From: a virus
Direction: 5' to 3' (one strand)
IMG/VR virus record: IMGVR_UViG_3300032397_000001
DNA: 64,000 nucleotides
The notes beneath the pieces were generated by a model. It saw only the letters and a list, made by a program, of their open reading frames with translations, had not been told where the DNA came from and did not search any database. Below are positions 1 through 64,000 of the stretch, piece by piece (the first letter of the stretch is position 1; each line of letters opens with the position of its first letter). The position numbers were made by a program, and so were the translations under genes.

Positions 1-1
1 A

Positions 2-3000
2 TTAGGTGTAGATCCTGCATTGCGTGCAATGGCTCAGGTTGGGGTTGAGTCTGCAAGACACATTGAGAAAATTTTCCGTACCTTGTTTATGGCTCAAATA
101 CGTACCACTTTTTATAATATGATGCGATCTCTAGGGGCTTCTACTCAAGAAGTTGGAGAAGTGTTGTATCAATTAGGATCTGCAGGATTAAACGTAAACA
201 CGTCGTTAGCGGCTGTGGTTCCAACTTTACGTATGATCATTGGGTCAGAGGCTGATACAACAGAGTCTACCAAATTGGTTGCTGGGGCTTACTATTTATA
301 TGGTGATTCACTTCAGGGTGCAATGACTGATACAGAGAAGTTTGCACGTATTACAGATATTTTGTCAGCATCGTTTCGTGATCACTTGGTGGAATTGAAT
401 GAAATGGTTACTGGTATGGGATATGTGATCACGACTGGAAAATTATCAGGGTTATCTTTTGAAGAACTGGCTGCTGCTTTGGGTGTTCTCAATGATAATA
501 TGTTGCGGGGATCGAAAGCAGGGCGTTCATTAAATCAGATGCTAGTTCATTTAGCTCAGCGCACTCAAGATGTTAAAATATCTTTAATGCAAGTTGCTCA
601 GCAGCACGGTGCTGGTGATGTTGTAGCTGAAGCTTTTAAAAAAATAGAACAAGAAGCTGCTACACAAGGGCGTCAAGTTCGGCCGTTTGATTATCTTATT
701 GAAGCTGGAAAAATTCTAGAACCTGTACTTGCAAAGGCAGGGCTCTCAACAGAAAATTTAGCTAATCAAGCTCAGATTATGGGAATTATTGGATCAAGAG
801 CGTATGCAGTTCTCTTATTAAAAGCTAGAGAATATGGGCAAGCTCTCTTCCAGTTGCAATATACATCTTTCGGTGCAGGCGAGCAAATGTCTGATGTAAT
901 GGTTACCGGCTTCGCTCGTGCTGTAAATAGGATTGAAGGCTTTGCTCGCTCAGGTATGGGACGTGTGTTTGGAATCTTTAAAGGTACTGTAGAAGGAATT
1001 GGAGGAAGTCTTGTTCGTCTGGAAGATACCACACGTGGTGTATTTGGTACATTTGGACTTGAGGTTAACAATGCGAAGAGTTTAATATCTAGCTTTTTGT
1101 TAATCTTGTCTGCACAAGCAGTTCTGAAGATTTGGGGAAAGAGTTTGCCTTTCTTTCCTAACATTAAGAAGACAATTGAAGACTTCAAAAATTGGAGAGC
1201 AACTACCCAGGAAACTTCAGCTGCTTTTATGAACTTTTCTAGAGCAGCTTTTACTTCAACTACTCCAATTGAAAAACTGGGTTTATTGACTAGACAATAC
1301 TTTGAGAAAGTTCCTGAGACTGGTCGACTGTCTTCTGCTCTACGGGGGGCTAACTTACAATTTGTTGCGCTTACAGGAAATGTTGGTGCATTGACAGAAC
1401 AGCAGCGTGTTGCTGTTCAAAGTGTAACTCAGTTTGGAAAAGTCTTAACTCAAGTGATGGCTGGTGCTCCAATTGGGCAAATGCGTTTATACTTGGATCA
1501 AGTCTCTCAAGTAAGTGCTGTACAACAAATCCTTACAACTAGGCCTTTCAAAATACAAATAGATACAGCTGAGGCAGTTGCGCGGTTGAGATCAGGCGAG
1601 CTTAGTATAGGATCTTTCAGGCAGAAGTTTTTTGAGTTACAGAAAGAGGCAGCAAAGGGGGGTATTAAGTTTCCTCAGTTTATGGGTGCAACTTTTCTTA
1701 CTTCAGGGGTAGAGGCTATACGTTCACTTAGTGGTACATATGCTCAGTTTGAAGATGTTATTCGTGGAGTGAGTAAGGGATCAATTGGAGATTTCACTAA
1801 GTTTCAACAGGTAGTGTCTGATCCTGCTGCTTGGAATCAATTTGTAACTACTGTAAAGACAGCAGCTCAAACTGGTGAAGAAAGTATGGTTCGACTGTCT
1901 GAGTCAATTGTTGGGATAAACGAAAAAGGAACTATTCCGGCAGCACGAGCGTTTGAAGCTCAAATGGCAAGATTTGGGGTTGCTGTACAAACAGAGGCAA
2001 TGAAATCAATGACATGGGGTCGATATCTTGGGGAAGTATTCAAAGTTGCATTTCCGGGGCTAGTGAATTTATGGAGTGGTATTAAAAACTTTGGTGCAAC
2101 CTCCCAAAGAGTTTTTTCGGCTTTTGTAGTACTTATAAGAAGCGCAACTAGTAGCATGAGAGGTTTGGAGACAGCATCTGCTCTTGCTACTATTCGAATA
2201 GCTGGTCTAGGAGCTGCTGCAAAGGCTTTCGCAGCTTTGAGGGCTGTCCTTGCAGCTGTGACTGGTAATCTTTTACAACTTGCTTTACAAATTGCGACAA
2301 CTCTTCTTTATGCATATGGATTTGATAAAGCATTAAATTGGTGGGAAAGACTCACCAGAGGAGTAGATAAATATGCTGAGGAGGTAGGTCAGGCGGGTGC
2401 AGAGTTTCAAAAGAGTGTTGCTTTTATGACTGCACCATTACCTCAAATGATTTCGTACTTTGAGAGAGTCGGTGAAACACTTGATGAGATGATGGCATCA
2501 GATCGAACCTTCTTTGTAAAAACTGATAGTATTGACAATGCGGTTGCTAAATTTAGTGAATTAAGTATGTTGGTTCAAAGCAGTACCATGTCAGAGATTA
2601 AGATTCTTGTAGATACTGGGAGACTTACGGAGGCAAATGTATTATTGCGGCAGTCAATACCTGAAATAGTAAAAGCGCGTGAGGAAGCTGCTAAAAGAGT
2701 TTTCATGAACTTTGGCAATTTTGGTAGAGACTTTAGTATTATGGTGATGTCAAGCAAACCTGCTATTAATAAAGCAATGAAAGAAATTAGTGAGTTAGTA
2801 TACAAAAGTTTATCAGATGCTGAACGTATGAAAATCGATCCGAACATGTTAAAAGTCAAAACTCTTAACATTTCGAAAATTCCTTTGGATAAACTAACAC
2901 CCGAAGTTATTCAGTGGCAAAAGGTGGGTATTAAGGCTGCTGAACAAATTGCAGAAGGCGCTGCTTCCGTATTTCAGACAGGTGCTCGAGTTTTGAGTTT

Positions 3001-6000
3001 GATGATGAGGATCGACCCTTCAAAGGTGGGCAAGGAGTTTGCATTAAAGTTTACTAGGGAAATACAAAAGACTGTACCTTTAATTGAGGGTTCCTTTCAA
3101 GAAATTTCCAGAGAAATGCAGCAAGGTGTTTTTGGAGATCCTCGGGTTATCGAAGAAAGCCTTGACAGAATAACAAAAGCTTTTGTACGTACTGCTTCAG
3201 GGAAAAAGTATATTGGTGACCTTACTAGAGCAATGAAGGATTTTAGAGAAGAAGTGTTTGAGACCAAAGGGATGACTCCTGAAAGGTTTGTTTTTACATA
3301 TCTTCCACTCTTAGCTAAAGAAAGTTCACAAGAGGTTCAACAACTTGCAAAAGATTTGGATGATCCTCTTGTAACTGATTTGCGAAAAGCTCTCTTGTTA
3401 GTCAATGCTTTTAATAAAGAGTTGGCTGTTTTTGTTGCAGAACAAACAAAAATTCAAGAAGGGGCCAGTATTGCATGGAATTTACAATCGGTTGCTGACC
3501 TAGTTGATGCTTTGCGTGATAAATTTGAGACACTACGTCAAAAGATTGAGCTTGTAGGTGCTGAACCTGTCGCTGATATGAAACAAAATATAGAATCTAG
3601 TTTCAAGGAAATTGAAGGAAAGATTAGAGGACATAAGAACCTCTCACTCAAGTTGGATGTGGGATTAGTAATGACTGATTGGGCTGTTGATTTTAATAAA
3701 GCATTTGAAGGGGCATTTACATATGCACCAGAATCTGTTTTGGGTAAATGGGAACGTGAGTTTTATAAAACGGCCGATCCTTTAAGAGAAGCATTCTCAA
3801 GTGCCTTTACTGAAATATCTTTTTGGGCTGAAGATGCCGGAAGAAGTATCGAACAAGGATTATCTATCCCGGGTTTTGATGCAATTGTAAAAGCATCTCA
3901 ATCGGGCTTAACTGTATTGGAAAGAGGCCAACGAGATTGGGTATTAGATCTTCGTCATAATTTTCATTCTGCAGAGTTATATCAGGAAGAATACATAAAA
4001 ACATTAAATTCACTTGCTAAATCGGGCCAGTTGACACTGTCTCAGGTTTCTACCGAAAGAATTCCTACTGTGGACTTAGGAGGTAAAGGAGGTGAAGGCG
4101 GTGGAGAGACTTCACGACTCGAAGAAACCAAGAAAGAGTTGCAAGCTAGTTTGAAGGAAGGACTTGACGAAGCTCAAAAGTTAGCAGAAGCTATTCAGAA
4201 GAATGTTCGTGGTGCCATTGATAGTACTATTAAACGTGTTGAAGCATTGCTTTCAGCTCTTTCTAAGGTAGTTGAAGTAAATATCAAAGTAGCTGAATCA
4301 GCTAGAAAAATGTCTTCAGGCTATAATCTCGCTAATAAGTTGTTGGAAACCACAATAGGGTATGCAGAGAAGTTATCTGAACAAACGAATTTGTGGGCGG
4401 TTCAACTTCAAAGATTACAAGTTGGTTTTGATGTAAGTCGAATCGCAAAACAGTTTGAAAGAGTTACTCAGGCATATCAGGGTAGTGGTCCTGAGTTGCA
4501 AATAGGTCCTGAAAAAGCAGCTGAGCGAATGGGTCAGATCATTGACGAATTGAATAAGTCTGTTGATCAATCAATGGGTAATCTTATCAATGCGGTTACT
4601 CGTGCATTTGATATAGCTGCAAAGGAAGATGAGAAATATATTGACAAACGATTGAAAAACAACCTAAAATGGTCTGATGAAATTTCAGCTTCTGATGACA
4701 CATATTATCAAAACCAGATTCAGGAGATTGATAAGTTAACTAGTGTTAGTGAAACGGAAAAGGAAAGACGCAAAGCTCAAATTCAGAGTGAGATTGAATG
4801 GTCAAAGAAAGTAGCAGATGTGAGGAAGGCTAAACTTGAAGCTGAAGCTGAACGATCTAAAGAATTAGATCAAGAGATACGGACAGGTGAACTTGTTCGG
4901 TTTATGAAAGAGATATTTGGAAAGAAGGGTGAACTTACACTTGATGAGCAAGGAATGGAAACAGCTCTTCAAAAGTTATCTATCAAAAGTCCTGAGTTGA
5001 TGTTTGCTCTAAAGAGTTATCAAGGAACACAGGAAGCAGCTAAAAATCAGTTAGAAGCAATAGCTACTTTTAATGAGTCAATCGAAAAAAATATTAGAAA
5101 TAATCTCAAACAAGCTGAGGATCAATTAAAGGAATTGAGTATTATAGATAAATCAGTGGAAAAATTCGCGATCGATGTAGGTAAACAGTTGCGTGAGATT
5201 GCATTTGCTCTTAAGAAAGGCAAGATAGGGAATGGTCCAGGTGAAGTCTTTGACTTAATGGACAAGTTGAAGGGTACTGTTTCTATACCTAATATTGCAG
5301 AGACATCTAGTGGTACATATAAGCTAGCGTCAGAAGAAACCTCAGCACGTGCCCTTGATATAAATATGGTTAAGGAGTCTGTGCTAGCCTTTGATCAATC
5401 ACTTGATCAAGTATCAAAATCCCTTTCAGAGGGAGGGTTTGAACAGCTCCAACAAAATCTTCAAGCGCTTTCCGGAGGAATGAATAACTTTCTCCAGCGA
5501 ATGATAGAGGGACAAAGTCCTGAACAATTGAGGCAAGCAGCCGTATCTGTGAGGCAAGCAGCCGTATCTGTTTCAGAAACTCTTGAATCAGCTCAAACAA
5601 AATTATCCGGAGCAGCCGCAAATAATGTTAATATGCTTGAAGAGGTGGTACGTGCAACCAGAAGTCTAGGTACTTTACCCTATATTGCAGAGACATCTAA
5701 GCCAGCGCCAAAAGAGACTACATTGCGTGCCTTTGGTATGACTTATGGGAAAGTTACGTTTGATTTGAATTCAGTGGGTGAAAAGATTCAAAATGGAGCA
5801 GCCACAATACAGCAGGGTGCACAGGTAACAGGTCAAGCTTTAGTAGACGCAGGCCAAGAAATTGAACGAAGTGGGGTGGCCGCAGCACAAAGAATAGCTG
5901 GTGTTGAGATTTCAACTCCAATAAACCAAATGAAAACTTCTCTGACATCTTATAGTAGGGGCTTCACAAATGTTATGTCATCAATGAAAGACAAGCTTCA

Positions 6001-6907
6001 GGTGTTCACAGAGTTTAGAATGCCTGATCAAGATCCTGCAGCTCTTACACGTATATTCGGGGATTTAGTTTCTAGTTTTGGCGGATACTCTGAAAGTCTA
6101 AGGAGAATTACACTTCCTGAAGGAATTCCTGAATTTGGTATGGTTAAGGAGTCTGTGCTAGCCTTTGATCAATCACTTGATCAAGTATCAAAATCCTTGG
6201 GAGAGTCACAAATCAGTTCTAAAGGGTTTGAACAGCTCCAACAAAATCTTCAAGCGCTTTCCGGAGGAATGAATAACTTTCTCCAGCGAATGATAGAGGG
6301 ACAAAGTCCTGAACAATTGAGGCAAGCAGCCGTATCTGTTTCAAAAACTCTTGAATCAGCTCAAACAAAATTATCCGGATTATCCGGAGCAGCCGCAATA
6401 CAGCAGGGTGCTCCTGCAATTGCTGCTGCAACGGATTTGGTGAATATAAGTTTTAATACAGTTGCTGATAATGCTAAAAATCTTGCTAATATACTTGAAG
6501 AGGTGGTACGTGAGATTGGAAGTCGAGGTTCTATACCTATACCTACAAGTGGAGTAGTCACTAAGCAGTTTGGTGGTCCCATTCCGGGTTTTGGTGGGGG
6601 TGATAAACATCATGTATTAGCTGAGGGTGGAGAATTTGTTATTCGTAAGGAGATGGTCAGACGATACGGCCAGGATTTGTTCAACGCATATAATGAAGGA
6701 AAGATTAAAGCAGATGAACTTGCAGCATGGATGGGGATATCTGCAATTAAGTCTGCAGTACAAAAACAAAAGATTCTTGAATCGCCTGTGAAAAGATTCT
6801 CACTTGATATTGTAGGTACTCCATTCAAGGGTTTGGCAACAGAAGATATGTTAACTCAACTTGAGAAGGGTCTCAAGAGAAAACGTATGGTGGGCCAAAA
6901 TAAATAA
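2..6907 (+). CDS. Phage tail tape measure protein (TP901-like), 5'-truncated by window edge
   Basis: >2295 aa helical A/E/K/Q-rich ORF, open from position 2. N-terminal TMP core (GLSFEELAAALGVLNDNMLRGSKAGRSL) and C-terminal motif FGGPIPGFGGGD...GGEFVIRKE typical of TMPs; lies upstream of tail genes. Confidence 0.9.
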   Translation, partial: LGVDPALRAMAQVGVESARHIEKIFRTLFMAQIRTTFYNMMRSLGASTQEVGEVLYQLGSAGLNVNTSLAAVVPTLRMIIGSEADTTESTKLVAGAYYLYGDSLQGAMTDTEKFARITDILSASFRDHLVELNEMVTGMGYVITTGKLSGLSFEELAAALGVLNDNMLRGSKAGRSLNQMLVHLAQRTQDVKISLMQVAQQHGAGDVVAEAFKKIEQEAATQGRQVRPFDYLIEAGKILEPVLAKAGLSTENLANQAQIMGIIGSRAYAVLLLKAREYGQALFQLQYTSFGAGEQMSDVMVTGFARAVNRIEGFARSGMGRVFGIFKGTVEGIGGSLVRLEDTTRGVFGTFGLEVNNAKSLISSFLLILSAQAVLKIWGKSLPFFPNIKKTIEDFKNWRATTQETSAAFMNFSRAAFTSTTPIEKLGLLTRQYFEKVPETGRLSSALRGANLQFVALTGNVGALTEQQRVAVQSVTQFGKVLTQVMAGAPIGQMRLYLDQVSQVSAVQQILTTRPFKIQIDTAEAVARLRSGELSIGSFRQKFFELQKEAAKGGIKFPQFMGATFLTSGVEAIRSLSGTYAQFEDVIRGVSKGSIGDFTKFQQVVSDPAAWNQFVTTVKTAAQTGEESMVRLSESIVGINEKGTIPAARAFEAQMARFGVAVQTEAMKSMTWGRYLGEVFKVAFPGLVNLWSGIKNFGATSQRVFSAFVVLIRSATSSMRGLETASALATIRIAGLGAAAKAFAALRAVLAAVTGNLLQLALQIATTLLYAYGFDKALNWWERLTRGVDKYAEEVGQAGAEFQKSVAFMTAPLPQMISYFERVGETLDEMMASDRTFFVKTDSIDNAVAKFSELSMLVQSSTMSEIKILVDTGRLTEANVLLRQSIPEIVKAREEAAKRVFMNFGNFGRDFSIMVMSSKPAINKAMKEISELVYKSLSDAERMKIDPNMLKVKTLNISKIPLDKLTPEVIQWQKVGIKAAEQIAEGAASVFQTGARVLSLMMRIDPSKVGKEFALKFTREIQKTVPLIEGSFQEISREMQQGVFGDPRVIEESLDRITKAFVRTASGKKYIGDLTRAMKDFREEVFETKGMTPERFVFTYLPLLAKESSQEVQQLAKDLDDPLVTDLRKALLLVNAFNKELAVFVAEQTKIQEGASIAWNLQSVADLVDALRDKFETLRQKIELVGAEPVADMKQNIESSFKEIEGKIRGHKNLSLKLDVGLVMTDWAVDFNKAFEGAFTYAPESVLGKWEREFYKTADPLREAFSSAFTEISFWAEDAGRSIEQGLSIPGFDAIVKASQSGLTVLERGQRDWVLDLRHNFHSAELYQEEYIKTLNSLAKSGQLTLSQVSTERIPTVDLGGKGGEGGGETSRLEETKKELQASLKEGLDEAQKLAEAIQKNVRGAIDSTIKRVEALLSALSKVVEVNIKVAESARKMSSGYNLANKLLETTIGYAEKLSEQTNLWAVQLQRLQVGFDVSRIAKQFERVTQAYQGSGPELQIGPEKAAERMGQIIDELNKSVDQSMGNLINAVTRAFDIAAKEDEKYIDKRLKNNLKWSDEISASDDTYYQNQIQEIDKLTSVSETEKERRKAQIQSEIEWSKKVADVRKAKLEAEAERSKELDQEIRTGELVRFMKEIFGKKGELTLDEQGMETALQKLSIKSPELMFALKSYQGTQEAAKNQLEAIATFNESIEKNIRNNLKQAEDQLKELSIIDKSVEKFAIDVGKQLREIAFALKKGKIGNGPGEVFDLMDKLKGTVSIPNIAETSSGTYKLASEETSARALDINMVKESVLAFDQSLDQVSKSLSEGGFEQLQQNLQALSGGMNNFLQRMIEGQSPEQLRQAAVSVRQAAVSVSETLESAQTKLSGAAANNVNMLEEVVRATRSLGTLPYIAETSKPAPKETTLRAFGMTYGKVTFDLNSVGEKIQNGAATIQQGAQVTGQALVDAGQEIERSGVAAAQRIAGVEISTPINQMKTSLTSYSRGFTNVMSSMKDKLQVFTEFRMPDQDPAALTRIFGDLVSSFGGYSESLRRITLPEGIPEFGMVKESVLAFDQSLDQVSKSLGESQISSKGFEQLQQNLQALSGGMNNFLQRMIEGQSPEQLRQAAVSVSKTLESAQTKLSGLSGAAAIQQGAPAIAAATDLVNISFNTVADNAKNLANILEEVVREIGSRGSIPIPTSGVVTKQFGGPIPGFGGGDKHHVLAEGGEFVIRKEMVRRYGQDLFNAYNEGKIKADELAAWMGISAIKSAVQKQKILESPVKRFSLDIVGTPFKGLATEDMLTQLEKGLKRKRMVGQNK
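5365..6400 (+). repeat. ~250-bp near-identical internal duplication in the TMP gene (5365-~5620 and 6139-~6400)
   Basis: tatggttaaggagtctgtgctagcc...caaacaaaattatccgga occurs twice; peptide MVKESVLAFDQSLDQVSKSL...QLRQAAVSV repeated. Confidence 0.95.
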
Positions 6908-7344
6908 TGGAATATCAATTGACTGTAATGGATCCTAGTTTAATCATCGATCTCCCAGGAGATATGGTTTTTGAGAATGAGTTTGACTGGTCTGATATAA
7001 AAGGGTCTAATGATCGAACTCTTGGTGGTACTCTTATCATTTGGACCAATACAGTATTTAAGGGAAGACCGATTGATTTAGTAGCAACAGATAATCGAGG
7101 ATGGATTTCACGTAGTACTATAGAGAAGCTTTATACTGCTGTTCAAGCAATGTCAACTATGGAGTTAAAACTTACTTTCACAAGAAGGTTGAAAAGTACA
7201 GGAGAACCAGAAACAGTAACTTATAATGTAATGTGGCGGTATAATGAACCACCTGTTATGGAAGTAAGGCCTTTGATTGCTTCCAGAGTTGAATTAGTAG
7301 ATGGTGATTATTATACTGGAACACTAAAGTTTGTGGAGGTCTAA
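6907..7344 (+). CDS. Putative distal tail / tail protein
   Basis: 145 aa, translationally coupled to the TMP; motif ENEFDWS...RTLGGTLII...GRPIDL resembles post-TMP tail proteins. Confidence 0.6.
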   Translation: MEYQLTVMDPSLIIDLPGDMVFENEFDWSDIKGSNDRTLGGTLIIWTNTVFKGRPIDLVATDNRGWISRSTIEKLYTAVQAMSTMELKLTFTRRLKSTGEPETVTYNVMWRYNEPPVMEVRPLIASRVELVDGDYYTGTLKFVEV

Positions 7345-7347
7345 GAG

Positions 7348-7518
7348 ATGCCAGAGCAAACATTAGTCATTTATGATAACATATTGAAGGCTGAAATCAC
7401 TTTGTTCTTTGAGGGAGAGAAGAAGGAGAAGGTAACCACTATTGAAATAATGTATGGGGAGCCTCAGGATCTCTCAGGATTTTTTAACTTCACCGGTTTA
7501 ATGAGAGAGGTGAAGTGA
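7348..7518 (+). CDS. Small hypothetical protein (56 aa), apparent paralog of the next gene
   Basis: Not in ORF track. MPEQTLVIYDNILKAEITLFF...KVTTIEIMYGEPQDLSGFFN, RBS ggagg upstream, TGATG overlap with next gene. Confidence 0.6.
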   Translation: MPEQTLVIYDNILKAEITLFFEGEKKEKVTTIEIMYGEPQDLSGFFNFTGLMREVK

Positions 7519-7817
7519 TGGAAAATATAAGAATGATAGAATTGAGAGATGACAAATCAAAGAGTACTATCAGTTTGATGGTCAATCTTAATGATAAGGT
7601 GATTGGTGTAAGAATTCAATTTGATGAGCCACGGAGTATTACTGACTTCCTCAATAAGCGGAGATTGGCTCAGGGAGTTCTGGGTTCAGGAGTTATATCA
7701 GGATCTAGCGCACAACCTCGTGTAGCTATAAAGACACCGCTGGGAATGAGACCTATTGGAGGACGTAGAGTGTTAGCGAGTCCTCCTCAATCAAGGCCTT
7801 GCAAAAATTGTCCATAA
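7518..7817 (+). CDS. Hypothetical protein with C-terminal CxxC
   Basis: ORF track (7515 GTG / 7518 ATG); RBS gaggtg. Confidence 0.6.
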   Translation: MENIRMIELRDDKSKSTISLMVNLNDKVIGVRIQFDEPRSITDFLNKRRLAQGVLGSGVISGSSAQPRVAIKTPLGMRPIGGRRVLASPPQSRPCKNCP

Positions 7818-7832
7818 AGGGAGGGCTGTATT

Positions 7833-9254
7833 ATGGCAGTTGAAAGATCAGACATACGATTCGTAAAGAGTGCAACCGTGACAGATACCACCAGCAATGG
7901 TGGGAAGATGAGTTATAATTATATTCAGAATCGAGTAAAGTATAATTTATTCCCACGTGTCACAAGGCCTGAACGTGTAGCAGGAATTATCAGATATCGC
8001 AAGGAGTATATCTGGAACCGAGAGGCGTCAGGTGAAACAGCCTTCGGTTTACTTACGTATATCATTTTGCCTAGCTTGGCTGATGATCTCTTCCGTATTG
8101 CGGAAGCAACTCAAGATGATACACAAGGTGATATCGATGACGATTATGATTGGTATGGAGCTGGTAATTTGAATGCTGGCGCTTCAGCAGGAGCAAGTTC
8201 CATAAATGTCAACTTTGAGGATGACGACATCGCTCTCAAGAATGGTGTTTTGCTTGCGATCAATAGTCATTTCTTGATGAGTGAAAATATTGATTCTGCT
8301 GTCAAACCTTTCAGTCAGGTGTATTGGAATGGCTCGAAATGGATTGCGCAGAATGCGCCTACAGAAGATGCTGAAGATGTTTATCCTTATGGGACTTGTA
8401 TTCAGGTTCTCGGTGGTGGAAAGGGCAACATCTTCTCATATAACTCTGCTGGAAACCTTGAGTATCATCGTATAGATGATCCTACATACACTGAAAATAT
8501 GACTCCTGCTCCTACAGGAGGAGTAGTTGCATACACATTGGTTGCAGCGAACACTCCAGTTTTGGAAGAATCCGTTTCAGTAGAATATTGCTTCTCGAGT
8601 GTTATGCATACAGCTACTGATGATGGAGAAGGGCATATCACAGGAAGTCATATTGTTTCGGGTGCTGTAGTGTATTCTACAGGAAACATGAATATCACTT
8701 TTTCTACGAATCCTGATCCTAGTACACAGATCGCGGTGACCTATCATGAGAATATCGTTTCATGGGCAGGTACAGTTGCGACTGTGCAACTCGAAGATAC
8801 CCTACTTAACAACTTTCTTTCTGCGAACACTAAAGTAGGCATGTGCCTCGAATTGGGAGACTTGGCTCCAATTGTCGAACTTATTTCAGAGGCTTTTGGT
8901 GATCCTTCAGGAGACTTTGATGAGTCTTTGGTTACTGGAACTAACAAAGGTTCCATTGAAGAGACCTGGACCCTTCAGTTCACTTCTGTGAATGCGTTCA
9001 CTGTAACCGGGGCTGGAGTAGGTGTCATTGGATCTGGGTCTAAGACGGTTACATATTCTCCTCTTAACTCGGGTCAGGGAGCTGCTTACTTCTCGATTCC
9101 TGCGACAGCATGGAGTGGAACCACACAGGCAGGTGATACTGTAATATTCAAGACATATCCTGCAGCTGCTCCCATTTGGTGGAAGGAAATAGTTCCATCA
9201 AGTACAAATGCGTTTAGCAACAATGTTGTTATGCTTGAAATTTACGTTGAGTAA
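7833..9254 (+). CDS. Putative tail/baseplate structural protein
   Basis: 473 aa, beta-rich and S/T/G-rich; N-terminus SDIRFVKSATVTDTTSNGGKMS; position in tail module. Confidence 0.6.
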   Translation: MAVERSDIRFVKSATVTDTTSNGGKMSYNYIQNRVKYNLFPRVTRPERVAGIIRYRKEYIWNREASGETAFGLLTYIILPSLADDLFRIAEATQDDTQGDIDDDYDWYGAGNLNAGASAGASSINVNFEDDDIALKNGVLLAINSHFLMSENIDSAVKPFSQVYWNGSKWIAQNAPTEDAEDVYPYGTCIQVLGGGKGNIFSYNSAGNLEYHRIDDPTYTENMTPAPTGGVVAYTLVAANTPVLEESVSVEYCFSSVMHTATDDGEGHITGSHIVSGAVVYSTGNMNITFSTNPDPSTQIAVTYHENIVSWAGTVATVQLEDTLLNNFLSANTKVGMCLELGDLAPIVELISEAFGDPSGDFDESLVTGTNKGSIEETWTLQFTSVNAFTVTGAGVGVIGSGSKTVTYSPLNSGQGAAYFSIPATAWSGTTQAGDTVIFKTYPAAAPIWWKEIVPSSTNAFSNNVVMLEIYVE

Positions 9255-9269
9255 CTATGAGTAATTATC

Positions 9270-9770
9270 ATGTCATTATGTCTATTATTCACGAGGGGTA
9301 ATCCAGGTTGGGTTACCCCTGCTATACCGGAGGGTCTTATGGAAGTTAATATTCGTGACGCACAAACTAGGCTGCCTGTTCCTGTTGCGGGCATTGAGTC
9401 TGAGAATGGTAAATTTCTCCAATCAGCTGTGATGACTTACAGTCCACTTGAGTATACTGTAGTAGCAGACGCTGTATCATCTGAAGAATGGTATTCGCTC
9501 GCAGTTAATGTAGAACGCAAGTCAATAGTTATAATGAGGTGTTCATTTTCAGATAGTGGAGCGAATGCTGTAATCCGATTTGTCCTTTATGATCAGCCTG
9601 GGTTAGCTTTGCCATCTGCTACGTTTACAGTGACTGCCTCAGACTTGCAACAGGATGGAAGATATCTAGCGCCTATGCAAACGTTCAATGCATATGGTGC
9701 GGTTCAGGTTAAGATTTACATTGACTCAATTTCGGCGGGTGATGTGACCATTCACTTAGCTGCGGTGTAA
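9270..9770 (+). CDS. Putative structural protein
   Basis: 166 aa beta-rich ORF in tail operon. Confidence 0.45.
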   Translation: MSLCLLFTRGNPGWVTPAIPEGLMEVNIRDAQTRLPVPVAGIESENGKFLQSAVMTYSPLEYTVVADAVSSEEWYSLAVNVERKSIVIMRCSFSDSGANAVIRFVLYDQPGLALPSATFTVTASDLQQDGRYLAPMQTFNAYGAVQVKIYIDSISAGDVTIHLAAV

Positions 9771-9773
9771 GGA

Positions 9774-12200
9774 ATGGGAATTGTATTACTTGGGTATGTT
9801 GAGGGTCGAACCTTTGGTGCATGGCGTGGAAATGACATCAAGGAGGGATATTTCTGGAGTTGCTATCAATGCATAGGTTTTAATGAATATATTGTTCAAT
9901 ACCTTCCTAATATTATTGAGGGATATTTCTGGAGTTGCTATCAATGCATAGGTTTTAATGAATATATTGTTCAATACCTTCCTAATATTATTGAGATGAT
10001 ACCAAACCAGGAAGGTATTCAAGTATCATGTAGGCCCACCTCTTTAGCATCATTGGCAAACTCAATTTTATATACTCCACTTGGAAGTGAATGCATTCAC
10101 GGATCTTGGAATGTTCTTCATAGTCAAATAAATAAGACTGTAATCATCCCTGTTCCATTAGCTCTTAATGGATTTGAATTTCCAAGATTCATAGGTTCAG
10201 GAATTAGTAAACAGCCCTCTCAAGTTTTTAATGTTCCATTAATTGAAGGTGTACTTGTTGAGCAGTTTAATCCTGTTATAATACGAGACTCTGATTTATC
10301 ATTTACTAATGTAATTCCAACGGGATTTGCAGATCGTCCTATAATAGAGTCAAGAGTAAATGATCTTATACTTTCTGTTTCTTTACCTCTCTTTATAACA
10401 AGTTCTTTAGCACATTCTGATATCTCAATGATTCAATATATGTCAGGATCTGTAGGAGAATATATTGTAAAGGTTCGAGTAAATGATCTTATTGAAGGGC
10501 TGCAGATTTCTCAATGGGTTAGTTTTGAAGTATTAGATCATCCTGCAACCTTTATTCACGAGTTGGGTTTAGACATAACCAATTTCACTCTACTATTTTC
10601 TTTTACTATCCCTTCTGAAATTGAGCCTAGAGTTCCCTTCGGTAAGGAAGATTCTGATCCTGCAATATTATGGTATGACCCTCCGCCAGCACCTATTCCA
10701 TCTATTTTACCGATTCTCAAAGTTATTCAATTTGATATTCTGATTGATGGCATATCATGTAGGAATAGACTTTCCGGTGCAAGTATCACTCAACAAGAGT
10801 CTGACATTTTAACACATGTTGAATTAGTTTTCAAGGATACTACTTTCTTCAGTCAGTGTAGCATTACTGCAGGATCGGGGCCAGGAACCGAACGAATTAC
10901 TGTTCGAGTAGGTGAAGATATTACTGATCCTAATAGACATACATTATATAAATTTTTACTTGAGGAAAGATCTGCTTCTGAAGCGGGTTTACAGTTTACT
11001 GTTTGGGGGAGATCGAAGGCAGCTATTCTCACAGAACCATTTAGCCCTACAATTACTAAGACTTATGAGAATATGAATGCGAGTACAATTGTGAGTGATC
11101 TTGCAGGAAGCATTCCAATAGTTTGGGGTATTGATGATCATGTGCATTATGAGTTTAACGTTGATGGTTATCCCTTAGATGCGATCCAACAATTGGCTGA
11201 AGTGATAGGAGGTGTTGTTAGAGCAACGCCTGAAGGAAGTCTTGTAGTTCGTCGAAAGTTTCCAGCACGTCCTAGAGATTTGATAAGAGGTGATATTGTT
11301 ACTGGAAATGTTTTGGATAGGTACTCAGCTATTGTAGAAGCTGATTATTCCGAGGAGCAACCTCAGTATAATGCAGTTGATGTCTTAGGAGGTGGAAAGT
11401 ATTCATCTTGGGATTTTTCCATAGAAGCTGAGAATGATTGTATCGAACCAGGAACACCTGCTTTCTTTAAGGTGTATCACTCTCCAGGGATTACTATATA
11501 TAATCCTAACGAATCTGGTGTTGTAGGGTATCAAGTTTGTACTACAATTTCATTGGCTGAAGTTAACAATCTCAATGTAGTGGAAACTATTACAGATGAA
11601 TATATCGATATTATAAATGAAGCTGGAAGTTTGAATCGTGAGTGTTTTAGATTAATTTCTACTGAATGGCATGGGACTCCTAAAGGGTCGCAGTGTATTG
11701 AACCTGATGATATAGAAATTACGATTACCGGAAAGGATATTTCAGTTCCCAATGTTTTGACAGGCCGTTTAAAGGTAAGCTATGAAACACAATATGACCG
11801 ATTCAAAATTCAGTATGATCAGGAAGCTGATATCCTTATAGGTATATTGGCACCTGAACATGAGGGTATTTATATTCGTGTTATCATGCAAGGGACGCCT
11901 GGAGATAAGTTAGGACCTGAAATTCAAGATGATCTTATAACTAACGAGAATATGGCGGTTCTAAGGGGTCAATCTTTTCTTGATGATATGTACTACCGCA
12001 AACATAAGTGGACGCTTAAGATTCCTTTCTATCTACCTCAAGGTTTATTTGATGGCAGTATTGTTAGAATGGAAGATGACTTTTGGGGGTTAGTAGGTAA
12101 TGCTATAATTAGGCAGGCAGATATTTCCTTTGACCTAGAAGAGGAAGATGTTCATAAGATCTGGCAGAATTTAGAGGTTCATATGTTTTCTTATCCATGA
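9774..12200 (+). CDS. Putative baseplate hub / tail protein
   Basis: 808 aa; segments FTVWGRSKAAIL and PLDAIQQLAEVIGGVVRATPEGSLVVR resemble phage hub proteins. Confidence 0.55.
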   Translation: MGIVLLGYVEGRTFGAWRGNDIKEGYFWSCYQCIGFNEYIVQYLPNIIEGYFWSCYQCIGFNEYIVQYLPNIIEMIPNQEGIQVSCRPTSLASLANSILYTPLGSECIHGSWNVLHSQINKTVIIPVPLALNGFEFPRFIGSGISKQPSQVFNVPLIEGVLVEQFNPVIIRDSDLSFTNVIPTGFADRPIIESRVNDLILSVSLPLFITSSLAHSDISMIQYMSGSVGEYIVKVRVNDLIEGLQISQWVSFEVLDHPATFIHELGLDITNFTLLFSFTIPSEIEPRVPFGKEDSDPAILWYDPPPAPIPSILPILKVIQFDILIDGISCRNRLSGASITQQESDILTHVELVFKDTTFFSQCSITAGSGPGTERITVRVGEDITDPNRHTLYKFLLEERSASEAGLQFTVWGRSKAAILTEPFSPTITKTYENMNASTIVSDLAGSIPIVWGIDDHVHYEFNVDGYPLDAIQQLAEVIGGVVRATPEGSLVVRRKFPARPRDLIRGDIVTGNVLDRYSAIVEADYSEEQPQYNAVDVLGGGKYSSWDFSIEAENDCIEPGTPAFFKVYHSPGITIYNPNESGVVGYQVCTTISLAEVNNLNVVETITDEYIDIINEAGSLNRECFRLISTEWHGTPKGSQCIEPDDIEITITGKDISVPNVLTGRLKVSYETQYDRFKIQYDQEADILIGILAPEHEGIYIRVIMQGTPGDKLGPEIQDDLITNENMAVLRGQSFLDDMYYRKHKWTLKIPFYLPQGLFDGSIVRMEDDFWGLVGNAIIRQADISFDLEEEDVHKIWQNLEVHMFSYP
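9843..9995 (+). repeat. Perfect in-frame 75-bp tandem duplication
   Basis: gagggatatttctgg...aatattatt x2; peptide EGYFWSCYQCIGFNEYIVQYLPNII x2. Confidence 0.95.
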
Positions 12201-12207
12201 GGTTGTT

Positions 12208-12438
12208 ATGATACAACTCAGTCCGTTAAAGAAGCAACTCAGTAAAGGAAAAGTAATTGGGATGACTGCAGGGCGGTATCTTGTTCAGGTAGGGCAGGGA
12301 ACCGTTATGGCTTACAGTAAATCCAAATATATTGTAGGTGATTCAGTTGTACTAGCACTCATGGATAAAACGTTTCAAATCATATCTGACCACCGAATGG
12401 TGTCTAGACAAATAAAGGAGGTTTACATCGATGGCTGA
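12208..12438 (+). CDS. Small tail-associated protein (OB-fold-like)
   Basis: 76 aa; GKVIG...YLVQV...YIVGDSVVL pattern. Confidence 0.45.
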   Translation: MIQLSPLKKQLSKGKVIGMTAGRYLVQVGQGTVMAYSKSKYIVGDSVVLALMDKTFQIISDHRMVSRQIKEVYIDG

Positions 12439-13021
12439 TCAAAAAGAAGTTGTCAAAGGCAATATAACTGTAACATTTTCATACAAATGTTTATCGACGT
12501 CGAGCATCTCTATTGAGCTTGATGACAAAAAGAATAATGACAAGACTTGTTTCTTATTTGGTGAAACAGTCTACTTTAAGGTATATACAATACCCTCGGA
12601 TATGAATCTGGCAATTTTTTCCAGTGCAGGCAGCGTTGACTTGTCTGGCAGTCAGACAACCGAAACCGTTCGAGGTACTGTTCAGGAGTTTATTGATGAA
12701 ATCACTGCAACAGTAAACAAACCTATCATTGACGGTCCGAACAATGTACTTTGGTTTGGAAATGATTGGGGTCCTCTGGTCAAGGTTGATGAAGGCTCAT
12801 TCAAAGCATCGGGTGCAGAAAACCTTGATGATCCAGATAATGCACGAGTAAATCTCGAACATATAGCTTGCTGCATCTTCAATTATGGAACTTCATATAG
12901 ATCTGGTTCCCTGTCCAATGTTGGTGAAAACCTTAATGATAATATTTCAGATCTTGAAGTATCTGTGATTGTGTATGTGGTGGAAACGACTGAGGGTGGT
13001 ATAGTAAATCCTTACGTGTAG
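12431..13021 (+). CDS. Tail/baseplate protein, paralog of 13031
   Basis: ITVTF..SIELDDKKNNDKTCFLFGETVYFKVY aligns with LTVTY..TLQLDDVKNVGKTSFAPGDIAYIRVY of the next gene. Confidence 0.55.
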   Translation: MADQKEVVKGNITVTFSYKCLSTSSISIELDDKKNNDKTCFLFGETVYFKVYTIPSDMNLAIFSSAGSVDLSGSQTTETVRGTVQEFIDEITATVNKPIIDGPNNVLWFGNDWGPLVKVDEGSFKASGAENLDDPDNARVNLEHIACCIFNYGTSYRSGSLSNVGENLNDNISDLEVSVIVYVVETTEGGIVNPYV

Positions 13022-13030
13022 GATAAGTTT

Positions 13031-13891
13031 ATGGCTCAAAGTGAACTTGCAAAAGCAACGTTAACAGTAACGTATAAAGAGGTCTGTGAAGCCACTAATA
13101 AAGGTTTCACACTTCAACTGGATGACGTTAAGAATGTTGGTAAAACGTCATTCGCTCCAGGTGATATTGCTTACATTCGAGTTTATCCGGGAGGGTTCAG
13201 ACCGGATCGATACATCACAATGGGTAATTCGACGTCTGTAGGTTCCGGAGTAGATGAGATTGATGATGAGTGTGTAACGTTTGTGCGGTCTGATAGTGGA
13301 TCAAAGCAGTACTATAGTGAAAGATGTTCCTTCGAATGGTTGGGTAGATATCGAATTGTTGATAATCGTGATAGTAAAAATATTTATAAAGATTCTGATT
13401 CTGATTCTAAGGGAGGATCATCAAGTTCTGGGTTCTCTACGGAGTTCGTTAAGGTAAGGTTTGACGGGTGGGATATTTATGTGTCTGAAGTAGTTTCGGG
13501 AATAATGAAATTGACTTATGATGCTCTATATGATCTTTGGTCTTTAACATGTAGTGAAGAAGCTACAGTTCTGGTAGAAGCTGAGTTGCTCGGGCACCCC
13601 AAATTTGGTGATATGTATGGAAGTATTATTGTTGACTTTACTGCAGAAACAACAATTCGAGATTGCTTCATTACGGTAAAGGATGCTTGTACTGGATCTA
13701 TTGTTGCGGGGGCATCTATAGGATTAGGTACACCTGGAGGAGTAAAAAGCTTTGTTACTGATGCTGCAGGGCGTGCTCATGTAGGCCAATTGATGACAGG
13801 TGCCTCCTATCCTATTGATGTGTCTGCATATGGATATCAAAGCTCGAATGCTGATCGCTTAGCTAATGACTCTATCACAATTCAAGGTTAA
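13031..13891 (+). CDS. Tail/baseplate protein with C-terminal carboxypeptidase-regulatory-like (prealbumin-fold) domain
   Basis: C-terminus ITVKDACTGSIVAGASI...TDAAGRAHV...YPIDVSAYGY. Confidence 0.55.
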   Translation: MAQSELAKATLTVTYKEVCEATNKGFTLQLDDVKNVGKTSFAPGDIAYIRVYPGGFRPDRYITMGNSTSVGSGVDEIDDECVTFVRSDSGSKQYYSERCSFEWLGRYRIVDNRDSKNIYKDSDSDSKGGSSSSGFSTEFVKVRFDGWDIYVSEVVSGIMKLTYDALYDLWSLTCSEEATVLVEAELLGHPKFGDMYGSIIVDFTAETTIRDCFITVKDACTGSIVAGASIGLGTPGGVKSFVTDAAGRAHVGQLMTGASYPIDVSAYGYQSSNADRLANDSITIQG

Positions 13892-13896
13892 AATAT

Positions 13897-16023
13897 ATGT
13901 CTGATGCTTGTGTTCAGCAAAGTCTTAGTTCTGTAGACTTAACTGTTTATCTCGAGAGGGACAGCTTTTGGTCAAATGGTGTTATGGACGGTCGCTTCAA
14001 ATGCAAGACGTCCATTGAGGAAACCTATCCAGAGAAGGAGAAAGAACAGGAGCGGGTTCCTTTCTCTATGGCAATAATGAGTGAAACTATAAGTTTCAAC
14101 AATAGTGATACTGCGCACTTAAGTGCAATCTATTTAGGTCCTGCAAATAAAAGAGGAGCTCCATATCGGTGGTTATTTAATATACAAGAGTATGAAACGA
14201 AGACAGAGTGGTATAAAGATAAAGAGGCTTCAACATTTCCTCCTGTTTGGAAACATCGATTTACGAAAACTTTAAAGCTCGCGCCTAGTGTAACTCTTTC
14301 TGAAGGTAGCAATGAAGTAAAATTAGATTCGCCTTCGACTGGACGTTTGCAGGTAATGTACAAGTATGATACTTCTCCTGCATACGTTGCAAAGAGAGCC
14401 AAACGTGCAACAGCAGATCCTGTAGAAATTAGCGTCCCCCTAAACGCTAAAGGATACGATGCGACAGCCAATGAGTTTGAAGTATTTTTGGTTCCTAATG
14501 ATAAGGACGAGATTGGATGTTTGCTGTGTAATCCGCTTACTAGTGGTCCAAAGAAACCTTGGAAGGATAAAAGCTCTTCTTATGAATTGGCAGATGAACT
14601 TGCAGCTCATCTGAATTGGGCCAGAGCTACTCATCCTGAATTATGTCCTGGCGGTTCTGCTCTTGAAGTTGAATACTACTTAATGCAGAGTGCTCAACAC
14701 TATGCTGGTGTAATCAATATGCAGAATCCGATTAGTGGATGGACACAAGAAGGAACGATCACAGGATATCATTCCGAGGATGGAGGAAATTTTGAAGCCC
14801 GAATCGGTATATGGTATTATCAAGAAGAATATTACTGTGTCAAAGGAGAATCCGTCGCAATCATAACTGAGATCATTCCTGTAAATCAAAGTTTTACACA
14901 ATTGGCTGGAGAAGCATTAGCTAACAAATTAACTGAATTTTGGGGCGGGGCTGATCATACAATATATAATCCGATGTTTGATAGGCTTGGTTGTGGTATC
15001 GTTGAATCAACAGTTGCACCATTTAATTTTGTTATTATTGGCCCATATCAAATAAAGCGTACAATCGTAGTTGCTCACTTTGTAGGATTCCCAGGCGTTG
15101 ACGTTCCAACTACTTATGAACTCATTCCTGAAATAAGAGATCCATGTTCTCTAGACTGTACAAAGAAGATTGAATGGTATCAAGACTTCTACGAAACAGA
15201 AGAATACGTTTTTGACGAAGGAATGAAGACTGTTAAGCATCCTTTGGAGAATCTTGTGATCCCTTTAAAGCAAATTCCTTTCATCTGTGGAATGAGAAAG
15301 ATTGTTTTGATTGCTGAAGAGAGTGGAGTAAAGGGTGAATATATTCCTCCCTTCGGTAGTTTACAGCCAGTCCCATTAGATGGTTCGATGCAGGTTCTTG
15401 GAGTTGAAGAATTGGAATTTCGTTTAAATCTATCTAATATCGCACCGCCTCTTATTCCTGGGGAGTGGATTGCTTTTGTAGCAGAAGTGGGTATACTTAA
15501 TCCGCCTTGGAGTGAGTGTAATTATATCGTGATTGCTGAGGGATGGTTTGAAACTAAATGCCTCACTTCAGGATTCGTTATTGGAAGTGGGCTAATTGAA
15601 CAACAGCAAGACACTGATGATGAAGGCAATCCAAAATTAGATTCTCATCGTAAACCCATTATGAAACTCGTTGTTATTGAAGGTGGTGAAGATTACGCTC
15701 TGGATACAAGGTGGATTGGTGATGAGCGTATGAGTTGGTATTTACAATTTAAGATGGAGAAGTTTTGGATACGCCCCAGTGATTACGCCCGATATAGTTT
15801 AGGACAAAGGGTTTTCATTTACAAAAATGGATTTACTCCTGTGAATGAAGGGTCAGGAGTAGCTTTAAAATTAGAAGCTGGATGTCGTTCTCATTCCATT
15901 CAGCAGACTATGGAAACGGAAAATCGACTGGAACCGTTGTCTTTCAGTGATGTATCATATGAACTCGATATAGAGAAGGACATAGTTGTTCCTGAGAAAC
16001 TTGCAACGGTTATAGGATGGTAA
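13897..16023 (+). CDS. Tail/baseplate protein with degenerate CAP/SCP-like domain
   Basis: 708 aa; LNWARA...LMQSAQHYA...GYHS...GESVA...IYNPMFDRLGCGIV at ~14600-15000. Confidence 0.5.
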   Translation: MSDACVQQSLSSVDLTVYLERDSFWSNGVMDGRFKCKTSIEETYPEKEKEQERVPFSMAIMSETISFNNSDTAHLSAIYLGPANKRGAPYRWLFNIQEYETKTEWYKDKEASTFPPVWKHRFTKTLKLAPSVTLSEGSNEVKLDSPSTGRLQVMYKYDTSPAYVAKRAKRATADPVEISVPLNAKGYDATANEFEVFLVPNDKDEIGCLLCNPLTSGPKKPWKDKSSSYELADELAAHLNWARATHPELCPGGSALEVEYYLMQSAQHYAGVINMQNPISGWTQEGTITGYHSEDGGNFEARIGIWYYQEEYYCVKGESVAIITEIIPVNQSFTQLAGEALANKLTEFWGGADHTIYNPMFDRLGCGIVESTVAPFNFVIIGPYQIKRTIVVAHFVGFPGVDVPTTYELIPEIRDPCSLDCTKKIEWYQDFYETEEYVFDEGMKTVKHPLENLVIPLKQIPFICGMRKIVLIAEESGVKGEYIPPFGSLQPVPLDGSMQVLGVEELEFRLNLSNIAPPLIPGEWIAFVAEVGILNPPWSECNYIVIAEGWFETKCLTSGFVIGSGLIEQQQDTDDEGNPKLDSHRKPIMKLVVIEGGEDYALDTRWIGDERMSWYLQFKMEKFWIRPSDYARYSLGQRVFIYKNGFTPVNEGSGVALKLEAGCRSHSIQQTMETENRLEPLSFSDVSYELDIEKDIVVPEKLATVIGW

Positions 16024-16024
16024 G

Positions 16025-19003
16025 ATGCCTCGAATAGAGCACAGAGACGTTTTGTTTTCTGTATCGTCGAGATATTTTTGGGCTCGGATAGATGAAATCA
16101 ATTCTGATGATGACACAGCTGATATTGTTCTAGTTGATTCGAATTCTGAAGACATGTTAGATCCTGAGACAGGAGATCCAATTCTGATTGAAGATGTTCC
16201 TATATTTTTCCATTGTGATCCTGATCCTATTCAACGACCTAATCTCGCGTTAGAAGGAGGTTCAGCAGCGTTTGATATTGACGATATTGTTTACTGTAGG
16301 AAGTCTCAAGGCTCATTTATCAAACCTTTTGTCATTGCTAATTCAGTCTTAAAGAGTTGTGAACCTCCAGGGTTAATCATTGCAACTCCTTCTGGCTTGA
16401 TTCACATGGATCCTATTTCAGCTAATCCTCCTGCTGATTATTTCAGGCAAGACTTCTATATGCGTTGGATAGGCAACAACCGAAAGCATCCTTTAGTTCA
16501 GAGAACAGTGGGAGAATTCTTCTTAGATACACCATGTATTACAATGGATGGTAATGTTGATAAGTGGGCCTATGAAAACAATAAAAGACGTGTAGCAATA
16601 GGTGAAGAAGCTAAGCATGAAGGATTTGCTAAAGCATTCGCCCAAATCAATATGACTACATATAACATGCAGCATCCCATTTTAACTTGTGATCCGAAAA
16701 CATGGTCAAGTACCGCTGGAATTTTCGAGCAACACCAAGCTATCTATTATATGAAAGACTATGCAATCCTGTTTGACAAAATGTTTGATCTTGCAGGAGC
16801 AAGTGACGGCTGGGGGAGACTTGGCATCACTTACGGTAAAACGCAACCTATAGATCGCTCTGATGATGACCCTGAAACCGCTGCATTAAGCTTCCCCATT
16901 GTTTTCCCAGGCACTAATTATGGAGAGAGAGCACAGACACCTAACCCAATTATTAGTGGTAGTGCTAGATTTTTCAAGTGGGTAAACGACGAGAGAAAGA
17001 ACTTTCATTTAATTCACGAGCTTAATATAAATTCTGATTTGAACGCCTGTGCACAATCGTATGCTTCTTATTGTGCAACGAATATGTGTCTCGCACATGA
17101 TTGTGATGGACGAACTCCTGGTGAGAGAGTAAGTGATTATATTGATCCTTGGCATCTCGTAGGAGAAGTTGTTGTTGCAATTCCTGGTCAAGATCCTCCT
17201 TTATCTCTCAACGATGTAATCGATGCTATGTGGATTGGATGGACAGAAAGTGAACTTCATTATGCTGGGCTAATGAACCCTCAAATGAATCACATTGGAT
17301 TTGGGTATGCGTTCAATGCTGGTTGGGGTGCTAATGGTATGTATATAGGTGTTGCCTTAATGCTTAAGAAGATAAGCAAAGGCACATGTGAAAGAGCATA
17401 CGCGGCACCTTCATATGAAGGTGACAGATCACCTAATCCGTATCCAATTAATCTAACAGCTTTTTCCCCGCTAGTTACTGAAGCGCATCCACCTAGGTTA
17501 AGCCTCCTGTATGGTGGTGACTCAATCATTAATAGTTACAAAGCCTTCAGTGCATTTAGTAGGAGACCTAGTTCAACTTACTTATATGGAATCAATATTG
17601 AAGCAGACAGAGTATTATATGACCCAGATGATCCAGCTCAGACGTACATCTTAAGGATGTATGGATCATGTTGTGAAATTAGTCCATCGAGCTTTGCCCT
17701 AACTCCAGGCAATTCCAATCAACAGTTCAGTGATACTGAGTACTATTACAATGATTTGATACTTTGGGCATTAGGAACATATATGTGGTTTCCTGGATAT
17801 ATACCAATTCCAACCTATCCACCTCCATGGTGGCAAACCCCTCCCATTCCCAGAACATTAATTCCTGAAGGAAGGGAATACTTTGAATATCATCCCAGCG
17901 GAAGTTCATTCGTTAAGTTTGATATACGAGGGCATACTCCACAAGAGCTTTACGTTGATGATAACCTTGTTGATTCTGGATTCGATCCTCTTGATCCTCC
18001 AATCATAGAAGGAGATGGTTCTCTCATCACGAGAACTCTATTTAGAAACTCAGCCAGAGTTGCCATTAAATCTCTTACTAGTATTCAACCTTTATCTGTA
18101 TTCCGAACTTGCACAACAAATTATACAGCTGTACTTTACTCCAAAAGTGAAACAAATCTTATCTCCTCAATCAATCAAGTGTGCCATAGCAATCGACTCT
18201 TAGCCTATTATTTTGAAACTGTTATAACTACTTATCTCGCTCTCATTTGCAACGATTCAGTTGTTGATAGAGTTCAATTGCAATCATTCCCTTCACATAA
18301 TTTAAACGATGACACAGCACCTTCATGCGGAGGAGGCATCCCCAAAACCATTTCATGGCGAGCAGATAGTATTCAAGAGAATTTCATTTTTCTTTTTGAT
18401 GGTTGCATTTCTGATATAACAATATCATATGTCAATCCTGATGATAATGTATTATACTCTTATGCATATGAAGACATCGAACTTGGTCCTTGTCCTGTAG
18501 CATTCAAGAATATAGAGCGTTATCAGGGCTTAGTAGAGATTGCTTTTGGTCAGCCAGCTCCCATTCGCAACGTCAATTGTACTTCCAGAGTATCTTCCAA
18601 ATCTGAACCCGCTGAGCCTTGGAGCTATACTTTTTATTGGTCCTTCATTCATTACAATGAGTACGAAGAATTTATTATCCCTCATTCCTTAAATGGTTTT
18701 GTATCCTTATCTCATTCAATTTCTATGTCTGAAGATGGAACCTATATTTTAGTATCAAACACTCCTATGGATGTAACTTTAATTCCATATATAAATTCAA
18801 TCCCAGGCGACCCTAATTTTTGTGATGACGTTTACTCTTATATCATCTCGACAGATCCATCTGAATGGACAATTGACTTTCCTGACAAAGAACGTCCTAA
18901 ATCAGTGGTTCAATTATTTAATAACAATCTAGAACCTTTAACTGATCCTATCTTAACAGGTCAAACATCCAAAGGGATGGGAGAGTATTGTATAGTAAAT
19001 TAA
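16025..19003 (+). CDS. Large tail spike / receptor-binding-like protein with CAP/SCP domain
   Basis: 992 aa; OB-like N-terminus; CAP motifs VNDER...LNACAQSYA...LAHD...GEVV...WTESELHYAGLMNPQMNHIGFGY at ~16970-17360; last gene of the tail operon. Confidence 0.6.
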   Translation: MPRIEHRDVLFSVSSRYFWARIDEINSDDDTADIVLVDSNSEDMLDPETGDPILIEDVPIFFHCDPDPIQRPNLALEGGSAAFDIDDIVYCRKSQGSFIKPFVIANSVLKSCEPPGLIIATPSGLIHMDPISANPPADYFRQDFYMRWIGNNRKHPLVQRTVGEFFLDTPCITMDGNVDKWAYENNKRRVAIGEEAKHEGFAKAFAQINMTTYNMQHPILTCDPKTWSSTAGIFEQHQAIYYMKDYAILFDKMFDLAGASDGWGRLGITYGKTQPIDRSDDDPETAALSFPIVFPGTNYGERAQTPNPIISGSARFFKWVNDERKNFHLIHELNINSDLNACAQSYASYCATNMCLAHDCDGRTPGERVSDYIDPWHLVGEVVVAIPGQDPPLSLNDVIDAMWIGWTESELHYAGLMNPQMNHIGFGYAFNAGWGANGMYIGVALMLKKISKGTCERAYAAPSYEGDRSPNPYPINLTAFSPLVTEAHPPRLSLLYGGDSIINSYKAFSAFSRRPSSTYLYGINIEADRVLYDPDDPAQTYILRMYGSCCEISPSSFALTPGNSNQQFSDTEYYYNDLILWALGTYMWFPGYIPIPTYPPPWWQTPPIPRTLIPEGREYFEYHPSGSSFVKFDIRGHTPQELYVDDNLVDSGFDPLDPPIIEGDGSLITRTLFRNSARVAIKSLTSIQPLSVFRTCTTNYTAVLYSKSETNLISSINQVCHSNRLLAYYFETVITTYLALICNDSVVDRVQLQSFPSHNLNDDTAPSCGGGIPKTISWRADSIQENFIFLFDGCISDITISYVNPDDNVLYSYAYEDIELGPCPVAFKNIERYQGLVEIAFGQPAPIRNVNCTSRVSSKSEPAEPWSYTFYWSFIHYNEYEEFIIPHSLNGFVSLSHSISMSEDGTYILVSNTPMDVTLIPYINSIPGDPNFCDDVYSYIISTDPSEWTIDFPDKERPKSVVQLFNNNLEPLTDPILTGQTSKGMGEYCIVN

Positions 19004-19048
19004 ATTAAATATAGCTTGTTGATTAAGGAGTTGTCTAGCTAACAACCT

Positions 19049-19440
19049 TATAAATACCTCATATTTCCTTCCTATACACACACAGCATAAATACCTCATA
19101 AATACCTCATAAATACCTTAACTTTCTCCACTTATTTAGGCTAACGCTAACGCTAACGCTATAAATACCTCTTATTTAGTTAAGCTAACGCTAACGCTAT
19201 AAATACCTCTTATTTAGTTAAGCTAAGGCTAAAGCTAAAGCTAACGTTAAAGCTAAGCTAACGCTATAAATACCTCTTATTTAGTTAAGCTAACGTTAAA
19301 GCTAAAGCTAAAGCTAACGTTAAAGCTAAAGCTAAAGCTAACGCTAAATAAATACCTCTTATTTAGTTAAGCTAACGCTAACGTTAACGCTAAAGCTAAA
19401 GCTAAATAAATACCTCATAAATACCTCTTATTATGGCTAA
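19049..19440. repeat. Repeat array A: ~10 ATAAATACCTC units interleaved with GCTAAC/GCTAAA hexamer runs
   Basis: Units at 19050, 19087, 19098, 19109, 19161, 19199, 19266, 19348, 19406, 19417; four carry the dyad TAAATA-CCTCT-TATTTA. Confidence 0.95.
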
Positions 19441-19477
19441 AAAGCTGTTTGGGAATGTAAATATTGGGCGCCAAATG

Positions 19478-19508
19478 ATGGCCTCCCGCTGGGGGGGAGC
19501 GGGGCCGT
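19478..19508. other. GC-rich imperfect hairpin with G7 loop
   Basis: atggcctcccgct-ggggggg-agcggggccgt in AT-rich context. Confidence 0.6.
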
Positions 19509-19704
19509 AAAGTCTATGTTTTATATAGAAATTTCTAGAATCTTTTAGTCTAGAGTTTGAGGTAAATAGGCGCTATTTGAGGTATGTATATTATATGTGA
19601 TTATGCGAATATCGATATATAGGAGGTATTTATCATTGAAAATATCATCATTATGAGTAATAGAGAAGGGTACTTTGTTTATTAACTACGAAAGGAGAAG
19701 TGCT

Positions 19705-19965
19705 ATGGAGAAAGAAGAGTTAGATCCTAATCTCAGTTTAACGAAAGGAGAATCTATGAAAGAAGACATTCAGATTCAAGAACAGTTCGTTAACCAGTAC
19801 AAGGTAACACTCGATGAGTACAAGCAGCGGGATGGCTTTTCAGAAATCTGGATCTGTGTTCGAGAGTTATCATCATTCGGAAGATGGATTCCTTCAAGAG
19901 ATTACGTCGCTGTCAAGTTCAGGAGATGGCTTGCTGATGGGTTAAGGTTGAGAAACATCTATTAA
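19705..19965 (+). CDS. Hypothetical protein
   Basis: ATG with aaaggag RBS; second RBS/ATG at 19756. Confidence 0.6.
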   Translation: MEKEELDPNLSLTKGESMKEDIQIQEQFVNQYKVTLDEYKQRDGFSEIWICVRELSSFGRWIPSRDYVAVKFRRWLADGLRLRNIY

Positions 19966-19967
19966 CA

Positions 19968-20294
19968 ATGACCACAACCAGAGAAGAATGGAGGTACAAG
20001 ATGAACAAATTAAAACTTATCGATTCAATGAGGCAATCAATCGAGGGAATGGTTAACAAACTTATCGAGGAGTATGGTGACAATTCAGGGCTCTTCGACG
20101 TGATTATTCGTCGTCAACATGTCAAAGGTTGTAAAGATGTCGAAGAAGGAATTGATGTCTTTGTATCTGTTGAGGTTGGTCGTGAATTCGTTGAGCTAGT
20201 TGATGACTCATGGGCCGTTGAAGAGGAATGGTACAATCAAATACCATACAAACATAAAAGTGCTTACAATCTGTGGAGAAAGTTACTGTGGTAG
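19968..20294 (+). CDS. Hypothetical protein
   Basis: ORF track; RBS ggaggt favours start at 20001. Confidence 0.6.
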   Translation: MTTTREEWRYKMNKLKLIDSMRQSIEGMVNKLIEEYGDNSGLFDVIIRRQHVKGCKDVEEGIDVFVSVEVGREFVELVDDSWAVEEEWYNQIPYKHKSAYNLWRKLLW

Positions 20295-20335
20295 AAATGA
20301 CTAAACTTTTTAACATTCAATGGAGGTGATTAAAA

Positions 20336-20521
20336 ATGGCAATCAAAGATGAGCTTCTCGAAATCAATGAGATTCTGCAGCAGTGGTTAGAAGGAGGCAT
20401 GACAGAAGAGGAAGCAATGAGGCATATTATCGTTGTTGTGGCTAAGCAATTGACTTCAATGAAGGAAGATGTCTCTCCTGTGATAGGGCAATACGTGATC
20501 TGGAGCAAGAAATTTGAGTGA
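20336..20521 (+). CDS. Small hypothetical protein (MAIKDELLEINE...), multicopy
   Basis: Strong RBS ggaggtg; copies at 21755-22027. Confidence 0.7.
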   Translation: MAIKDELLEINEILQQWLEGGMTEEEAMRHIIVVVAKQLTSMKEDVSPVIGQYVIWSKKFE

Positions 20522-20673
20522 TTAATGTCAATACGAGATCTAAGCTTTACTGTTTAGGTCTCGTGTTTACTCTTAATCAGTGGTAACCGTTGTCTTTATA
20601 GGAGGGAATAGTTATGAAAGAATATTACTGGTCAGCAGATACTTGATCTATTTCAGTAAGGGAGGGTATAATC

Positions 20674-21054
20674 ATGAGAAAGATTGTATTTGCAGTATCG
20701 TGTACATTCCTAATCGGTATCAACTTAACTCATTGTCATCAGTGTACGGTTTCTCGCGTGATAGATGGTGATACTATTGAATGTGCTGAATTCATTCGGC
20801 ATATTAGACTTGAAGGAATTGATACTCCTGAAGTAGGTGATCAACATGGCCTTATAGTTAAGGAGGTACTTGAAACATTCATTCTCGGAAAGGAGGTGAC
20901 ATTTAGGTATAATCATTGTGATCACTATGGTCGTATTGTAGGTACTGTTTATGAAGGAGGTGATAACATTAACAAAGCAATGCTTAGATGTATCTATGTG
21001 AAACCATTTAGGTGGAAAGATCAATCACGTAATCAACAATGTGAGATTGAATGA
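20674..21054 (+). CDS. Thermonuclease (SNase-like) family protein with hydrophobic N-terminus
   Basis: VSRVIDGDTI, IRLEGIDTPE and DHYGRIVGTV motifs. Confidence 0.85.
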   Translation: MRKIVFAVSCTFLIGINLTHCHQCTVSRVIDGDTIECAEFIRHIRLEGIDTPEVGDQHGLIVKEVLETFILGKEVTFRYNHCDHYGRIVGTVYEGGDNINKAMLRCIYVKPFRWKDQSRNQQCEIE

Positions 21055-21368
21055 AAGGAGGTTATTATAAAATGTCAGAAGAAGCATTGAAAGAGTTTGA
21101 GAGAGTACGACAAGAAATGCGCAATCCAGAACAACAGTCGATTGAACTTGACTGTGCTCCTGGGTATCCTCGCCCAGGAGATCTCATCGATGGAGTAATT
21201 GAAGGGTTAGGTCTCGAAAAGAAGGAGACATGCTCTAAAGTATTTGGTAATTGGAAATGGGTTTATCCAGAGGTTCCTGCAGAGAAGTGGAAAGAGATTC
21301 GAGAAGTACTCAAGGAAAGAATTTCAAAGCTCTATAATAGTGGGGTAATTCGCTATGGTAGTTGGTAG
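21051..21368 (+). CDS. Hypothetical protein
   Basis: ORF track; likely start 21072 after aaggagg. Confidence 0.6.
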   Translation: MKGGYYKMSEEALKEFERVRQEMRNPEQQSIELDCAPGYPRPGDLIDGVIEGLGLEKKETCSKVFGNWKWVYPEVPAEKWKEIREVLKERISKLYNSGVIRYGSW

Positions 21369-21389
21369 TAACGATTCATCCAGAGAAGA

Positions 21390-21623
21390 ATGGAGGTGAT
21401 TAAGATGCTATTTGGTCCATGCGTTGGTGGTAAGTGTCCATATTACAGTAGAGCATTGAAGAAATGTAAACTCGGAAAGGCTAACCCTACAACAGAAAAG
21501 AGAACTCTCGAAGTTGTTGAGTTAATGGGCTGGTCTTACATCTGTATGCGGAACCCTTGGAAGAAAGAGGCCTTGTTTCAAATCTCACAGAAGAAAGGAG
21601 AGAGTGAGGTTGCAAGTTCTTGA
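21390..21623 (+). CDS. Small Cys-containing hypothetical protein
   Basis: ORF track; RBS ggaggtg. Confidence 0.55.
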   Translation: MEVIKMLFGPCVGGKCPYYSRALKKCKLGKANPTTEKRTLEVVELMGWSYICMRNPWKKEALFQISQKKGESEVASS

Positions 21624-21834
21624 TAATGAGTTATTTCCCGGAAGGAGAAAGCCAAGATGAAAAAAGATTGTTGGCATCCAGAAGACGTTCCTCTGTGGAG
21701 AAAGGTATGGTTGTTAATCCGTTACGCAATCAAGAATCGTTGTAGAAAGGAGGTATGACAGAAGAGGAAGCAATGAGGCATATTAGCGTTGTTGTGACTA
21801 AGCAATTGACAACATTCAATGGAGGTGATTAAAA

Positions 21835-21996
21835 ATGGCAATCAAAGATGAGCTTCTCGAAATCAATGAGATTCTGCAGCAGTGGTTAGAAGGAGGCATG
21901 ACAGAAGAGGAAGCAATGAGGCATATTATCGTTGTTGTGGCTAAGCAATTGACTTCAATGTTGGTGGTGATTAAAAATGGCAATCAAAATCAATGA
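21835..21996 (+). CDS. Copy of the 20336 gene with a different C-terminus
   Basis: First 42 codons identical to 20336. Confidence 0.6.
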   Translation: MAIKDELLEINEILQQWLEGGMTEEEAMRHIIVVVAKQLTSMLVVIKNGNQNQ

Positions 21997-22114
21997 GAAT
22001 CTGCAGCAGTGGTTAGAAGGAGGTGAAATGAGAATCGTTGTAGTTGTCTTCGGTTCATTAGTGTCTATGGCTATCTTTGCGTTAATGGTTTACATCGCTC
22101 ATCAGATTCATTAG
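21977..22114 (+). CDS. Chimeric small membrane protein (deleted MAIK...QQWLEGG head plus TM helix)
   Basis: MAIKINENLQQWLEGGEMRIVVVVFGSLVSMAIFALMVYIAHQIH; alternative start 22028. Confidence 0.45.
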   Translation: MAIKINENLQQWLEGGEMRIVVVVFGSLVSMAIFALMVYIAHQIH

Positions 22115-22125
22115 GAGGATTCACA

Positions 22126-22326
22126 ATGGAGATTAACAGAGAACTCGACAACTTCAAACAGCTGCTTGAGACTCGTAATCAGATCCTTCAAGACAAAATT
22201 CATCTTCTTGAGAAGGAGAGACTCTTCCTTCAAGCTGCGAAGGAGTCGGTCTTGAATTTCGGTCTTGTGGATCTCCTCGATATCAACTGGTCTAAAATGA
22301 GATATTTCGTTCGACGTGGTGGCTAG
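22126..22326 (+). CDS. Small coiled-coil protein
   Basis: RBS aggagga; heptad Leu pattern. Confidence 0.6.
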   Translation: MEINRELDNFKQLLETRNQILQDKIHLLEKERLFLQAAKESVLNFGLVDLLDINWSKMRYFVRRGG

Positions 22327-22343
22327 AACACCTAGGACCAGTC

Positions 22344-22388
22344 GAGTCACCTCTGATCCTTGAGTCACCTCTGATCCTTGAGTCACCT
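22344..22388. repeat. 18-bp tandem repeat x2.5
   Basis: gagtcacctctgatcctt x2 plus gagtcacct. Confidence 0.9.
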
Positions 22389-22544
22389 TACATCTAATAC
22401 TAAAGTTAGTAGTTTATGCTTTGTGTGATTCTTGTGAAAGGAGGTGATATGGTTATCTATATTATACTCATACTCTTTGTGTGGGTATACTGGGGCAGGT
22501 GGTGAGGGGGCTTAACGCCACTATAGAGAGGAGGTGAAAACAGA

Positions 22545-22889
22545 ATGGCAGAAGACCTCAACGCAATGTTCGCAGCTGCCGAGAAGGCGGTGGCCAACGG
22601 CCTTGACAAGTACGCAGGTACAGGTCAGGGTTTGAGAGGCATCATCTTCACGGCGATGGATGAGTTCAGGAAAGCGAACAAGAGCAAGACGTACAGACGC
22701 GCTGCTCTTGTACGATACCTCCTGACTCTGAAACCTGTTCAGGCCGGGCTGATTGCGACTGCAGAGCGTGTCATTGGCTTCGGTAAGCAAGACGCGATGC
22801 AGAGACTAAATAACCATCTCGGCCAGTGGTCCAAAAAGCGAGGCTGCAAGGAAGGCGGCGCTCGCGGAACGACCACAGTAACCCTGTAA
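22545..22889 (+). CDS. Basic, putative DNA-binding protein; member of a 3-paralog family
   Basis: RBS gaggaggtg, own terminator; similar to 38878 and to the C-terminus of 34530. Confidence 0.65.
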   Translation: MAEDLNAMFAAAEKAVANGLDKYAGTGQGLRGIIFTAMDEFRKANKSKTYRRAALVRYLLTLKPVQAGLIATAERVIGFGKQDAMQRLNNHLGQWSKKRGCKEGGARGTTTVTL

Positions 22890-22894
22890 CAGCT

Positions 22895-22930
22895 AGAGGA
22901 GGTAGGGCTTGTCCTTGCCTCCTCTTTTTC
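22895..22930 (+). terminator. Rho-independent terminator
   Basis: agaggaggtaggg/ccttgcctcctct stem followed by a T-run. Confidence 0.85.
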
Positions 22931-23345
22931 TGCTTAACCAAAACATTTTTTTGTTTACCTCAAACCTATACACACACAGCTTACATGTCTCCTCGGTCCA
23001 CTCCGCTCGGCGTCGTTACCTTTCCTGTTTGACTCAGCCTACGCGCCCCGCGGAACTTACTGGGGATTGTACGTTAAAAAGTTTAGTCATTGTATTTCCC
23101 ATATTGTGAGATTAGTTTTCAGGTAGGGGCCGGCCCTAAAAACTTAGCTAACTATTTGATTTTATTATGTTTTTTGAAGAATGTGACTTGAGCAACTAAT
23201 AGGGAATAATTGTTCTAAAATAATCGTTAAGCACTATAAAAGTAGACAAGTTATATTCATGTCATTCCTAATGCTGTTCGCTAATTCATGTCATAGGCCA
23301 ATAAAGATTTTCTTTGAGCCCGTGACTATTATATTATGAACAAAT

Positions 23346-23395
23346 ACAAACTGATACAAAACTCTAAAACAAACTGATACAAAACTCTAAAACAA
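23346..23395. repeat. 23-bp tandem duplication
   Basis: acaaactgatacaaaactctaaa x2. Confidence 0.9.
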
Positions 23396-23548
23396 GCTAA
23401 TACGTTCAATGTGTTATAATGAGATAAAGTAAGCCCAAAGTTATTCTGTAACAAGTTTAGTCTTAATTCGTTTTAGTGATAAGTTTATTTGTTCCTTGAT
23501 CCAAAGTTATTCTGATGCGCTAAGTGCTACCAGATATATAGTATGCTG

Positions 23549-23786
23549 AGTGTCAATCGTTAGCTGAGAGTCAATCGTAAGTGTCAATCGTTAGCTGAGT
23601 GTCAATCGTAAGTGTCAATCGTTAGCTGAGAGTCAATCGTAAGTGTCAATCGTAAGTGTCAATCGTAAGTGTCAATCGTAAGTGTCAATCGTAAGTGTCA
23701 ATCGTAAGTGTCAATCGTTAGCTGAGTGTCAATCGTAAGTGCCAATCGTTAGCTGAGTGTCAATCGTAAGTGTCAATCGTTAGCTG
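23549..23786. repeat. Repeat array B: 16 copies of AGTGTCAATCGT followed by A (13-mer) or TAGCTG (18-mer)
   Basis: 10 x 13 bp + 6 x 18 bp = 238 bp; three copies carry single substitutions. Confidence 0.97.
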
Positions 23787-23894
23787 GGGGCCCCCCCGGG
23801 AAGAGATAATGAACGCGTAGCCGGGCTGGACCGGGCCGGGTAGGGTGCATTGAAATTAACTATTTCCAAAAGTAACTATTTCCGGAAATCGTGA

Positions 23895-24460
23895 TAGGGA
23901 TAGGGCTAATAGTTATAGTTATAGTTATAGTTTAAAGCTAAGGATAGGGCTAATAGTTATAGTTATAGTTATAGTTTAAAGCTAAGGCTAGGGCTAATAG
24001 TTATAGTTATAGTTATAGTTATAGTTTAAAGCTAAGGCTAGGGCTAATAGTTATAGTTATAGTTTAAAGCTAAGGCTAGGGCTAATAGTTATAGTTATAG
24101 TTATAGTTTAAAGCTAAGGCTAGGGCTAATAGTTATAGTTATAGTTTAAAGCTAAGGCTAGGGCTAATAGTTATAGTTATAGTTATAGTTTAAGGCTAAG
24201 GCTAGGGCTAATAGTTATAGTTATAGTTTAAAGCTAAGGCTAGGGCTAATAGTTATAGTTATAGTTATAGTTTAAGGCTAAGGCTAGGGCTAAGTTAAGC
24301 TAAAGCTAAGGCTAGGGCTAATAGTTATAGTTATAGTTTAAAGCTAAGGCTAGGGCTAATAGTTATAGTTAAGTTAAGTTAAGCTAAGCTAAGTTAAGTT
24401 AAGTTAAAGCTAATTTAGGCTAAGTTAAGTTAGGCTAAGTTAAGCTAATTTAGGCTAAAG
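23895..24460. repeat. Repeat array C: 12 units beginning TAGGGCTAA with a variable number of TAGTTA hexamers, then degenerate TAAGT/TAAGC pentamers
   Basis: Unit starts 23901, 23945, 23989, 24039, 24077, 24121, 24159, 24203, 24241, 24285, 24313, 24351 (mostly 38/44/50 bp). Confidence 0.97.
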
Positions 24461-24482
24461 CCAAACCAATATCGAGGTCAGA

Positions 24483-24830
24483 ATGAAAAATCTCATATGC
24501 TTTAGTCTTGTCATTATAAGCTTACTGCTATCGAGTACAGCTTACTCCACCCAGGCGACATTTACTTGGAACGCCAATTCAGAAAGTGATCTATCAGGTT
24601 ACAAACTATATCAGAGTGATGTTAGTGGAAAATATATTAAAGGTAACTATCTTACAACTATCTACGCTCCCAGCACAACGTGTACTATCAATGTCCCTGA
24701 ACTATCTCTGCACAAGATGATCTATTGGGTATTAACTGCTTTTGATGTTGCTGGAAACGAGAGCAGTTTTTCGAGTGAAGTAAATAGAGTGATTCCAACA
24801 GATCCTGGAGAACCCATTGTGTTTCATTAA
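24483..24830 (+). CDS. Secreted fibronectin type III domain protein
   Basis: Signal peptide; FTWNANSESDLSGYKLY...YWVLTAFDVAGNESSFSSEV. Confidence 0.8.
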   Translation: MKNLICFSLVIISLLLSSTAYSTQATFTWNANSESDLSGYKLYQSDVSGKYIKGNYLTTIYAPSTTCTINVPELSLHKMIYWVLTAFDVAGNESSFSSEVNRVIPTDPGEPIVFH

Positions 24831-24897
24831 ACGTTTGAGAAGAATCTATTTTGGCTGGAGAATTGGTATTCCACGATTGAATGAAAGGAGTGTCACT

Positions 24898-25218
24898 ATG
24901 CCCCTAGAAGTCACATGCACCAACGAACAGAAGGTTCCCATAGGTATCAGCCCTGTCACAGAAGCTGGAAAACCCGTTCTATTGGATGGGCCAGTTGTAG
25001 TCACCGTAATAAGTGGAGATGGATCTGTCGAGATGATCGATGAAAGCAATTTCTACGTTGCTTCTGGAGATGCTCTAGCTGACTCAACATTCCTTGTTGA
25101 GGGGGATGCTGATCTCGGCGCTGGAGTGATCTCGATTGCAGACACAATCATCTTACACGTGGAACATGCGAACGCAAAGAGTCTCGGCATGGTTGTTGGT
25201 GTGGCTGTGTTGAAGTAA
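24898..25218 (+). CDS. Ig-like beta-sandwich protein (possible virion accessory)
   Basis: RBS aaggag; V/G/D-rich all-beta pattern. Confidence 0.5.
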   Translation: MPLEVTCTNEQKVPIGISPVTEAGKPVLLDGPVVVTVISGDGSVEMIDESNFYVASGDALADSTFLVEGDADLGAGVISIADTIILHVEHANAKSLGMVVGVAVLK

Positions 25219-25241
25219 ACGAATGAAAGGAGGAGATCATT

Positions 25242-25328
25242 ATGGCGAAGAAGAAACCAGTTCCACCTCCGAAGGGTAAGGGTGGCAAACCACTACCGAA
25301 GGGTGGCAAACCAGTTCCCAAGAAGTGA
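25242..25328 (+). CDS. 28-aa Lys/Pro/Gly-rich basic peptide
   Basis: MAKKKPVPPPKGKGGKPLPKGGKPVPKK; RBS aaggaggag; hairpin follows. Confidence 0.6.
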   Translation: MAKKKPVPPPKGKGGKPLPKGGKPVPKK

Positions 25329-25339
25329 ACCTCTTGATT

Positions 25340-25374
25340 GAAGTGAGCTAAGCTGTAATGGTTTAGCTCACTTC
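25340..25374. terminator. Hairpin (terminator or processing site)
   Basis: gaagtgagctaa/ttagctcacttc 12-bp perfect stem; no clear T-tract. Confidence 0.55.
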
Positions 25375-25387
25375 CTCATCCTTCCTT

Positions 25388-25573
25388 ATGGTTAAGTTTA
25401 AAGACAAAGAATTCGACGCGATACTAGAACGCTTCAATGAAGTCTTGAGAAGCAAGGCTGCGATTAACCATCCCGCTGTAAGAGAGGTTTTTATTCTTCT
25501 GAGGCATGTTCGAAATAATGACCTCATGGTTGAGATATCAAGTGTTTGTGAAGAGCAAATAATCCCTGTTTAA
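25388..25573 (+). CDS. Hypothetical protein
   Basis: ORF track. Confidence 0.4.
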   Translation: MVKFKDKEFDAILERFNEVLRSKAAINHPAVREVFILLRHVRNNDLMVEISSVCEEQIIPV

Positions 25574-25611
25574 TTAGTGCCCCTTGAAATTTTCATGGAG
25601 GAAAAGATATA

Positions 25612-25863
25612 ATGAATTTCGTCGTTAAAGCATTCACGGAACAAAATGGTGATCCTTCTTCGATGCGACTTATTGCTGCATTCATTATCTTTGTGATAAT
25701 GTTCAACTGGACGTTCTATAATGTTTCACAACAACAATTGGCCCCTCTGAATTGGGAAAGCGTAATGGCTGTCCTAGGCACACTTTTCGTTAAGGCATAC
25801 CAAAAGGGTAAAGAGAATGGTAAAGACACCGAAATACCAAAGGTAATTGGAAGTGACAGATAA
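25612..25863 (+). CDS. Putative holin
   Basis: 83 aa, two hydrophobic segments after PSSMRL, charged C-terminus; near cell-wall hydrolase. Confidence 0.6.
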   Translation: MNFVVKAFTEQNGDPSSMRLIAAFIIFVIMFNWTFYNVSQQQLAPLNWESVMAVLGTLFVKAYQKGKENGKDTEIPKVIGSDR

Positions 25864-26225
25864 CTTTCAAGATGAAAAGATCTCCTTCAAGCTAGAACTT
25901 TGCTACTCGAATTGAGGTTAGTGCCAGAATTAAGTATGTCAAGCTTGCTAGCAGAGATTCGCAAATATCAAGAGACTGCGTAAAATAGTGAGTATAAGGG
26001 TCTTGTATTATCAAACCAATTAACTGTCGCACGTTTACAAGTAGCGTTTTTACTTTACATGTTCTAATTCTCAAAAAAGAGAAAGAGTTATATGGTGTTA
26101 TAGGAGTATCCCCAATACGATATTAATTGGCTTCAACGTCAAGAGGTTGAATATAGTAATGATCATCAAGGTTGAATATCCGTTGGTAGAGAACATTCAT
26201 GAGTGTTGTGTTGGGAGATATATAG

Positions 26226-26585
26226 ATGAAGATCGCAATGTTGTTTGTTCTAGCGTTTGTCTGTGAATCGATAGTTCAGATTATTGGCTCTTCGGAATTG
26301 TTCGTAGGCTTCAGAACATTCTTCAAAGAGCCAAGCAAGCTTTATGATCTCGTAAACTGTAAGTATTGCCACAGTGTATGGGTTGCTTTTATCATTATTC
26401 TGGCTTATGGTCTTGTTTTGGAAATGTTGATTAGTTGGTGGTCATTGTTCTGGCTTATTATCGGAACATTCTTTGTTCATAGATTGTCTAACTGGTATCA
26501 TTTGCTATATGATATTGTTGAGAGTTATAAGGTTAGCAGAGACTTCGAACTCTACCCTCCTTCTAGAGAGGTGATAGATGACTAA
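26226..26585 (+). CDS. Membrane protein, DUF1360-like
   Basis: LVNCKYCHSVWVA CxxC motif between TM helices. Confidence 0.6.
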   Translation: MKIAMLFVLAFVCESIVQIIGSSELFVGFRTFFKEPSKLYDLVNCKYCHSVWVAFIIILAYGLVLEMLISWWSLFWLIIGTFFVHRLSNWYHLLYDIVESYKVSRDFELYPPSREVIDD

Positions 26586-26691
26586 ACCAAACGTGTGTGT
26601 TGACTTCTAAAGATTGGCAACGTTAGCATCATATACTGGGGAAAAGGCTTGGTAAACAATGGTAGCTACGAAGTCGGGAGGGTAGAGTGAG

Positions 26692-27132
26692 ATGAATGAC
26701 ACGACGATCAGTTTGTTGAGGGAAAACTTTCTTCATTATGCATGGTCCTTTATTGGAACGTTTTACAGTTGGGGTGGTGATGATCCAGCAGCATTCGATT
26801 GTTCTGGCTTTGCAGGTGAGTGCACACAATCTATTGGATTGACTCCTAGGGGAATGCGTCTTCGTGCACGAGACTTGTATGATCTTTTCAAAGAGTATGA
26901 AGTTCTTACACTATATGGTGGTTGTCTTATGTTTAGATTTGATAATGGTGTAGCTGCTCATGTTGAGATTTGTATCAATAGGTTTCAAACAATAGCTGCT
27001 AGTGGAGGTGGGAGCAAGACTCTTACCAAAGAAGATGCAGTTAGAGACAATGCGTTCATTAAGGTAAGGCCGATTCAGAAAGGCTCCAATTACAAGTATG
27101 TTGATCCCTTCAAATCATTGTCGGAGATATGA
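26692..27132 (+). CDS. NlpC/P60 family peptidoglycan hydrolase (candidate endolysin)
   Basis: YSWGGDD...FDCSG catalytic Cys and HVEI His. Confidence 0.85.
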   Translation: MNDTTISLLRENFLHYAWSFIGTFYSWGGDDPAAFDCSGFAGECTQSIGLTPRGMRLRARDLYDLFKEYEVLTLYGGCLMFRFDNGVAAHVEICINRFQTIAASGGGSKTLTKEDAVRDNAFIKVRPIQKGSNYKYVDPFKSLSEI

Positions 27133-27359
27133 AGATGGAAGAGATTGAGTTTATTGAGAGTCTTGGTAAGCTCAAGATTAAAGACGGTGACATTATTGTT
27201 GTCAAGCTTGGTAAGTTTCTTTCAAGTGAACAGCTTCGTCGTATACAGAAGAATGTTAAAGGTCTTTTACCTAAAGGACTCGAGAATGTAAAGGTCATGG
27301 TTTTAGATCGAGGTACTGATATTGGAATTATACGAAAGAAACAATGCGAGGTAATTTAA
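27129..27359 (+). CDS. Hypothetical protein
   Basis: ORF track; ATGA overlap. Confidence 0.55.
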   Translation: MKMEEIEFIESLGKLKIKDGDIIVVKLGKFLSSEQLRRIQKNVKGLLPKGLENVKVMVLDRGTDIGIIRKKQCEVI

Positions 27360-27696
27360 GATGTTAGAAGTCTCCAAATAATGTGATGTTGAAGGTACCT
27401 GACTTTATTCCCTTGCCTAAAGGGAAATAGAAGGAACTTTCACTTAGATGAAGAAACAGGACTTGCAGCAGATTGGGAAAATTTGGTCAAATATACTTAT
27501 AGCAAGCTGTAAGAAGTTTAGTGTTGAAGAACAAGTCAAGATGCTAAAGCTGCTTAGAGAGAAAATTGATTCTCGTTTGAAGGAATTAGAAGATGATGAA
27601 TCCTGATTTGGATGCAGCTCGAGGAATTGTGTATGGAACGATTGCTGGTTTTGTTTGTTGGGGAATTATACTTCTACTTTATTACGTGTTAACACT

Positions 27697-28509
27697 ATGA
27701 GTATATTGAATTATGGGATCTGTACGGTTTGTGGGCATAGAACACTTTTCAAGGAGTGTGATGAATCCTATTCTCGAGAAGCTTGTTTCTGTCATTACTG
27801 TAATAGTACTTCTCGTAATAGACATGTAGCTTTCATTTTGAGTCGACTTTTTAATGTTGATTGCATAGCAAATCTTCCTCGAGGGATACCCATTTTCGAA
27901 GCTCAGGCTTGGGGATCAATTCACGACAATTTGAAACATCGTTCAGATTATATTTGTAGTGAATACTTTCCTCATCTCAAATCAGGTCAGTTCAATGAGA
28001 AAGGTATTAGGTGTGAGAATCTTCAAGATCTTTCCTTTGCGAATGAAACGTTCCAAGTTGTTATTACGCAAGACGTCCTAGAATATGTGCAGGATCTTAT
28101 CCAAGCGTTCATAGAAATCTATAGGGTATTGCAGAATGGTGGGGTTCATGTTTTCACTGTTCCTTGTGTAGGGGAAACGAAGACTAGAGAAGGTCAGCCT
28201 GATGTTTATCGTGATGATCCTGTAGGTGGTGCGGGGTTGGTTTATACAGACTTTGGATTGGATCTTGTGAACCTCCTGAATAAAGCAGTCTATAGGGAAA
28301 CGGAAGTTCGACCTGCCATGTCACTCGAATCTAGCACTCGAAGTATCGACCCACTCAGAGAGGGAAGATTCGAAACCGTTATTCATTTTGGAGATAATGT
28401 TAATCTAATTCATCAGGTTAAAGATTCATGGCTTTACAAGAATACTGCTTTCTTAAGTATTAAGAGAGGAAGTAATGCCAATAGTTCACGAAGAATTACA
28501 GTTCGATAA
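27697..28509 (+). CDS. Class I SAM-dependent methyltransferase (Methyltransf_11-like) with N-terminal Zn-finger
   Basis: CTVCG..CHYC; ENLQDLSFANETFQVVITQDVLEY..EIYRVLQNGGVHVFTVP. Confidence 0.8.
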   Translation: MSILNYGICTVCGHRTLFKECDESYSREACFCHYCNSTSRNRHVAFILSRLFNVDCIANLPRGIPIFEAQAWGSIHDNLKHRSDYICSEYFPHLKSGQFNEKGIRCENLQDLSFANETFQVVITQDVLEYVQDLIQAFIEIYRVLQNGGVHVFTVPCVGETKTREGQPDVYRDDPVGGAGLVYTDFGLDLVNLLNKAVYRETEVRPAMSLESSTRSIDPLREGRFETVIHFGDNVNLIHQVKDSWLYKNTAFLSIKRGSNANSSRRITVR

Positions 28510-28669
28510 AATCAAACATGAAACAGACAAAGCGTATATCATTGTATGTGACACCAATGAATTCGTAGTTCCTAAGAGTCTTGTTCAAGATTTAGATGTT
28601 GAGGAAGGACTAATTACTTTACCTGAATGGTTCATTGAACAGGAAGGTATGGATGAATACGTTTTGTAA
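28475..28669 (+). CDS. Small hypothetical protein
   Basis: HETDKAY..FVVPKS..LPEW motif common in small phage proteins. Confidence 0.6.
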   Translation: MPIVHEELQFDKIKHETDKAYIIVCDTNEFVVPKSLVQDLDVEEGLITLPEWFIEQEGMDEYVL

Positions 28670-28686
28670 CTTTGTAACCTCGACTT

Positions 28687-28760
28687 GGAGTGAGGCAGAA
28701 GTCGGGCACCTTCCCGGCCTTCCCCAGGGCCGTCCCGTCCTCCACATTCTGCCTCACTCC
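28687..28760. other. 14-bp perfect inverted repeat enclosing a GC-rich segment; candidate structured RNA/DNA element
   Basis: ggagtgaggcagaa ... ttctgcctcactcc. Confidence 0.6.
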
Positions 28761-28779
28761 TTTCTTTAGTTAGATAAAA

Positions 28780-29319
28780 ATGAAAAGTGATGATTCTAGT
28801 AATGATGTTAAGATAATTCAGGATATCAAAATCGTTCAACAAATCGTTAAAGACGTCTTACATTCACGTTCTGGCGAAGGTGTAACACTCAACGTTGTAA
28901 ACATTGGGCAAATTTTACATTCCTACTCTCAGCGTAATCTCGCCTTACCAGATCTTCAATATCTTCCTCCTAAGGAACTCGATTTAAGAAAATTTGTCGA
29001 CGCTCTCCCTGAACCTCGACTTGACAGTTTAATTAGAATAGCTTATGAGATTGCACTCAAGTCTTTCGAATATCAGAAAGATGCAGCATGTTGGTTAGGA
29101 ATCTCTGAACGTACAATGTCTTATCAAAGAATGAGATTAGGACTTGACAAAGAACCTCTCAAGCTTGAAGAGAAGATTATTGACGCTGAGATTATTGAAA
29201 GTGCTCCTTTAGATAAAGATCAATCAGGTAAAGAAAAACCTGTTAATCCAGAGAAGAAAAAGGTTGGCTGGCCTAAGGGTAGGCCTCGTGGCCCCCGTAA
29301 GACAAACAACGGTCAATAA
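28780..29319 (+). CDS. Fis-type HTH protein with C-terminal AT-hook-like motif
   Basis: QKDAACWLGISERTMSYQRMRLGL; KKKVGWPKGRPRGPRK. Confidence 0.7.
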   Translation: MKSDDSSNDVKIIQDIKIVQQIVKDVLHSRSGEGVTLNVVNIGQILHSYSQRNLALPDLQYLPPKELDLRKFVDALPEPRLDSLIRIAYEIALKSFEYQKDAACWLGISERTMSYQRMRLGLDKEPLKLEEKIIDAEIIESAPLDKDQSGKEKPVNPEKKKVGWPKGRPRGPRKTNNGQ

Positions 29320-29369
29320 TATATCATAGGAGGTGATTCTGTTATGGGCTAGTTTAAGGGAGGCCTTAT

Positions 29370-29729
29370 ATGATGCAAGCGCTCGGAGTCCACTGGATTG
29401 TGGATTTTTGGGGTTGTGATTTTGCTTCATTGAATAATGTACCCCTTGTTGAGAAAGCGCTAGTAAGTGCAGCAACGCAGTCGGGCGCTACAATCTTAGC
29501 ATATAAGTTTTGTCAATTTGAGCCACAGGGTGTTTCAGGTGCAGTTATTATTTCGGAGAGTCATTTTTCGATTCATACTTGGCCTGAGTATGGATACGCT
29601 GCAGTAGATTTATTTACTTGCGGAACCAAAGTCAAAATGTCTGTTGCGTTGGATGTCATAAAGAAATCTTTGAATCCCAGTGTTCCCGTGCAGGTGTTTG
29701 AGGTCCACAGGGGTGTCAAAGTTGAATAG
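29370..29729 (+). CDS. speD: S-adenosylmethionine decarboxylase proenzyme
   Basis: FEPQGVSGAVIISESHFSIHTWPEYGYAAVDLFTCG with E-S self-cleavage site. Confidence 0.92.
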   Translation: MMQALGVHWIVDFWGCDFASLNNVPLVEKALVSAATQSGATILAYKFCQFEPQGVSGAVIISESHFSIHTWPEYGYAAVDLFTCGTKVKMSVALDVIKKSLNPSVPVQVFEVHRGVKVE

Positions 29730-29747
29730 TATTTGGGGGCCTCTTGA

Positions 29748-30038
29748 GAAAAGAGAACATCAGGTAAATACTTTAAGGGTACTGTGTATGAGAAGAAAAT
29801 TATCCAGCTATATGGAGATTCGGCTAGGTTTGATTTTCGAGACTTTTATGATTTACTAGATTTCGTTTTCGTGGATGGGGCACACTCATACGAATATGCG
29901 AAGTTTGATTCTGAGACAGCGTTTAAGCTTATTGATTCCAGGGGGTTTATTTTATGGCATGACTATGGAAGTTGGCCTAGAGTAATAACTGCTTTAGAGG
30001 AATTATATAATAAAGGATTGGACCTTAGACATAGTTAG
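29748..30038 (+). pseudogene. C-terminal fragment of a Methyltransf_24-like methyltransferase
   Basis: QLYGDSARFDF..DFVFVDGAHSYEY..GFILWHDY present; SAM-binding motif I absent; in-frame TGA at 29745. Confidence 0.65.
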
Positions 30039-30074
30039 TCTTTTTTGATTGTATGAAACGCTTGTGAGGATAAA

Positions 30075-30713
30075 ATGGAGTTTAAGGAGATCTTTTCAAA
30101 TTGGAATGATGTGATTCGAGATCACTATCCTATAGATCGTAGAATGTCGATTATGCGTGGCGTTGATGGAATGAGTTCGGAGAACGTTAGATTCCTTATA
30201 AATGAGATTGTTCGTAGATACGCAAAGGTATATGTTGAAGCGGGTATCTATAGAGGTGGAAGTCTTTTAAGTGCAGCTTTATATAATGAAGTGATGTGCA
30301 TTGGATTTGATAACTTTTCAGGATTCAATGATGATGGGGCTAATCATCAGAAGCTCAACAAGAATCTGTCCTCTCTTAAAGATCATTATAAGAACTCACA
30401 GATAATCATTCATGAAGTTGACTATCGGAGGATTCCAGAATTTGTTCGGGACCTAAAGGTAGATGTTTACTATTATGATGCTGCTCATGAATATGAACAT
30501 CAGTTACGTGGTTTGGAATTAATGCTTCCTTTCCTATCTGAAAGGTGCTTCCTTCTTGTGGATGATATAAACTGGTCTCGGGTTAATGAGGCTACTGAGG
30601 AGTTTCTCGAGAGGCACGTTGGCTTTGAAACATTATTCAAAGTGTTTACTGAAGATAATGCCCAACCAACTTGGTGGAATGGCTTTCAGGTAATCGGAAG
30701 AAATATAGAATGA
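30075..30713 (+). CDS. Class I SAM-dependent methyltransferase (Methyltransf_24-like)
   Basis: YVEAGIYRGGSL, DVYYYDAAHEYE, LLVDDINW. Confidence 0.85.
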   Translation: MEFKEIFSNWNDVIRDHYPIDRRMSIMRGVDGMSSENVRFLINEIVRRYAKVYVEAGIYRGGSLLSAALYNEVMCIGFDNFSGFNDDGANHQKLNKNLSSLKDHYKNSQIIIHEVDYRRIPEFVRDLKVDVYYYDAAHEYEHQLRGLELMLPFLSERCFLLVDDINWSRVNEATEEFLERHVGFETLFKVFTEDNAQPTWWNGFQVIGRNIE

Positions 30714-31447
30714 TAATGTCAGTTATTAATACTGTAATCTCTATATTGACTCACACCAATAATGGCATTCGGAGGCCGCTTATAAGAGAGTCTTTGTTGT
30801 CTTTCTTCAAGTATACAAATCTTGATGGATCAGCAGTTTTCATTGATGATCATGGGTCTAATGATGAATGGCAAAAGGAGTTAATGAATTCATTTCACAA
30901 GATTCCAAATGTTACGATTCGTCTTCACAGAGAGAACGTTAATGCGGGAACAAATCGTTTCTTTGATATCCCACTCGCGTGTGAAGAGAATCCTGAGGCG
31001 CACTACTTAGTATTACTTGACGATGATCTTCTTTATCAGCATGGATGGTTACAGTTTGCACAACATTTATTAGATACCTTGCCTAATGCAGGTGTTGTTG
31101 GTCTGTGCCGTCATAGAGCTCACGCTGTACAGTGGGCATACTCATATCCAGAAGACCCAAGATATACAATCTTTGATACATTTGACACTCCAGGCGGCAT
31201 GATAATAATGTCTGTAGATACATACCGTAAAACTAAGGGGTGGCCCCCTTTAGGGAGTGGTAGTGACTCAATATTTATGGGAACAATCCGCATGAATCTG
31301 GAGAAGAAGCTTTATGCAATATCACCCCCGATTCTGCGTCATGTTGGGTACGTAAGTGATGATGGGAAACCTGTACGGTTTGATAATCTGTTGAGGGAGG
31401 AGAATAAAACGTTTATTCCTTTACTGGGAAAAAAGCAGAATGAATAG
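30710..31447 (+). CDS. Glycosyltransferase family 2 (GT-A fold)
   Basis: FIDDHGSND, LVLLDDDLLY (DxD), LRHVG. Confidence 0.8.
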   Translation: MIMSVINTVISILTHTNNGIRRPLIRESLLSFFKYTNLDGSAVFIDDHGSNDEWQKELMNSFHKIPNVTIRLHRENVNAGTNRFFDIPLACEENPEAHYLVLLDDDLLYQHGWLQFAQHLLDTLPNAGVVGLCRHRAHAVQWAYSYPEDPRYTIFDTFDTPGGMIIMSVDTYRKTKGWPPLGSGSDSIFMGTIRMNLEKKLYAISPPILRHVGYVSDDGKPVRFDNLLREENKTFIPLLGKKQNE

Positions 31448-32012
31448 TTATAAGTTATTATTGTCAATGGTTAACTTCCGTGTAAAGAGACATCTCGATA
31501 TTGGTACTTGTACCAAAGATAATTGGGCATCTGTAATTCCATCTGAAACAAGGTTATCCTGTGAAGCAGCTCCGAAGTTTATAGCCAATTGTCCAACTCC
31601 ATGCTTCTATGGGGAAGCTTTACAGTTAAATGATTTTTTGAGTTCGAAGTCATTTGACTTGATTACTGCTTTGGATTTCATAGAGCATAATTTAAAGGAG
31701 AATGGTTATAAGATAATTACTATGTTGGAGAACTTGTGTAGAGGAAGACTTATATTCTTTACTCCTCTCGGAGATTGGTGTGTTTATTCAACCGACGATA
31801 AATATCAATGTCACCTTTCTGGTTGGCATCCTTCTGAGTTTATATCATTAGGATATTCATGTTGGGTTTTTCCCAATTTTCATAAAGAGTCTGTAGGGCT
31901 TGAATCAGCCTTCTTTGCGATCAAGGATTTCGATAGTCAGATTCCAAGTGTAGTGGATAGTATATTTACTTCAGATGATTCTATGTTTAAGGAAAATCAT
32001 TGGGAGAAGTAA
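31440..32012 (+). CDS. Class I SAM-dependent methyltransferase
   Basis: HLDIGT, SFDLITALDFIEH, IFFTP, HLSGW. Confidence 0.75.
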   Translation: MNSYKLLLSMVNFRVKRHLDIGTCTKDNWASVIPSETRLSCEAAPKFIANCPTPCFYGEALQLNDFLSSKSFDLITALDFIEHNLKENGYKIITMLENLCRGRLIFFTPLGDWCVYSTDDKYQCHLSGWHPSEFISLGYSCWVFPNFHKESVGLESAFFAIKDFDSQIPSVVDSIFTSDDSMFKENHWEK

Positions 32013-32758
32013 TGTCTAAACTAAACTTCTTTCAACCTGTCTATAATTTAGAAGGACAGAGATTAAGTCCTGTAGGTTCGTGGGATGAAATATTTTTGTG
32101 GAATAGTGCTTGCTGGGATAGATCTATACCTAAAGATTGTACGAGATTGACATATTTAGATGTTGGTTGTTGTGAAGGATTGTATCTTCTTTATTTCGAA
32201 TTAAGTAAAGGAGACGCATTCGGTCTAGACTTTTTCGGGACTGGAGTCTGTTCTTTCTCTCCTCAGGAGCTTGGTAAGCTTTATGACTTTGAACAATTCA
32301 AGTACATTAGGGATATGTATAAAGCACAGTATGTTGCTCAGGTCGGAGGAATCCTTGATGGCAAGATAATTCCAAAACCAGATAGAAAGTTTAATATAGT
32401 ATCATGTATGAATACAATTGAATATGTAGACAAGTATGAATCTGTAATAGATGAACTGTTTAAGTTAGCGGAGGACAGAGTTATAATCTGTACTGAGACG
32501 TCTCTTGACAAGCCTACCTACTATGCTAGTTATATGAATGCTCGATGTATCAACGTAGACGAGTTAATGGCACATATGTCAAGATGGCCTCTCACTGTAT
32601 GGACTCTCAAGTTGTATCCTCCCAATGATGTTCCTCATTATGAAGTCTTCATTGTTGCAACGAATCCAAAGTCACTTTTACCCCCTATAGATTCGAGTGC
32701 CGTTGCTTATAGTTTTGGTGTAACAGTATGTCAGCAGAACCGTGGGAGAAAGATATGA
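32012..32758 (+). CDS. Class I SAM-dependent methyltransferase
   Basis: YLDVGCCEG motif I; FNIVSCMNTIEY. Confidence 0.75.
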   Translation: MSKLNFFQPVYNLEGQRLSPVGSWDEIFLWNSACWDRSIPKDCTRLTYLDVGCCEGLYLLYFELSKGDAFGLDFFGTGVCSFSPQELGKLYDFEQFKYIRDMYKAQYVAQVGGILDGKIIPKPDRKFNIVSCMNTIEYVDKYESVIDELFKLAEDRVIICTETSLDKPTYYASYMNARCINVDELMAHMSRWPLTVWTLKLYPPNDVPHYEVFIVATNPKSLLPPIDSSAVAYSFGVTVCQQNRGRKI

Positions 32759-32836
32759 GTCATTTTATACATTAGATCTTTCAGAGTTTCCTAAATATGT
32801 ATTCGAGAACTTAGATAAGTTTAGAGAGTTATTAGC

Positions 32837-33637
32837 ATGAGTGTATTAGGTGGTTCCATCTTTGTACATAATGCTGTCAAGTTTGATTACTGTCTTCGAG
32901 AGGCAATTGAGAGTCTTTGTTATACCTGCGATCATGTTGTTGCTCTCGATGCTGGAAGTCAAGACGGCACTTTCGAGATTATGCAAGAGTGTCAAAAGAA
33001 GTTTTCTAATTTACGAGTTTTCAATCATGGAAGTTGGGAATGCGCTCCTGATAAACACAGGTTAAGTATCCTTGCGAACCAAGCAAAAGATTTATTACCT
33101 TCTGAGTGTGATTGGCATTTCATGTTGCAAGCAGACGAAGTAATTCATGAGAATGCAAGAGATGTAATTAAACGTGTAACCTCTTCGGAAAAAAACTCTA
33201 AGGGTTTTTGGTGTAGGCGATTTAATTTGTGGGGTGACTTTGATCATTATGTTGGTCTTCAGAGTAAATATCGTCCTTGTGGTGATTATCCTTGTCGTCT
33301 TGCTATAAGATCAAGTAAGGCGGTTGGAGACGCAGAATCACTAGATTTGTTTTCGAGTGCGAATCGTGAGTTTGTTGATCAAATTGTAATCTTTCATTAC
33401 GGCCTTGTACGTAATCCTGTCATTATATGTGATAAGATTATTGATATGCAAAGTTGGTTCTTTGGCTTTGGAGGACAACCTGATCCACGTGTAGTGAAGA
33501 ATAAGGCTGAGTATGGAATGTTTCAACCCTTTGATACGATACCGCAAAGCGAGCTTTGTAAAATTCCTGTTTCTCATCCCGTGTTTATGGAAGAGTGGTT
33601 AAAAGAAAGGCGCCCAAAGTGGCCCTTTAAGGTTTAA
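32837..33637 (+). CDS. Glycosyltransferase family 2
   Basis: CDHVVALDAGSQDGT, WHFMLQADEVIHE, IFHYG. Confidence 0.85.
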   Translation: MSVLGGSIFVHNAVKFDYCLREAIESLCYTCDHVVALDAGSQDGTFEIMQECQKKFSNLRVFNHGSWECAPDKHRLSILANQAKDLLPSECDWHFMLQADEVIHENARDVIKRVTSSEKNSKGFWCRRFNLWGDFDHYVGLQSKYRPCGDYPCRLAIRSSKAVGDAESLDLFSSANREFVDQIVIFHYGLVRNPVIICDKIIDMQSWFFGFGGQPDPRVVKNKAEYGMFQPFDTIPQSELCKIPVSHPVFMEEWLKERRPKWPFKV

Positions 33638-33714
33638 GAGTGCCCCGTTAATTTTATTAGGAGGTGTATTACAATAAGAGAAAGTCACAACCAACCAACA
33701 GAAGGAGACAAGTC

Positions 33715-34170
33715 ATGAAGAAGAGATTTCTCTTATTTCTCATCTGTGCCGCGGTCGTCTTTACACCCTTGGTTTTTGCTGCTCCAGGAGATTGGGTTGA
33801 TATTGGGACAGTCAATATCAACTCAACAGATGTCACCGCTTCTGTGGTGGTGAACAAACAGTATCAAGTTTCAGTGATTGGTACAGGAGCTCCTGGCCTC
33901 GATAGTGCGAGATCTGATCCAAGTCAAGCTCTTTCTATTGTGCCAACTGCTACGTCAGATGTAGTTATCAATCTGTTGAAAGGTCAAGGATTGGATGTTG
34001 TAAAGATTGGGGCTGCTGTGAAGTATACTTGGACAGCCAGCACGTATGATGTTTTCAAAGATGATGGAACCAAAGTTACTTATCCTGTTCCGTCATATAA
34101 GGTTTCATTGCGTGAGGTTGTTCGAATCAGTCAATGTTCTACTCCAGGTGGACCGACTAGAGTACCGTAG
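33715..34170 (+). CDS. Secreted protein, apparently a circularly permuted FN3 domain
   Basis: RBS gaaggag; signal peptide; FN3 F-G strand motif precedes the B-C strand motif. Confidence 0.6.
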   Translation: MKKRFLLFLICAAVVFTPLVFAAPGDWVDIGTVNINSTDVTASVVVNKQYQVSVIGTGAPGLDSARSDPSQALSIVPTATSDVVINLLKGQGLDVVKIGAAVKYTWTASTYDVFKDDGTKVTYPVPSYKVSLREVVRISQCSTPGGPTRVP

Positions 34171-34316
34171 AGTCTAGTTCGGGTCGTTGCTGAGTTCGCT
34201 CATGAAGAGCTCTCAGAGAGCCTTTTGTTTCTCTGTCTGCATATTCTCTGCCTTAAAAGATTCTTTTTTAGGTCTTGAATTTCTTATAAAATTCTTGAAT
34301 GAGACTTAAAGGAGCT

Positions 34317-34352
34317 TTCTTTAGACTTCTTTAGACTTCTTTAGACTTCTTT
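34317..34352. repeat. 10-bp tandem repeat x3
   Basis: ttagacttct x3. Confidence 0.9.
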
Positions 34353-34398
34353 GTATTTCTGTGCCTTACTTGTTCCTAATTAGATTTTTAAATGCCAC

Positions 34399-34427
34399 TT
34401 TAAAAGTACTGAAAAACCATATATAAT
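34399..34427 (+). promoter_or_regulatory. sigma70-like promoter
   Basis: TTTAAA-17-TATAAT; flanks similar to the 61746 promoter. Confidence 0.55.
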
Positions 34428-34529
34428 AAAATAAAAAGCAAAAATAATATAGTCCTATGTTCCTAAAAAACCAAAAAAACCGGTACAGACAAACCAAACA
34501 CAGATTGTCATAAAATTAAGGAACCTGCT

Positions 34530-35315
34530 ATGAACGAAATGTTTGAGGTCAAAGACAAGGTATATGGAGCCGAACCAAGACCAATAATAAAGGTTTTTCA
34601 TCGAAAGAAACGTTGGCGAATCATAGATGAAAAAAGATGTATGGAAGTACGATCTCCTAACTTATCAGGCCTTGAGATTTATGCAACTAAGGGTACCGGA
34701 AAGAGAGATGAGATTACAGGTAAAACCCTAGAGGAGCTCTTCAGTTTCTTACCTACTAACTCTTGCCTACCTAACGGATCCAACCCCACAGAAAGCGTTC
34801 TTGCCCAAGCCGAAGATCTAAATATTGAGGATATTCTTGCCTTCCTTGAGGGTAAGCAGAAAGCGTATTATTACGAGGATGAAGAGATCGTTAATATCCT
34901 TAAGATGAATGGGTATGACGATCCAAAGAATGTCGAAACACATGACACATTACAAGAACTGTATGAGCAGGATATGCTCAAGATGTATTTAGAGGGTCAG
35001 GGTTTCAAGATGCCGGAACAGATCGAGACTAAAGTAAAGAGACCTGAAACGTTACGAGATGCATGTTTTGAACATTTAGATAAGGCTGGTCGATATGGTT
35101 TCGAACATGAGCAGGGTATCTCGCTTAAAGATCTAGGAATGTATCTTGTTAATCAGGAAGATGTTGTTCCGTTCATCAAAGGAATGGTATCGCTACACCT
35201 TGTCAGAGAGATCGTTTCGATTATTCATCAATGGTCAACATGTCGTGGTGTCGAAAGCAAGGACGGATACTTCGATTTACCCGGAGCTAAATGGATGGGA
35301 TTAGCAACAAAATGA
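34530..35315 (+). CDS. Hypothetical protein; C-terminal domain related to 22545 and 38878
   Basis: LRDACFEHLD..LGMYLV..HQWSTCRG. Confidence 0.6.
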   Translation: MNEMFEVKDKVYGAEPRPIIKVFHRKKRWRIIDEKRCMEVRSPNLSGLEIYATKGTGKRDEITGKTLEELFSFLPTNSCLPNGSNPTESVLAQAEDLNIEDILAFLEGKQKAYYYEDEEIVNILKMNGYDDPKNVETHDTLQELYEQDMLKMYLEGQGFKMPEQIETKVKRPETLRDACFEHLDKAGRYGFEHEQGISLKDLGMYLVNQEDVVPFIKGMVSLHLVREIVSIIHQWSTCRGVESKDGYFDLPGAKWMGLATK

Positions 35316-35445
35316 TTCGCGAATGTGAGAATTGTGGTCGAGAATACAATCCCAAGCTGGTTGTTCCGTTCATCATCTGAGGATCGTGTAGAGATTAAGA
35401 AGCTGTTCCTTGAGAGACATTCGATCACGACAAAGGGTAAATTGA

Positions 35446-35850
35446 ATGGGTTCGTTAGAGAATGTATATGAAGTAGTAGTAAAGCAAGAGGGTTCAGTAA
35501 TTGAACACTGGAAACCAACCACTACTCAACGTTATGAAGAGAGAATATGGAAGTCGGAATTAGGTGGGTGGACAAAGTCTGAGTTTTTTATTGGGTGTAT
35601 GATTGAAGGGTTTCAGAAAATCCCTTCATGTACTGTGGAAGTTAAGGTACAGAAGGCTGTAAAGAAGGTTACTATCAGGTGGGGTAAAATGGTGCTTGCA
35701 AGGTGGGCACCTCATTCAACGTGGAAAGATATGTGGACAAATTTTGGTAATCCTGGAATGATTAAATCTACAAAGTCTATAAGAGAAATGATTGAACAGT
35801 GGGGAAAATCTGTACCAACAGAGTGCACAATAGAGGTAGAGGAAGGATGA
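35446..35850 (+). CDS. Hypothetical protein
   Basis: ORF track. Confidence 0.55.
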   Translation: MGSLENVYEVVVKQEGSVIEHWKPTTTQRYEERIWKSELGGWTKSEFFIGCMIEGFQKIPSCTVEVKVQKAVKKVTIRWGKMVLARWAPHSTWKDMWTNFGNPGMIKSTKSIREMIEQWGKSVPTECTIEVEEG

Positions 35851-36509
35851 AGAGGCCAACTAATTTTGTTGAAGCTATTTCGCTTGCATCAAAGTTTTTC
35901 TCGTTGTCATTACCAACCACAGAGGATGAGTTAAAGAAGGCTTTTAGATCAGCAAGTAAAGTTCTTCATCCTGATGTAGGAGGTGATGAAGAACTTTTCA
36001 AATCTATGAAGGAAGCTTACGAGAAGATTTTAGATGTCGCTGAAAACTTTGGCTGTGTTTTTTCTGATGGAGATGACTTTAAGTTAGAAACTACAATTGA
36101 AGGAATACCACTGGTTAGTTTGGGACTCGGTCTTGGTCTTATGGTTAATGGTAAGGATTGCTATAGTTGTAATCACCAAGGGTACACGAAGCATTTTGGA
36201 GTTTCGTATAAAGTGTGCGGCTGTGAAGATGGAATGATCAGGGCTGTATTTCCATGTTCATCATGTAAAGGTACTGGTAAGTTTGAACAGAGGAGTGGGA
36301 GGATTATAGATTGCCGAAGATGTGGAGGCACTGGAAAATTTATTCATCCATATAAGATGGTAATTTGTCCTAAATGTCGCGGTTCGGCAACTATACAATC
36401 CTTTAATGATGAATGGTATTACAGGAGATGTGGCACCTGTAATGGCACTGGAGAGATAAAGATTTTTAACCCGGTTCTACCTAAGGGTAGATTGATGGGG
36501 CTCAAATGA
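35847..36509 (+). CDS. DnaJ-like protein (J domain plus CxxCxGxG zinc-finger repeats)
   Basis: ELKKAFRSASKVLHPDVGG (HPD); CSSCKGTG, CRRCGGTG, CPKCRGS, CGTCNGTG. Confidence 0.85.
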   Translation: MKRPTNFVEAISLASKFFSLSLPTTEDELKKAFRSASKVLHPDVGGDEELFKSMKEAYEKILDVAENFGCVFSDGDDFKLETTIEGIPLVSLGLGLGLMVNGKDCYSCNHQGYTKHFGVSYKVCGCEDGMIRAVFPCSSCKGTGKFEQRSGRIIDCRRCGGTGKFIHPYKMVICPKCRGSATIQSFNDEWYYRRCGTCNGTGEIKIFNPVLPKGRLMGLK

Positions 36510-36554
36510 AGACATATAGATTTCAAGTCGGGAATAGCCGTAAGGAGAAGAGTT

Positions 36555-36929
36555 ATGAATGATGAAGATAAGGATAAAGATCCAGGAGTATGCGTTTTTT
36601 GTGGAGCACCATTTGTTTGGGTGAGACCAGGAAAAGTGCAGGAGACTTGTGATTGCTTCTTACCAGTAGAAGGAGTAACACAGGGGCAACATAAACAGTT
36701 ATTACAGGAGCACGCGAAACTAATTGTTTACCGAGATCACTGGGAGACATCTTACGATGTCGCTACAGTACGAGCATTCAACGCTGAGAAGCAGGTTACT
36801 ACTATCGACTTGAAGGTGAAGAAGCTGATGGAAGAAAATACGGAACTCAAGCGCCAGTTAGATGAGAAGTATGAACAACTCAACATCCAAGCACACAATG
36901 AGAGAGTGTTGAATCAGGGTAGAGAATGA
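36555..36929 (+). CDS. Zn-ribbon plus coiled-coil hypothetical protein
   Basis: CVFCG..CDC; heptad C-terminus. Confidence 0.55.
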   Translation: MNDEDKDKDPGVCVFCGAPFVWVRPGKVQETCDCFLPVEGVTQGQHKQLLQEHAKLIVYRDHWETSYDVATVRAFNAEKQVTTIDLKVKKLMEENTELKRQLDEKYEQLNIQAHNERVLNQGRE

Positions 36930-36930
36930 A

Positions 36931-37227
36931 ATGAGTGATCCACATTTACCTGTTGACGAGTGGGGTGATACTCTCAGAGAATGTACTAAGCACCCTGGGT
37001 GTCAGTATACTGTGGATTCGGAGTGTGAAAAATGTATGGAATCAGAACTATCAAAGATAGACTTCATTAAGATAGAGGATTGTTGTTGTGGACATAATGA
37101 AGGGCATCCATGGAAATGCCATTGTGTATTCTGTTGTATCTGTGGTAAGTATCTCAGAGAAGATCCTCATGGGGATGATGAATTTGATGTATGTCCTGAA
37201 TGTTATGAAGGAGAAATAGGACGATGA
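36931..37227 (+). CDS. Cys-rich hypothetical protein
   Basis: Many Cys in CxxC pairs. Confidence 0.55.
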   Translation: MSDPHLPVDEWGDTLRECTKHPGCQYTVDSECEKCMESELSKIDFIKIEDCCCGHNEGHPWKCHCVFCCICGKYLREDPHGDDEFDVCPECYEGEIGR

Positions 37228-37655
37228 TGGGTGAAGGAACCATATGGCCAGAACGGAATGTTATTTTCGCTTGGCTTGAAAAACATGGCATCGGTGAAAA
37301 CGTAGTATCGCACCAACAGGCGATTGAATTATCAGAAGCTATAACTACTTGTCGCTTGAAGATTCAGGCTGATCTCACTAGAGAGCGAGACAATAGGGGT
37401 ACATACGGGAGGATTATAGATGAAATAATAAAACCGAATTGGGCTGAGGAATCAGGAAAAGCTAGAACACATGAATATTATGATGTGTGCTACTTGAATG
37501 CGCTTGGGTATTGGCCTAATCACAAAGTTCCAGAATGGACTAAAGAAATTGTGGTTAGAATGGGTTATTCACTTACCAACTTTTGTATTATAGAGTATGC
37601 ATTCCTTAAAGAGATTGCAGAATTACGACAATGTCTACTGTTGAAAGATCAGTAA
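37224..37655 (+). CDS. Hypothetical protein
   Basis: ORF track; RBS. Confidence 0.55.
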   Translation: MMGEGTIWPERNVIFAWLEKHGIGENVVSHQQAIELSEAITTCRLKIQADLTRERDNRGTYGRIIDEIIKPNWAEESGKARTHEYYDVCYLNALGYWPNHKVPEWTKEIVVRMGYSLTNFCIIEYAFLKEIAELRQCLLLKDQ

Positions 37656-37669
37656 AGGAGGGACAAACG

Positions 37670-37891
37670 ATGCAGATAACAGTATGTAATATATGTAATA
37701 GTGAAATCAAACATGATGCTGGGATGAGAGATGGTAAATTCCTTATACAGGCAAAGACCAAAGAAGCTGGAATGCTTAAGGTGGAGATTTCTTGTGATAA
37801 GAAATCCAACTGTGATATTCATCGGGATTGTCTAGCCGAGATGGTTAACAAGATTATTAGGGGCGGTTATAACAACACAGAGGAGACTTAA
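37670..37891 (+). CDS. Small Zn-binding hypothetical protein
   Basis: CNIC..HRDC; RBS aaggagg. Confidence 0.55.
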   Translation: MQITVCNICNSEIKHDAGMRDGKFLIQAKTKEAGMLKVEISCDKKSNCDIHRDCLAEMVNKIIRGGYNNTEET

Positions 37892-37894
37892 GAG

Positions 37895-38170
37895 ATGCAA
37901 GTGAAAAATTTAGAAGGACTTGTAGACGGAATCATTCGAGAGGAATATGGTGGGTGTCATCCGAGTCGAGATCAGGTTTGTCATTTGAAGGCTAAGGTAG
38001 AAGATCACGTCGTCAAAGTTTTCGTTGTAGGGAAGTGGAGAACCATTCGATATTATAGCCCCAACAAAAAGATTCCCTCTGAAAAGATTGTAGCGGAATG
38101 TATTCATACTGTTCGTGTGAATACAGGGGGAACTTTTGAAGGGAAAGATATCGTTCTAGATTGGGAATGA
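37895..38170 (+). CDS. Hypothetical protein
   Basis: ORF track. Confidence 0.5.
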   Translation: MQVKNLEGLVDGIIREEYGGCHPSRDQVCHLKAKVEDHVVKVFVVGKWRTIRYYSPNKKIPSEKIVAECIHTVRVNTGGTFEGKDIVLDWE

Positions 38171-38183
38171 AAGGAGAAGAGAA

Positions 38184-38459
38184 ATGCAAGTAGCCCCTGA
38201 TTGGAGCATGGTTGGAACAGTAGAAAAAATTGAACACGAACTCGTTGGTTTCAAATTTGAAGGTCCGGGTATTTACTTTATAAAGACTGATACACTTTTG
38301 ATTGTGCCAAGACCCACAACCGGATCACGTACCGTAGAAAACATTTGGCATCTGAAACAACCCGAAGGTACGGTCTACGAAGTATATGTATACAACACTC
38401 CTGAAACAATCTTCAAGGCGATAGGACGAGCACCCATAAGACAGGATGATAGAGACTAA
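38184..38459 (+). CDS. Hypothetical protein
   Basis: ORF track; RBS aaggag. Confidence 0.55.
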   Translation: MQVAPDWSMVGTVEKIEHELVGFKFEGPGIYFIKTDTLLIVPRPTTGSRTVENIWHLKQPEGTVYEVYVYNTPETIFKAIGRAPIRQDDRD

Positions 38460-38573
38460 GGAGCAAAGATGATGAGTTATAAGTATCACGCACCTCTAGA
38501 TCTTGAATGTCCAGAGGTAGTGAAATTCAATAGATGATCCAATAACAATAGAGTCAGGTTAAGGAAGAACTAG

Positions 38574-38813
38574 ATGAGATTTAGAGTTAAGTGTCTGCAG
38601 ATCAAGACGGAGGCGTTCTATACTTTCAACGACACTGAATTTGGAGATTGTATTCAAAAGGCGATCGAGATAAGTATAAAGCTTCCGAAATATGAATTCA
38701 TTTTAGAAGGTGTTCGATATGATCATTGGGAGCGATCTTTCCCACTTGTCAAATTCAAAGATGGTAAGAGAGTATGGTCAGATCACAAACTTCTCTTACA
38801 ATGTATGGAGTAA
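38574..38813 (+). CDS. Hypothetical protein
   Basis: ORF track. Confidence 0.5.
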   Translation: MRFRVKCLQIKTEAFYTFNDTEFGDCIQKAIEISIKLPKYEFILEGVRYDHWERSFPLVKFKDGKRVWSDHKLLLQCME

Positions 38814-38829
38814 TCGAATGGGAAGAAAT

Positions 38830-38891
38830 GAAAAGAGGAGGTGATTAACGTGGCAAAGAAAAGAGGAGGTGATTAACGTGGCAAAGAAAAG
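38830..38891 (+). repeat. 28-bp tandem duplication of RBS plus start codon
   Basis: gaaaagaggaggtgattaacgtggcaaa x2. Confidence 0.9.
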
Positions 38892-39192
38892 CTTCCGTAG
38901 ATTCTGCATCGAACATCTTGATTGTGTACCGTTGGAGTATGCGGGAAAGTCGATTCAGAGATCGTCTCTGATCATTTACTTGCTGGCTCAGCTTGACATC
39001 CAAACGCTCATTATGTATTTGGGCTATGGTGTTGACACTTCGAAGCAGGTATTAGGATCGGTGGTTGATTTCTGGGTGAGGCGTAGAATGTTCGAGACCA
39101 TCAGAGCTTCTACTGGAAAGATAATTGTTACTTTTCCAGTTGTCATCAAGAAGCTCGATTCAGATGATCTCGACGAGGTAGTCAACGCTTAG
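38878..39192 (+). CDS. Putative DNA-binding protein, paralog of 22545
   Basis: FRRFCIEHLD..KSIQRSSLIIYLL..LGYG..QVL..W.RRR..TGKIIVTF. Confidence 0.6.
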   Translation: MAKKSFRRFCIEHLDCVPLEYAGKSIQRSSLIIYLLAQLDIQTLIMYLGYGVDTSKQVLGSVVDFWVRRRMFETIRASTGKIIVTFPVVIKKLDSDDLDEVVNA

Positions 39193-39334
39193 ATTGTCAT
39201 AAGATGAAAAGACGCAGAACAAAATTCCAGAAGTTGGTTGTTGGGATTACCCAAATGTATGGACTTCCCGAAGATATTGTAGCAAGGGTTTTACTGCAAT
39301 TGTTTATTGAGAGAAGACTGGGCTGGAGACAACT

Positions 39335-39565
39335 ATGATCCATGGAGCAAAGCCTGTATATCGAGATAAACTGGTTGCTCAATTCAAACTTCCAAATGGG
39401 AAATTAGTCCGTCAAGGGTTACGTGTTCCCAAAGATTGCCCCTTAACGAAAGAGGAGCGACGAATATATATCAAGCTTGGTGCTGTAAAGTTGGTCAAAG
39501 CTCTTATGAAAGGGAGGGGTTTAAGTCTTCAGGAGAGTGTCGACCTTCTTGAGGCAAGTAGGTGA
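39335..39565 (+). CDS. Hypothetical protein
   Basis: ORF track. Confidence 0.5.
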   Translation: MIHGAKPVYRDKLVAQFKLPNGKLVRQGLRVPKDCPLTKEERRIYIKLGAVKLVKALMKGRGLSLQESVDLLEASR

Positions 39566-39768
39566 GGGAGAAGGCCATGCGAGGAAAGGCTGAGCGTCGA
39601 GAACAGCGGATCCGGTTGAAGGGCCATGGGCTGGCGGAGGATCTCGTCAGTTATTACAACGTCCTCATACAGTCGCCGGTCTGGGGCTCGTGGCGTGGGA
39701 CGTACCTAGAGGCCCGGATGAATACCATGCGTGACCAGGCCGCAAAGGAGGACCAAAATGATATGTAA
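39562..39768 (+). CDS. Hypothetical protein (GC-rich patch)
   Basis: ORF track. Confidence 0.45.
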   Translation: MREKAMRGKAERREQRIRLKGHGLAEDLVSYYNVLIQSPVWGSWRGTYLEARMNTMRDQAAKEDQNDM

Positions 39769-39893
39769 GGAGTGTGGAGAGTATTGGACACCTCCCATCG
39801 GGTGGTATCTGATACATCCGGTCGAAGAGTCTATCTGTGCCTCATGTCTTTTGATACTTCAACCGCCCTACGGGGCAAGGAAAGGAGAACCAC

Positions 39894-40244
39894 ATGGAAT
39901 GCAGAGAGTGCGGTAGAGACATTGACGAGCGAATCGGGGAGTGCCGGTGGACGGATTGTCATCCGTCTACGCTCTGCTGTAGAGCGGACATTTCCAACGC
40001 CACCGAGAAGGGGCACGACTCCGATTGTGGCGGAGACCCTCAGGCGGGTTGGCTTGTCTGCCCAACCTGTCGCAGGATTTGGACTTATCGGGCCGGATCA
40101 ACTCCCCGCCGGACAGAGGAGTTTGAGAGACTGCCTGATGGGCAGACCGCAAAGATTCGAAGGAGAGTCGAGGATGCTCTCCGTAAGAATCCCAATGGGG
40201 TGATCCGGGTAGCGGCTCTGCTCGGAGTCTCACTCGCCGAGTAG
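39894..40244 (+). CDS. Zn-finger hypothetical protein (GC-rich patch)
   Basis: CRECG, CPTC; RBS aaggag. Confidence 0.55.
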   Translation: MECRECGRDIDERIGECRWTDCHPSTLCCRADISNATEKGHDSDCGGDPQAGWLVCPTCRRIWTYRAGSTPRRTEEFERLPDGQTAKIRRRVEDALRKNPNGVIRVAALLGVSLAE

Positions 40245-40393
40245 CCCACCGGATCGGACTACGACGAGTGGGGATACTCAGACCTTTCCGAGATCGAGAC
40301 AGTCAGAAACCGCATGGGCCTTGAAATGGAGCGTGATCTGTACTTTAAGCCGTGTCCTGTCAGCACTTGCATCGCAAAGTCAGCAAGCAATCG

Positions 40394-40708
40394 ATGAACG
40401 AAACCAAGCAAGAAATAAACAAAGAGACACTTCCTGTTAAGGAAGTGAAGTACATATTTATCGAGATAGCACCTGACAATCAGGAAATTACAGGATTCAA
40501 CATTTTTGATAGTGAGCGAGATCTTCTGAAGTTCTTGAAGAGATATCTTATTAACATTAATGTTCCTGGAGTAAGACGATTGACAACTCTGAAAGATATC
40601 TTCGATCATTGTGATTGGTTTACATGGGGTGGCAATGATCGTCGAATGATTTTTGTAGGTAAGATTGAAGACGGCAAATTTCAGGGGTTGCCTTTAGAAG
40701 AGGGGTAA
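40394..40708 (+). CDS. Hypothetical protein
   Basis: ORF track (internal ATG). Confidence 0.5.
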   Translation: MNETKQEINKETLPVKEVKYIFIEIAPDNQEITGFNIFDSERDLLKFLKRYLININVPGVRRLTTLKDIFDHCDWFTWGGNDRRMIFVGKIEDGKFQGLPLEEG

Positions 40709-40715
40709 GATAATA

Positions 40716-40991
40716 ATGTGGCTTCAATTCTGGAAGAAGGCGTCAAGCGGTGCCATCCATATTTTTAATCATTATGTATGGTGTGATGAGGCAACTAAGG
40801 AGAGTATTAAGGAGAGACTAGAAATGTGGGCTGAGTCTATGCCAGGTGGCTCAGAGCATAGATGTAAATTTGGTTATATGATACTGAAGCGTCCTCCTCC
40901 AAGGAAATGGATTGAAGATGAGATTAAGAGAGTACGAGATCGTATAAAGGAAGATCAAAAACATTTGAGTTTTTTGTTGGGGATAAAGTAA
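40716..40991 (+). CDS. Hypothetical protein
   Basis: ORF track. Confidence 0.5.
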   Translation: MWLQFWKKASSGAIHIFNHYVWCDEATKESIKERLEMWAESMPGGSEHRCKFGYMILKRPPPRKWIEDEIKRVRDRIKEDQKHLSFLLGIK

Positions 40992-41719
40992 TGAAGATTC
41001 TTTCTGTAGATTGGGATTATTTCTTCCCTAACCTTTTAGGTTATGATTGGGGCCATAGAGAAGGTGATGTACGCTTTCAAGAACTTCTTTGGTTTTTTCG
41101 AGTTTATAATCGTAACATGTTAACTGGCAAGTTTGCAATAGATGAGGTTCAACCCAGTCGAAGGCGCCTATATAAATTTTGGGAAAGAGTTTGCACTCAT
41201 GCGCCTAAAGAGCTTGTCATTGTAGATAGCCATCAGGAAATTTATGATTTATGTATGTTTCATGAAGTGTATAATTTTGACGCTCATCATGACTTGTATG
41301 ATGAAGGCAAATTATCATGCGAGAACTGGGCTCGTCTAGCGCTTATCAATAATCATATAACTAAATATGTTCTTATTTATCCTCCGTGGCATAGAAAGCT
41401 TGAAAGTAATGATAAGCATCTTTTGGATTTGAAAGGTGTTGAAGTCTTCAATAGAATACCAAGAGGTTTTCCACATAAGTTTGATCGTGTATTTATTTGT
41501 AGGTCATCAGCATGGACCCCCCCATGGTGTGATAAGAGCTGGTTGAGATTTATAGGATACTGGCAGATATTTCCTGATCTTTGGAATACTCGCTTAACTT
41601 GTGATTTCGTTCAGAAGAAGCGTAATGTCGATTTTGAGCATGCTAAGCGGTTAAAAGAAGAAATAGCCAAGCTTACCAGGAGAGATACAGATGGAACTGA
41701 CAAAGGAAATGTTGGATAA
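40991..41719 (+). CDS. UPF0489 / arginase-deacetylase-fold metallohydrolase-like protein
   Basis: ILSVDWDYFF, VDSH, NFDAHHD, CENW, ICRS.WTPP. Confidence 0.6.
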   Translation: MKILSVDWDYFFPNLLGYDWGHREGDVRFQELLWFFRVYNRNMLTGKFAIDEVQPSRRRLYKFWERVCTHAPKELVIVDSHQEIYDLCMFHEVYNFDAHHDLYDEGKLSCENWARLALINNHITKYVLIYPPWHRKLESNDKHLLDLKGVEVFNRIPRGFPHKFDRVFICRSSAWTPPWCDKSWLRFIGYWQIFPDLWNTRLTCDFVQKKRNVDFEHAKRLKEEIAKLTRRDTDGTDKGNVG

Positions 41720-42182
41720 GTTTTTGCATAATATCATGTATTCTGTAAGAGATGTACTAAGCGATGCTGGAAGTATATCTTCTCATTGTATACTGATCAT
41801 GGAAAATGGAGATACAGGAATTGTGTATTTTGATTTTTGTGGTGATAACGAAAAAATAGCAACATATAGAGCACTCAAACAGATAATGATAGAACAGAAG
41901 CCAATCATAGTAGTTTTTATAACTGAAGTATGGGTGGCACGGGCCTATGAAGGAGAGCAGGTAACATTGCCGCCACGAGATGATCCTAACAAAATGGAAG
42001 CTGTAATGTGTACAGGCGTAAGTGATGGGTACTTCGAGTTGTTGATACAAAATTTTGAGAGAACCAAAGATGGCAAACCAGTTGTGACTAAAGAGCCTTA
42101 CTTTCTTGATCAGTTTATACCTCGTGATTTAGCAGTCCTTTTTGATGGTTTCTATAAGTTACCAGGAGTATCAGGTAACTGA
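41691..42182 (+). CDS. Hypothetical protein
   Basis: FITEVW..P.DDP.KMEAV motif seen in phage proteins. Confidence 0.55.
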   Translation: MELTKEMLDKFLHNIMYSVRDVLSDAGSISSHCILIMENGDTGIVYFDFCGDNEKIATYRALKQIMIEQKPIIVVFITEVWVARAYEGEQVTLPPRDDPNKMEAVMCTGVSDGYFELLIQNFERTKDGKPVVTKEPYFLDQFIPRDLAVLFDGFYKLPGVSGN

Positions 42183-42392
42183 GGAGGGGATAATGTTGAC
42201 AGAAAAACAGAAAGAAGAGATAAAGGAGTTAGTCACAAGAAAGGAGTTATCTGCAAGCACCAAACTTTATATATGTCTTCTGAGGTATTAGGAGGATATA
42301 TTCCTCGTTGAAGGGGAGAATCTTTTAGATGAAGACTGGAACTGGGTAAAGAGGCAACTAATAATGGAAAAGATGATTTAAGGAGAACGAAA

Positions 42393-43106
42393 ATGTCAGA
42401 AGAATTCAAGAAAGCGTTTGTCACAACGCCGGGTGCTGTGGGTACCTTAGAGAGTGATATTACCTCTGAGGCTCTTTATCCCCTTGGTTTACCTGTCAAG
42501 GCAAAATCGTCTGCGGGTGGCCGAACTCTGGTAATAGAGCCAAAGGGATCTCAAGTTATCTTTAAGGATGAAGACTTGAGGTACATTCTAGATCCATATC
42601 AATTAACAACTCATCAACAACGTAAAGTTCTTGAAGATCATCTTTGGAATGAGCAGTGGGGATTTCACACTCGGGATCCTGAATTCACGGATTGGATTCT
42701 TCCCAAGCTTATAGATGAGTTTGGATCAGATTCTTTCTGTGATTGGGAAGTAGATGGGCTATCATCGAAAATGATTAAAGTGGTTGTTGAGATGGCGCGT
42801 GATCTTATGAACGATAACTTTAATGTGAATCTGCAGAGACTTATGAATGCTGTGGTAGATATCACGTTAATGATTTTAGCTGAATCTGAATTTGCGGATG
42901 ATGATCAAATGGAACAGGCTGCTCGTGATACTACATATTATATCTTTGAGATGTTAACCACACATAGATATGTCCCTTCAGGTGTCAACTGGTATGATCC
43001 CAACGAAGCCGAAAAGAAAATTCGAGATCAGGAAAGGATTGAGAAATTTGAAGATGATAGGTTATTTGAAGATGATGAGTTATTTGAGGAGGAAGGGGAG
43101 GCTTGA
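42393..43106 (+). CDS. Acidic hypothetical protein
   Basis: 237 aa; D/E-rich C-terminal tail. Confidence 0.6.
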   Translation: MSEEFKKAFVTTPGAVGTLESDITSEALYPLGLPVKAKSSAGGRTLVIEPKGSQVIFKDEDLRYILDPYQLTTHQQRKVLEDHLWNEQWGFHTRDPEFTDWILPKLIDEFGSDSFCDWEVDGLSSKMIKVVVEMARDLMNDNFNVNLQRLMNAVVDITLMILAESEFADDDQMEQAARDTTYYIFEMLTTHRYVPSGVNWYDPNEAEKKIRDQERIEKFEDDRLFEDDELFEEEGEA

Positions 43107-43460
43107 ATGGTAATAGGAATAGTTGGAACTCGACGTAGAGATAGTTCGGGCGACTATGACTTAGTCGAGCAAGCATTTCTACAGGTTTACAAGCTAGGGG
43201 ATGAGATTGTTTCTGGTGGTTGTCATTCTGGAGCTGATCGATTTGCTGAAATGATAGCTCGTAGGTTTGACATACCGATCACGATTTATTATGCTGACTG
43301 GATTCATAAAGGGAGTTCAGCAGGATTCCAACGTAATAGTTTGATTGCTCGGGACGCCGATATCTTAATAGCTTGTGCATCATCTGATCGTATAGGCGGC
43401 ACTGAAGATACAATCCGAAAGTTTCAGAAAGCAGGAAAGACTCAACTTGTCTTAGTTTAA
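43107..43460 (+). CDS. SLOG family (DprA/YspA/DUF2493-like) protein
   Basis: IGIVGTR, IVSGGC.SGADRFAE, AGFQRN.LIA, GGTEDTI. Confidence 0.85.
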   Translation: MVIGIVGTRRRDSSGDYDLVEQAFLQVYKLGDEIVSGGCHSGADRFAEMIARRFDIPITIYYADWIHKGSSAGFQRNSLIARDADILIACASSDRIGGTEDTIRKFQKAGKTQLVLV

Positions 43461-43472
43461 GGAAAATGAGCA

Positions 43473-43757
43473 ATGTTTGATTTAAAATTGATTCTTGAGT
43501 CAGCAAAGGATACCAAAGATCCATCAGAGTTATCCAACATACAAGTAGTTGCGCTTTTACTGGATATGATTATCTGTGACTATTTAGGCTTTTTAAGAGA
43601 GTCACAAAAAAATATGCCGGAGGATGAAATAGATAAAGGTTTACCTGAAACCCTTATCCGAGCATCTGTTATTGTTGCGAAAAGGTTTAAATTCACAACG
43701 CAATCTATAATAGCATTTTTTGATCATGCTGTTGGGGACATCTCTGATTGTCTTTGA
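43473..43757 (+). CDS. Hypothetical protein
   Basis: ORF track. Confidence 0.5.
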   Translation: MFDLKLILESAKDTKDPSELSNIQVVALLLDMIICDYLGFLRESQKNMPEDEIDKGLPETLIRASVIVAKRFKFTTQSIIAFFDHAVGDISDCL

Positions 43758-44506
43758 GGAATCTTAGAATGTCTGATAAGATTCAATTGACAACCGCTGA
43801 TGGTGAATGTATAGGTATATCAGAAATCTTACAAATACAGAAAGGTCTTGAAATACGCAAAGGAGTGATTGAACCGACGATTAGTGAGTTACGCAAGTCA
43901 ATCCCTAAAGCTGGAAGAAAGGGGGGTAAAATACGACTTTGGGATGATGGTTGTAAGAATGGGCGAGTGAGATATTTATCAGACAAGGAGATTAGAGAAA
44001 TGGAACCGCAATTAGGTGAATCAACAGGGGCAACATCTCGGGTAATTCAGGTTAGTAGGTCTGACAGAAGTGAGATGAGACTGAATGCGTTATACAATTT
44101 TGTAAAGAAATTCATTGATGAGTCGGGCTTCTATTCACATTCAGAACACGGAAGGAAGAATCATCAACTCGTTGCGCAGTACCTTGAGGGTACAATTAGT
44201 GGAAAGATAGAGTCATACGTAGAAGGCCCTGTTTACAAAGATCTTGAGAGACTTGTGTCTCGTAAGTGGTTGGAAGTCAAAGGAGAGGCAAAGAGTAAAA
44301 CCTTAGTGTATTATCTTGGAACTCCTGACGATCCTGGTGAGCCTTTATCAGAGGTTGAGGTTCGTGAAAAAGAACCGCCTGTTTGGAATAGAGTCACTAA
44401 TTTAGGACAGCTTGAGAGAATCAGTGAAAAGGGGTCTGACCTGAGCAAGATCATTATGGAGTTCGGTGAACTCAAGATTACTGTTGAGTTCATCAAGAGA
44501 GAGTAA
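43748..44506 (+). CDS. Hypothetical protein, possible winged-helix region
   Basis: VYKDLERLVSRKWLEV..YYL. Confidence 0.5.
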   Translation: MSLRNLRMSDKIQLTTADGECIGISEILQIQKGLEIRKGVIEPTISELRKSIPKAGRKGGKIRLWDDGCKNGRVRYLSDKEIREMEPQLGESTGATSRVIQVSRSDRSEMRLNALYNFVKKFIDESGFYSHSEHGRKNHQLVAQYLEGTISGKIESYVEGPVYKDLERLVSRKWLEVKGEAKSKTLVYYLGTPDDPGEPLSEVEVREKEPPVWNRVTNLGQLERISEKGSDLSKIIMEFGELKITVEFIKRE

Positions 44507-44521
44507 AAGAGGTGAACTAAG

Positions 44522-44848
44522 ATGTTAACTAATGAAGAAGCGTCCAGAGAAAATGTAACTGTCGGTGATTTCTGTTCTAACAATGGATTCTTCATCTATG
44601 AAAACGATGAATGTCTGGTTATTGCGAGTCGACCAGATTGGGTGCGAAGTCCTTTGAGTAGACAGAAATTATATATCAAAGATATGCACGCATTAAAAGA
44701 ACCTCGCAAATGTCCAATGTGCCAATTCGAATCGAGACACGGTATTATAACGTTGCAATCAAATCCAGACAATATAGGATTTGTTCTTGTTTGTAGAAGC
44801 TGCAAACAGTTCGTGTGGCTAAGAGCAATCAAGGAGTCCACATCATGA
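44522..44848 (+). CDS. Zn-ribbon hypothetical protein
   Basis: CPMC..CRSC. Confidence 0.55.
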   Translation: MLTNEEASRENVTVGDFCSNNGFFIYENDECLVIASRPDWVRSPLSRQKLYIKDMHALKEPRKCPMCQFESRHGIITLQSNPDNIGFVLVCRSCKQFVWLRAIKESTS

Positions 44849-45094
44849 CCCGAGAAGAGGTGGAATTAGCCTTGAAGATTCAGCGGTGGATGGATAATAG
44901 ACCTGAGGATTTACCTGAACAATTGCTGGATGCTCTAGTAGACGCGGTAGACTCTTATATTAGAGAAGGGATATCTGTACTCCCAGCAGACCAGCAGGAG
45001 ATGATCTTTGATGAAGATGTGATCAAAGTACTGGAAGTATGACTCAAGGAAAATTCAGAGGGGATAAGTGGACAACACAAAAGGAGGAAGTACT

Positions 45095-45292
45095 ATGAAG
45101 GCAACAGTAAAGGCTAGGTACGAAAAAGACAGCAGGCGGTATCACCGGTACTCGATTGTGTCCAACAGTGAAGGAGTGGTAGGTACCTTGTATCTGCTCA
45201 AGAGTTCTATAGGTACTCCTATAGAAATTTCAGTAACCATTTCGACGGAGGAGAAGAGCGATGCCGACCACTTACCTGGAGGGAGTTCGTAA
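45095..45292 (+). CDS. Small hypothetical protein
   Basis: RBS aggagg; MKATVKARYEKDSRRYHRY. Confidence 0.55.
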   Translation: MKATVKARYEKDSRRYHRYSIVSNSEGVVGTLYLLKSSIGTPIEISVTISTEEKSDADHLPGGSS

Positions 45293-45566
45293 GAATTCAC
45301 CTTACCTTCGAGACTGTAACGATGTTAATGTTCTTGAACTGAAAGGCTCTCTTGCAGATCTAAAGGAGGCTGCGATTACTATCTTTCATGCTTGGCGTAA
45401 AGCTGATCAAGCACATCGGAAAGAATTCTTTTTGGATCTTATCAATGAGGTGTGCCGGTATGCTATCATTGAGTATGATTGGAAACCTAAGAATGTCAAT
45501 GACGAAATTGCAAAGGTTATGTTTGAATCCATCGGTCAAGCACTCAAGAGAGCTTCAGGGTGGTAG
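45261..45566 (+). CDS. Hypothetical protein
   Basis: ORF track. Confidence 0.5.
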   Translation: MPTTYLEGVRKNSPYLRDCNDVNVLELKGSLADLKEAAITIFHAWRKADQAHRKEFFLDLINEVCRYAIIEYDWKPKNVNDEIAKVMFESIGQALKRASGW

Positions 45567-45958
45567 AAAGAAAGTCTGTAAAGGAGTATAAGGAAATTGC
45601 TCGCCAGATTTATGTGCAGTATATATTGACATATGGGCAGAGAAATTTTCTTAACGTGTCAAGTATATGCGCATATGAAATTGCGCGAGCTGTCAATGGA
45701 GTAATCTGTTCAGCGGAACTTAATATACAATCGGAACATCAAGAGAAGGGTTTTATTGGTTCATACTATTTTGTAGTGGTTCCAGGAATGGGAGAAATTG
45801 ACCCTTTTATAGAGGATATTAAAGCAGATTCAAATATTGCCTTCGCAACTAGAGAGAATATGCATATTGTGAAATACGAAGAATTTATGTTTGAGCTTAA
45901 GGGGAGAGAACATTTTTATTTAGGTGCTAGCAGTTTCTATGTAGACAAGGGAGGATAA
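45560..45958 (+). CDS. Hypothetical protein
   Basis: ORF track. Confidence 0.5.
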   Translation: MVERKSVKEYKEIARQIYVQYILTYGQRNFLNVSSICAYEIARAVNGVICSAELNIQSEHQEKGFIGSYYFVVVPGMGEIDPFIEDIKADSNIAFATRENMHIVKYEEFMFELKGREHFYLGASSFYVDKGG

Positions 45959-46171
45959 ATCAATGCCGGAAGAGAAAATGTATTTTTTCATCGCAAGGGT
46001 TCCTGATACTACTACTCGGATGACGCAAAACAGATACTGCGCCAATGATTGGTTGTGTTATATCTTGTCAACTCTCTTGTTCGTCTTCATTAATTGAAGC
46101 CAGAAAGATTGGCTCTGGGCAAGTTCAACCAGAATGGAAATATGTTGTTAGCAAGGCCCACACTTTAGATT

Positions 46172-46654
46172 ATGAGTTATCTGATAAGGAAAGAAAAGAA
46201 GATGGTGAGTGAGGTACTCATGAATTGTTCATCTTGTAATAAGGTTATCTCAGAGCAGGAAATGTTCCTCGGGAATGGGGGGCTTTTTTGTCGGAACTGT
46301 GCTCTTTTACGGCGTCAATTAAATATATCTGATAAGATAGTTAACTGCTTTCTTGATGAGGCGTGTCAAGAGGACTACTCTTTTTCTAATGTGAGGGCAT
46401 TCAAACATGTTTCACAAATTCATGTAAGTGATCAATTAAAACTTGTCATTGAGAGTTGGGTTAACAAAGGAATGGGTGTCGCAGTCTTTCGATGTGAAGA
46501 GAAAGATAAGCTTCATCGATTAATTTGTTCATATGGTAACTCAGAGGAAGCGTGTGTAAATGTTCCTGTGTTACCTTTGGATACAGAGTTTATTGTAGAG
46601 GGTGATGAATGTAAATATAGATTAATTGGAGTTGTCTTTCCAAGGAGCCTCTAA
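46172..46654 (+). CDS. Zn-finger hypothetical protein
   Basis: CSSC..FCRNC. Confidence 0.5.
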   Translation: MSYLIRKEKKMVSEVLMNCSSCNKVISEQEMFLGNGGLFCRNCALLRRQLNISDKIVNCFLDEACQEDYSFSNVRAFKHVSQIHVSDQLKLVIESWVNKGMGVAVFRCEEKDKLHRLICSYGNSEEACVNVPVLPLDTEFIVEGDECKYRLIGVVFPRSL

Positions 46655-47100
46655 TGAGTCAGGAGATAAGTATTTCTTGGAGTCAGTTTGAGGAAGACTG
46701 TAAAACACTTGCTCGTAAAATCATTTCATGTGAAATGCCTTTTGAGGCAATGGTTGTTCTGACACGTGGAGGGCTATGTGTAGCTGGTGTATTGTCGAAT
46801 ATATTAAGGATAAAGAATGTTAGCACATTGTGTCTTGAGTCATACAAGAATAAAGGATGGAGTAAATTCAATATTCTTTCGACACCTAACATCGGTCTTC
46901 CTGAAAAAGCCAGTATATTAATTGTAGATGATTTGGTACATACTGGTCGAAGTATGGGGTTTGCAATCAATTATGTATTAGGTCAAGGGTATCAAACTCA
47001 TTCAGCAGTCTTGTATAATAAGAATGAGTTTCTCTCCTTCGAGTTTTATGTAAGAAGGTATCCTATTGATACTTGGATTGAGTTTCCGTGGGAAAAATGA
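46654..47100 (+). CDS. Type I phosphoribosyltransferase (xanthine/guanine PRT-like)
   Basis: LTRGGL; PRPP motif ILIVDDLVHTGRSM; C-terminal WIEFPWE. Confidence 0.88.
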   Translation: MSQEISISWSQFEEDCKTLARKIISCEMPFEAMVVLTRGGLCVAGVLSNILRIKNVSTLCLESYKNKGWSKFNILSTPNIGLPEKASILIVDDLVHTGRSMGFAINYVLGQGYQTHSAVLYNKNEFLSFEFYVRRYPIDTWIEFPWEK

Positions 47101-47440
47101 TGAGAAAAATTTTAGTGAAAACAGTATATAAGTGTGTTAACTGCCAGAGTTTTCACTCATTCTATAACGGGAAAGTACCTTTGCGTAAATGTTACTACAA
47201 AGATGAAAGAGAGCCGAGAGCTGCGAAGCAAGATAAACTTTAAAGCTCGAGGTGCAATCATGAAGGAGACAAAGTCTGAAGTACAAATTAATGGCTTCTT
47301 CCATTGTAAGTTCTGCGGAAAGTATGCGAGTAAGAAATTCTTCCTTTTTGATGAAGGACATCATAAGGTAGGTATTATCATTTGTAAGTTGTGTGGTAAA
47401 GTAACTGAGATAGGAAAAATGGTAGAGGAGGAGGCACAAA

Positions 47441-47764
47441 GTGGAACCCTTAAAGAACATCCGATTGGTACATGAATCCTGTTCGGCAAAAATGAGAAGT
47501 AACTATAGTCATATTCCACCTGACTTTATAGTAGGAAAGTATGCGAAGTTAGCTTTCAAAGATGATAACGGTATGTATACTGAACATATGTGGATTAAAG
47601 TTTTTCAGTATGATAAAGGGAAAGAACTTTTCTCAGGAGTTTTAGACAATGATCCTGTTATTGTTACTCATATAATATGTGGTGATAAAATTACCTTCTC
47701 GATTGATAAGATTGAGAGTCTACTTGATGGTAACCGTGAGATCAAAGGAGAGAATCATGAGTAA
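47441..47764 (+). CDS. DUF2314 (YegJ-like) protein
   Basis: KLAF..EHMWIKV..GVLDNDPV..GDKI. Confidence 0.7.
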   Translation: MEPLKNIRLVHESCSAKMRSNYSHIPPDFIVGKYAKLAFKDDNGMYTEHMWIKVFQYDKGKELFSGVLDNDPVIVTHIICGDKITFSIDKIESLLDGNREIKGENHE

Positions 47765-48107
47765 GAATCATGAGGATCAATCACTAGTTGTAAGATTTTA
47801 TCATATAAGAGATGATGACAAGAAACCAATTGTCACTGTTTGCGTGGTTTATAGCAAATCATCTGGGCACACTAGAAGAGGGGTAGCTCTTTGTTCATAT
47901 AAAGATCAACCAAATAAACGTATTGGGCGAGATATAGCTTTTGGGAGAGCCTTCGCTTCAACCACACTCACTGATAACTATAAAATCAAAAGAGGTGATA
48001 TTAGAGAGGAAGCCAAGAAATTTCTTCTCGAAAATAACATTACATTGAAAAGCGACCATTGTCCAAAACTTACTGATTATGAAATGCGGCTCATTCATAA
48101 ACCGTGA
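47757..48107 (+). CDS. Protein resembling the Phage_gp49_66 / Acb4-like fold; candidate nucleotide sponge
   Basis: TVCVV..G..RGVALCS.KDQ..KRIGRDIAFGRA; flanked by 19-bp direct repeats. Confidence 0.45.
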   Translation: MSKNHEDQSLVVRFYHIRDDDKKPIVTVCVVYSKSSGHTRRGVALCSYKDQPNKRIGRDIAFGRAFASTTLTDNYKIKRGDIREEAKKFLLENNITLKSDHCPKLTDYEMRLIHKP

Positions 48108-48127
48108 GATCAAAGGAGGCAAAGATC

Positions 48128-48334
48128 ATGAAGAAGAAGATTGTTAGTACAATCAATCTGACAGAACAGTGGTACAGCCCCAAGATGGTGTCTCGTATGA
48201 TGCCAGATGTGACTCCAGATGATGTCTGTCTTTGGGCTAGAAAGGGCTTTATCGCAGCACAGAAGAAAGGCCGCTGCTGGCGCATTCACAGACAGACAGC
48301 CCTTTCGCTTGCGCGTAATGGACGACCAGTATAA
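48128..48334 (+). CDS. MerR/excisionase-like HTH protein
   Basis: TPDDVCLWARKGFIAAQKKGRCWRI. Confidence 0.75.
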   Translation: MKKKIVSTINLTEQWYSPKMVSRMMPDVTPDDVCLWARKGFIAAQKKGRCWRIHRQTALSLARNGRPV

Positions 48335-48674
48335 AGGAATAAGGTAATGAGTGCAATGAGTTTAGCTCGTGATGTCTGTAGTCTTACTGCTACAGTAACA
48401 ATTGCTTGGATTATAGTGTTAGTTTGGAAGTTCGTTTTATATATTGTTACCTATCAGGAGGATGATTGATGAGTTTACCTGGAGATGTTATTTATCTAGA
48501 AGCTGTTATGCCGGGTGGAAAAGTGATAATAGGGTCATGGGTGCTTCCAGACAGAAGCCTAACAAATTTTGACGCACAAGCAGATATTGGGTGGCATATC
48601 ATGCTGTGCATGTTAGATGGAGCTACTGAGGTCAAAGTTAGAGTGGATAAACCAAAGGAGAAGGAGGAGAAGAC

Positions 48675-49013
48675 ATGAGGGATATGGTGAGGGATTGGAT
48701 TAAGGACCAAGAGAATGAGTGCTGCGAATATTTTGAGAAGAGTAAAAATGAAGCCCTCTCAGCCCTCGATGCAGAGCGTGCCGAGCACGCCCAAGTAAAG
48801 AAACAACTCCTTGACCTCAACAGTAGAATTCAAGATGAACTCAATGCTGCCAAATTTTCCCTAAATGATGTTCAGAGTCTAGTCGGGATACAGCAGGAGG
48901 AAGTCGCCAACCTCAAACAGCGCATCGCCGAGCTTGAGGCGCACCCATATCGAGAATATCAACTGCAGCTTGCGAGACTTTTGCATACAGAGGAGAAGGA
49001 GGAGAAGCCATGA
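48675..49013 (+). CDS. ALDAER-family coiled-coil protein 1
   Basis: ALDAERAEHAQ..QRIAELEA. Confidence 0.7.
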   Translation: MRDMVRDWIKDQENECCEYFEKSKNEALSALDAERAEHAQVKKQLLDLNSRIQDELNAAKFSLNDVQSLVGIQQEEVANLKQRIAELEAHPYREYQLQLARLLHTEEKEEKP

Positions 49014-49312
49014 GCGACGTTGTGCGTGACTTCCTCTGGAGCCAGAAGGTGCATGGCTGCTATGGGGCCGTGGATGCCCTTGTCGCCCTCGACGCAGAGC
49101 GTGTCGAGCACGCCAGGCAGGTTGAGGATATCAAGTTCCGCTGCACTTGGCTCCATAGCGATCTTGAGCAGCAGGTTGCCGACCTCAAGAGAGAACTGCG
49201 AGATACGAACCACACGAACAATATGTGCATCGTCGACCTCCGGCAGCGCATCTCCGAGCTGGAGGCACAAAAATGTGGGTGTGGGTTGCTGGATGAGGAG
49301 GAGCAGCCATGA
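49010..49312 (+). CDS. ALDAER-family protein 2
   Basis: MSDVVRD..ALDAERVEHARQ..QRISELEAQ. Confidence 0.7.
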   Translation: MSDVVRDFLWSQKVHGCYGAVDALVALDAERVEHARQVEDIKFRCTWLHSDLEQQVADLKRELRDTNHTNNMCIVDLRQRISELEAQKCGCGLLDEEEQP

Positions 49313-49491
49313 TCGGGAGTATGGTGAAGCATGTCCTGCACAATTATGTCCCATGGCGCAGTCAAAACTCTCTATGGTATGAAGCCCTAGCCGACCTTGA
49401 AGCGTTGCAGGCGAGGGTGAAAGATCAAGAGCAGCGCATCGCCGACCTTGAGGCACAGCTTCAGGACGAGAAGGAGGAGGAGACCCCATGA
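49309..49491 (+). CDS. Small protein with MIG..YVP head and QRIADLEAQ tail
   Basis: Junction motif; paralog at 59128. Confidence 0.6.
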   Translation: MIGSMVKHVLHNYVPWRSQNSLWYEALADLEALQARVKDQEQRIADLEAQLQDEKEEETP

Positions 49492-49588
49492 CTTTTCCCG
49501 ACTCATTTATTATTGGCTGGCTACTGGGTGCAATCACCGGGTTGCTTGGAGCCCTACTGTATCTGAGTCTGTAAGGAGGGGAGAAGCC

Positions 49589-50077
49589 ATGAGCGACGTG
49601 ACGCCTATGTGTAAAGGGTGTGAAAAGTTATTTGCTCTGCTGACGGCAGAACGTGCCGAGCACGCAGGGCATATTGTCGATCTGGAACAACATATTAAAG
49701 CCCTCGACATTCGGTGGGACAAAAGAGAGTATGCCAAGGAGGTTGCCGACCTCAAAAAGGAACTTACCAGAGTGAGTTGTATGCATTCGGATGCACATGC
49801 GAAGGTGATCAATTTGGAGAAGCAGGTTGATGACCTTCAGAGGACAATTGACTTTCTGAGGCAGCGCATCCACGAGCTGGATGCCGAACATGCCGAGCAA
49901 ATTTCCGACCTTGCGGAAGGTAACTTGCGTGTACAGCATGTTGCTGCTGTTGAAAATAGTAGGCTGAGACAGGAAGTTGCCTCTCTTCAAGAGCAAAACA
50001 ACTTCCTTGTGTTAGAACTTGAGATTATATCTGAGTTAAAACAACAAATTGAAGTAAAAGTAAAACAACTTCCTTAA
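49589..50077 (+). CDS. ALDAER-family protein 3
   Basis: MSDV..LTAERAEHA..EVADL..QRIHELDAEHAEQ. Confidence 0.7.
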   Translation: MSDVTPMCKGCEKLFALLTAERAEHAGHIVDLEQHIKALDIRWDKREYAKEVADLKKELTRVSCMHSDAHAKVINLEKQVDDLQRTIDFLRQRIHELDAEHAEQISDLAEGNLRVQHVAAVENSRLRQEVASLQEQNNFLVLELEIISELKQQIEVKVKQLP

Positions 50078-50148
50078 TGAGTTAGATGAAAAGGGAATCT
50101 TCTGGAGATATGGAAACTTAGGCTAATAAGGAATAAGGAATAAATAAA

Positions 50149-50394
50149 ATGAGATTGGATATTGTTATAGTTGCTAAAACAAAAGAAGAGTTTGTTGGCG
50201 CATTACAGTCTATGATAGAACAAGTTCAATTATCTAATACTCCATCTAATTCGTCTATGATTACTGAAGATGGAATAGATGTGGATTTTTCATTTACTGA
50301 TTGTGATGATATATATGCTGATATATCTAATTGTAAAGTAATTTTCCCCTCAGATTATTATGAAAGGGTAGCAAAAAATGAACAAGGAGATTAG
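50149..50394 (+). CDS. AT-rich acidic hypothetical protein
   Basis: ORF track; AT-rich insert within the array. Confidence 0.5.
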   Translation: MRLDIVIVAKTKEEFVGALQSMIEQVQLSNTPSNSSMITEDGIDVDFSFTDCDDIYADISNCKVIFPSDYYERVAKNEQGD

Positions 50395-50566
50395 TTTGAA
50401 GAAAGTTGCAAACTTAGGCTATGGACTTACTATCAAAAAGGATGATCTAGGATATTATTTAATTTTAAATAATGATAATAAAAATGTAATTGTATTGAAT
50501 GGTCCTTGGTTAGATTGGGCGAAGAATGAAGAACGGTGGGAAGAACCGGGAACATGGTGACAGGAT

Positions 50567-50605
50567 AGGTGAATCAGGACAGGTGAATCAGGACAGGTGA
50601 ATCAG
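50567..50605. repeat. 14-bp tandem repeat x~3
   Basis: aggtgaatcaggac repeats. Confidence 0.9.
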
Positions 50606-50643
50606 ATTGCGAGACTTTTGCATACAGAGAAGGAGGAGAAGCC

Positions 50644-51192
50644 ATGAAAGACGGCAAGCGCGAGGCAATCTCAAAGGTGTTGGACGTAGCCCGGGAACTC
50701 ATCGAGCAGCACCTCGACGAGCACCACGGGCCGCATGTTCATCATGTTGCGCTTGGGATAGGGGTTATGTCAGGGCTTCCGATTGAATATGTTCCCGAGG
50801 AATCCGTGAATTATCCTACTGATCCTGACTACCCTCCCACCAGGCTGAGCGGGACGATGGAGCCTGAGTGGTGTAAACATCTTGTTACGCATACAGAGAA
50901 TGACAAGCTTGTGTGCAGTGGGTGTGGTGCAATTGGAAATGACCTGAGCAAGAGCTGTGGTATCGAATGGCCCAAGGTCAAGAATCCGGGGAACAAGATC
51001 AAGGTGGGGTGCGAGTATTGCGCCTATTCCACCGCGTCAGGGTGGCCGACTCGTTGTCTCTGCCGTCGGTATCCTCCTCCGGATCCGAGGGAACCTGGGC
51101 CGGATGCAAAGCTCTCCCGTTGGCCGATAGTGCATATCCAGTCGTGGTGTGGTGAGTTTGATCCTGGAGAAGGTTTCCCGTTCCGCTGGTAA
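50644..51192 (+). CDS. Modular protein: QHL.EHHGPH + PTRLSGTMEPE + Cys-rich domains
   Basis: Modules shared with 51204 and 56573; CRRYPP..WCGEF C-terminal domain. Confidence 0.65.
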   Translation: MKDGKREAISKVLDVARELIEQHLDEHHGPHVHHVALGIGVMSGLPIEYVPEESVNYPTDPDYPPTRLSGTMEPEWCKHLVTHTENDKLVCSGCGAIGNDLSKSCGIEWPKVKNPGNKIKVGCEYCAYSTASGWPTRCLCRRYPPPDPREPGPDAKLSRWPIVHIQSWCGEFDPGEGFPFRW

Positions 51193-51203
51193 GGAGGAGT
51201 GAC

Positions 51204-51680
51204 ATGAGTTTCGCCCAAGCCTATGTATGCAATCAATGCGGCCTGGCTCAAAGGAAGTACGTTCCTCCTCTCTGGACCACCCCGATAGCTTTTCACCAAT
51301 GCTGCCCACAATGCGGGGCAGGAATAGAGGATATTCGTCTGGCAATAGGAGAATGGAAACAACAAAGAATAGTGCGCGGATTGTGGCCGTTCAGATTTGT
51401 TGAATATGTGGATAGCGTATTTGAAGAAAAACCAGAATGCCGCAGAACCAGCGCCACAGATGTGGACATTACCAGGCATTGCCCCGTCTGCGTAGTTGAC
51501 GACGATTCACCGACGAGGCTAGGCGGGACGATGGAGCCGGAGCATCAGTTTGTCACCAGGGATGATTTCGATCAATTCCGCTCTTGGCTGAGCCAGCAGA
51601 GAACCGCAGAGTGGACTCGGTTGATGGAGCACTCACACGGGGTAAACGGGGAAGTAATCTTCCCGGACATGGAGGAGTGA
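51204..51680 (+). CDS. Modular protein: Zn-ribbon + PTRLGGTMEPE + WL.QQ..HSH module
   Basis: Modules shared with 50644, 56573 and 55237. Confidence 0.65.
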   Translation: MSFAQAYVCNQCGLAQRKYVPPLWTTPIAFHQCCPQCGAGIEDIRLAIGEWKQQRIVRGLWPFRFVEYVDSVFEEKPECRRTSATDVDITRHCPVCVVDDDSPTRLGGTMEPEHQFVTRDDFDQFRSWLSQQRTAEWTRLMEHSHGVNGEVIFPDMEE

Positions 51681-51813
51681 AACGAAATGAAAACCATGCT
51701 AGGTGCGTGCTTCGGATTCGTTTTCGGTTACCTAATTATCTGTCTCATCTTCAATAAGCTGAGAAGGAAGTCGCCAACCTCAAACAGCGCATCGCCGAGC
51801 TGGAGGAAGGACG

Positions 51814-52008
51814 ATGACTGAAAAAAGGAAATTGTGCCCATTGTTAATGATGGGATGGATGGCATGTCCAAAGGATTTCGGCAAAGACGCAGGAGGTATC
51901 TGTTGTTGTAAAAAGGAAAAATGTGCTTGGTGGTATGAGAATTATGCAGGATGCAGTGTTTGGGTAATGGCTAGAGAACTGGATGGGATAGAAGAAAAAA
52001 CCACATAA
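51814..52008 (+). CDS. Small Cys-rich protein
   Basis: CPLL..CKKEKCAWW..C. Confidence 0.6.
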   Translation: MTEKRKLCPLLMMGWMACPKDFGKDAGGICCCKKEKCAWWYENYAGCSVWVMARELDGIEEKTT

Positions 52009-52021
52009 AAGGAGGAGTGAC

Positions 52022-52219
52022 ATGGAAGCACTGCTACATTCTGTGGAAAAGACGATGGAGAACTTCACACTGTTCATGAATACCACTGTGACTGGGTTTG
52101 AACTCATGGGGAAAGTCTTTGAAAAGCTACAGAACGAAATCTACATACTGGGATTCTGGTGTCTTGGTATCACGGTTTGGCTGGCTGCACTTTCGTGGCG
52201 CTCAAGAAAGAAGGAGTAG
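52022..52219 (+). CDS. Small membrane-anchored protein
   Basis: C-terminal TM segment plus basic tail. Confidence 0.55.
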   Translation: MEALLHSVEKTMENFTLFMNTTVTGFELMGKVFEKLQNEIYILGFWCLGITVWLAALSWRSRKKE

Positions 52220-52286
52220 TAGTACGGATAGAAGAACCCGAGTGGCTTATGGTCTGGCACGACCGTTTGGTAGGAAGGGGACTAAC

Positions 52287-52835
52287 ATGAGGGAAAGGAA
52301 GGGCCGGGTAATAAGAGTGATGGTTTGTTCTATGGTTGCGGTGATCTTTTCGCTGGTCAGTCTGGCTATCATTCTTTTCACTTTAGGCGACTGCACCGAT
52401 TCCTCGACCGAGGCCTGGCCAGCGGATTTCTGGGTTTCCGGGATCCTCGTCTTCGGTGACGTTCTCCCTGACGAGCAGGATGCCATCACCCGGCTCTCTA
52501 CTGCCATTCAGGCTCTTAGCTATTCCATCGACGGCCTCCCCACCGTGATCTTCATTCGCTCACCTGATCAGCATATCCCCAAGATCTGCAAGTGCAGTCA
52601 CTGCACTGACGTATGGTCCGAAGTGCCCGGCGTGATCGGAGTCAAGGAGCGAGTAGCCGGCGAGGGACTGAGCGGCCTTCGGCGCGGAGGGATGATCTTC
52701 GTGAGCCGGATCGGAGACCGGAAGGGAATGCTGGACGAACTCCTGGCGCATGAATTCGCACATTGGCTTTGCGACTGCGGGGATGGAGTGAGGGTTGGTG
52801 TGTTGGAAGGAGAGTTGATTAAGAGGATGTTGTAA
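52287..52835 (+). CDS. Membrane-anchored HExxH (zincin-like) protein
   Basis: N-terminal TM; LLAHEFAHW. Confidence 0.6.
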   Translation: MRERKGRVIRVMVCSMVAVIFSLVSLAIILFTLGDCTDSSTEAWPADFWVSGILVFGDVLPDEQDAITRLSTAIQALSYSIDGLPTVIFIRSPDQHIPKICKCSHCTDVWSEVPGVIGVKERVAGEGLSGLRRGGMIFVSRIGDRKGMLDELLAHEFAHWLCDCGDGVRVGVLEGELIKRML

Positions 52836-52991
52836 CTGAAAGGAGTAGTGATATGTTTTTCATCGGAACCGTTCGTCGATTTCTATTTATCGTCGGTAGT
52901 CATCGTTGGAACGCATGGGTGCGAGACTTTACTGCCAGACTTGAAGGATCATGGTTGATAAGAAGTCGGCCACAAAAGAAGGAGTAACATT

Positions 52992-53465
52992 ATGGACTTT
53001 GAAAAGGTAAGCCCCCACGGCTTTATGATCAAGACCTTTGAGAGATATGACCAGCAGCTACGTATTGAATTGGATAGAGATTATTTGCGACGAGACGATA
53101 TTGACCCTCCCGGTGATGACGTGATCCGTGAACACCTTATCGAGCACCACCAGTCGCTAATGAAATGGTATGAGAACCATCTAGAGGGTCATGCAGATGC
53201 AAAACCACCAGACGATCCCTGCCATGGACCGGAGAAGGTGACCTGCTTACACGAAGAGACCTATACCACAAATGACAAACGTGTATGTTTGTTTTGCAGA
53301 AAGACTATGCACGATTCGCCGCAGCGGTGCGAGTGCAACGACTGTAAAAATATCACATGGGGAGTGAAGAGTAATGGGGTAGAACCTATAAGGTTTTGTC
53401 CATTCACTGGCATGCTAGATGGTCGACCAGCAAGCCGTAAGTTACTGAAGGCCGAGAAGGAATAG
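52992..53465 (+). CDS. Modular Cys/His-rich protein
   Basis: EHLIEHH, CEC..RFCP, related to array modules. Confidence 0.55.
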   Translation: MDFEKVSPHGFMIKTFERYDQQLRIELDRDYLRRDDIDPPGDDVIREHLIEHHQSLMKWYENHLEGHADAKPPDDPCHGPEKVTCLHEETYTTNDKRVCLFCRKTMHDSPQRCECNDCKNITWGVKSNGVEPIRFCPFTGMLDGRPASRKLLKAEKE

Positions 53466-54140
53466 TGAGATGATGTATATCTGCAAGCAAGGTCATATTT
53501 TCTCTTCTAAATCCACTGAGCCTATCTGCCCTACATGCGGTCGCCGCTTGGAGCGAGCGATCTGGGATGACTCCCAGAAGAGGTATATCATGATTCGTCC
53601 CTCTAAGAGGAAGGCTAGGAAGAAGGAGGAGTGAGATATGCGTTGCCCTGAATGTATCAAGCTTGGAATGGTATCTAGAGTTTACTCAGATGGGTGCTCA
53701 ATGACCCTCATGGCTATTTTGGAATGGGCACTATTATAACCCGAACAAAACAACTTGCTCCTACCATTGTTCAAATGGCTATGCTTTCTCGGAAGCATCC
53801 GGTGGCAGATCTCCACCGGATGATGAGAGGTGAGACATGCTATACAGCGGACTTCCACCTAATTTGGTGATTACTCTGGGCATTGTAGCCCTCACTGTCT
53901 GTTTTTTCGGAGCAATAAATGGAGCATTTCTGTTGCTAGACGGGCTTGACCTTCTGAAATGAACGGACGAAGGAGGGGGCGAGATGAAGATGAACAGTTG
54001 GCGTTGGTTCGTTTTAGGATATATAGTAGGGGCCATAGCAGCTACTATTTCAGCCCTATATCTCATCTAGGAGTAGGCGTGTTTACCTTACCTATTGGTG
54101 GTTTGCCCGGCCATTGGAGTTTCCGAAAGGACCAAGTTCG

Positions 54141-54455
54141 ATGAGCGACATAGTGATGAACTATATTAAAGCAAGTAATTGGACACCCCACAAAGAAGAT
54201 ATAATTGTTGCCCTTAAGGCCGAGCGTGTTGAGCACGCGAGACAGACTGCCAAGCTTGAGGCTAAAGCTCAAATATCTTTCGACGGAGAAAGTAGGATGC
54301 TTTCGGTTGTTGCCGACCTCACCGAGCAACTGGAGGAAGCTACTGATATCATCAAAAAACTGCTTGGTGTAAATCAAGTGAGTGATGAGGAAATGGTTAA
54401 AGCTATCGAGTGGGCAAAGAAGTCTCCAGCAATGAGAAATTCTGTTGAGAAGTAA
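54141..54455 (+). CDS. ALDAER-family protein 4
   Basis: MSDIV..ALKAERVEHARQ..VADL. Confidence 0.65.
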   Translation: MSDIVMNYIKASNWTPHKEDIIVALKAERVEHARQTAKLEAKAQISFDGESRMLSVVADLTEQLEEATDIIKKLLGVNQVSDEEMVKAIEWAKKSPAMRNSVEK

Positions 54456-54456
54456 T

Positions 54457-54897
54457 ATGGGCGGACCAAAAATAAGCGATGGTTTGAGTCGACAACGACG
54501 TTGGCAATTACGTCGCACTGCAGAAGGATGTTGTCAGACGTGTGGGCTTCCACTAAATAAGCATTCTTATCAATGTGATTCTTGCTCCGAAAAGAGCACG
54601 ATCCGAGAAAAGCGGCGTTATAAACAACGAATATCAAATGGGAAATGCCCCTGCTGTGGTAGAGAGCATTCATCATCAACCGTTGTTTGTCCAGAATGTC
54701 TTGAAGATAAATCTTCAAGAGTAAAGAGACTGAAGTCTGAGGGAAGATGTATCAGATGTGGAGCTATAACAGAAGGTAGATTCAGTTGTAACGCTTGTAT
54801 TGTTATTGGGCGTGAGAGAGCTCGAAAGAGAAGAGGTTGTGTAAGACGTAATATTAATGCTATGTCATATCAAATCAGTAAGGAGGGAGTAAAATGA
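54457..54897 (+). CDS. Basic protein with three GxCxxCG...CxxC zinc-finger repeats
   Basis: GCCQTCG/CDSC, GKCPCCG/CPEC, GRCIRCG/CNAC. Confidence 0.7.
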   Translation: MGGPKISDGLSRQRRWQLRRTAEGCCQTCGLPLNKHSYQCDSCSEKSTIREKRRYKQRISNGKCPCCGREHSSSTVVCPECLEDKSSRVKRLKSEGRCIRCGAITEGRFSCNACIVIGRERARKRRGCVRRNINAMSYQISKEGVK

Positions 54898-55236
54898 AAC
54901 TGTGGGATAGAGTGAGAGGTACAGCTGTCGTAGCAGGAATTCATATTATGAATAAGGTTAGCAAAGAAGTTTATTTCTAAGCCCGCCTGGGGTCAGGTTA
55001 ACCTTGCAACGTTCGGGACGGAGACCTGGCCTATATTCAGCGAACAGGATGAAAAGGGAGAGGATAAAGATGCTACTCTGTGACCACGCTATTGAGTGCG
55101 GCCAGCGATGTAAGCACGCCATTGCTCACGAGTCTTTCGGTCAGCAGTGCGAGGGGGAGTGGAAGTGCGTACATGTTAAGGCCGATGAGCGAACTCTGTG
55201 CAAGCCACTCAAGGAGAAGGAGAAGGAGGAGAAGTG

Positions 55237-55761
55237 ATGCACAAGATTGACTGGGAAGGTCTGAAGCGTCTTCATGGAGATAATTGGACTATCGAACTCG
55301 TCCGGCAACTGGATGAGCGGTTTGCAAAGAGGGAGGAATTTGAGGAACACAGTAAGTGGCTGCTCAGTCAACAAACAGCAGCATGGGATAGGATAATGGA
55401 TCATAGTCACTCGGCGAAAGGAGAACTTGTATTTCCACCGACGGAGCCCATCACGGTTACCCGAAACATGGTGGGGGCCTGCAGTCCCATCGAGGAGGAT
55501 GAGATCCAGCCAAACACGGTCTGTGACAGCGAAGTTGGATGTGTAACTTTCCCAGAGGATTGGGTTGTAGACACCGTGACGGCAACGCAGCGGGGTTGCA
55601 AGTGCCCGTTATGCTATTCGGTGGTCCAGCCGAAGGCGGAGTGTAATCATCCATGCCACGTGATTAACCGTTCTGGACTCCACTATGCGGAGGTCACCGG
55701 GAAGTGGGCATACTGTGCTAGATGTGGCCTCTCGCTGGCCGCGAAGGAGGAGAAGACATGA
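55237..55761 (+). CDS. Modular protein: WL.QQ..HSH module + C-terminal W.YC..CG ribbon
   Basis: Modules shared with 51204 and 55758. Confidence 0.65.
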   Translation: MHKIDWEGLKRLHGDNWTIELVRQLDERFAKREEFEEHSKWLLSQQTAAWDRIMDHSHSAKGELVFPPTEPITVTRNMVGACSPIEEDEIQPNTVCDSEVGCVTFPEDWVVDTVTATQRGCKCPLCYSVVQPKAECNHPCHVINRSGLHYAEVTGKWAYCARCGLSLAAKEEKT

Positions 55762-56045
55762 ACTGGAAAAAAGTAAATGAGTGCTGGAACACTAAGAGTG
55801 ACATCACCTATGCGCTTGAGGAGATGCTACGTCAGCACCTGGAGGAGTGCCACAAAGAGATAGTGCAGTTAAAATGCCCAGGCTGCGAGCAGTGGTTCGC
55901 AAGTGACAGGTGGATGAAAAAGCCAGCCAAGCTGTGTGAGTGTACAAATAGAATCTGCGGTAGATCGCAGATCAACGGAGTCTGGGTTAATTGGGACTAT
56001 TGTCCGAAGTGCGGAAAGCTGCTGGAGAAGGAGGAGAAGCCATGA
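55758..56045 (+). CDS. Modular protein: QHLEECH + WDYCPKCGKLL ribbon
   Basis: Junction motifs at both ends. Confidence 0.65.
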   Translation: MNWKKVNECWNTKSDITYALEEMLRQHLEECHKEIVQLKCPGCEQWFASDRWMKKPAKLCECTNRICGRSQINGVWVNWDYCPKCGKLLEKEEKP

Positions 56046-56180
56046 ACCGTCTAGCAATGATTGATTTTCTAAACACCAGACTTCGATCATTCAAAACCCC
56101 TTGGTATCGATGGGCAATAGATATTACATGGGACAAACTTGAGCGATGGGCAAAAATGCTTGGATGGAAGGAGAAGTGAT

Positions 56181-56573
56181 ATGGACTGGGGCCAGGAGCG
56201 TACCGAGTACGAGAAGGAGATTGATAACCTAAACCAAGATCGGGCTAACGGGTGTGCATGCCTATTTGTGAATTCTGTTTGCATGTCTCAGTGTTCTTAT
56301 CACGCCAAGCAGGTTGTCGACCTACAAGCAAAACTGGAAGCCTGGTATACTTGGTATTCTTTCCCCAAGTGGAGGAGAGACGATAGTCACGCCACGCAGG
56401 TTAAGGATTTAGAAACACAGATAATCGACTTACGGCGGCAGATACACAAAATAAAAAAAATGTATTCTGCTTTGTCTGGCCCTCGCGCTCATGGACTGGG
56501 TTGCGATTGTGGTGAGCAAGTTAAAAGCGGCTATACTTGTAAACAGTTTTCGGACCTCATGAAGGAGGAGTAA
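56181..56573 (+). CDS. Coiled-coil/Cys protein related to the ALDAER family
   Basis: HAKQVVDL and HATQVKDL motifs. Confidence 0.55.
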   Translation: MDWGQERTEYEKEIDNLNQDRANGCACLFVNSVCMSQCSYHAKQVVDLQAKLEAWYTWYSFPKWRRDDSHATQVKDLETQIIDLRRQIHKIKKMYSALSGPRAHGLGCDCGEQVKSGYTCKQFSDLMKEE

Positions 56574-56932
56574 TGGATTGGAAGAAGATATATCTGGAGA
56601 TACAAAGTAGAGGCTGTCATGAAGATTTTCCTCAAGATTTAATTGATGCGTTGCGGGAGTATAACTGTCAGCACCTAGCCAAGCACCACGGGCCACATCG
56701 TCATCGCTTTGGAGATGGGGTGTGGGTAACTGGAAGTGAGTTGCCTATGGATAAACCGGCAGTTGACGACGACCCTCCGACGAGGTTGAGCGGGACGATG
56801 GAGCCGGAGCGGAGCGAGTGCGACGGCTCATGCCATGACCCAGTTAATTACAATTTCTACCACATCGACAGAGGATGGGAGTTCTGCCCTTGGTGTGGCA
56901 AGCCACTCGACAAGAAGGAGGAGAAGCCATGA
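56573..56932 (+). CDS. Modular protein: QHLAKHHGPH + PTRLSGTMEPE + WEFCPWCGK ribbon
   Basis: Three modules each shared with other array genes. Confidence 0.65.
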   Translation: MDWKKIYLEIQSRGCHEDFPQDLIDALREYNCQHLAKHHGPHRHRFGDGVWVTGSELPMDKPAVDDDPPTRLSGTMEPERSECDGSCHDPVNYNFYHIDRGWEFCPWCGKPLDKKEEKP

Positions 56933-57258
56933 GCGACGTGGTGGGGGAGTTCATCAACAGTGAGGATTGCGAACATCCCTCTGCTTGCTTTACCGAAACT
57001 CACATCTGCACAAAATGCCGAATCATTGCACGACAAGCCCTCGACGCAGAGCGTGTCGAGCACCAGCAATCCTTGGAACTCCTAGATGCAGAATTAAAAA
57101 GACAGTCAGAGGCACTGCATTTCGGAACGTCCCAATTTGTACTCAACAAAAGAGCCGATGAACTCGTAAGGCAGGTAGCCGACCTCCAGCAACGCATCTC
57201 CGATCTTAAGGCGAAGTCATGCCCATACCATGCTCCATGCGAGGAGAGGGATGAATAG
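56929..57258 (+). CDS. ALDAER-family protein 5 with Cys-rich head
   Basis: FINSEDCEHPSACFTE..C..C; ALDAERVEH; QRISDL. Confidence 0.7.
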   Translation: MSDVVGEFINSEDCEHPSACFTETHICTKCRIIARQALDAERVEHQQSLELLDAELKRQSEALHFGTSQFVLNKRADELVRQVADLQQRISDLKAKSCPYHAPCEERDE

Positions 57259-57300
57259 TGCTCGATTCCGAGAAAATCTATACAAGCAACTGATTACTAC

Positions 57301-57329
57301 TTGACAATCTATTAGAAATTCGCTATACT
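57301..57329 (+). promoter_or_regulatory. Strong sigma70 promoter
   Basis: TTGACA-17-TATACT. Confidence 0.85.
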
Positions 57330-57351
57330 TTACTCAGGGAGAAAATACAAA

Positions 57352-57666
57352 ATGAGAATCTTTGATGTTGTGAATAAAAATAATTGTGGGTTCTTCTGTA
57401 TGGCTAAAGATGAACAAGATGCACTTGCCCTTGCTAAAGAAGTTAAACATCTCAGGACTTCTCCCAAGCGTATAATTGACATAACTGAGAATCTAAAAAA
57501 CGAGAATGGAATCTCTGAATTGATGATTGAACAGTATCGTGGAAGGTTATCCAAACAGATAACAGCAATTTCTTTTGATCAACTTTTGGTGTTTCCAGGT
57601 ATGCACTCTCCGAGTTGTTGGATGAAATGGGGACAAAGTATTATGGTTGGTGATGGAATCTATTAA
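57352..57666 (+). CDS. Moron-like hypothetical protein with own promoter
   Basis: AT-rich; directly downstream of the 57301 promoter. Confidence 0.6.
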   Translation: MRIFDVVNKNNCGFFCMAKDEQDALALAKEVKHLRTSPKRIIDITENLKNENGISELMIEQYRGRLSKQITAISFDQLLVFPGMHSPSCWMKWGQSIMVGDGIY

Positions 57667-57682
57667 AAGAGGAGGAGAAGCC

Positions 57683-57883
57683 ATGAATAGAAATACCGAG
57701 TGGTTAATGGGCTGGCATGATCGAATGTTTGAAAAGTACGGACACCCAAAGGGCGGGATCGACTGGTGCAGAAAGTTGGCTAATTTTATGGACGAGCTTG
57801 GCAATGATGATCCATCAGATGCGGCGATTAAGGAGGCCATGAAGTGGGAAGCTGAAAACCCAGAGAAGGAGGAGAAGACATGA
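57683..57883 (+). CDS. Small hypothetical protein
   Basis: Junction motifs at both ends. Confidence 0.6.
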   Translation: MNRNTEWLMGWHDRMFEKYGHPKGGIDWCRKLANFMDELGNDDPSDAAIKEAMKWEAENPEKEEKT

Positions 57884-58143
57884 AGTATCGCAAGAAACCC
57901 ATAGTGATTGAGGCAATACGATACAATGGAGACAACTTTAATTGCATTCGCCTATTCGTTGGCAATACACCATTACATCGGGTGGGTGATGATAAACTTG
58001 GCATCCAAACCCTTGAGGGTATAATGATAGCCAACCCAGGCGACTGGATAATCAAGGGGATAAAAGGCGAGTTTTATCCTTGCAAAAATGACATATTTGA
58101 GGCTACCTATGATCTGTTGGTCGAGAAGGAGGAGGAGCCATGA
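57880..58143 (+). CDS. Conserved phage protein (PGDYG-like)
   Basis: YRKKPIVIEAI..QTLEG..ANPGDWIIKGIKGEFYPCK.DIF..TY. Confidence 0.8.
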   Translation: MKYRKKPIVIEAIRYNGDNFNCIRLFVGNTPLHRVGDDKLGIQTLEGIMIANPGDWIIKGIKGEFYPCKNDIFEATYDLLVEKEEEP

Positions 58144-58412
58144 GCGACGTGGTGCGTGATGAGTTACAGATAGCGATTGGGCTGGCAACTGGTATCAACA
58201 AGCAGCGATGGATAAATGTCCTTGCTGCCCTCGACGCAGAGCGGGAGGAGCACGCCCAAGCAGCCGAGTTGCTGAACGCTGAAGTTAAGCGGAAAGCACC
58301 AGTTGTAGAAATGTGCGACTACCGTTGCAAAGTGGACACAGATTACGAGAACTGGATGTATTGCCCAACGTGCGGTAAGTTGCTGCGATATTGGAAAGAA
58401 ACTACCAGGTAA
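58140..58412 (+). CDS. ALDAER-family protein 6 fused to a WMYCPTCGKLL ribbon
   Basis: Chimera of two array modules. Confidence 0.7.
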   Translation: MSDVVRDELQIAIGLATGINKQRWINVLAALDAEREEHAQAAELLNAEVKRKAPVVEMCDYRCKVDTDYENWMYCPTCGKLLRYWKETTR

Positions 58413-58450
58413 AGAGTGGTAGAGAAACTTTCAATGAAAACCCTATTGAC

Positions 58451-58478
58451 AAACATCTGGTGGATGTTTTTTTTTTTT
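58451..58478 (+). terminator. Rho-independent terminator
   Basis: aaacatc-tggtg-gatgttt plus long T-run. Confidence 0.65.
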
Positions 58479-58488
58479 CTGAAAGTAC

Positions 58489-58517
58489 TTGACATCTGTT
58501 TGTAAGTATGCTATACT
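58489..58517 (+). promoter_or_regulatory. Strong sigma70 promoter with extended -10
   Basis: TTGACA-17-TATACT with TGn. Confidence 0.85.
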
Positions 58518-58551
58518 TAGATCATACAACAAACATGAAAGGGGAATTGAA

Positions 58552-58848
58552 ATGAGTACAATTCGTTTTGACTCACCTTTAGTGGAAGGATTGAGAAGAG
58601 GGATAGTAGCAGAGTTAAATTCTCAAGTTCAAAGTGACGATCCTGTAACTGAACGTCAACGTCTTGAAAAGGTTGAGGGTCAAGTATGGGATACTCAAGA
58701 ACTGTCAAGAGATTTTGAAGTGTTGAGTTTTCTTGCTCCGTTTGTTGTTGTAATAAGGAAGGTTGATAATGTCAAAGGTACTTTGACCTTTCAACATCGT
58801 CCGAGATTTTATTTTGATTTTGTTGAAGATACATGGAAACCCTCATGA
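58552..58848 (+). CDS. Moron-like hypothetical protein
   Basis: VWDTQELSRDFEV..FLAPFVVV..GTL.FQH.PRFYF. Confidence 0.65.
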   Translation: MSTIRFDSPLVEGLRRGIVAELNSQVQSDDPVTERQRLEKVEGQVWDTQELSRDFEVLSFLAPFVVVIRKVDNVKGTLTFQHRPRFYFDFVEDTWKPS

Positions 58849-58861
58849 AAGGAGGGGTGAG

Positions 58862-59131
58862 ATGAGCGATTTACCAAGAGCCTTTATCAACATGGAAAAC
58901 TGTGATCATCCCGCGGCTTGTTTTACGGAAATACGCATCTGTTGCCATTGTCAGATTGCAGCCCTTGCCGCCCTCGACGCAGAGCGTGAGGGGCGCGCCA
59001 AGCAGATAAGTTTATCCGAGGTCAAGATTTCTAACCTACGTTCCGAGTACGTCGGGGAGATTACTTTTCTCAACCTATGTATATTGGGGCTTGAGAAGCG
59101 GTTGCGAAACGAGAAGGAGGAAGGACGGTGA
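58862..59131 (+). CDS. ALDAER-family protein 7 with Cys-rich head
   Basis: FINMENCDHPAACFTE..; ALDAERE. Confidence 0.7.
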   Translation: MSDLPRAFINMENCDHPAACFTEIRICCHCQIAALAALDAEREGRAKQISLSEVKISNLRSEYVGEITFLNLCILGLEKRLRNEKEEGR

Positions 59132-59345
59132 TCGGGGATAAGGCGAAACTGGTACTTACGGTCTATGTCCCGTACTTTAGTCAAACTGGGGCGTGGCAGA
59201 AGGGGATTAGAGAACTAGAGTCATGCAAGGAAAGCTGGTAGAGATCAGGCGCCGTGCTGAATCATGTCTGCGCTTTCGTTCCAGGGATGACTCACAGAAG
59301 ACATTGTATGACATCATTGACCTGATCGACAGCTTGGAGGAGTGA
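59128..59345 (+). pseudogene. Frameshifted paralog of 49309
   Basis: MIG..K.VL..YVP..SQ..W head stops at 59241; plausible continuation MQGKLVEIRRR.. in another frame from 59223. Confidence 0.5.
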
Positions 59346-59346
59346 G

Positions 59347-59496
59347 CTAAGCGACGTCATTCGTGATGTAATTAAGGCTTGGTCTCCTGAGATAGTTGCC
59401 CTCCTCGACGTTGAACGTGCCGAGACCGCCAAGGAGGTTGCCGACCTCGAACTGAAGGTACAAAAGAATTACTACTATAGAAAAATTATCTCCCCC
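59347..59496 (+). pseudogene. Start-less ALDAER-family remnant in frame with the next ORF
   Basis: cta-agc-gac-gtc replaces atg-agc-gac-gt; LLDVERAETAKEVADL. Confidence 0.55.
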
Positions 59497-59523
59497 GTGA
59501 ATCTTTTTCTTGGAGATGTTAAA

Positions 59524-60021
59524 ATGGAAAATGAGGAGGGAACTTTTCAGTTAGATTGGGATACAATTACGAGTCCTTTGTCAGATGATTTCAGACCATT
59601 ATTAGAGTTCCTTAAAAGATATCATAAGCAACTCTGTTTAAAGTTATTAGCCTCAGCAATAATTATAGATAAGCAAGAAATTCTTATTCAGTTAAGAAAT
59701 TTGAATCAGCAGGTTGACAATCTCGAAGTGAATATTGGTCGTCTTGGGGAGTATATAGATACTATTAGGAATGATTTACTAACTGAGATGAGGAGAGAAT
59801 CATGGCTGAAGAAGAACATTCGAAAGATCAAGAAAGTGTTATACCAAATCTTGCGAACGCCCTTGAGAATCCTGAAGCACCTAAGAAGCGAGAACGATAC
59901 CAATCACAATCAGGATTCATTGCAGTGTCACTCCATAGAGGATATACCGAAATCGGAATCCTGGACTCAAATCTCCAATCAGAAGTCGGAAAGAGCGCCT
60001 TCATCTGTGGAGGATACGTAA
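59524..60021 (+). CDS. Coiled-coil hypothetical protein
   Basis: ORF track; 3' end overlaps next gene by 220 nt. Confidence 0.5.
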   Translation: MENEEGTFQLDWDTITSPLSDDFRPLLEFLKRYHKQLCLKLLASAIIIDKQEILIQLRNLNQQVDNLEVNIGRLGEYIDTIRNDLLTEMRRESWLKKNIRKIKKVLYQILRTPLRILKHLRSENDTNHNQDSLQCHSIEDIPKSESWTQISNQKSERAPSSVEDT

Positions 60022-60611
60022 GATACTGTGCAAGCCCTCGACGTGTACCTGAACCCGCATCAGATGTAGATGTGTACTGTAAGGATGAAGAGACGTTTCT
60101 ACATCTGAAGGAATTCTTCAAGAGAATTGATTTGAGTGTACGTCATGAGAATGACATCTCTCTCACGTATACGTTGCCCAAAGAGAGTACTCATCCATAC
60201 TTCTATGCACCTGCTGTTCAGTTGATTAAACCTATACGTGAAGGACGTGTTGTAGCGAATGGTTCAATGGTAGAGATTCTCGAGAATTTCGATTTCACTG
60301 TCATTCGTTGTGGTTTAATAGATGAGAATACAGCTATGGTTGATGCGGACTTTCTCCATGATGAGGAACATAAAGAATTACGTTTGAAAACTATCCATTG
60401 TCCCATCAGTAGTACACTTCGTTGTATGAAGTACGCAAGGAAGGGATATTGGTTAAGACCGTTTGAATGTTTGAGACTCTTTCTGGATTGGGAATCACGG
60501 TCTGAAGATTATCGTAACAAGTTACGCAACTTTCTTGAGAAGTCGGCAATTAATGGTGAATTCACAAAAGAAGAGGTAAATGAGCTCGAGGCTTTAATGA
60601 GAATAGATTAG
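59802..60611 (+). CDS. Pol-beta superfamily nucleotidyltransferase (CCA/poly(A) polymerase head-like)
   Basis: FICGGYVR...SDVDVY; ILENFDFT; R.MKY..KGY. Confidence 0.75.
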   Translation: MAEEEHSKDQESVIPNLANALENPEAPKKRERYQSQSGFIAVSLHRGYTEIGILDSNLQSEVGKSAFICGGYVRYCASPRRVPEPASDVDVYCKDEETFLHLKEFFKRIDLSVRHENDISLTYTLPKESTHPYFYAPAVQLIKPIREGRVVANGSMVEILENFDFTVIRCGLIDENTAMVDADFLHDEEHKELRLKTIHCPISSTLRCMKYARKGYWLRPFECLRLFLDWESRSEDYRNKLRNFLEKSAINGEFTKEEVNELEALMRID

Positions 60612-60623
60612 GAGGGGAAAGAG

Positions 60624-60809
60624 ATGAATCAGATTAAAATGTTAACGGCTAAGGAAGTTGCTCGTATTATAGATTGTTCTCCAGATGATGCTTCTGATTG
60701 GGCACGTAAAGGAAAGATCAAGGCTTTCAAGCATGGCCGATTTTGGTGTTTTCGTTTGAGTGATGTTCAAGCGTTCAAGAAATCATTGGAAGGAGCTCAT
60801 CATGTCTAA
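60624..60809 (+). CDS. MerR/excisionase-like HTH protein (HTH_17)
   Basis: MLTAKEVARIIDCSPDDASDWARKGKIKAFKHGRFWCF. Confidence 0.85.
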   Translation: MNQIKMLTAKEVARIIDCSPDDASDWARKGKIKAFKHGRFWCFRLSDVQAFKKSLEGAHHV

Positions 60810-61035
60810 GAGGATTGAAACGTTATTGAAAACAGTAGGGACCAATTGCAGTAATTTGATTGAGTCAATAGAAGCCTTGCAAAAAGAAGTTGTTGATGAA
60901 ATGAATCAATTCAGCCTTGTGAATACGAGCCTCAGCACTGAATGTGGAAAGCTGAAGACAGAGAATGATGAGCTTCGATTGAGGTTATCTAAAATACAAG
61001 AAGTAATGAAGTCTTCAGAGCCCAAGATTTCATGA
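60802..61035 (+). CDS. Coiled-coil protein
   Basis: Heptad pattern; RBS aaggag. Confidence 0.55.
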   Translation: MSKRIETLLKTVGTNCSNLIESIEALQKEVVDEMNQFSLVNTSLSTECGKLKTENDELRLRLSKIQEVMKSSEPKIS

Positions 61036-61065
61036 AGGGGTTATAATTCAGGTTAGAAGTGCCCC

Positions 61066-61094
61066 TTGAAAAAAATTTGGAGTTCAGTTAAACT
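61066..61094 (+). promoter_or_regulatory. sigma70-like promoter preceded by AGTGCCCC
   Basis: TTGAAA-17-TAAACT. Confidence 0.5.
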
Positions 61095-61133
61095 ATTATA
61101 ATTGGAGTGGTTTTCTGTCTAAGGGTATTTGAG

Positions 61134-61637
61134 ATGTCATTTGTAATTACGGCAACAGATAGAGACTATTGGCGTTTGAGTTCTCAAGGCTTTCCTGCTG
61201 TAAGATTCGCTGATATAATCCGAAATATCGTCACAAGGAAAGGGATTCCATCTGGTGCCTTCTACACCATGTTAGGCAATTTCGAGTTAGCTGCATCGAA
61301 AATACTTCCTTTATCATTAGAAGGAACAGACTTTCGGAGATCTCCTCATCTCTTATCTCCTGAAGATTTGATATACTTGAAACTCGAGTCAGAGGATCCT
61401 TACGTTATAACAACCACTGAAACTAGAGTTTGTAAGTTGCGTTGGTATGGAATACTGTCAGACCCAGTGTTTGTTTTATTGGACTGTGCGCTTCGGCGTC
61501 ATGGATTTCCGGCTCATGAAGTAATAATCTGGGAGGGTGATTTAATCGAGGAGATTAAGAGATGTCTTATTGGTTATGAATTTGTACCCTTTGATAGTTT
61601 TATGAAATGGGTGAAAGATGTGAAGAAGGTAGCTTAG
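61134..61637 (+). CDS. Hypothetical protein
   Basis: ORF track. Confidence 0.55.
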   Translation: MSFVITATDRDYWRLSSQGFPAVRFADIIRNIVTRKGIPSGAFYTMLGNFELAASKILPLSLEGTDFRRSPHLLSPEDLIYLKLESEDPYVITTTETRVCKLRWYGILSDPVFVLLDCALRRHGFPAHEVIIWEGDLIEEIKRCLIGYEFVPFDSFMKWVKDVKKVA

Positions 61638-61745
61638 TTCATATTTTGTTATAAAGTTGGGCAAGCTGGGATAAAAAATCTCTTCAATAGTTTTTATCCC
61701 TTCACTGCTTTCTGCCCAGTACCTCTTAAATTCTTTAAAAGACAC

Positions 61746-61774
61746 TTGAAAAGCCAAAAGAAGTGTTATATAAT
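61746..61774 (+). promoter_or_regulatory. sigma70 promoter
   Basis: TTGAAA-17-TATAAT. Confidence 0.8.
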
Positions 61775-61820
61775 AAAATAAAAAGACTACTAATTTATTT
61801 TGGGTCCGGGAGTGAAGGCG

Positions 61821-62138
61821 ATGCCCAGAAAGCAGTCTCGGAAGTCTATGAAGTCTATACTGAGAAGTGAAATAGAGAAGAAATTAAAGAATTGTAGTGA
61901 GATTCGGCGATGTTCGTTGAGACGATGTCTTCTAGGTGATCCTAAAATTGTAAGAGAATTGTTACAGCGTATTACGAAAGATGGAACGAAAGCGATACCT
62001 ATCAATACCATCTTACGTAGAATCGATCGTGTATTTTCTGATGCATTAGATTCTATTCCGTATATCGAGTTGAGACATGATAGACACAAAAATATAACGT
62101 GGATTGTGAAAGTGGATGATGAGGATGAAGATCAATGA
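61821..62138 (+). CDS. Basic hypothetical protein
   Basis: ORF track; first gene after promoter. Confidence 0.55.
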   Translation: MPRKQSRKSMKSILRSEIEKKLKNCSEIRRCSLRRCLLGDPKIVRELLQRITKDGTKAIPINTILRRIDRVFSDALDSIPYIELRHDRHKNITWIVKVDDEDEDQ

Positions 62139-62356
62139 CAAACATTGTAGAGGGAGTATCTCCTGCTTTGGCACTGGAGATCAGTAGCAATTTGAATTCC
62201 GCAGTTCTTTTGCTACGAGCTATAGGTATACATGATATAGCATCAGAGGTGAATGAGTTGGTTATAAAGATTAATAAAAGGATCAAGATTGATATGAGTA
62301 AGATAGGTGAGGTTGCAGGAGGGGTTAAGAGTGGTCGATCTGGTAGTAAAAAGTAG
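62135..62356 (+). CDS. Hypothetical protein
   Basis: ATGA overlap. Confidence 0.5.
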   Translation: MTNIVEGVSPALALEISSNLNSAVLLLRAIGIHDIASEVNELVIKINKRIKIDMSKIGEVAGGVKSGRSGSKK

Positions 62357-62777
62357 TTTGGAGGTATTAAGAGACTTTAACATTAAACATAAACCCATAG
62401 AGTTTATTTATTCTGGTTCTGATTTTGCTTATGAGTGTCCTGACAAGATTCAATTAAATGTTTCACGTATTCATCAAGTACCAAATCGAACTGTTGAATG
62501 GATTTCGCGTTTCGTTTTCGGTATCATAATTCATGAAGTTGTCTCTCATATTAAAACTACTTTTCCTCCGGCATTTCGAGTTCGTCAGGCGTTAGTAAAG
62601 TTTTATTCAAAAGATGAATGGGAAGCGGAAAATTTACCATTACATTTTCAGATCGCATTATGGGGTGATGAAGAATGTCGTTCGCGACTTAGACAATATG
62701 GTTATGGAGAAAAATTAGAGAAGTTTGAGTCTTTAAGGAGAATTGTGTGTGATCGCATACGATGGAGGTTAAGTTGA
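62331..62777 (+). CDS. Possible zincin-like protein
   Basis: IIIHEVVSH (HExxxH variant). Confidence 0.45.
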   Translation: MVDLVVKSSLEVLRDFNIKHKPIEFIYSGSDFAYECPDKIQLNVSRIHQVPNRTVEWISRFVFGIIIHEVVSHIKTTFPPAFRVRQALVKFYSKDEWEAENLPLHFQIALWGDEECRSRLRQYGYGEKLEKFESLRRIVCDRIRWRLS

Positions 62778-63655
62778 AAGGTGTAAGACGTTTCGTTGTA
62801 CATCATATTCGTGATGTACAGGAAGCCGCGAAAACTATTGAATTCTTCCGAAAAGATGAATTCCGAGTGATCGGAGTCGAGATACCTCGATCACTAGCAA
62901 CACAATTGAAACTTGATGATAATATCATTCATGATATATATCCCGCTTGTATCAACGCTGTTTCTGTTAAGCTAACCTTCAAAAATCTCATCCTCATTTT
63001 AAAGCCAGATCTAGATTCATTAGCAGCGGTCGCAGTCATAAAGAAGATTGCTTATCGCGAACCCTTCACAGAAGATACTTTAAAGAAAGTTGATTTGATT
63101 GCTCGCCACGATGCAGGCAATTCAGTTTTAACTGTTGAAGAGCATATTCTAGTTGGTCGCTTGATAACTGCTGTTCAACAAACAAAATTCTTCGAGAAGT
63201 GGAAAACAGTTTACGAATGGCTTGCAGGAAAGCTTGCGCTGGAAGGTTATGATAGTTCAACTAAGTCGTCGAGACAACTTATTTTGGAAAGGCATAATAA
63301 TATTCTTGTGGTTGTAAGTTTTGGTTTAGGAGCGTTTTCACGTAAGTTTCTTAGAATGTATCCTTGTGTGATTGCACTTAACCCAAATGCGATACTCATG
63401 GGAAACAATAAGGGTCGTCGATACTGTATAGGATCTCAATATCAACTAGATGACCTTTGCATGAAGATAAACGAGATTGAAGAGGGGTGGGGTGGTCACG
63501 CTAATATAATTTGTAGTCCACCAATACGACCATCAAAGTTAGAGTTGAATGAGGTTATCAATTGCGTACAGCGATCAGGATTAGTGGATGAAGCAGTAGT
63601 AAAAGAGGATTCAATTCCTGTAGAGGAGGATACTTGTGAAGCTGATATTAGCTGA
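62762..63655 (+). CDS. Hypothetical protein, possible DHH-like hydrolase remnant
   Basis: PDLDSLAAVA; GWGGHANIICSP. Confidence 0.45.
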   Translation: MEVKLKGVRRFVVHHIRDVQEAAKTIEFFRKDEFRVIGVEIPRSLATQLKLDDNIIHDIYPACINAVSVKLTFKNLILILKPDLDSLAAVAVIKKIAYREPFTEDTLKKVDLIARHDAGNSVLTVEEHILVGRLITAVQQTKFFEKWKTVYEWLAGKLALEGYDSSTKSSRQLILERHNNILVVVSFGLGAFSRKFLRMYPCVIALNPNAILMGNNKGRRYCIGSQYQLDDLCMKINEIEEGWGGHANIICSPPIRPSKLELNEVINCVQRSGLVDEAVVKEDSIPVEEDTCEADIS

Positions 63656-64000
63656 GACGCCTTATTCAACTTTTCAAGGCGAACAACCTCTATTAGGCCT
63701 TCCCATTCGCATCGTCAGATTTTCTGGATGTAATTTAGCTGGGAAGTGTCCTTTGGATTGTGATACGAAGTATTCGTGGAAGAATAAAGTTGAGGTTTCA
63801 TTAGACAAAGTCATAGATCCAGGAAGTTGGCGGGGCTTAATGATCACAGGTGGTGAACCTTTTCTACATAAGGAAGAAATGTTTACGTTAGTTAGGCTGT
63901 GGAGTGATGAGATTCATTCCCCTATCATTATCGAGACGAATGGAACTCTATTAGAATATATTGATTTGTTTAATTTGGATCGCATTATGAGTCTTCGTTA
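63636..64000 (+). CDS. queE: QueE-like radical SAM enzyme (7-carboxy-7-deazaguanine synthase), 3'-truncated by window edge
   Basis: Not in ORF track. GTG after gaggagga; STFQGE, VRFSGCNL..C..CDTKYSW, ITGGEP, IETNGT; frame open to window end. Confidence 0.8.
   Translation, partial: MKLILAETPYSTFQGEQPLLGLPIRIVRFSGCNLAGKCPLDCDTKYSWKNKVEVSLDKVIDPGSWRGLMITGGEPFLHKEEMFTLVRLWSDEIHSPIIIETNGTLLEYIDLFNLDRIMSLR

Follow-up and report, generated by a model that had tools for sequence, protein, structure and literature searches.

In the genome of a large uncultured sediment phage (169 kb), an array of about 34 small same-strand genes, mostly translationally coupled, occupies 48466..59241 (+) of the 64-kb window, that is, the whole stretch of DNA that was analysed. 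This array is most probably an evolutionary hotspot of short-homology recombination in a hyperplastic region of the phage, and not a programmed switch. We consider it a natural hotspot of recombination from which new small proteins arise, because relatives hold the same parts recombined at short anchors that are identical in DNA. The tail genes are located ~30 kb upstream of the array, whose GC content is 0.473, compared with 0.398 and 0.383 in the flanks. Its proteins are chains of small units, namely helical-hairpin heads, coiled-coil bodies, zinc ribbons and short tails, and several unrelated passenger genes are interspersed among the module genes. Neither the gene-junction motif nor the module proteins occurred elsewhere in the 64-kb window. 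The seven motif classes listed in a first-pass annotation were all recovered from the translations where it had placed them; its view that the genes share modules stood, but its count of ~15 module-built genes was replaced by ~17 of the 34.

BLASTP comparison among the array proteins revealed mosaic rather than full-length similarity. The 12–75-aa region of g50644 matched the 23–79-aa region of g56573 (E value, 3.6e-13) with divergence beyond, and the C-terminal 113–157-aa region of g51204 matched the N-terminal 26–70-aa region of g55237 (E value, 5.7e-13). In addition, g51204 matched g56573 at 87.5% (aa 98–113 and 64–79, respectively), g56929 and g58862 were similar over aa 1–56 of both (E value, 6e-17), and g58140 consisted of an ALDAER head joined to the zinc-ribbon tail of g55758. 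At the DNA level, a 25-nt gene junction was present in 12 copies, the ALDAER block in 8, the QRIAELEA block in 6 and the PTRLSGTMEPE block in 3. Three repeat patterns tested against 100 shuffles gave 9, 4 and 6 matches where 0.00 were expected, and the 12 junction copies, all located within 48.66–59.13 kb, compare with 0 expected by chance. The BLASTP mosaics and the DNA repeats beyond chance thereby bear out the earlier claim that the modules recur in differing combinations.

The gene junction (21–25 nt) comprises the EKEEKP-type acidic tail of the upstream gene, a ribosome site, the stop codon and the next start codon (Table 1). Within genes, the ALDAER, VADL-QRIAELEA, PTRLSGTMEPE and QPKA blocks were conserved to the codon level. 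Identical synonymous codons numbered 143 of 200 in the ALDAER anchor (68.9 expected from codon usage), 77 of 113 in the VADL-QRIAELEA anchor (35.8 expected) and 19 of 28 in the PTRLSGTMEPE anchor (8.4 expected); synonymous identity in the anchors was thus about twice the codon-usage prediction, and the flanks were saturated. The FIN head displayed no such excess (8 of 14 versus 6.1 expected). In AlphaFold models, the PTRLSGTMEPE and QPKA anchors appeared as low-confidence linkers between better-predicted units. The array showed no excess of promoters (22 sites; shuffle mean, 22.0) or terminators (8 sites; shuffle mean, 10.3). Promoter-like sequences were found only at 57299–57329 and 58486–58554, the latter a separate promoter-plus-leader cassette of which the relative L106 has five repeats.

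Table 1. Genes, junction copies and relics of the array (window positions)
Feature	Position	Strand	Description
Junction cassette, first of 12 copies	48657..48681	+	Strong Shine-Dalgarno, overlapping stop/start (ATGA)
Other junction copies (starts)	48992, 49291, 49467, 50626, 55219, 55740, 56024, 56911, 57862, 58122, 59110
Junction near-copy	57666–57686
g48675	48675..49013	+	MRD head, ALDAER anchor 48762–48791, coiled-coil body, VANL-QRIAELEA anchor 48903–48941, AHPYREYQ tail, junction tail
g49010	49010..49312	+	MSD head, ALDAER anchor 49085–49114, EDIKFRCTW body, QRISELEA anchor 49229–49267
g49309	49309..49491	+	MIG head, QRIADLEA anchor 49417–49455, LQDE tail; paralogue of g59128
g49589	49589..50077	+	MSD head, degenerate ALDAER anchor 49637–49666, long coiled coil with QRIHELDA copy 49847–49885
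Relic	50603..50644	+	Last 14 codons of g48675-type tail without gene body; stop codons before
g50644	50644..51192	+	REAISK head, QHL-HHGPH motif, PTRLSGTMEPE anchor 50836–50868, Cys-rich C-terminus
g51204	51204..51680	+	Zinc ribbons, PTRLGGTMEPE anchor 51510–51542, C-terminal WLSQQ module
Relic	51758..51817	+	Start-less VANL-QRIAELE anchor copy, outside any gene reading that frame
g52992	52992..53465	+	Weak QHL-type motif, Cys-rich region; distant head-plus-ribbon family member
g54141	54141..54455	+	MSD head, ALKAER anchor 54210–54239, own body
g55070	55070..55237	+	Cys/His head, junction tail
g55237	55237..55761	+	MHKID head, LVRQLDER, WLLSQQ module 55312–55446, TRNMVG, VTATQ-GCKCP, QPKA linker ~55627, zinc ribbon, junction tail
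g55758	55758..56045	+	MNWKK head, QHLEECH, zinc ribbon, junction tail
g56181	56181..56573	+	Cys-rich coiled-coil protein; VVDL and DLETQIIDL pieces common to relatives' tails
g56573	56573..56932	+	MDWKK head, QHL-HHGPH, PTRLSGTMEPE anchor 56777–56809, zinc ribbon, junction tail
g56929	56929..57258	+	MSD and FIN head, ALDAER anchor 57037–57066, body, VADL-QRISDL anchor 57175–57213, CPYHAPCE tail
g58140	58140..58412	+	MSD and NKQRWIN head, ALDAER anchor 58227–58256, zinc-ribbon tail
g58862	58862..59131	+	MSD and FIN head, ALDAER anchor 58970–58999, own body, degenerate junction
g59128	59128..59345	+	MIG head, 37 aa; overlaps other-frame ORF 59223–59345 encoding CLR..LID tail module
Relic	59335..59496	+	Start-less MSD/ALDAER-type N-terminus, anchor 59401–59430; in frame with next gene

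The relic upstream of g50644 now provides the ribosome site and start of that gene, and the relic at 51758 matches 48895–48939 with 96% identity across 45 nt. The g59128 locus is probably a decaying gene; the CLR..LID tail module that it overlaps is fused to ALDAER proteins in relatives. The relative L026 has the g55070 head joined directly to the g55237 ribbon tail in a fusion.

The relatives are contigs all derived from one sediment project, the same as that of the window, and are short (0.5–6 kb). Alternative module orders with breakpoints in the anchors were found among them, and the architecture is not fixed. Switch points were located in ALDAER, VADL-QRIAELEA, the QPKA linker and the 21-nt gene junction. 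For example, protein P0011 carries the g48675 head, the g49010 body and the g56929 tail, P0035 carries the g58140 head on another body, and the WLLSQQ module is N-terminal, central or C-terminal depending on the protein. At the DNA level, a gene in contig L027 (2745–3005) is a three-piece mosaic of three window genes, composed of window segments 48665–48791 (92%), 49085–49186 (93%) and 57171–57257 (86%); the overlaps between the pieces fall exactly on the ALDAER anchor (30 nt) and the VADL anchor (16 nt). Strain-level variants with 98–100% identical flanks displayed deletions, fusions and swaps at or between anchors. In four comparisons with flank identities of 98–99.7%, L027 has, relative to L028, a deletion of 483 nt bounded by two 11-nt repeats of the QPKA linker, which yields a 92-aa chimera; L025 has, relative to L028, a deletion of 59 nt that spans a gene junction and yields a 190-aa fusion; the tails of L027 and L029 switch directly after the QRIAELEAQ block; and between L032 and L033 the ribbon is swapped downstream of the QPKA/QPRA block.

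Recent transfers were also observed. L034 (one JGI contig) is 100% identical to window 48528–48901 and begins to diverge at the VANL/VADL anchor, and L118, from another phage that is richer in GC (0.51), shares window 55235–55476, part of a gene, with 2 mismatches in 242 nt (99.2%) between unrelated flanks, the segment ending at the start codon of the gene beside the junction. Similarity blocks of L026, L031/L032, L118 and L019 likewise start or stop at junctions or start codons. Twelve of 35 distinct similarity end-points, which do not always coincide with crossovers, were no more than 6 nt away from anchors under a strict definition, which cover 6.4% of positions (binomial P ~1e-6); the other two thirds lay outside these anchors, many at start codons or weaker motifs. 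The GC content of the array was ~0.47–0.52 in phages with backbone values of 0.35, 0.40 and 0.55, and the summed contig depth of the module stretches was several-fold above that of neighbouring bins in the same samples. The combinations in relatives, which break in the anchors, agree with the earlier proposal that short conserved DNA anchors are crossover points making new small proteins. The description of the shuffling as active applies to the phage community, given the variants with nearly identical flanks, but not to the consensus of this phage: the array of the window was 100% identical in six independent assemblies, in which no rearrangement was seen, and its gene order was unchanged in four more contigs.

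This stability also speaks against a programmed device, such as a site-specific recombinase, a shufflon, an integron-like array or a diversity-generating retroelement, that makes variants at high frequency in each infection cycle. The regular placement of many short conserved sites, together with the concentration of all variation in one locus, would suit such a device. However, apart from a single 15-nt palindrome, 11.2 kb of sequence contained no inverted repeats, all others being direct, and no stem-loops were found; window ORFs of at least 120 aa yielded no domain of a reverse transcriptase, an integrase, an invertase or any other recombinase; and the two mismatches between 48895–48939 and 51762–51806 were not adenine-specific. 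A device of this kind is therefore very improbable, and within the window it is largely refuted. The diversity-generating retroelement was rejected on the lack of a reverse transcriptase domain in window ORFs and of adenine-specific mismatches in the repeat pair, and shufflons, invertible cassettes and an integron-like attC array on the single palindrome and the lack of a recombinase domain in the window. The single candidate deletion variant of this phage, P0033, joins 48897 to 51765. A Logan k=31 contig is its only source and, because its 37-nt exact repeat exceeds k=31, the variant may be an artefact of the graph.

That likely artefact and the shortness of the contigs would fit an absence of any shuffling, the array being an old tandem family that keeps a few functional motifs and the mosaics of relatives being assembly chimeras across repeated motifs; since the anchors double as protein motifs, purifying selection could maintain them. 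This is extremely improbable. Identical mosaic proteins recur in JGI and ENA assemblies that were made independently from different samples (4 contigs, from 4 samples, for P0011; both sets for P0006, P0012 and P0013), and the exact repeats of 11–37 nt are short relative to the k=141 given in ENA contig names (k141_...). The final k-mers of JGI assemblies are also long relative to these repeats. Moreover, the mosaic pieces differ by 7–14% from the window copies, indicating that they are not chimeras of reads from this phage; the doubled synonymous conservation of the anchors beside saturated flanks argues in the same direction, and one tree cannot fit the head-by-body-by-tail combinations. It is less improbable, though still unlikely, that the array is a horizontally acquired island, re-sorted in the past and now encoding fixed, ordinary structural or regulatory proteins, whose anchors are kept only for protein function and translational coupling and where recombination is rare, incidental and non-adaptive. 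The GC jump relative to the backbone, the clonality across samples and the lack of a known function for the array proteins are compatible with such an island, and the junction is fully accounted for by a strong ribosome site and the overlap of stop and start. Against it stand the L034 and L118 segments, which point to recent events in other genomic contexts, the several strain-level variants in sister lineages, and codon-level conservation of the anchors beyond the needs of protein function.

We therefore favour the recombination hotspot, in which short-homology recombination would re-sort whole small genes and gene parts without dedicated diversification machinery, the joining being presumably performed by general or phage-encoded homologous recombination. 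The conserved blocks are common to the array paralogues and to other phages of the sediment community; unequal crossover inside one genome may generate deletions, fusions and duplications, and crossover between co-infecting phages may swap heads, bodies, ribbons and tails. Since crossovers fall in conserved blocks or the junction, reading frames would usually be kept and new chimeric small proteins formed; failed recombinants may persist as the relics at 50603, 51758 and 59335. The array proteins had no match in Pfam, PHROGs, PADLOC, PDB folds or BFVD, and we suggest only tentatively that they are early, translationally coupled binding proteins for host takeover or counter-defence. It is conceivable, but rather doubtful, that the anchors and the tail/ribosome-site/stop/start junction form a selected “universal adaptor” system, beyond tolerated crossover points, serving a parts library common to several unrelated phages of one community, with backbone GC contents from 0.35 to 0.55. 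If so, parts would be pluggable in any order with frame and translation kept, providing a fast-evolving repertoire of small binders, for instance against host defences.

The closest published analogues are the PeSL (promoter-early stem-loop) cassettes in the hyperplastic regions of T4-type phages (Arbiol et al. 2010, PMC2839356; PMC4122927) and the design of gp38, with conserved motifs and variable segments. As with PeSL, numerous small accessory genes (non-essential in T4-type phages) are separated by copies of one short cassette, variation clusters in a single region, and close relatives differ by insertions, deletions and replacements that the cassette bounds, as seen in the block ends at junctions or start codons and in the L028 to L025 deletion. 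In contrast, PeSL consists of a σ70 early promoter and a stem-loop terminator, whereas the main cassette of the array is a translational junction, and exchange in the array also occurs inside genes, at codon-conserved anchors. In the gp38 adhesins of T2/T6-type phages, as described by Trojet et al. (2011, PMC3157838), conserved glycine-rich motifs lie between hypervariable segments that are easily interchanged specificity determinants; the module table and DNA mosaics of the array resemble gp38 in the alternation, within one ORF, of short conserved blocks and variable segments that can be exchanged. Unlike gp38, a single tail-fibre adhesin to which the array proteins have no sequence or family relation (no Pfam or PHROG match), the array comprises many different genes in an early-type region, and its units are whole small domains (heads, ribbons and coiled coils) that also vary in order and number.

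The idea of modular genomes and linker sequences was reportedly put forward by Susskind and Botstein in 1978 and Juhala et al. in 2000. Relaxed homologous recombination and mosaicism have been described in temperate and lambdoid phages (De Paepe et al. 2014, PMC3945230), where, as in the array, different phages exchange at short imperfect homologies, with boundaries often at gene boundaries. The homologies in the array are, however, only 11–37 nt, many inside genes, and its units of 30–250 nt are far below the usual scale of genes or modules. The window also yielded no Rad52-like recombinase. The poxvirus K3L gene forms a tandem “accordion” by unequal crossover. The array shares with it same-orientation tandem paralogues, gain and loss of copies between direct repeats, as in the L028 to L027 deletion, and relics of decayed copies; in contrast to the selected copy-number amplification of one gene, the array reassorts unlike parts, also between viruses.

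The window carries the genes of a tailed phage, all on one strand; its 5′ end falls within a giant tape-measure gene (Pfam PhageMin_Tail), and tail-type genes extend to about 19 kb. Neither a near DNA match nor a close relative was found among 50,697 deposited phages, and a tblastn search of the same set with g56573 (array genes are named by their window start) gave no match. The g56573 protein was present on 22 contigs, the longest being 169,308 nt, and the runs containing the window stretch were all sediment metagenomes. The GC content of the small-gene array was 0.473, compared with 0.398 upstream and 0.383 downstream. DNA repeat comparison detected a 25-nt gene junction 12 times in the array, together with eight copies of the ALDAER block, six of the QRIAELEA block and three of the PTRLSGTMEPE block; three repeat patterns gave 9, 4 and 6 matches, against 0.00 expected from shuffles. 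Neither the junction motif nor any module protein occurred in the 64-kb window outside the array. Strong ribosome sites were also locally in excess at 20000–24000 (nine AAGGAGG in 4 kb), there without the array junction motif.

Each junction encodes the acidic tail (EKEEKP type) of the preceding protein and carries a strong ribosome site and a stop codon that overlaps the next start. The overlapping stops and starts run as a chain through the array, implying that translation would be coupled in a few operons. The chain is broken at two genes, each of which follows a sigma-70-like promoter (Table). The second promoter lies in a cassette (58451–58554) containing TTGACA, a 17-nt spacing, TATACT with TG, and a leader; upstream lie a weak hairpin and a tract of 12 T. 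The same promoter-plus-leader cassette, approximately 75 nt long, occurred five times in 5.2 kb of the related contig L106 (at about 30, 2390, 3112, 3925 and 4316), before different genes. It is a mobile promoter cassette of PeSL-like type.

Table. Positions of the array, its candidate promoters and its gene remnants (window coordinates)
Feature	Position	Strand	Remark
Array	48,466-59,241	+	34 small genes counted
Orphan gene tail	50603-50644	+	scar; now feeds g50644
Start-less anchor fragment	51758-51817	+	scar
Sigma-70-like promoter	57299-57329	+	precedes g57352
Sigma-70-like promoter	58486-58517	+	precedes g58549; leader region to 58554
Start-less ALDAER N-terminus	59335-59496	+	scar

Translation placed every motif class of the first-pass annotation at the genes named for it, and its claim that the same modules recur in different gene combinations was borne out by all-against-all BLASTP within the array, where similarity was local rather than full-length. 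Residues 12–75 of g50644 matched residues 23–79 of g56573 (E 3.6e-13), and the C-termini beyond were unrelated. The WLLSQQ module lies at the C-terminus of g51204 and at the N-terminus of g55237 (E 5.7e-13), and a 16-residue PTRLSGTMEPE block is common to g51204 and g56573 (87.5%). Genes g56929 and g58862 have the same FIN head (E 6e-17) on different bodies, and g58140 combines an ALDAER head with the ribbon tail of g55758.

Pairs of anchor copies with the same amino acid were compared for codon identity, with the expectation taken from array codon usage. The same codon was used in 143 of 200 comparisons at ALDAER (68.9 expected), 77 of 113 at VADL-QRIAELEA (35.8 expected) and 19 of 28 at PTRLSGTMEPE (8.4 expected), approximately twice the expectation, whereas the FIN head, used for comparison, showed no excess (8 of 14; 6.1 expected). 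Between the anchors the sequence was saturated. The anchors are thus conserved as DNA and not just as protein.

Relatives were few (6, 8, 7 and 17 matches in protein collections of 5.8 and 1.8 billion entries), and nearly all were mosaics. Their gene architecture was not fixed: in protein P0011 the head of g48675 is followed by the body of g49010 and the tail of g56929; P0012 differs from it in ending with the tail of g49309; P0035 links the g58140 head through another body to the g48675 tail; and in P0006 a head of g56573 type is fused with WLLSQQ, a ribbon and an ALDAER protein. The start of the WLLSQQ module ranged from residue 41 to 128 among proteins, and the head-by-body and body-by-tail tables contained the full set of combinations needed to rule out a single tree. 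No relative was found for g56929 in IMG/VR or for g55237 in the genome-contig search. Scanning IMG/VR for the exact junction gave 12 single hits, all unrelated; in metagenome contigs it gave 120 stretches, only nine of which encoded module proteins. All nine, like all module-bearing contigs found, came from one sediment project. Contig L035 (Ga0315275_10041927; GC 0.35) carries at 1251–2808, on the reverse-complement strand, three tandem, more distant head/QHL-EHH/zinc-ribbon paralogues that lack the EKEEKP junction; the architecture of head plus ribbon may predate the junction cassette.

At the DNA level, the relatives switched at the ALDAER, VADL/VANL, QRIAELEAQ and QPKA/QPRA blocks, in agreement with the proposal that breakpoints lie in the anchors. 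The P0011 gene (L027:2745–3005) aligned with window 48665–48791 (92%), 49085–49186 (93%) and 57171–57257 (86%), the pieces overlapping by 30 nt in the ALDAER anchor and by 16 nt in the VADL anchor. L032:5771–6015 matched g56929 at 94% from the ALDAER anchor on, with an unrelated head. Contigs of a sister low-GC phage lineage (L025, L027, L028 and L029), with flanks 98–99% identical, showed three kinds of difference. From L028 to L027, 483 nt were lost between two 11-nt QPKA-linker repeats, giving a 92-aa chimera; from L028 to L025, a 59-nt deletion spanning a gene junction gave a 190-aa fusion; and between L027 and L029 the tail was switched immediately after the QRIAELEAQ block, both tails being present in the window. 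L032 and L033 were 99.75% identical for 4.4 kb, followed by a ribbon swap past the QPKA/QPRA block. L034 was identical to window 48528–48901 and diverged from the VANL/VADL anchor on, continuing into another tail and then an AAA_24 ATPase gene. In a blind test, with anchors defined from window self-comparison alone (4.3% of the array), 12 of 35 distinct similarity ends against relatives fell no more than 6 nt from an anchor (6.4% expected; P about 1e-6), a figure that is conservative but imperfect because a similarity end is not always a crossover. Many of the other ends were at start codons or weaker motifs.

The same parts were found in unlike phages. L118, from a phage with a GC content of 0.51, holds window 55235–55476 (g55237 residues 1–80) with two mismatches in 242 nt, in a different gene context. 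P0002, a mosaic of the g56573 head (90% nt), a 24-nt exact match to g55758 and the PTRLSGTME block, stands as a lone module gene among clustered sugar-biosynthesis genes of a further phage. On the contigs concerned (L019–L024; e.g. L019:2408–5251), it is flanked by genes for a NeuB-type sialic-acid synthase, a short-chain dehydrogenase and a CMP-sugar transferase, which sit between terminase and portal, placing a nonulosonic-acid pathway within the head module. Array GC was 0.45–0.52 on backbones of 0.33–0.37 (L032), about 0.40 (window) and 0.50–0.60 (L026). Module stretches such as 55132–55505 had summed depths several-fold above neighbouring bins (crude depths, Logan contigs, four runs), which fits the same parts being carried by other, more abundant phages of the same samples.

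The window data speak against a programmed switch. The array repeats are all direct, the sole inverted repeat in 11.2 kb being a 15-nt palindrome; reverse transcriptase, integrase, invertase and other recombinase domains were absent from the larger ORFs of the window; and the array did not vary across samples, six contigs from six samples being 100% identical to the window across it and four further contigs having the same gene table. The ALDAER DNA block was also considered as a candidate hairpin, but the idea was dropped because the stem, judged by eye, was not kept in other copies. The only candidate rearrangement of the window's own phage, P0033, joins 48897 to 51765 via a 37-nt exact repeat. 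This join may be an assembly artefact, because P0033 is known solely from a k=31 Logan contig, and in such contigs joints at repeats of at least 31 nt are not reliable. The orphan tail and the two start-less fragments (Table) are scars of past events. Furthermore, g59128 (MIG head) and ORF 59223–59345, a CLR..LID tail module that is fused to ALDAER proteins in relatives P0008 and P0009, overlap in different frames, so that 59128–59345 looks like a frameshifted, decaying gene.

Most of the module proteins are acidic (pI 4.1–6.4) and Cys-rich. Searches of Pfam, PHROGs and PADLOC returned no specific match; all that came up was coiled-coil noise and zinc-ribbon matches below threshold. AlphaFold predicted a confident helical hairpin and small beta hairpin for g55237 residues 1–70 (pLDDT 84–94; mean for the protein, 69), and a helical head and ribbon region for g56573 (about 70–83; mean, 66). 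Neither model had a Foldseek match in PDB or BFVD at an E value of 0.001 or better, and every ESM Atlas score was <0.9. The PTRLSGTMEPE and QPKA anchors lay in low-confidence linkers of the models, which fits structural tolerance of crossovers there. We speculate that the products act early, as small binding proteins, in host takeover or counter-defence. Of the passenger genes in the array, two stand out: 52284–52835 (183 aa), without a family match, has an N-terminal hydrophobic segment and HEFAH (HExxH-type) near the C-terminus, and may encode a membrane metalloprotease; 57880–58143 (87 aa) gave the only strong family match in the array (phrog_419, E 1e-34, function not annotated) and weaker matches to a PHROG annotated as nucleotide pyrophosphohydrolase. 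Directly past the array, 59802–60611 (269 aa) carried a precomputed Pfam label, PF26128 (Gad2, anti-Gabija family), which was reproduced by neither a fresh Pfam scan nor a PDB sequence search; its PHROG matches were of function-unassigned type.

As a whole, strain variants and anchor breakpoints support the active shuffling hotspot proposed in the first-pass annotation on the scale of the community and of evolution, but not within this phage, given the six identical assemblies. The comparisons indicate that parts of 30–250 nt pass between genes and unrelated phages at codon-identical anchors, a movement that yields new in-frame proteins and is fast enough to separate near-identical strains. 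Phage genes are mostly small and without known function, and their origin is an open question for which this locus exposes both raw material and joints. Its parts and joints are named and natural variants exist, making it a defined system in which to ask if new phage proteins generally arise by sub-genic recombination and if part-swapped repertoires serve counter-defence. The dual-use junction, in which a protein tail doubles as the ribosome site of the next gene, is a simple design for portable, translationally coupled cassettes. Three described systems come closest: relaxed recombination between phages (PMC3945230), the PeSL cassettes in hyperplastic regions of T4-type phages (PMC2839356, PMC4122927), and the gp38 adhesins, with their design of conserved motifs and hypervariable segments (PMC3157838). 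Unlike the promoter-terminator cassette of PeSL, that of the array is translational, and the array proteins are unrelated to gp38; the array is thus a member of neither system, but acts like a combination of both.
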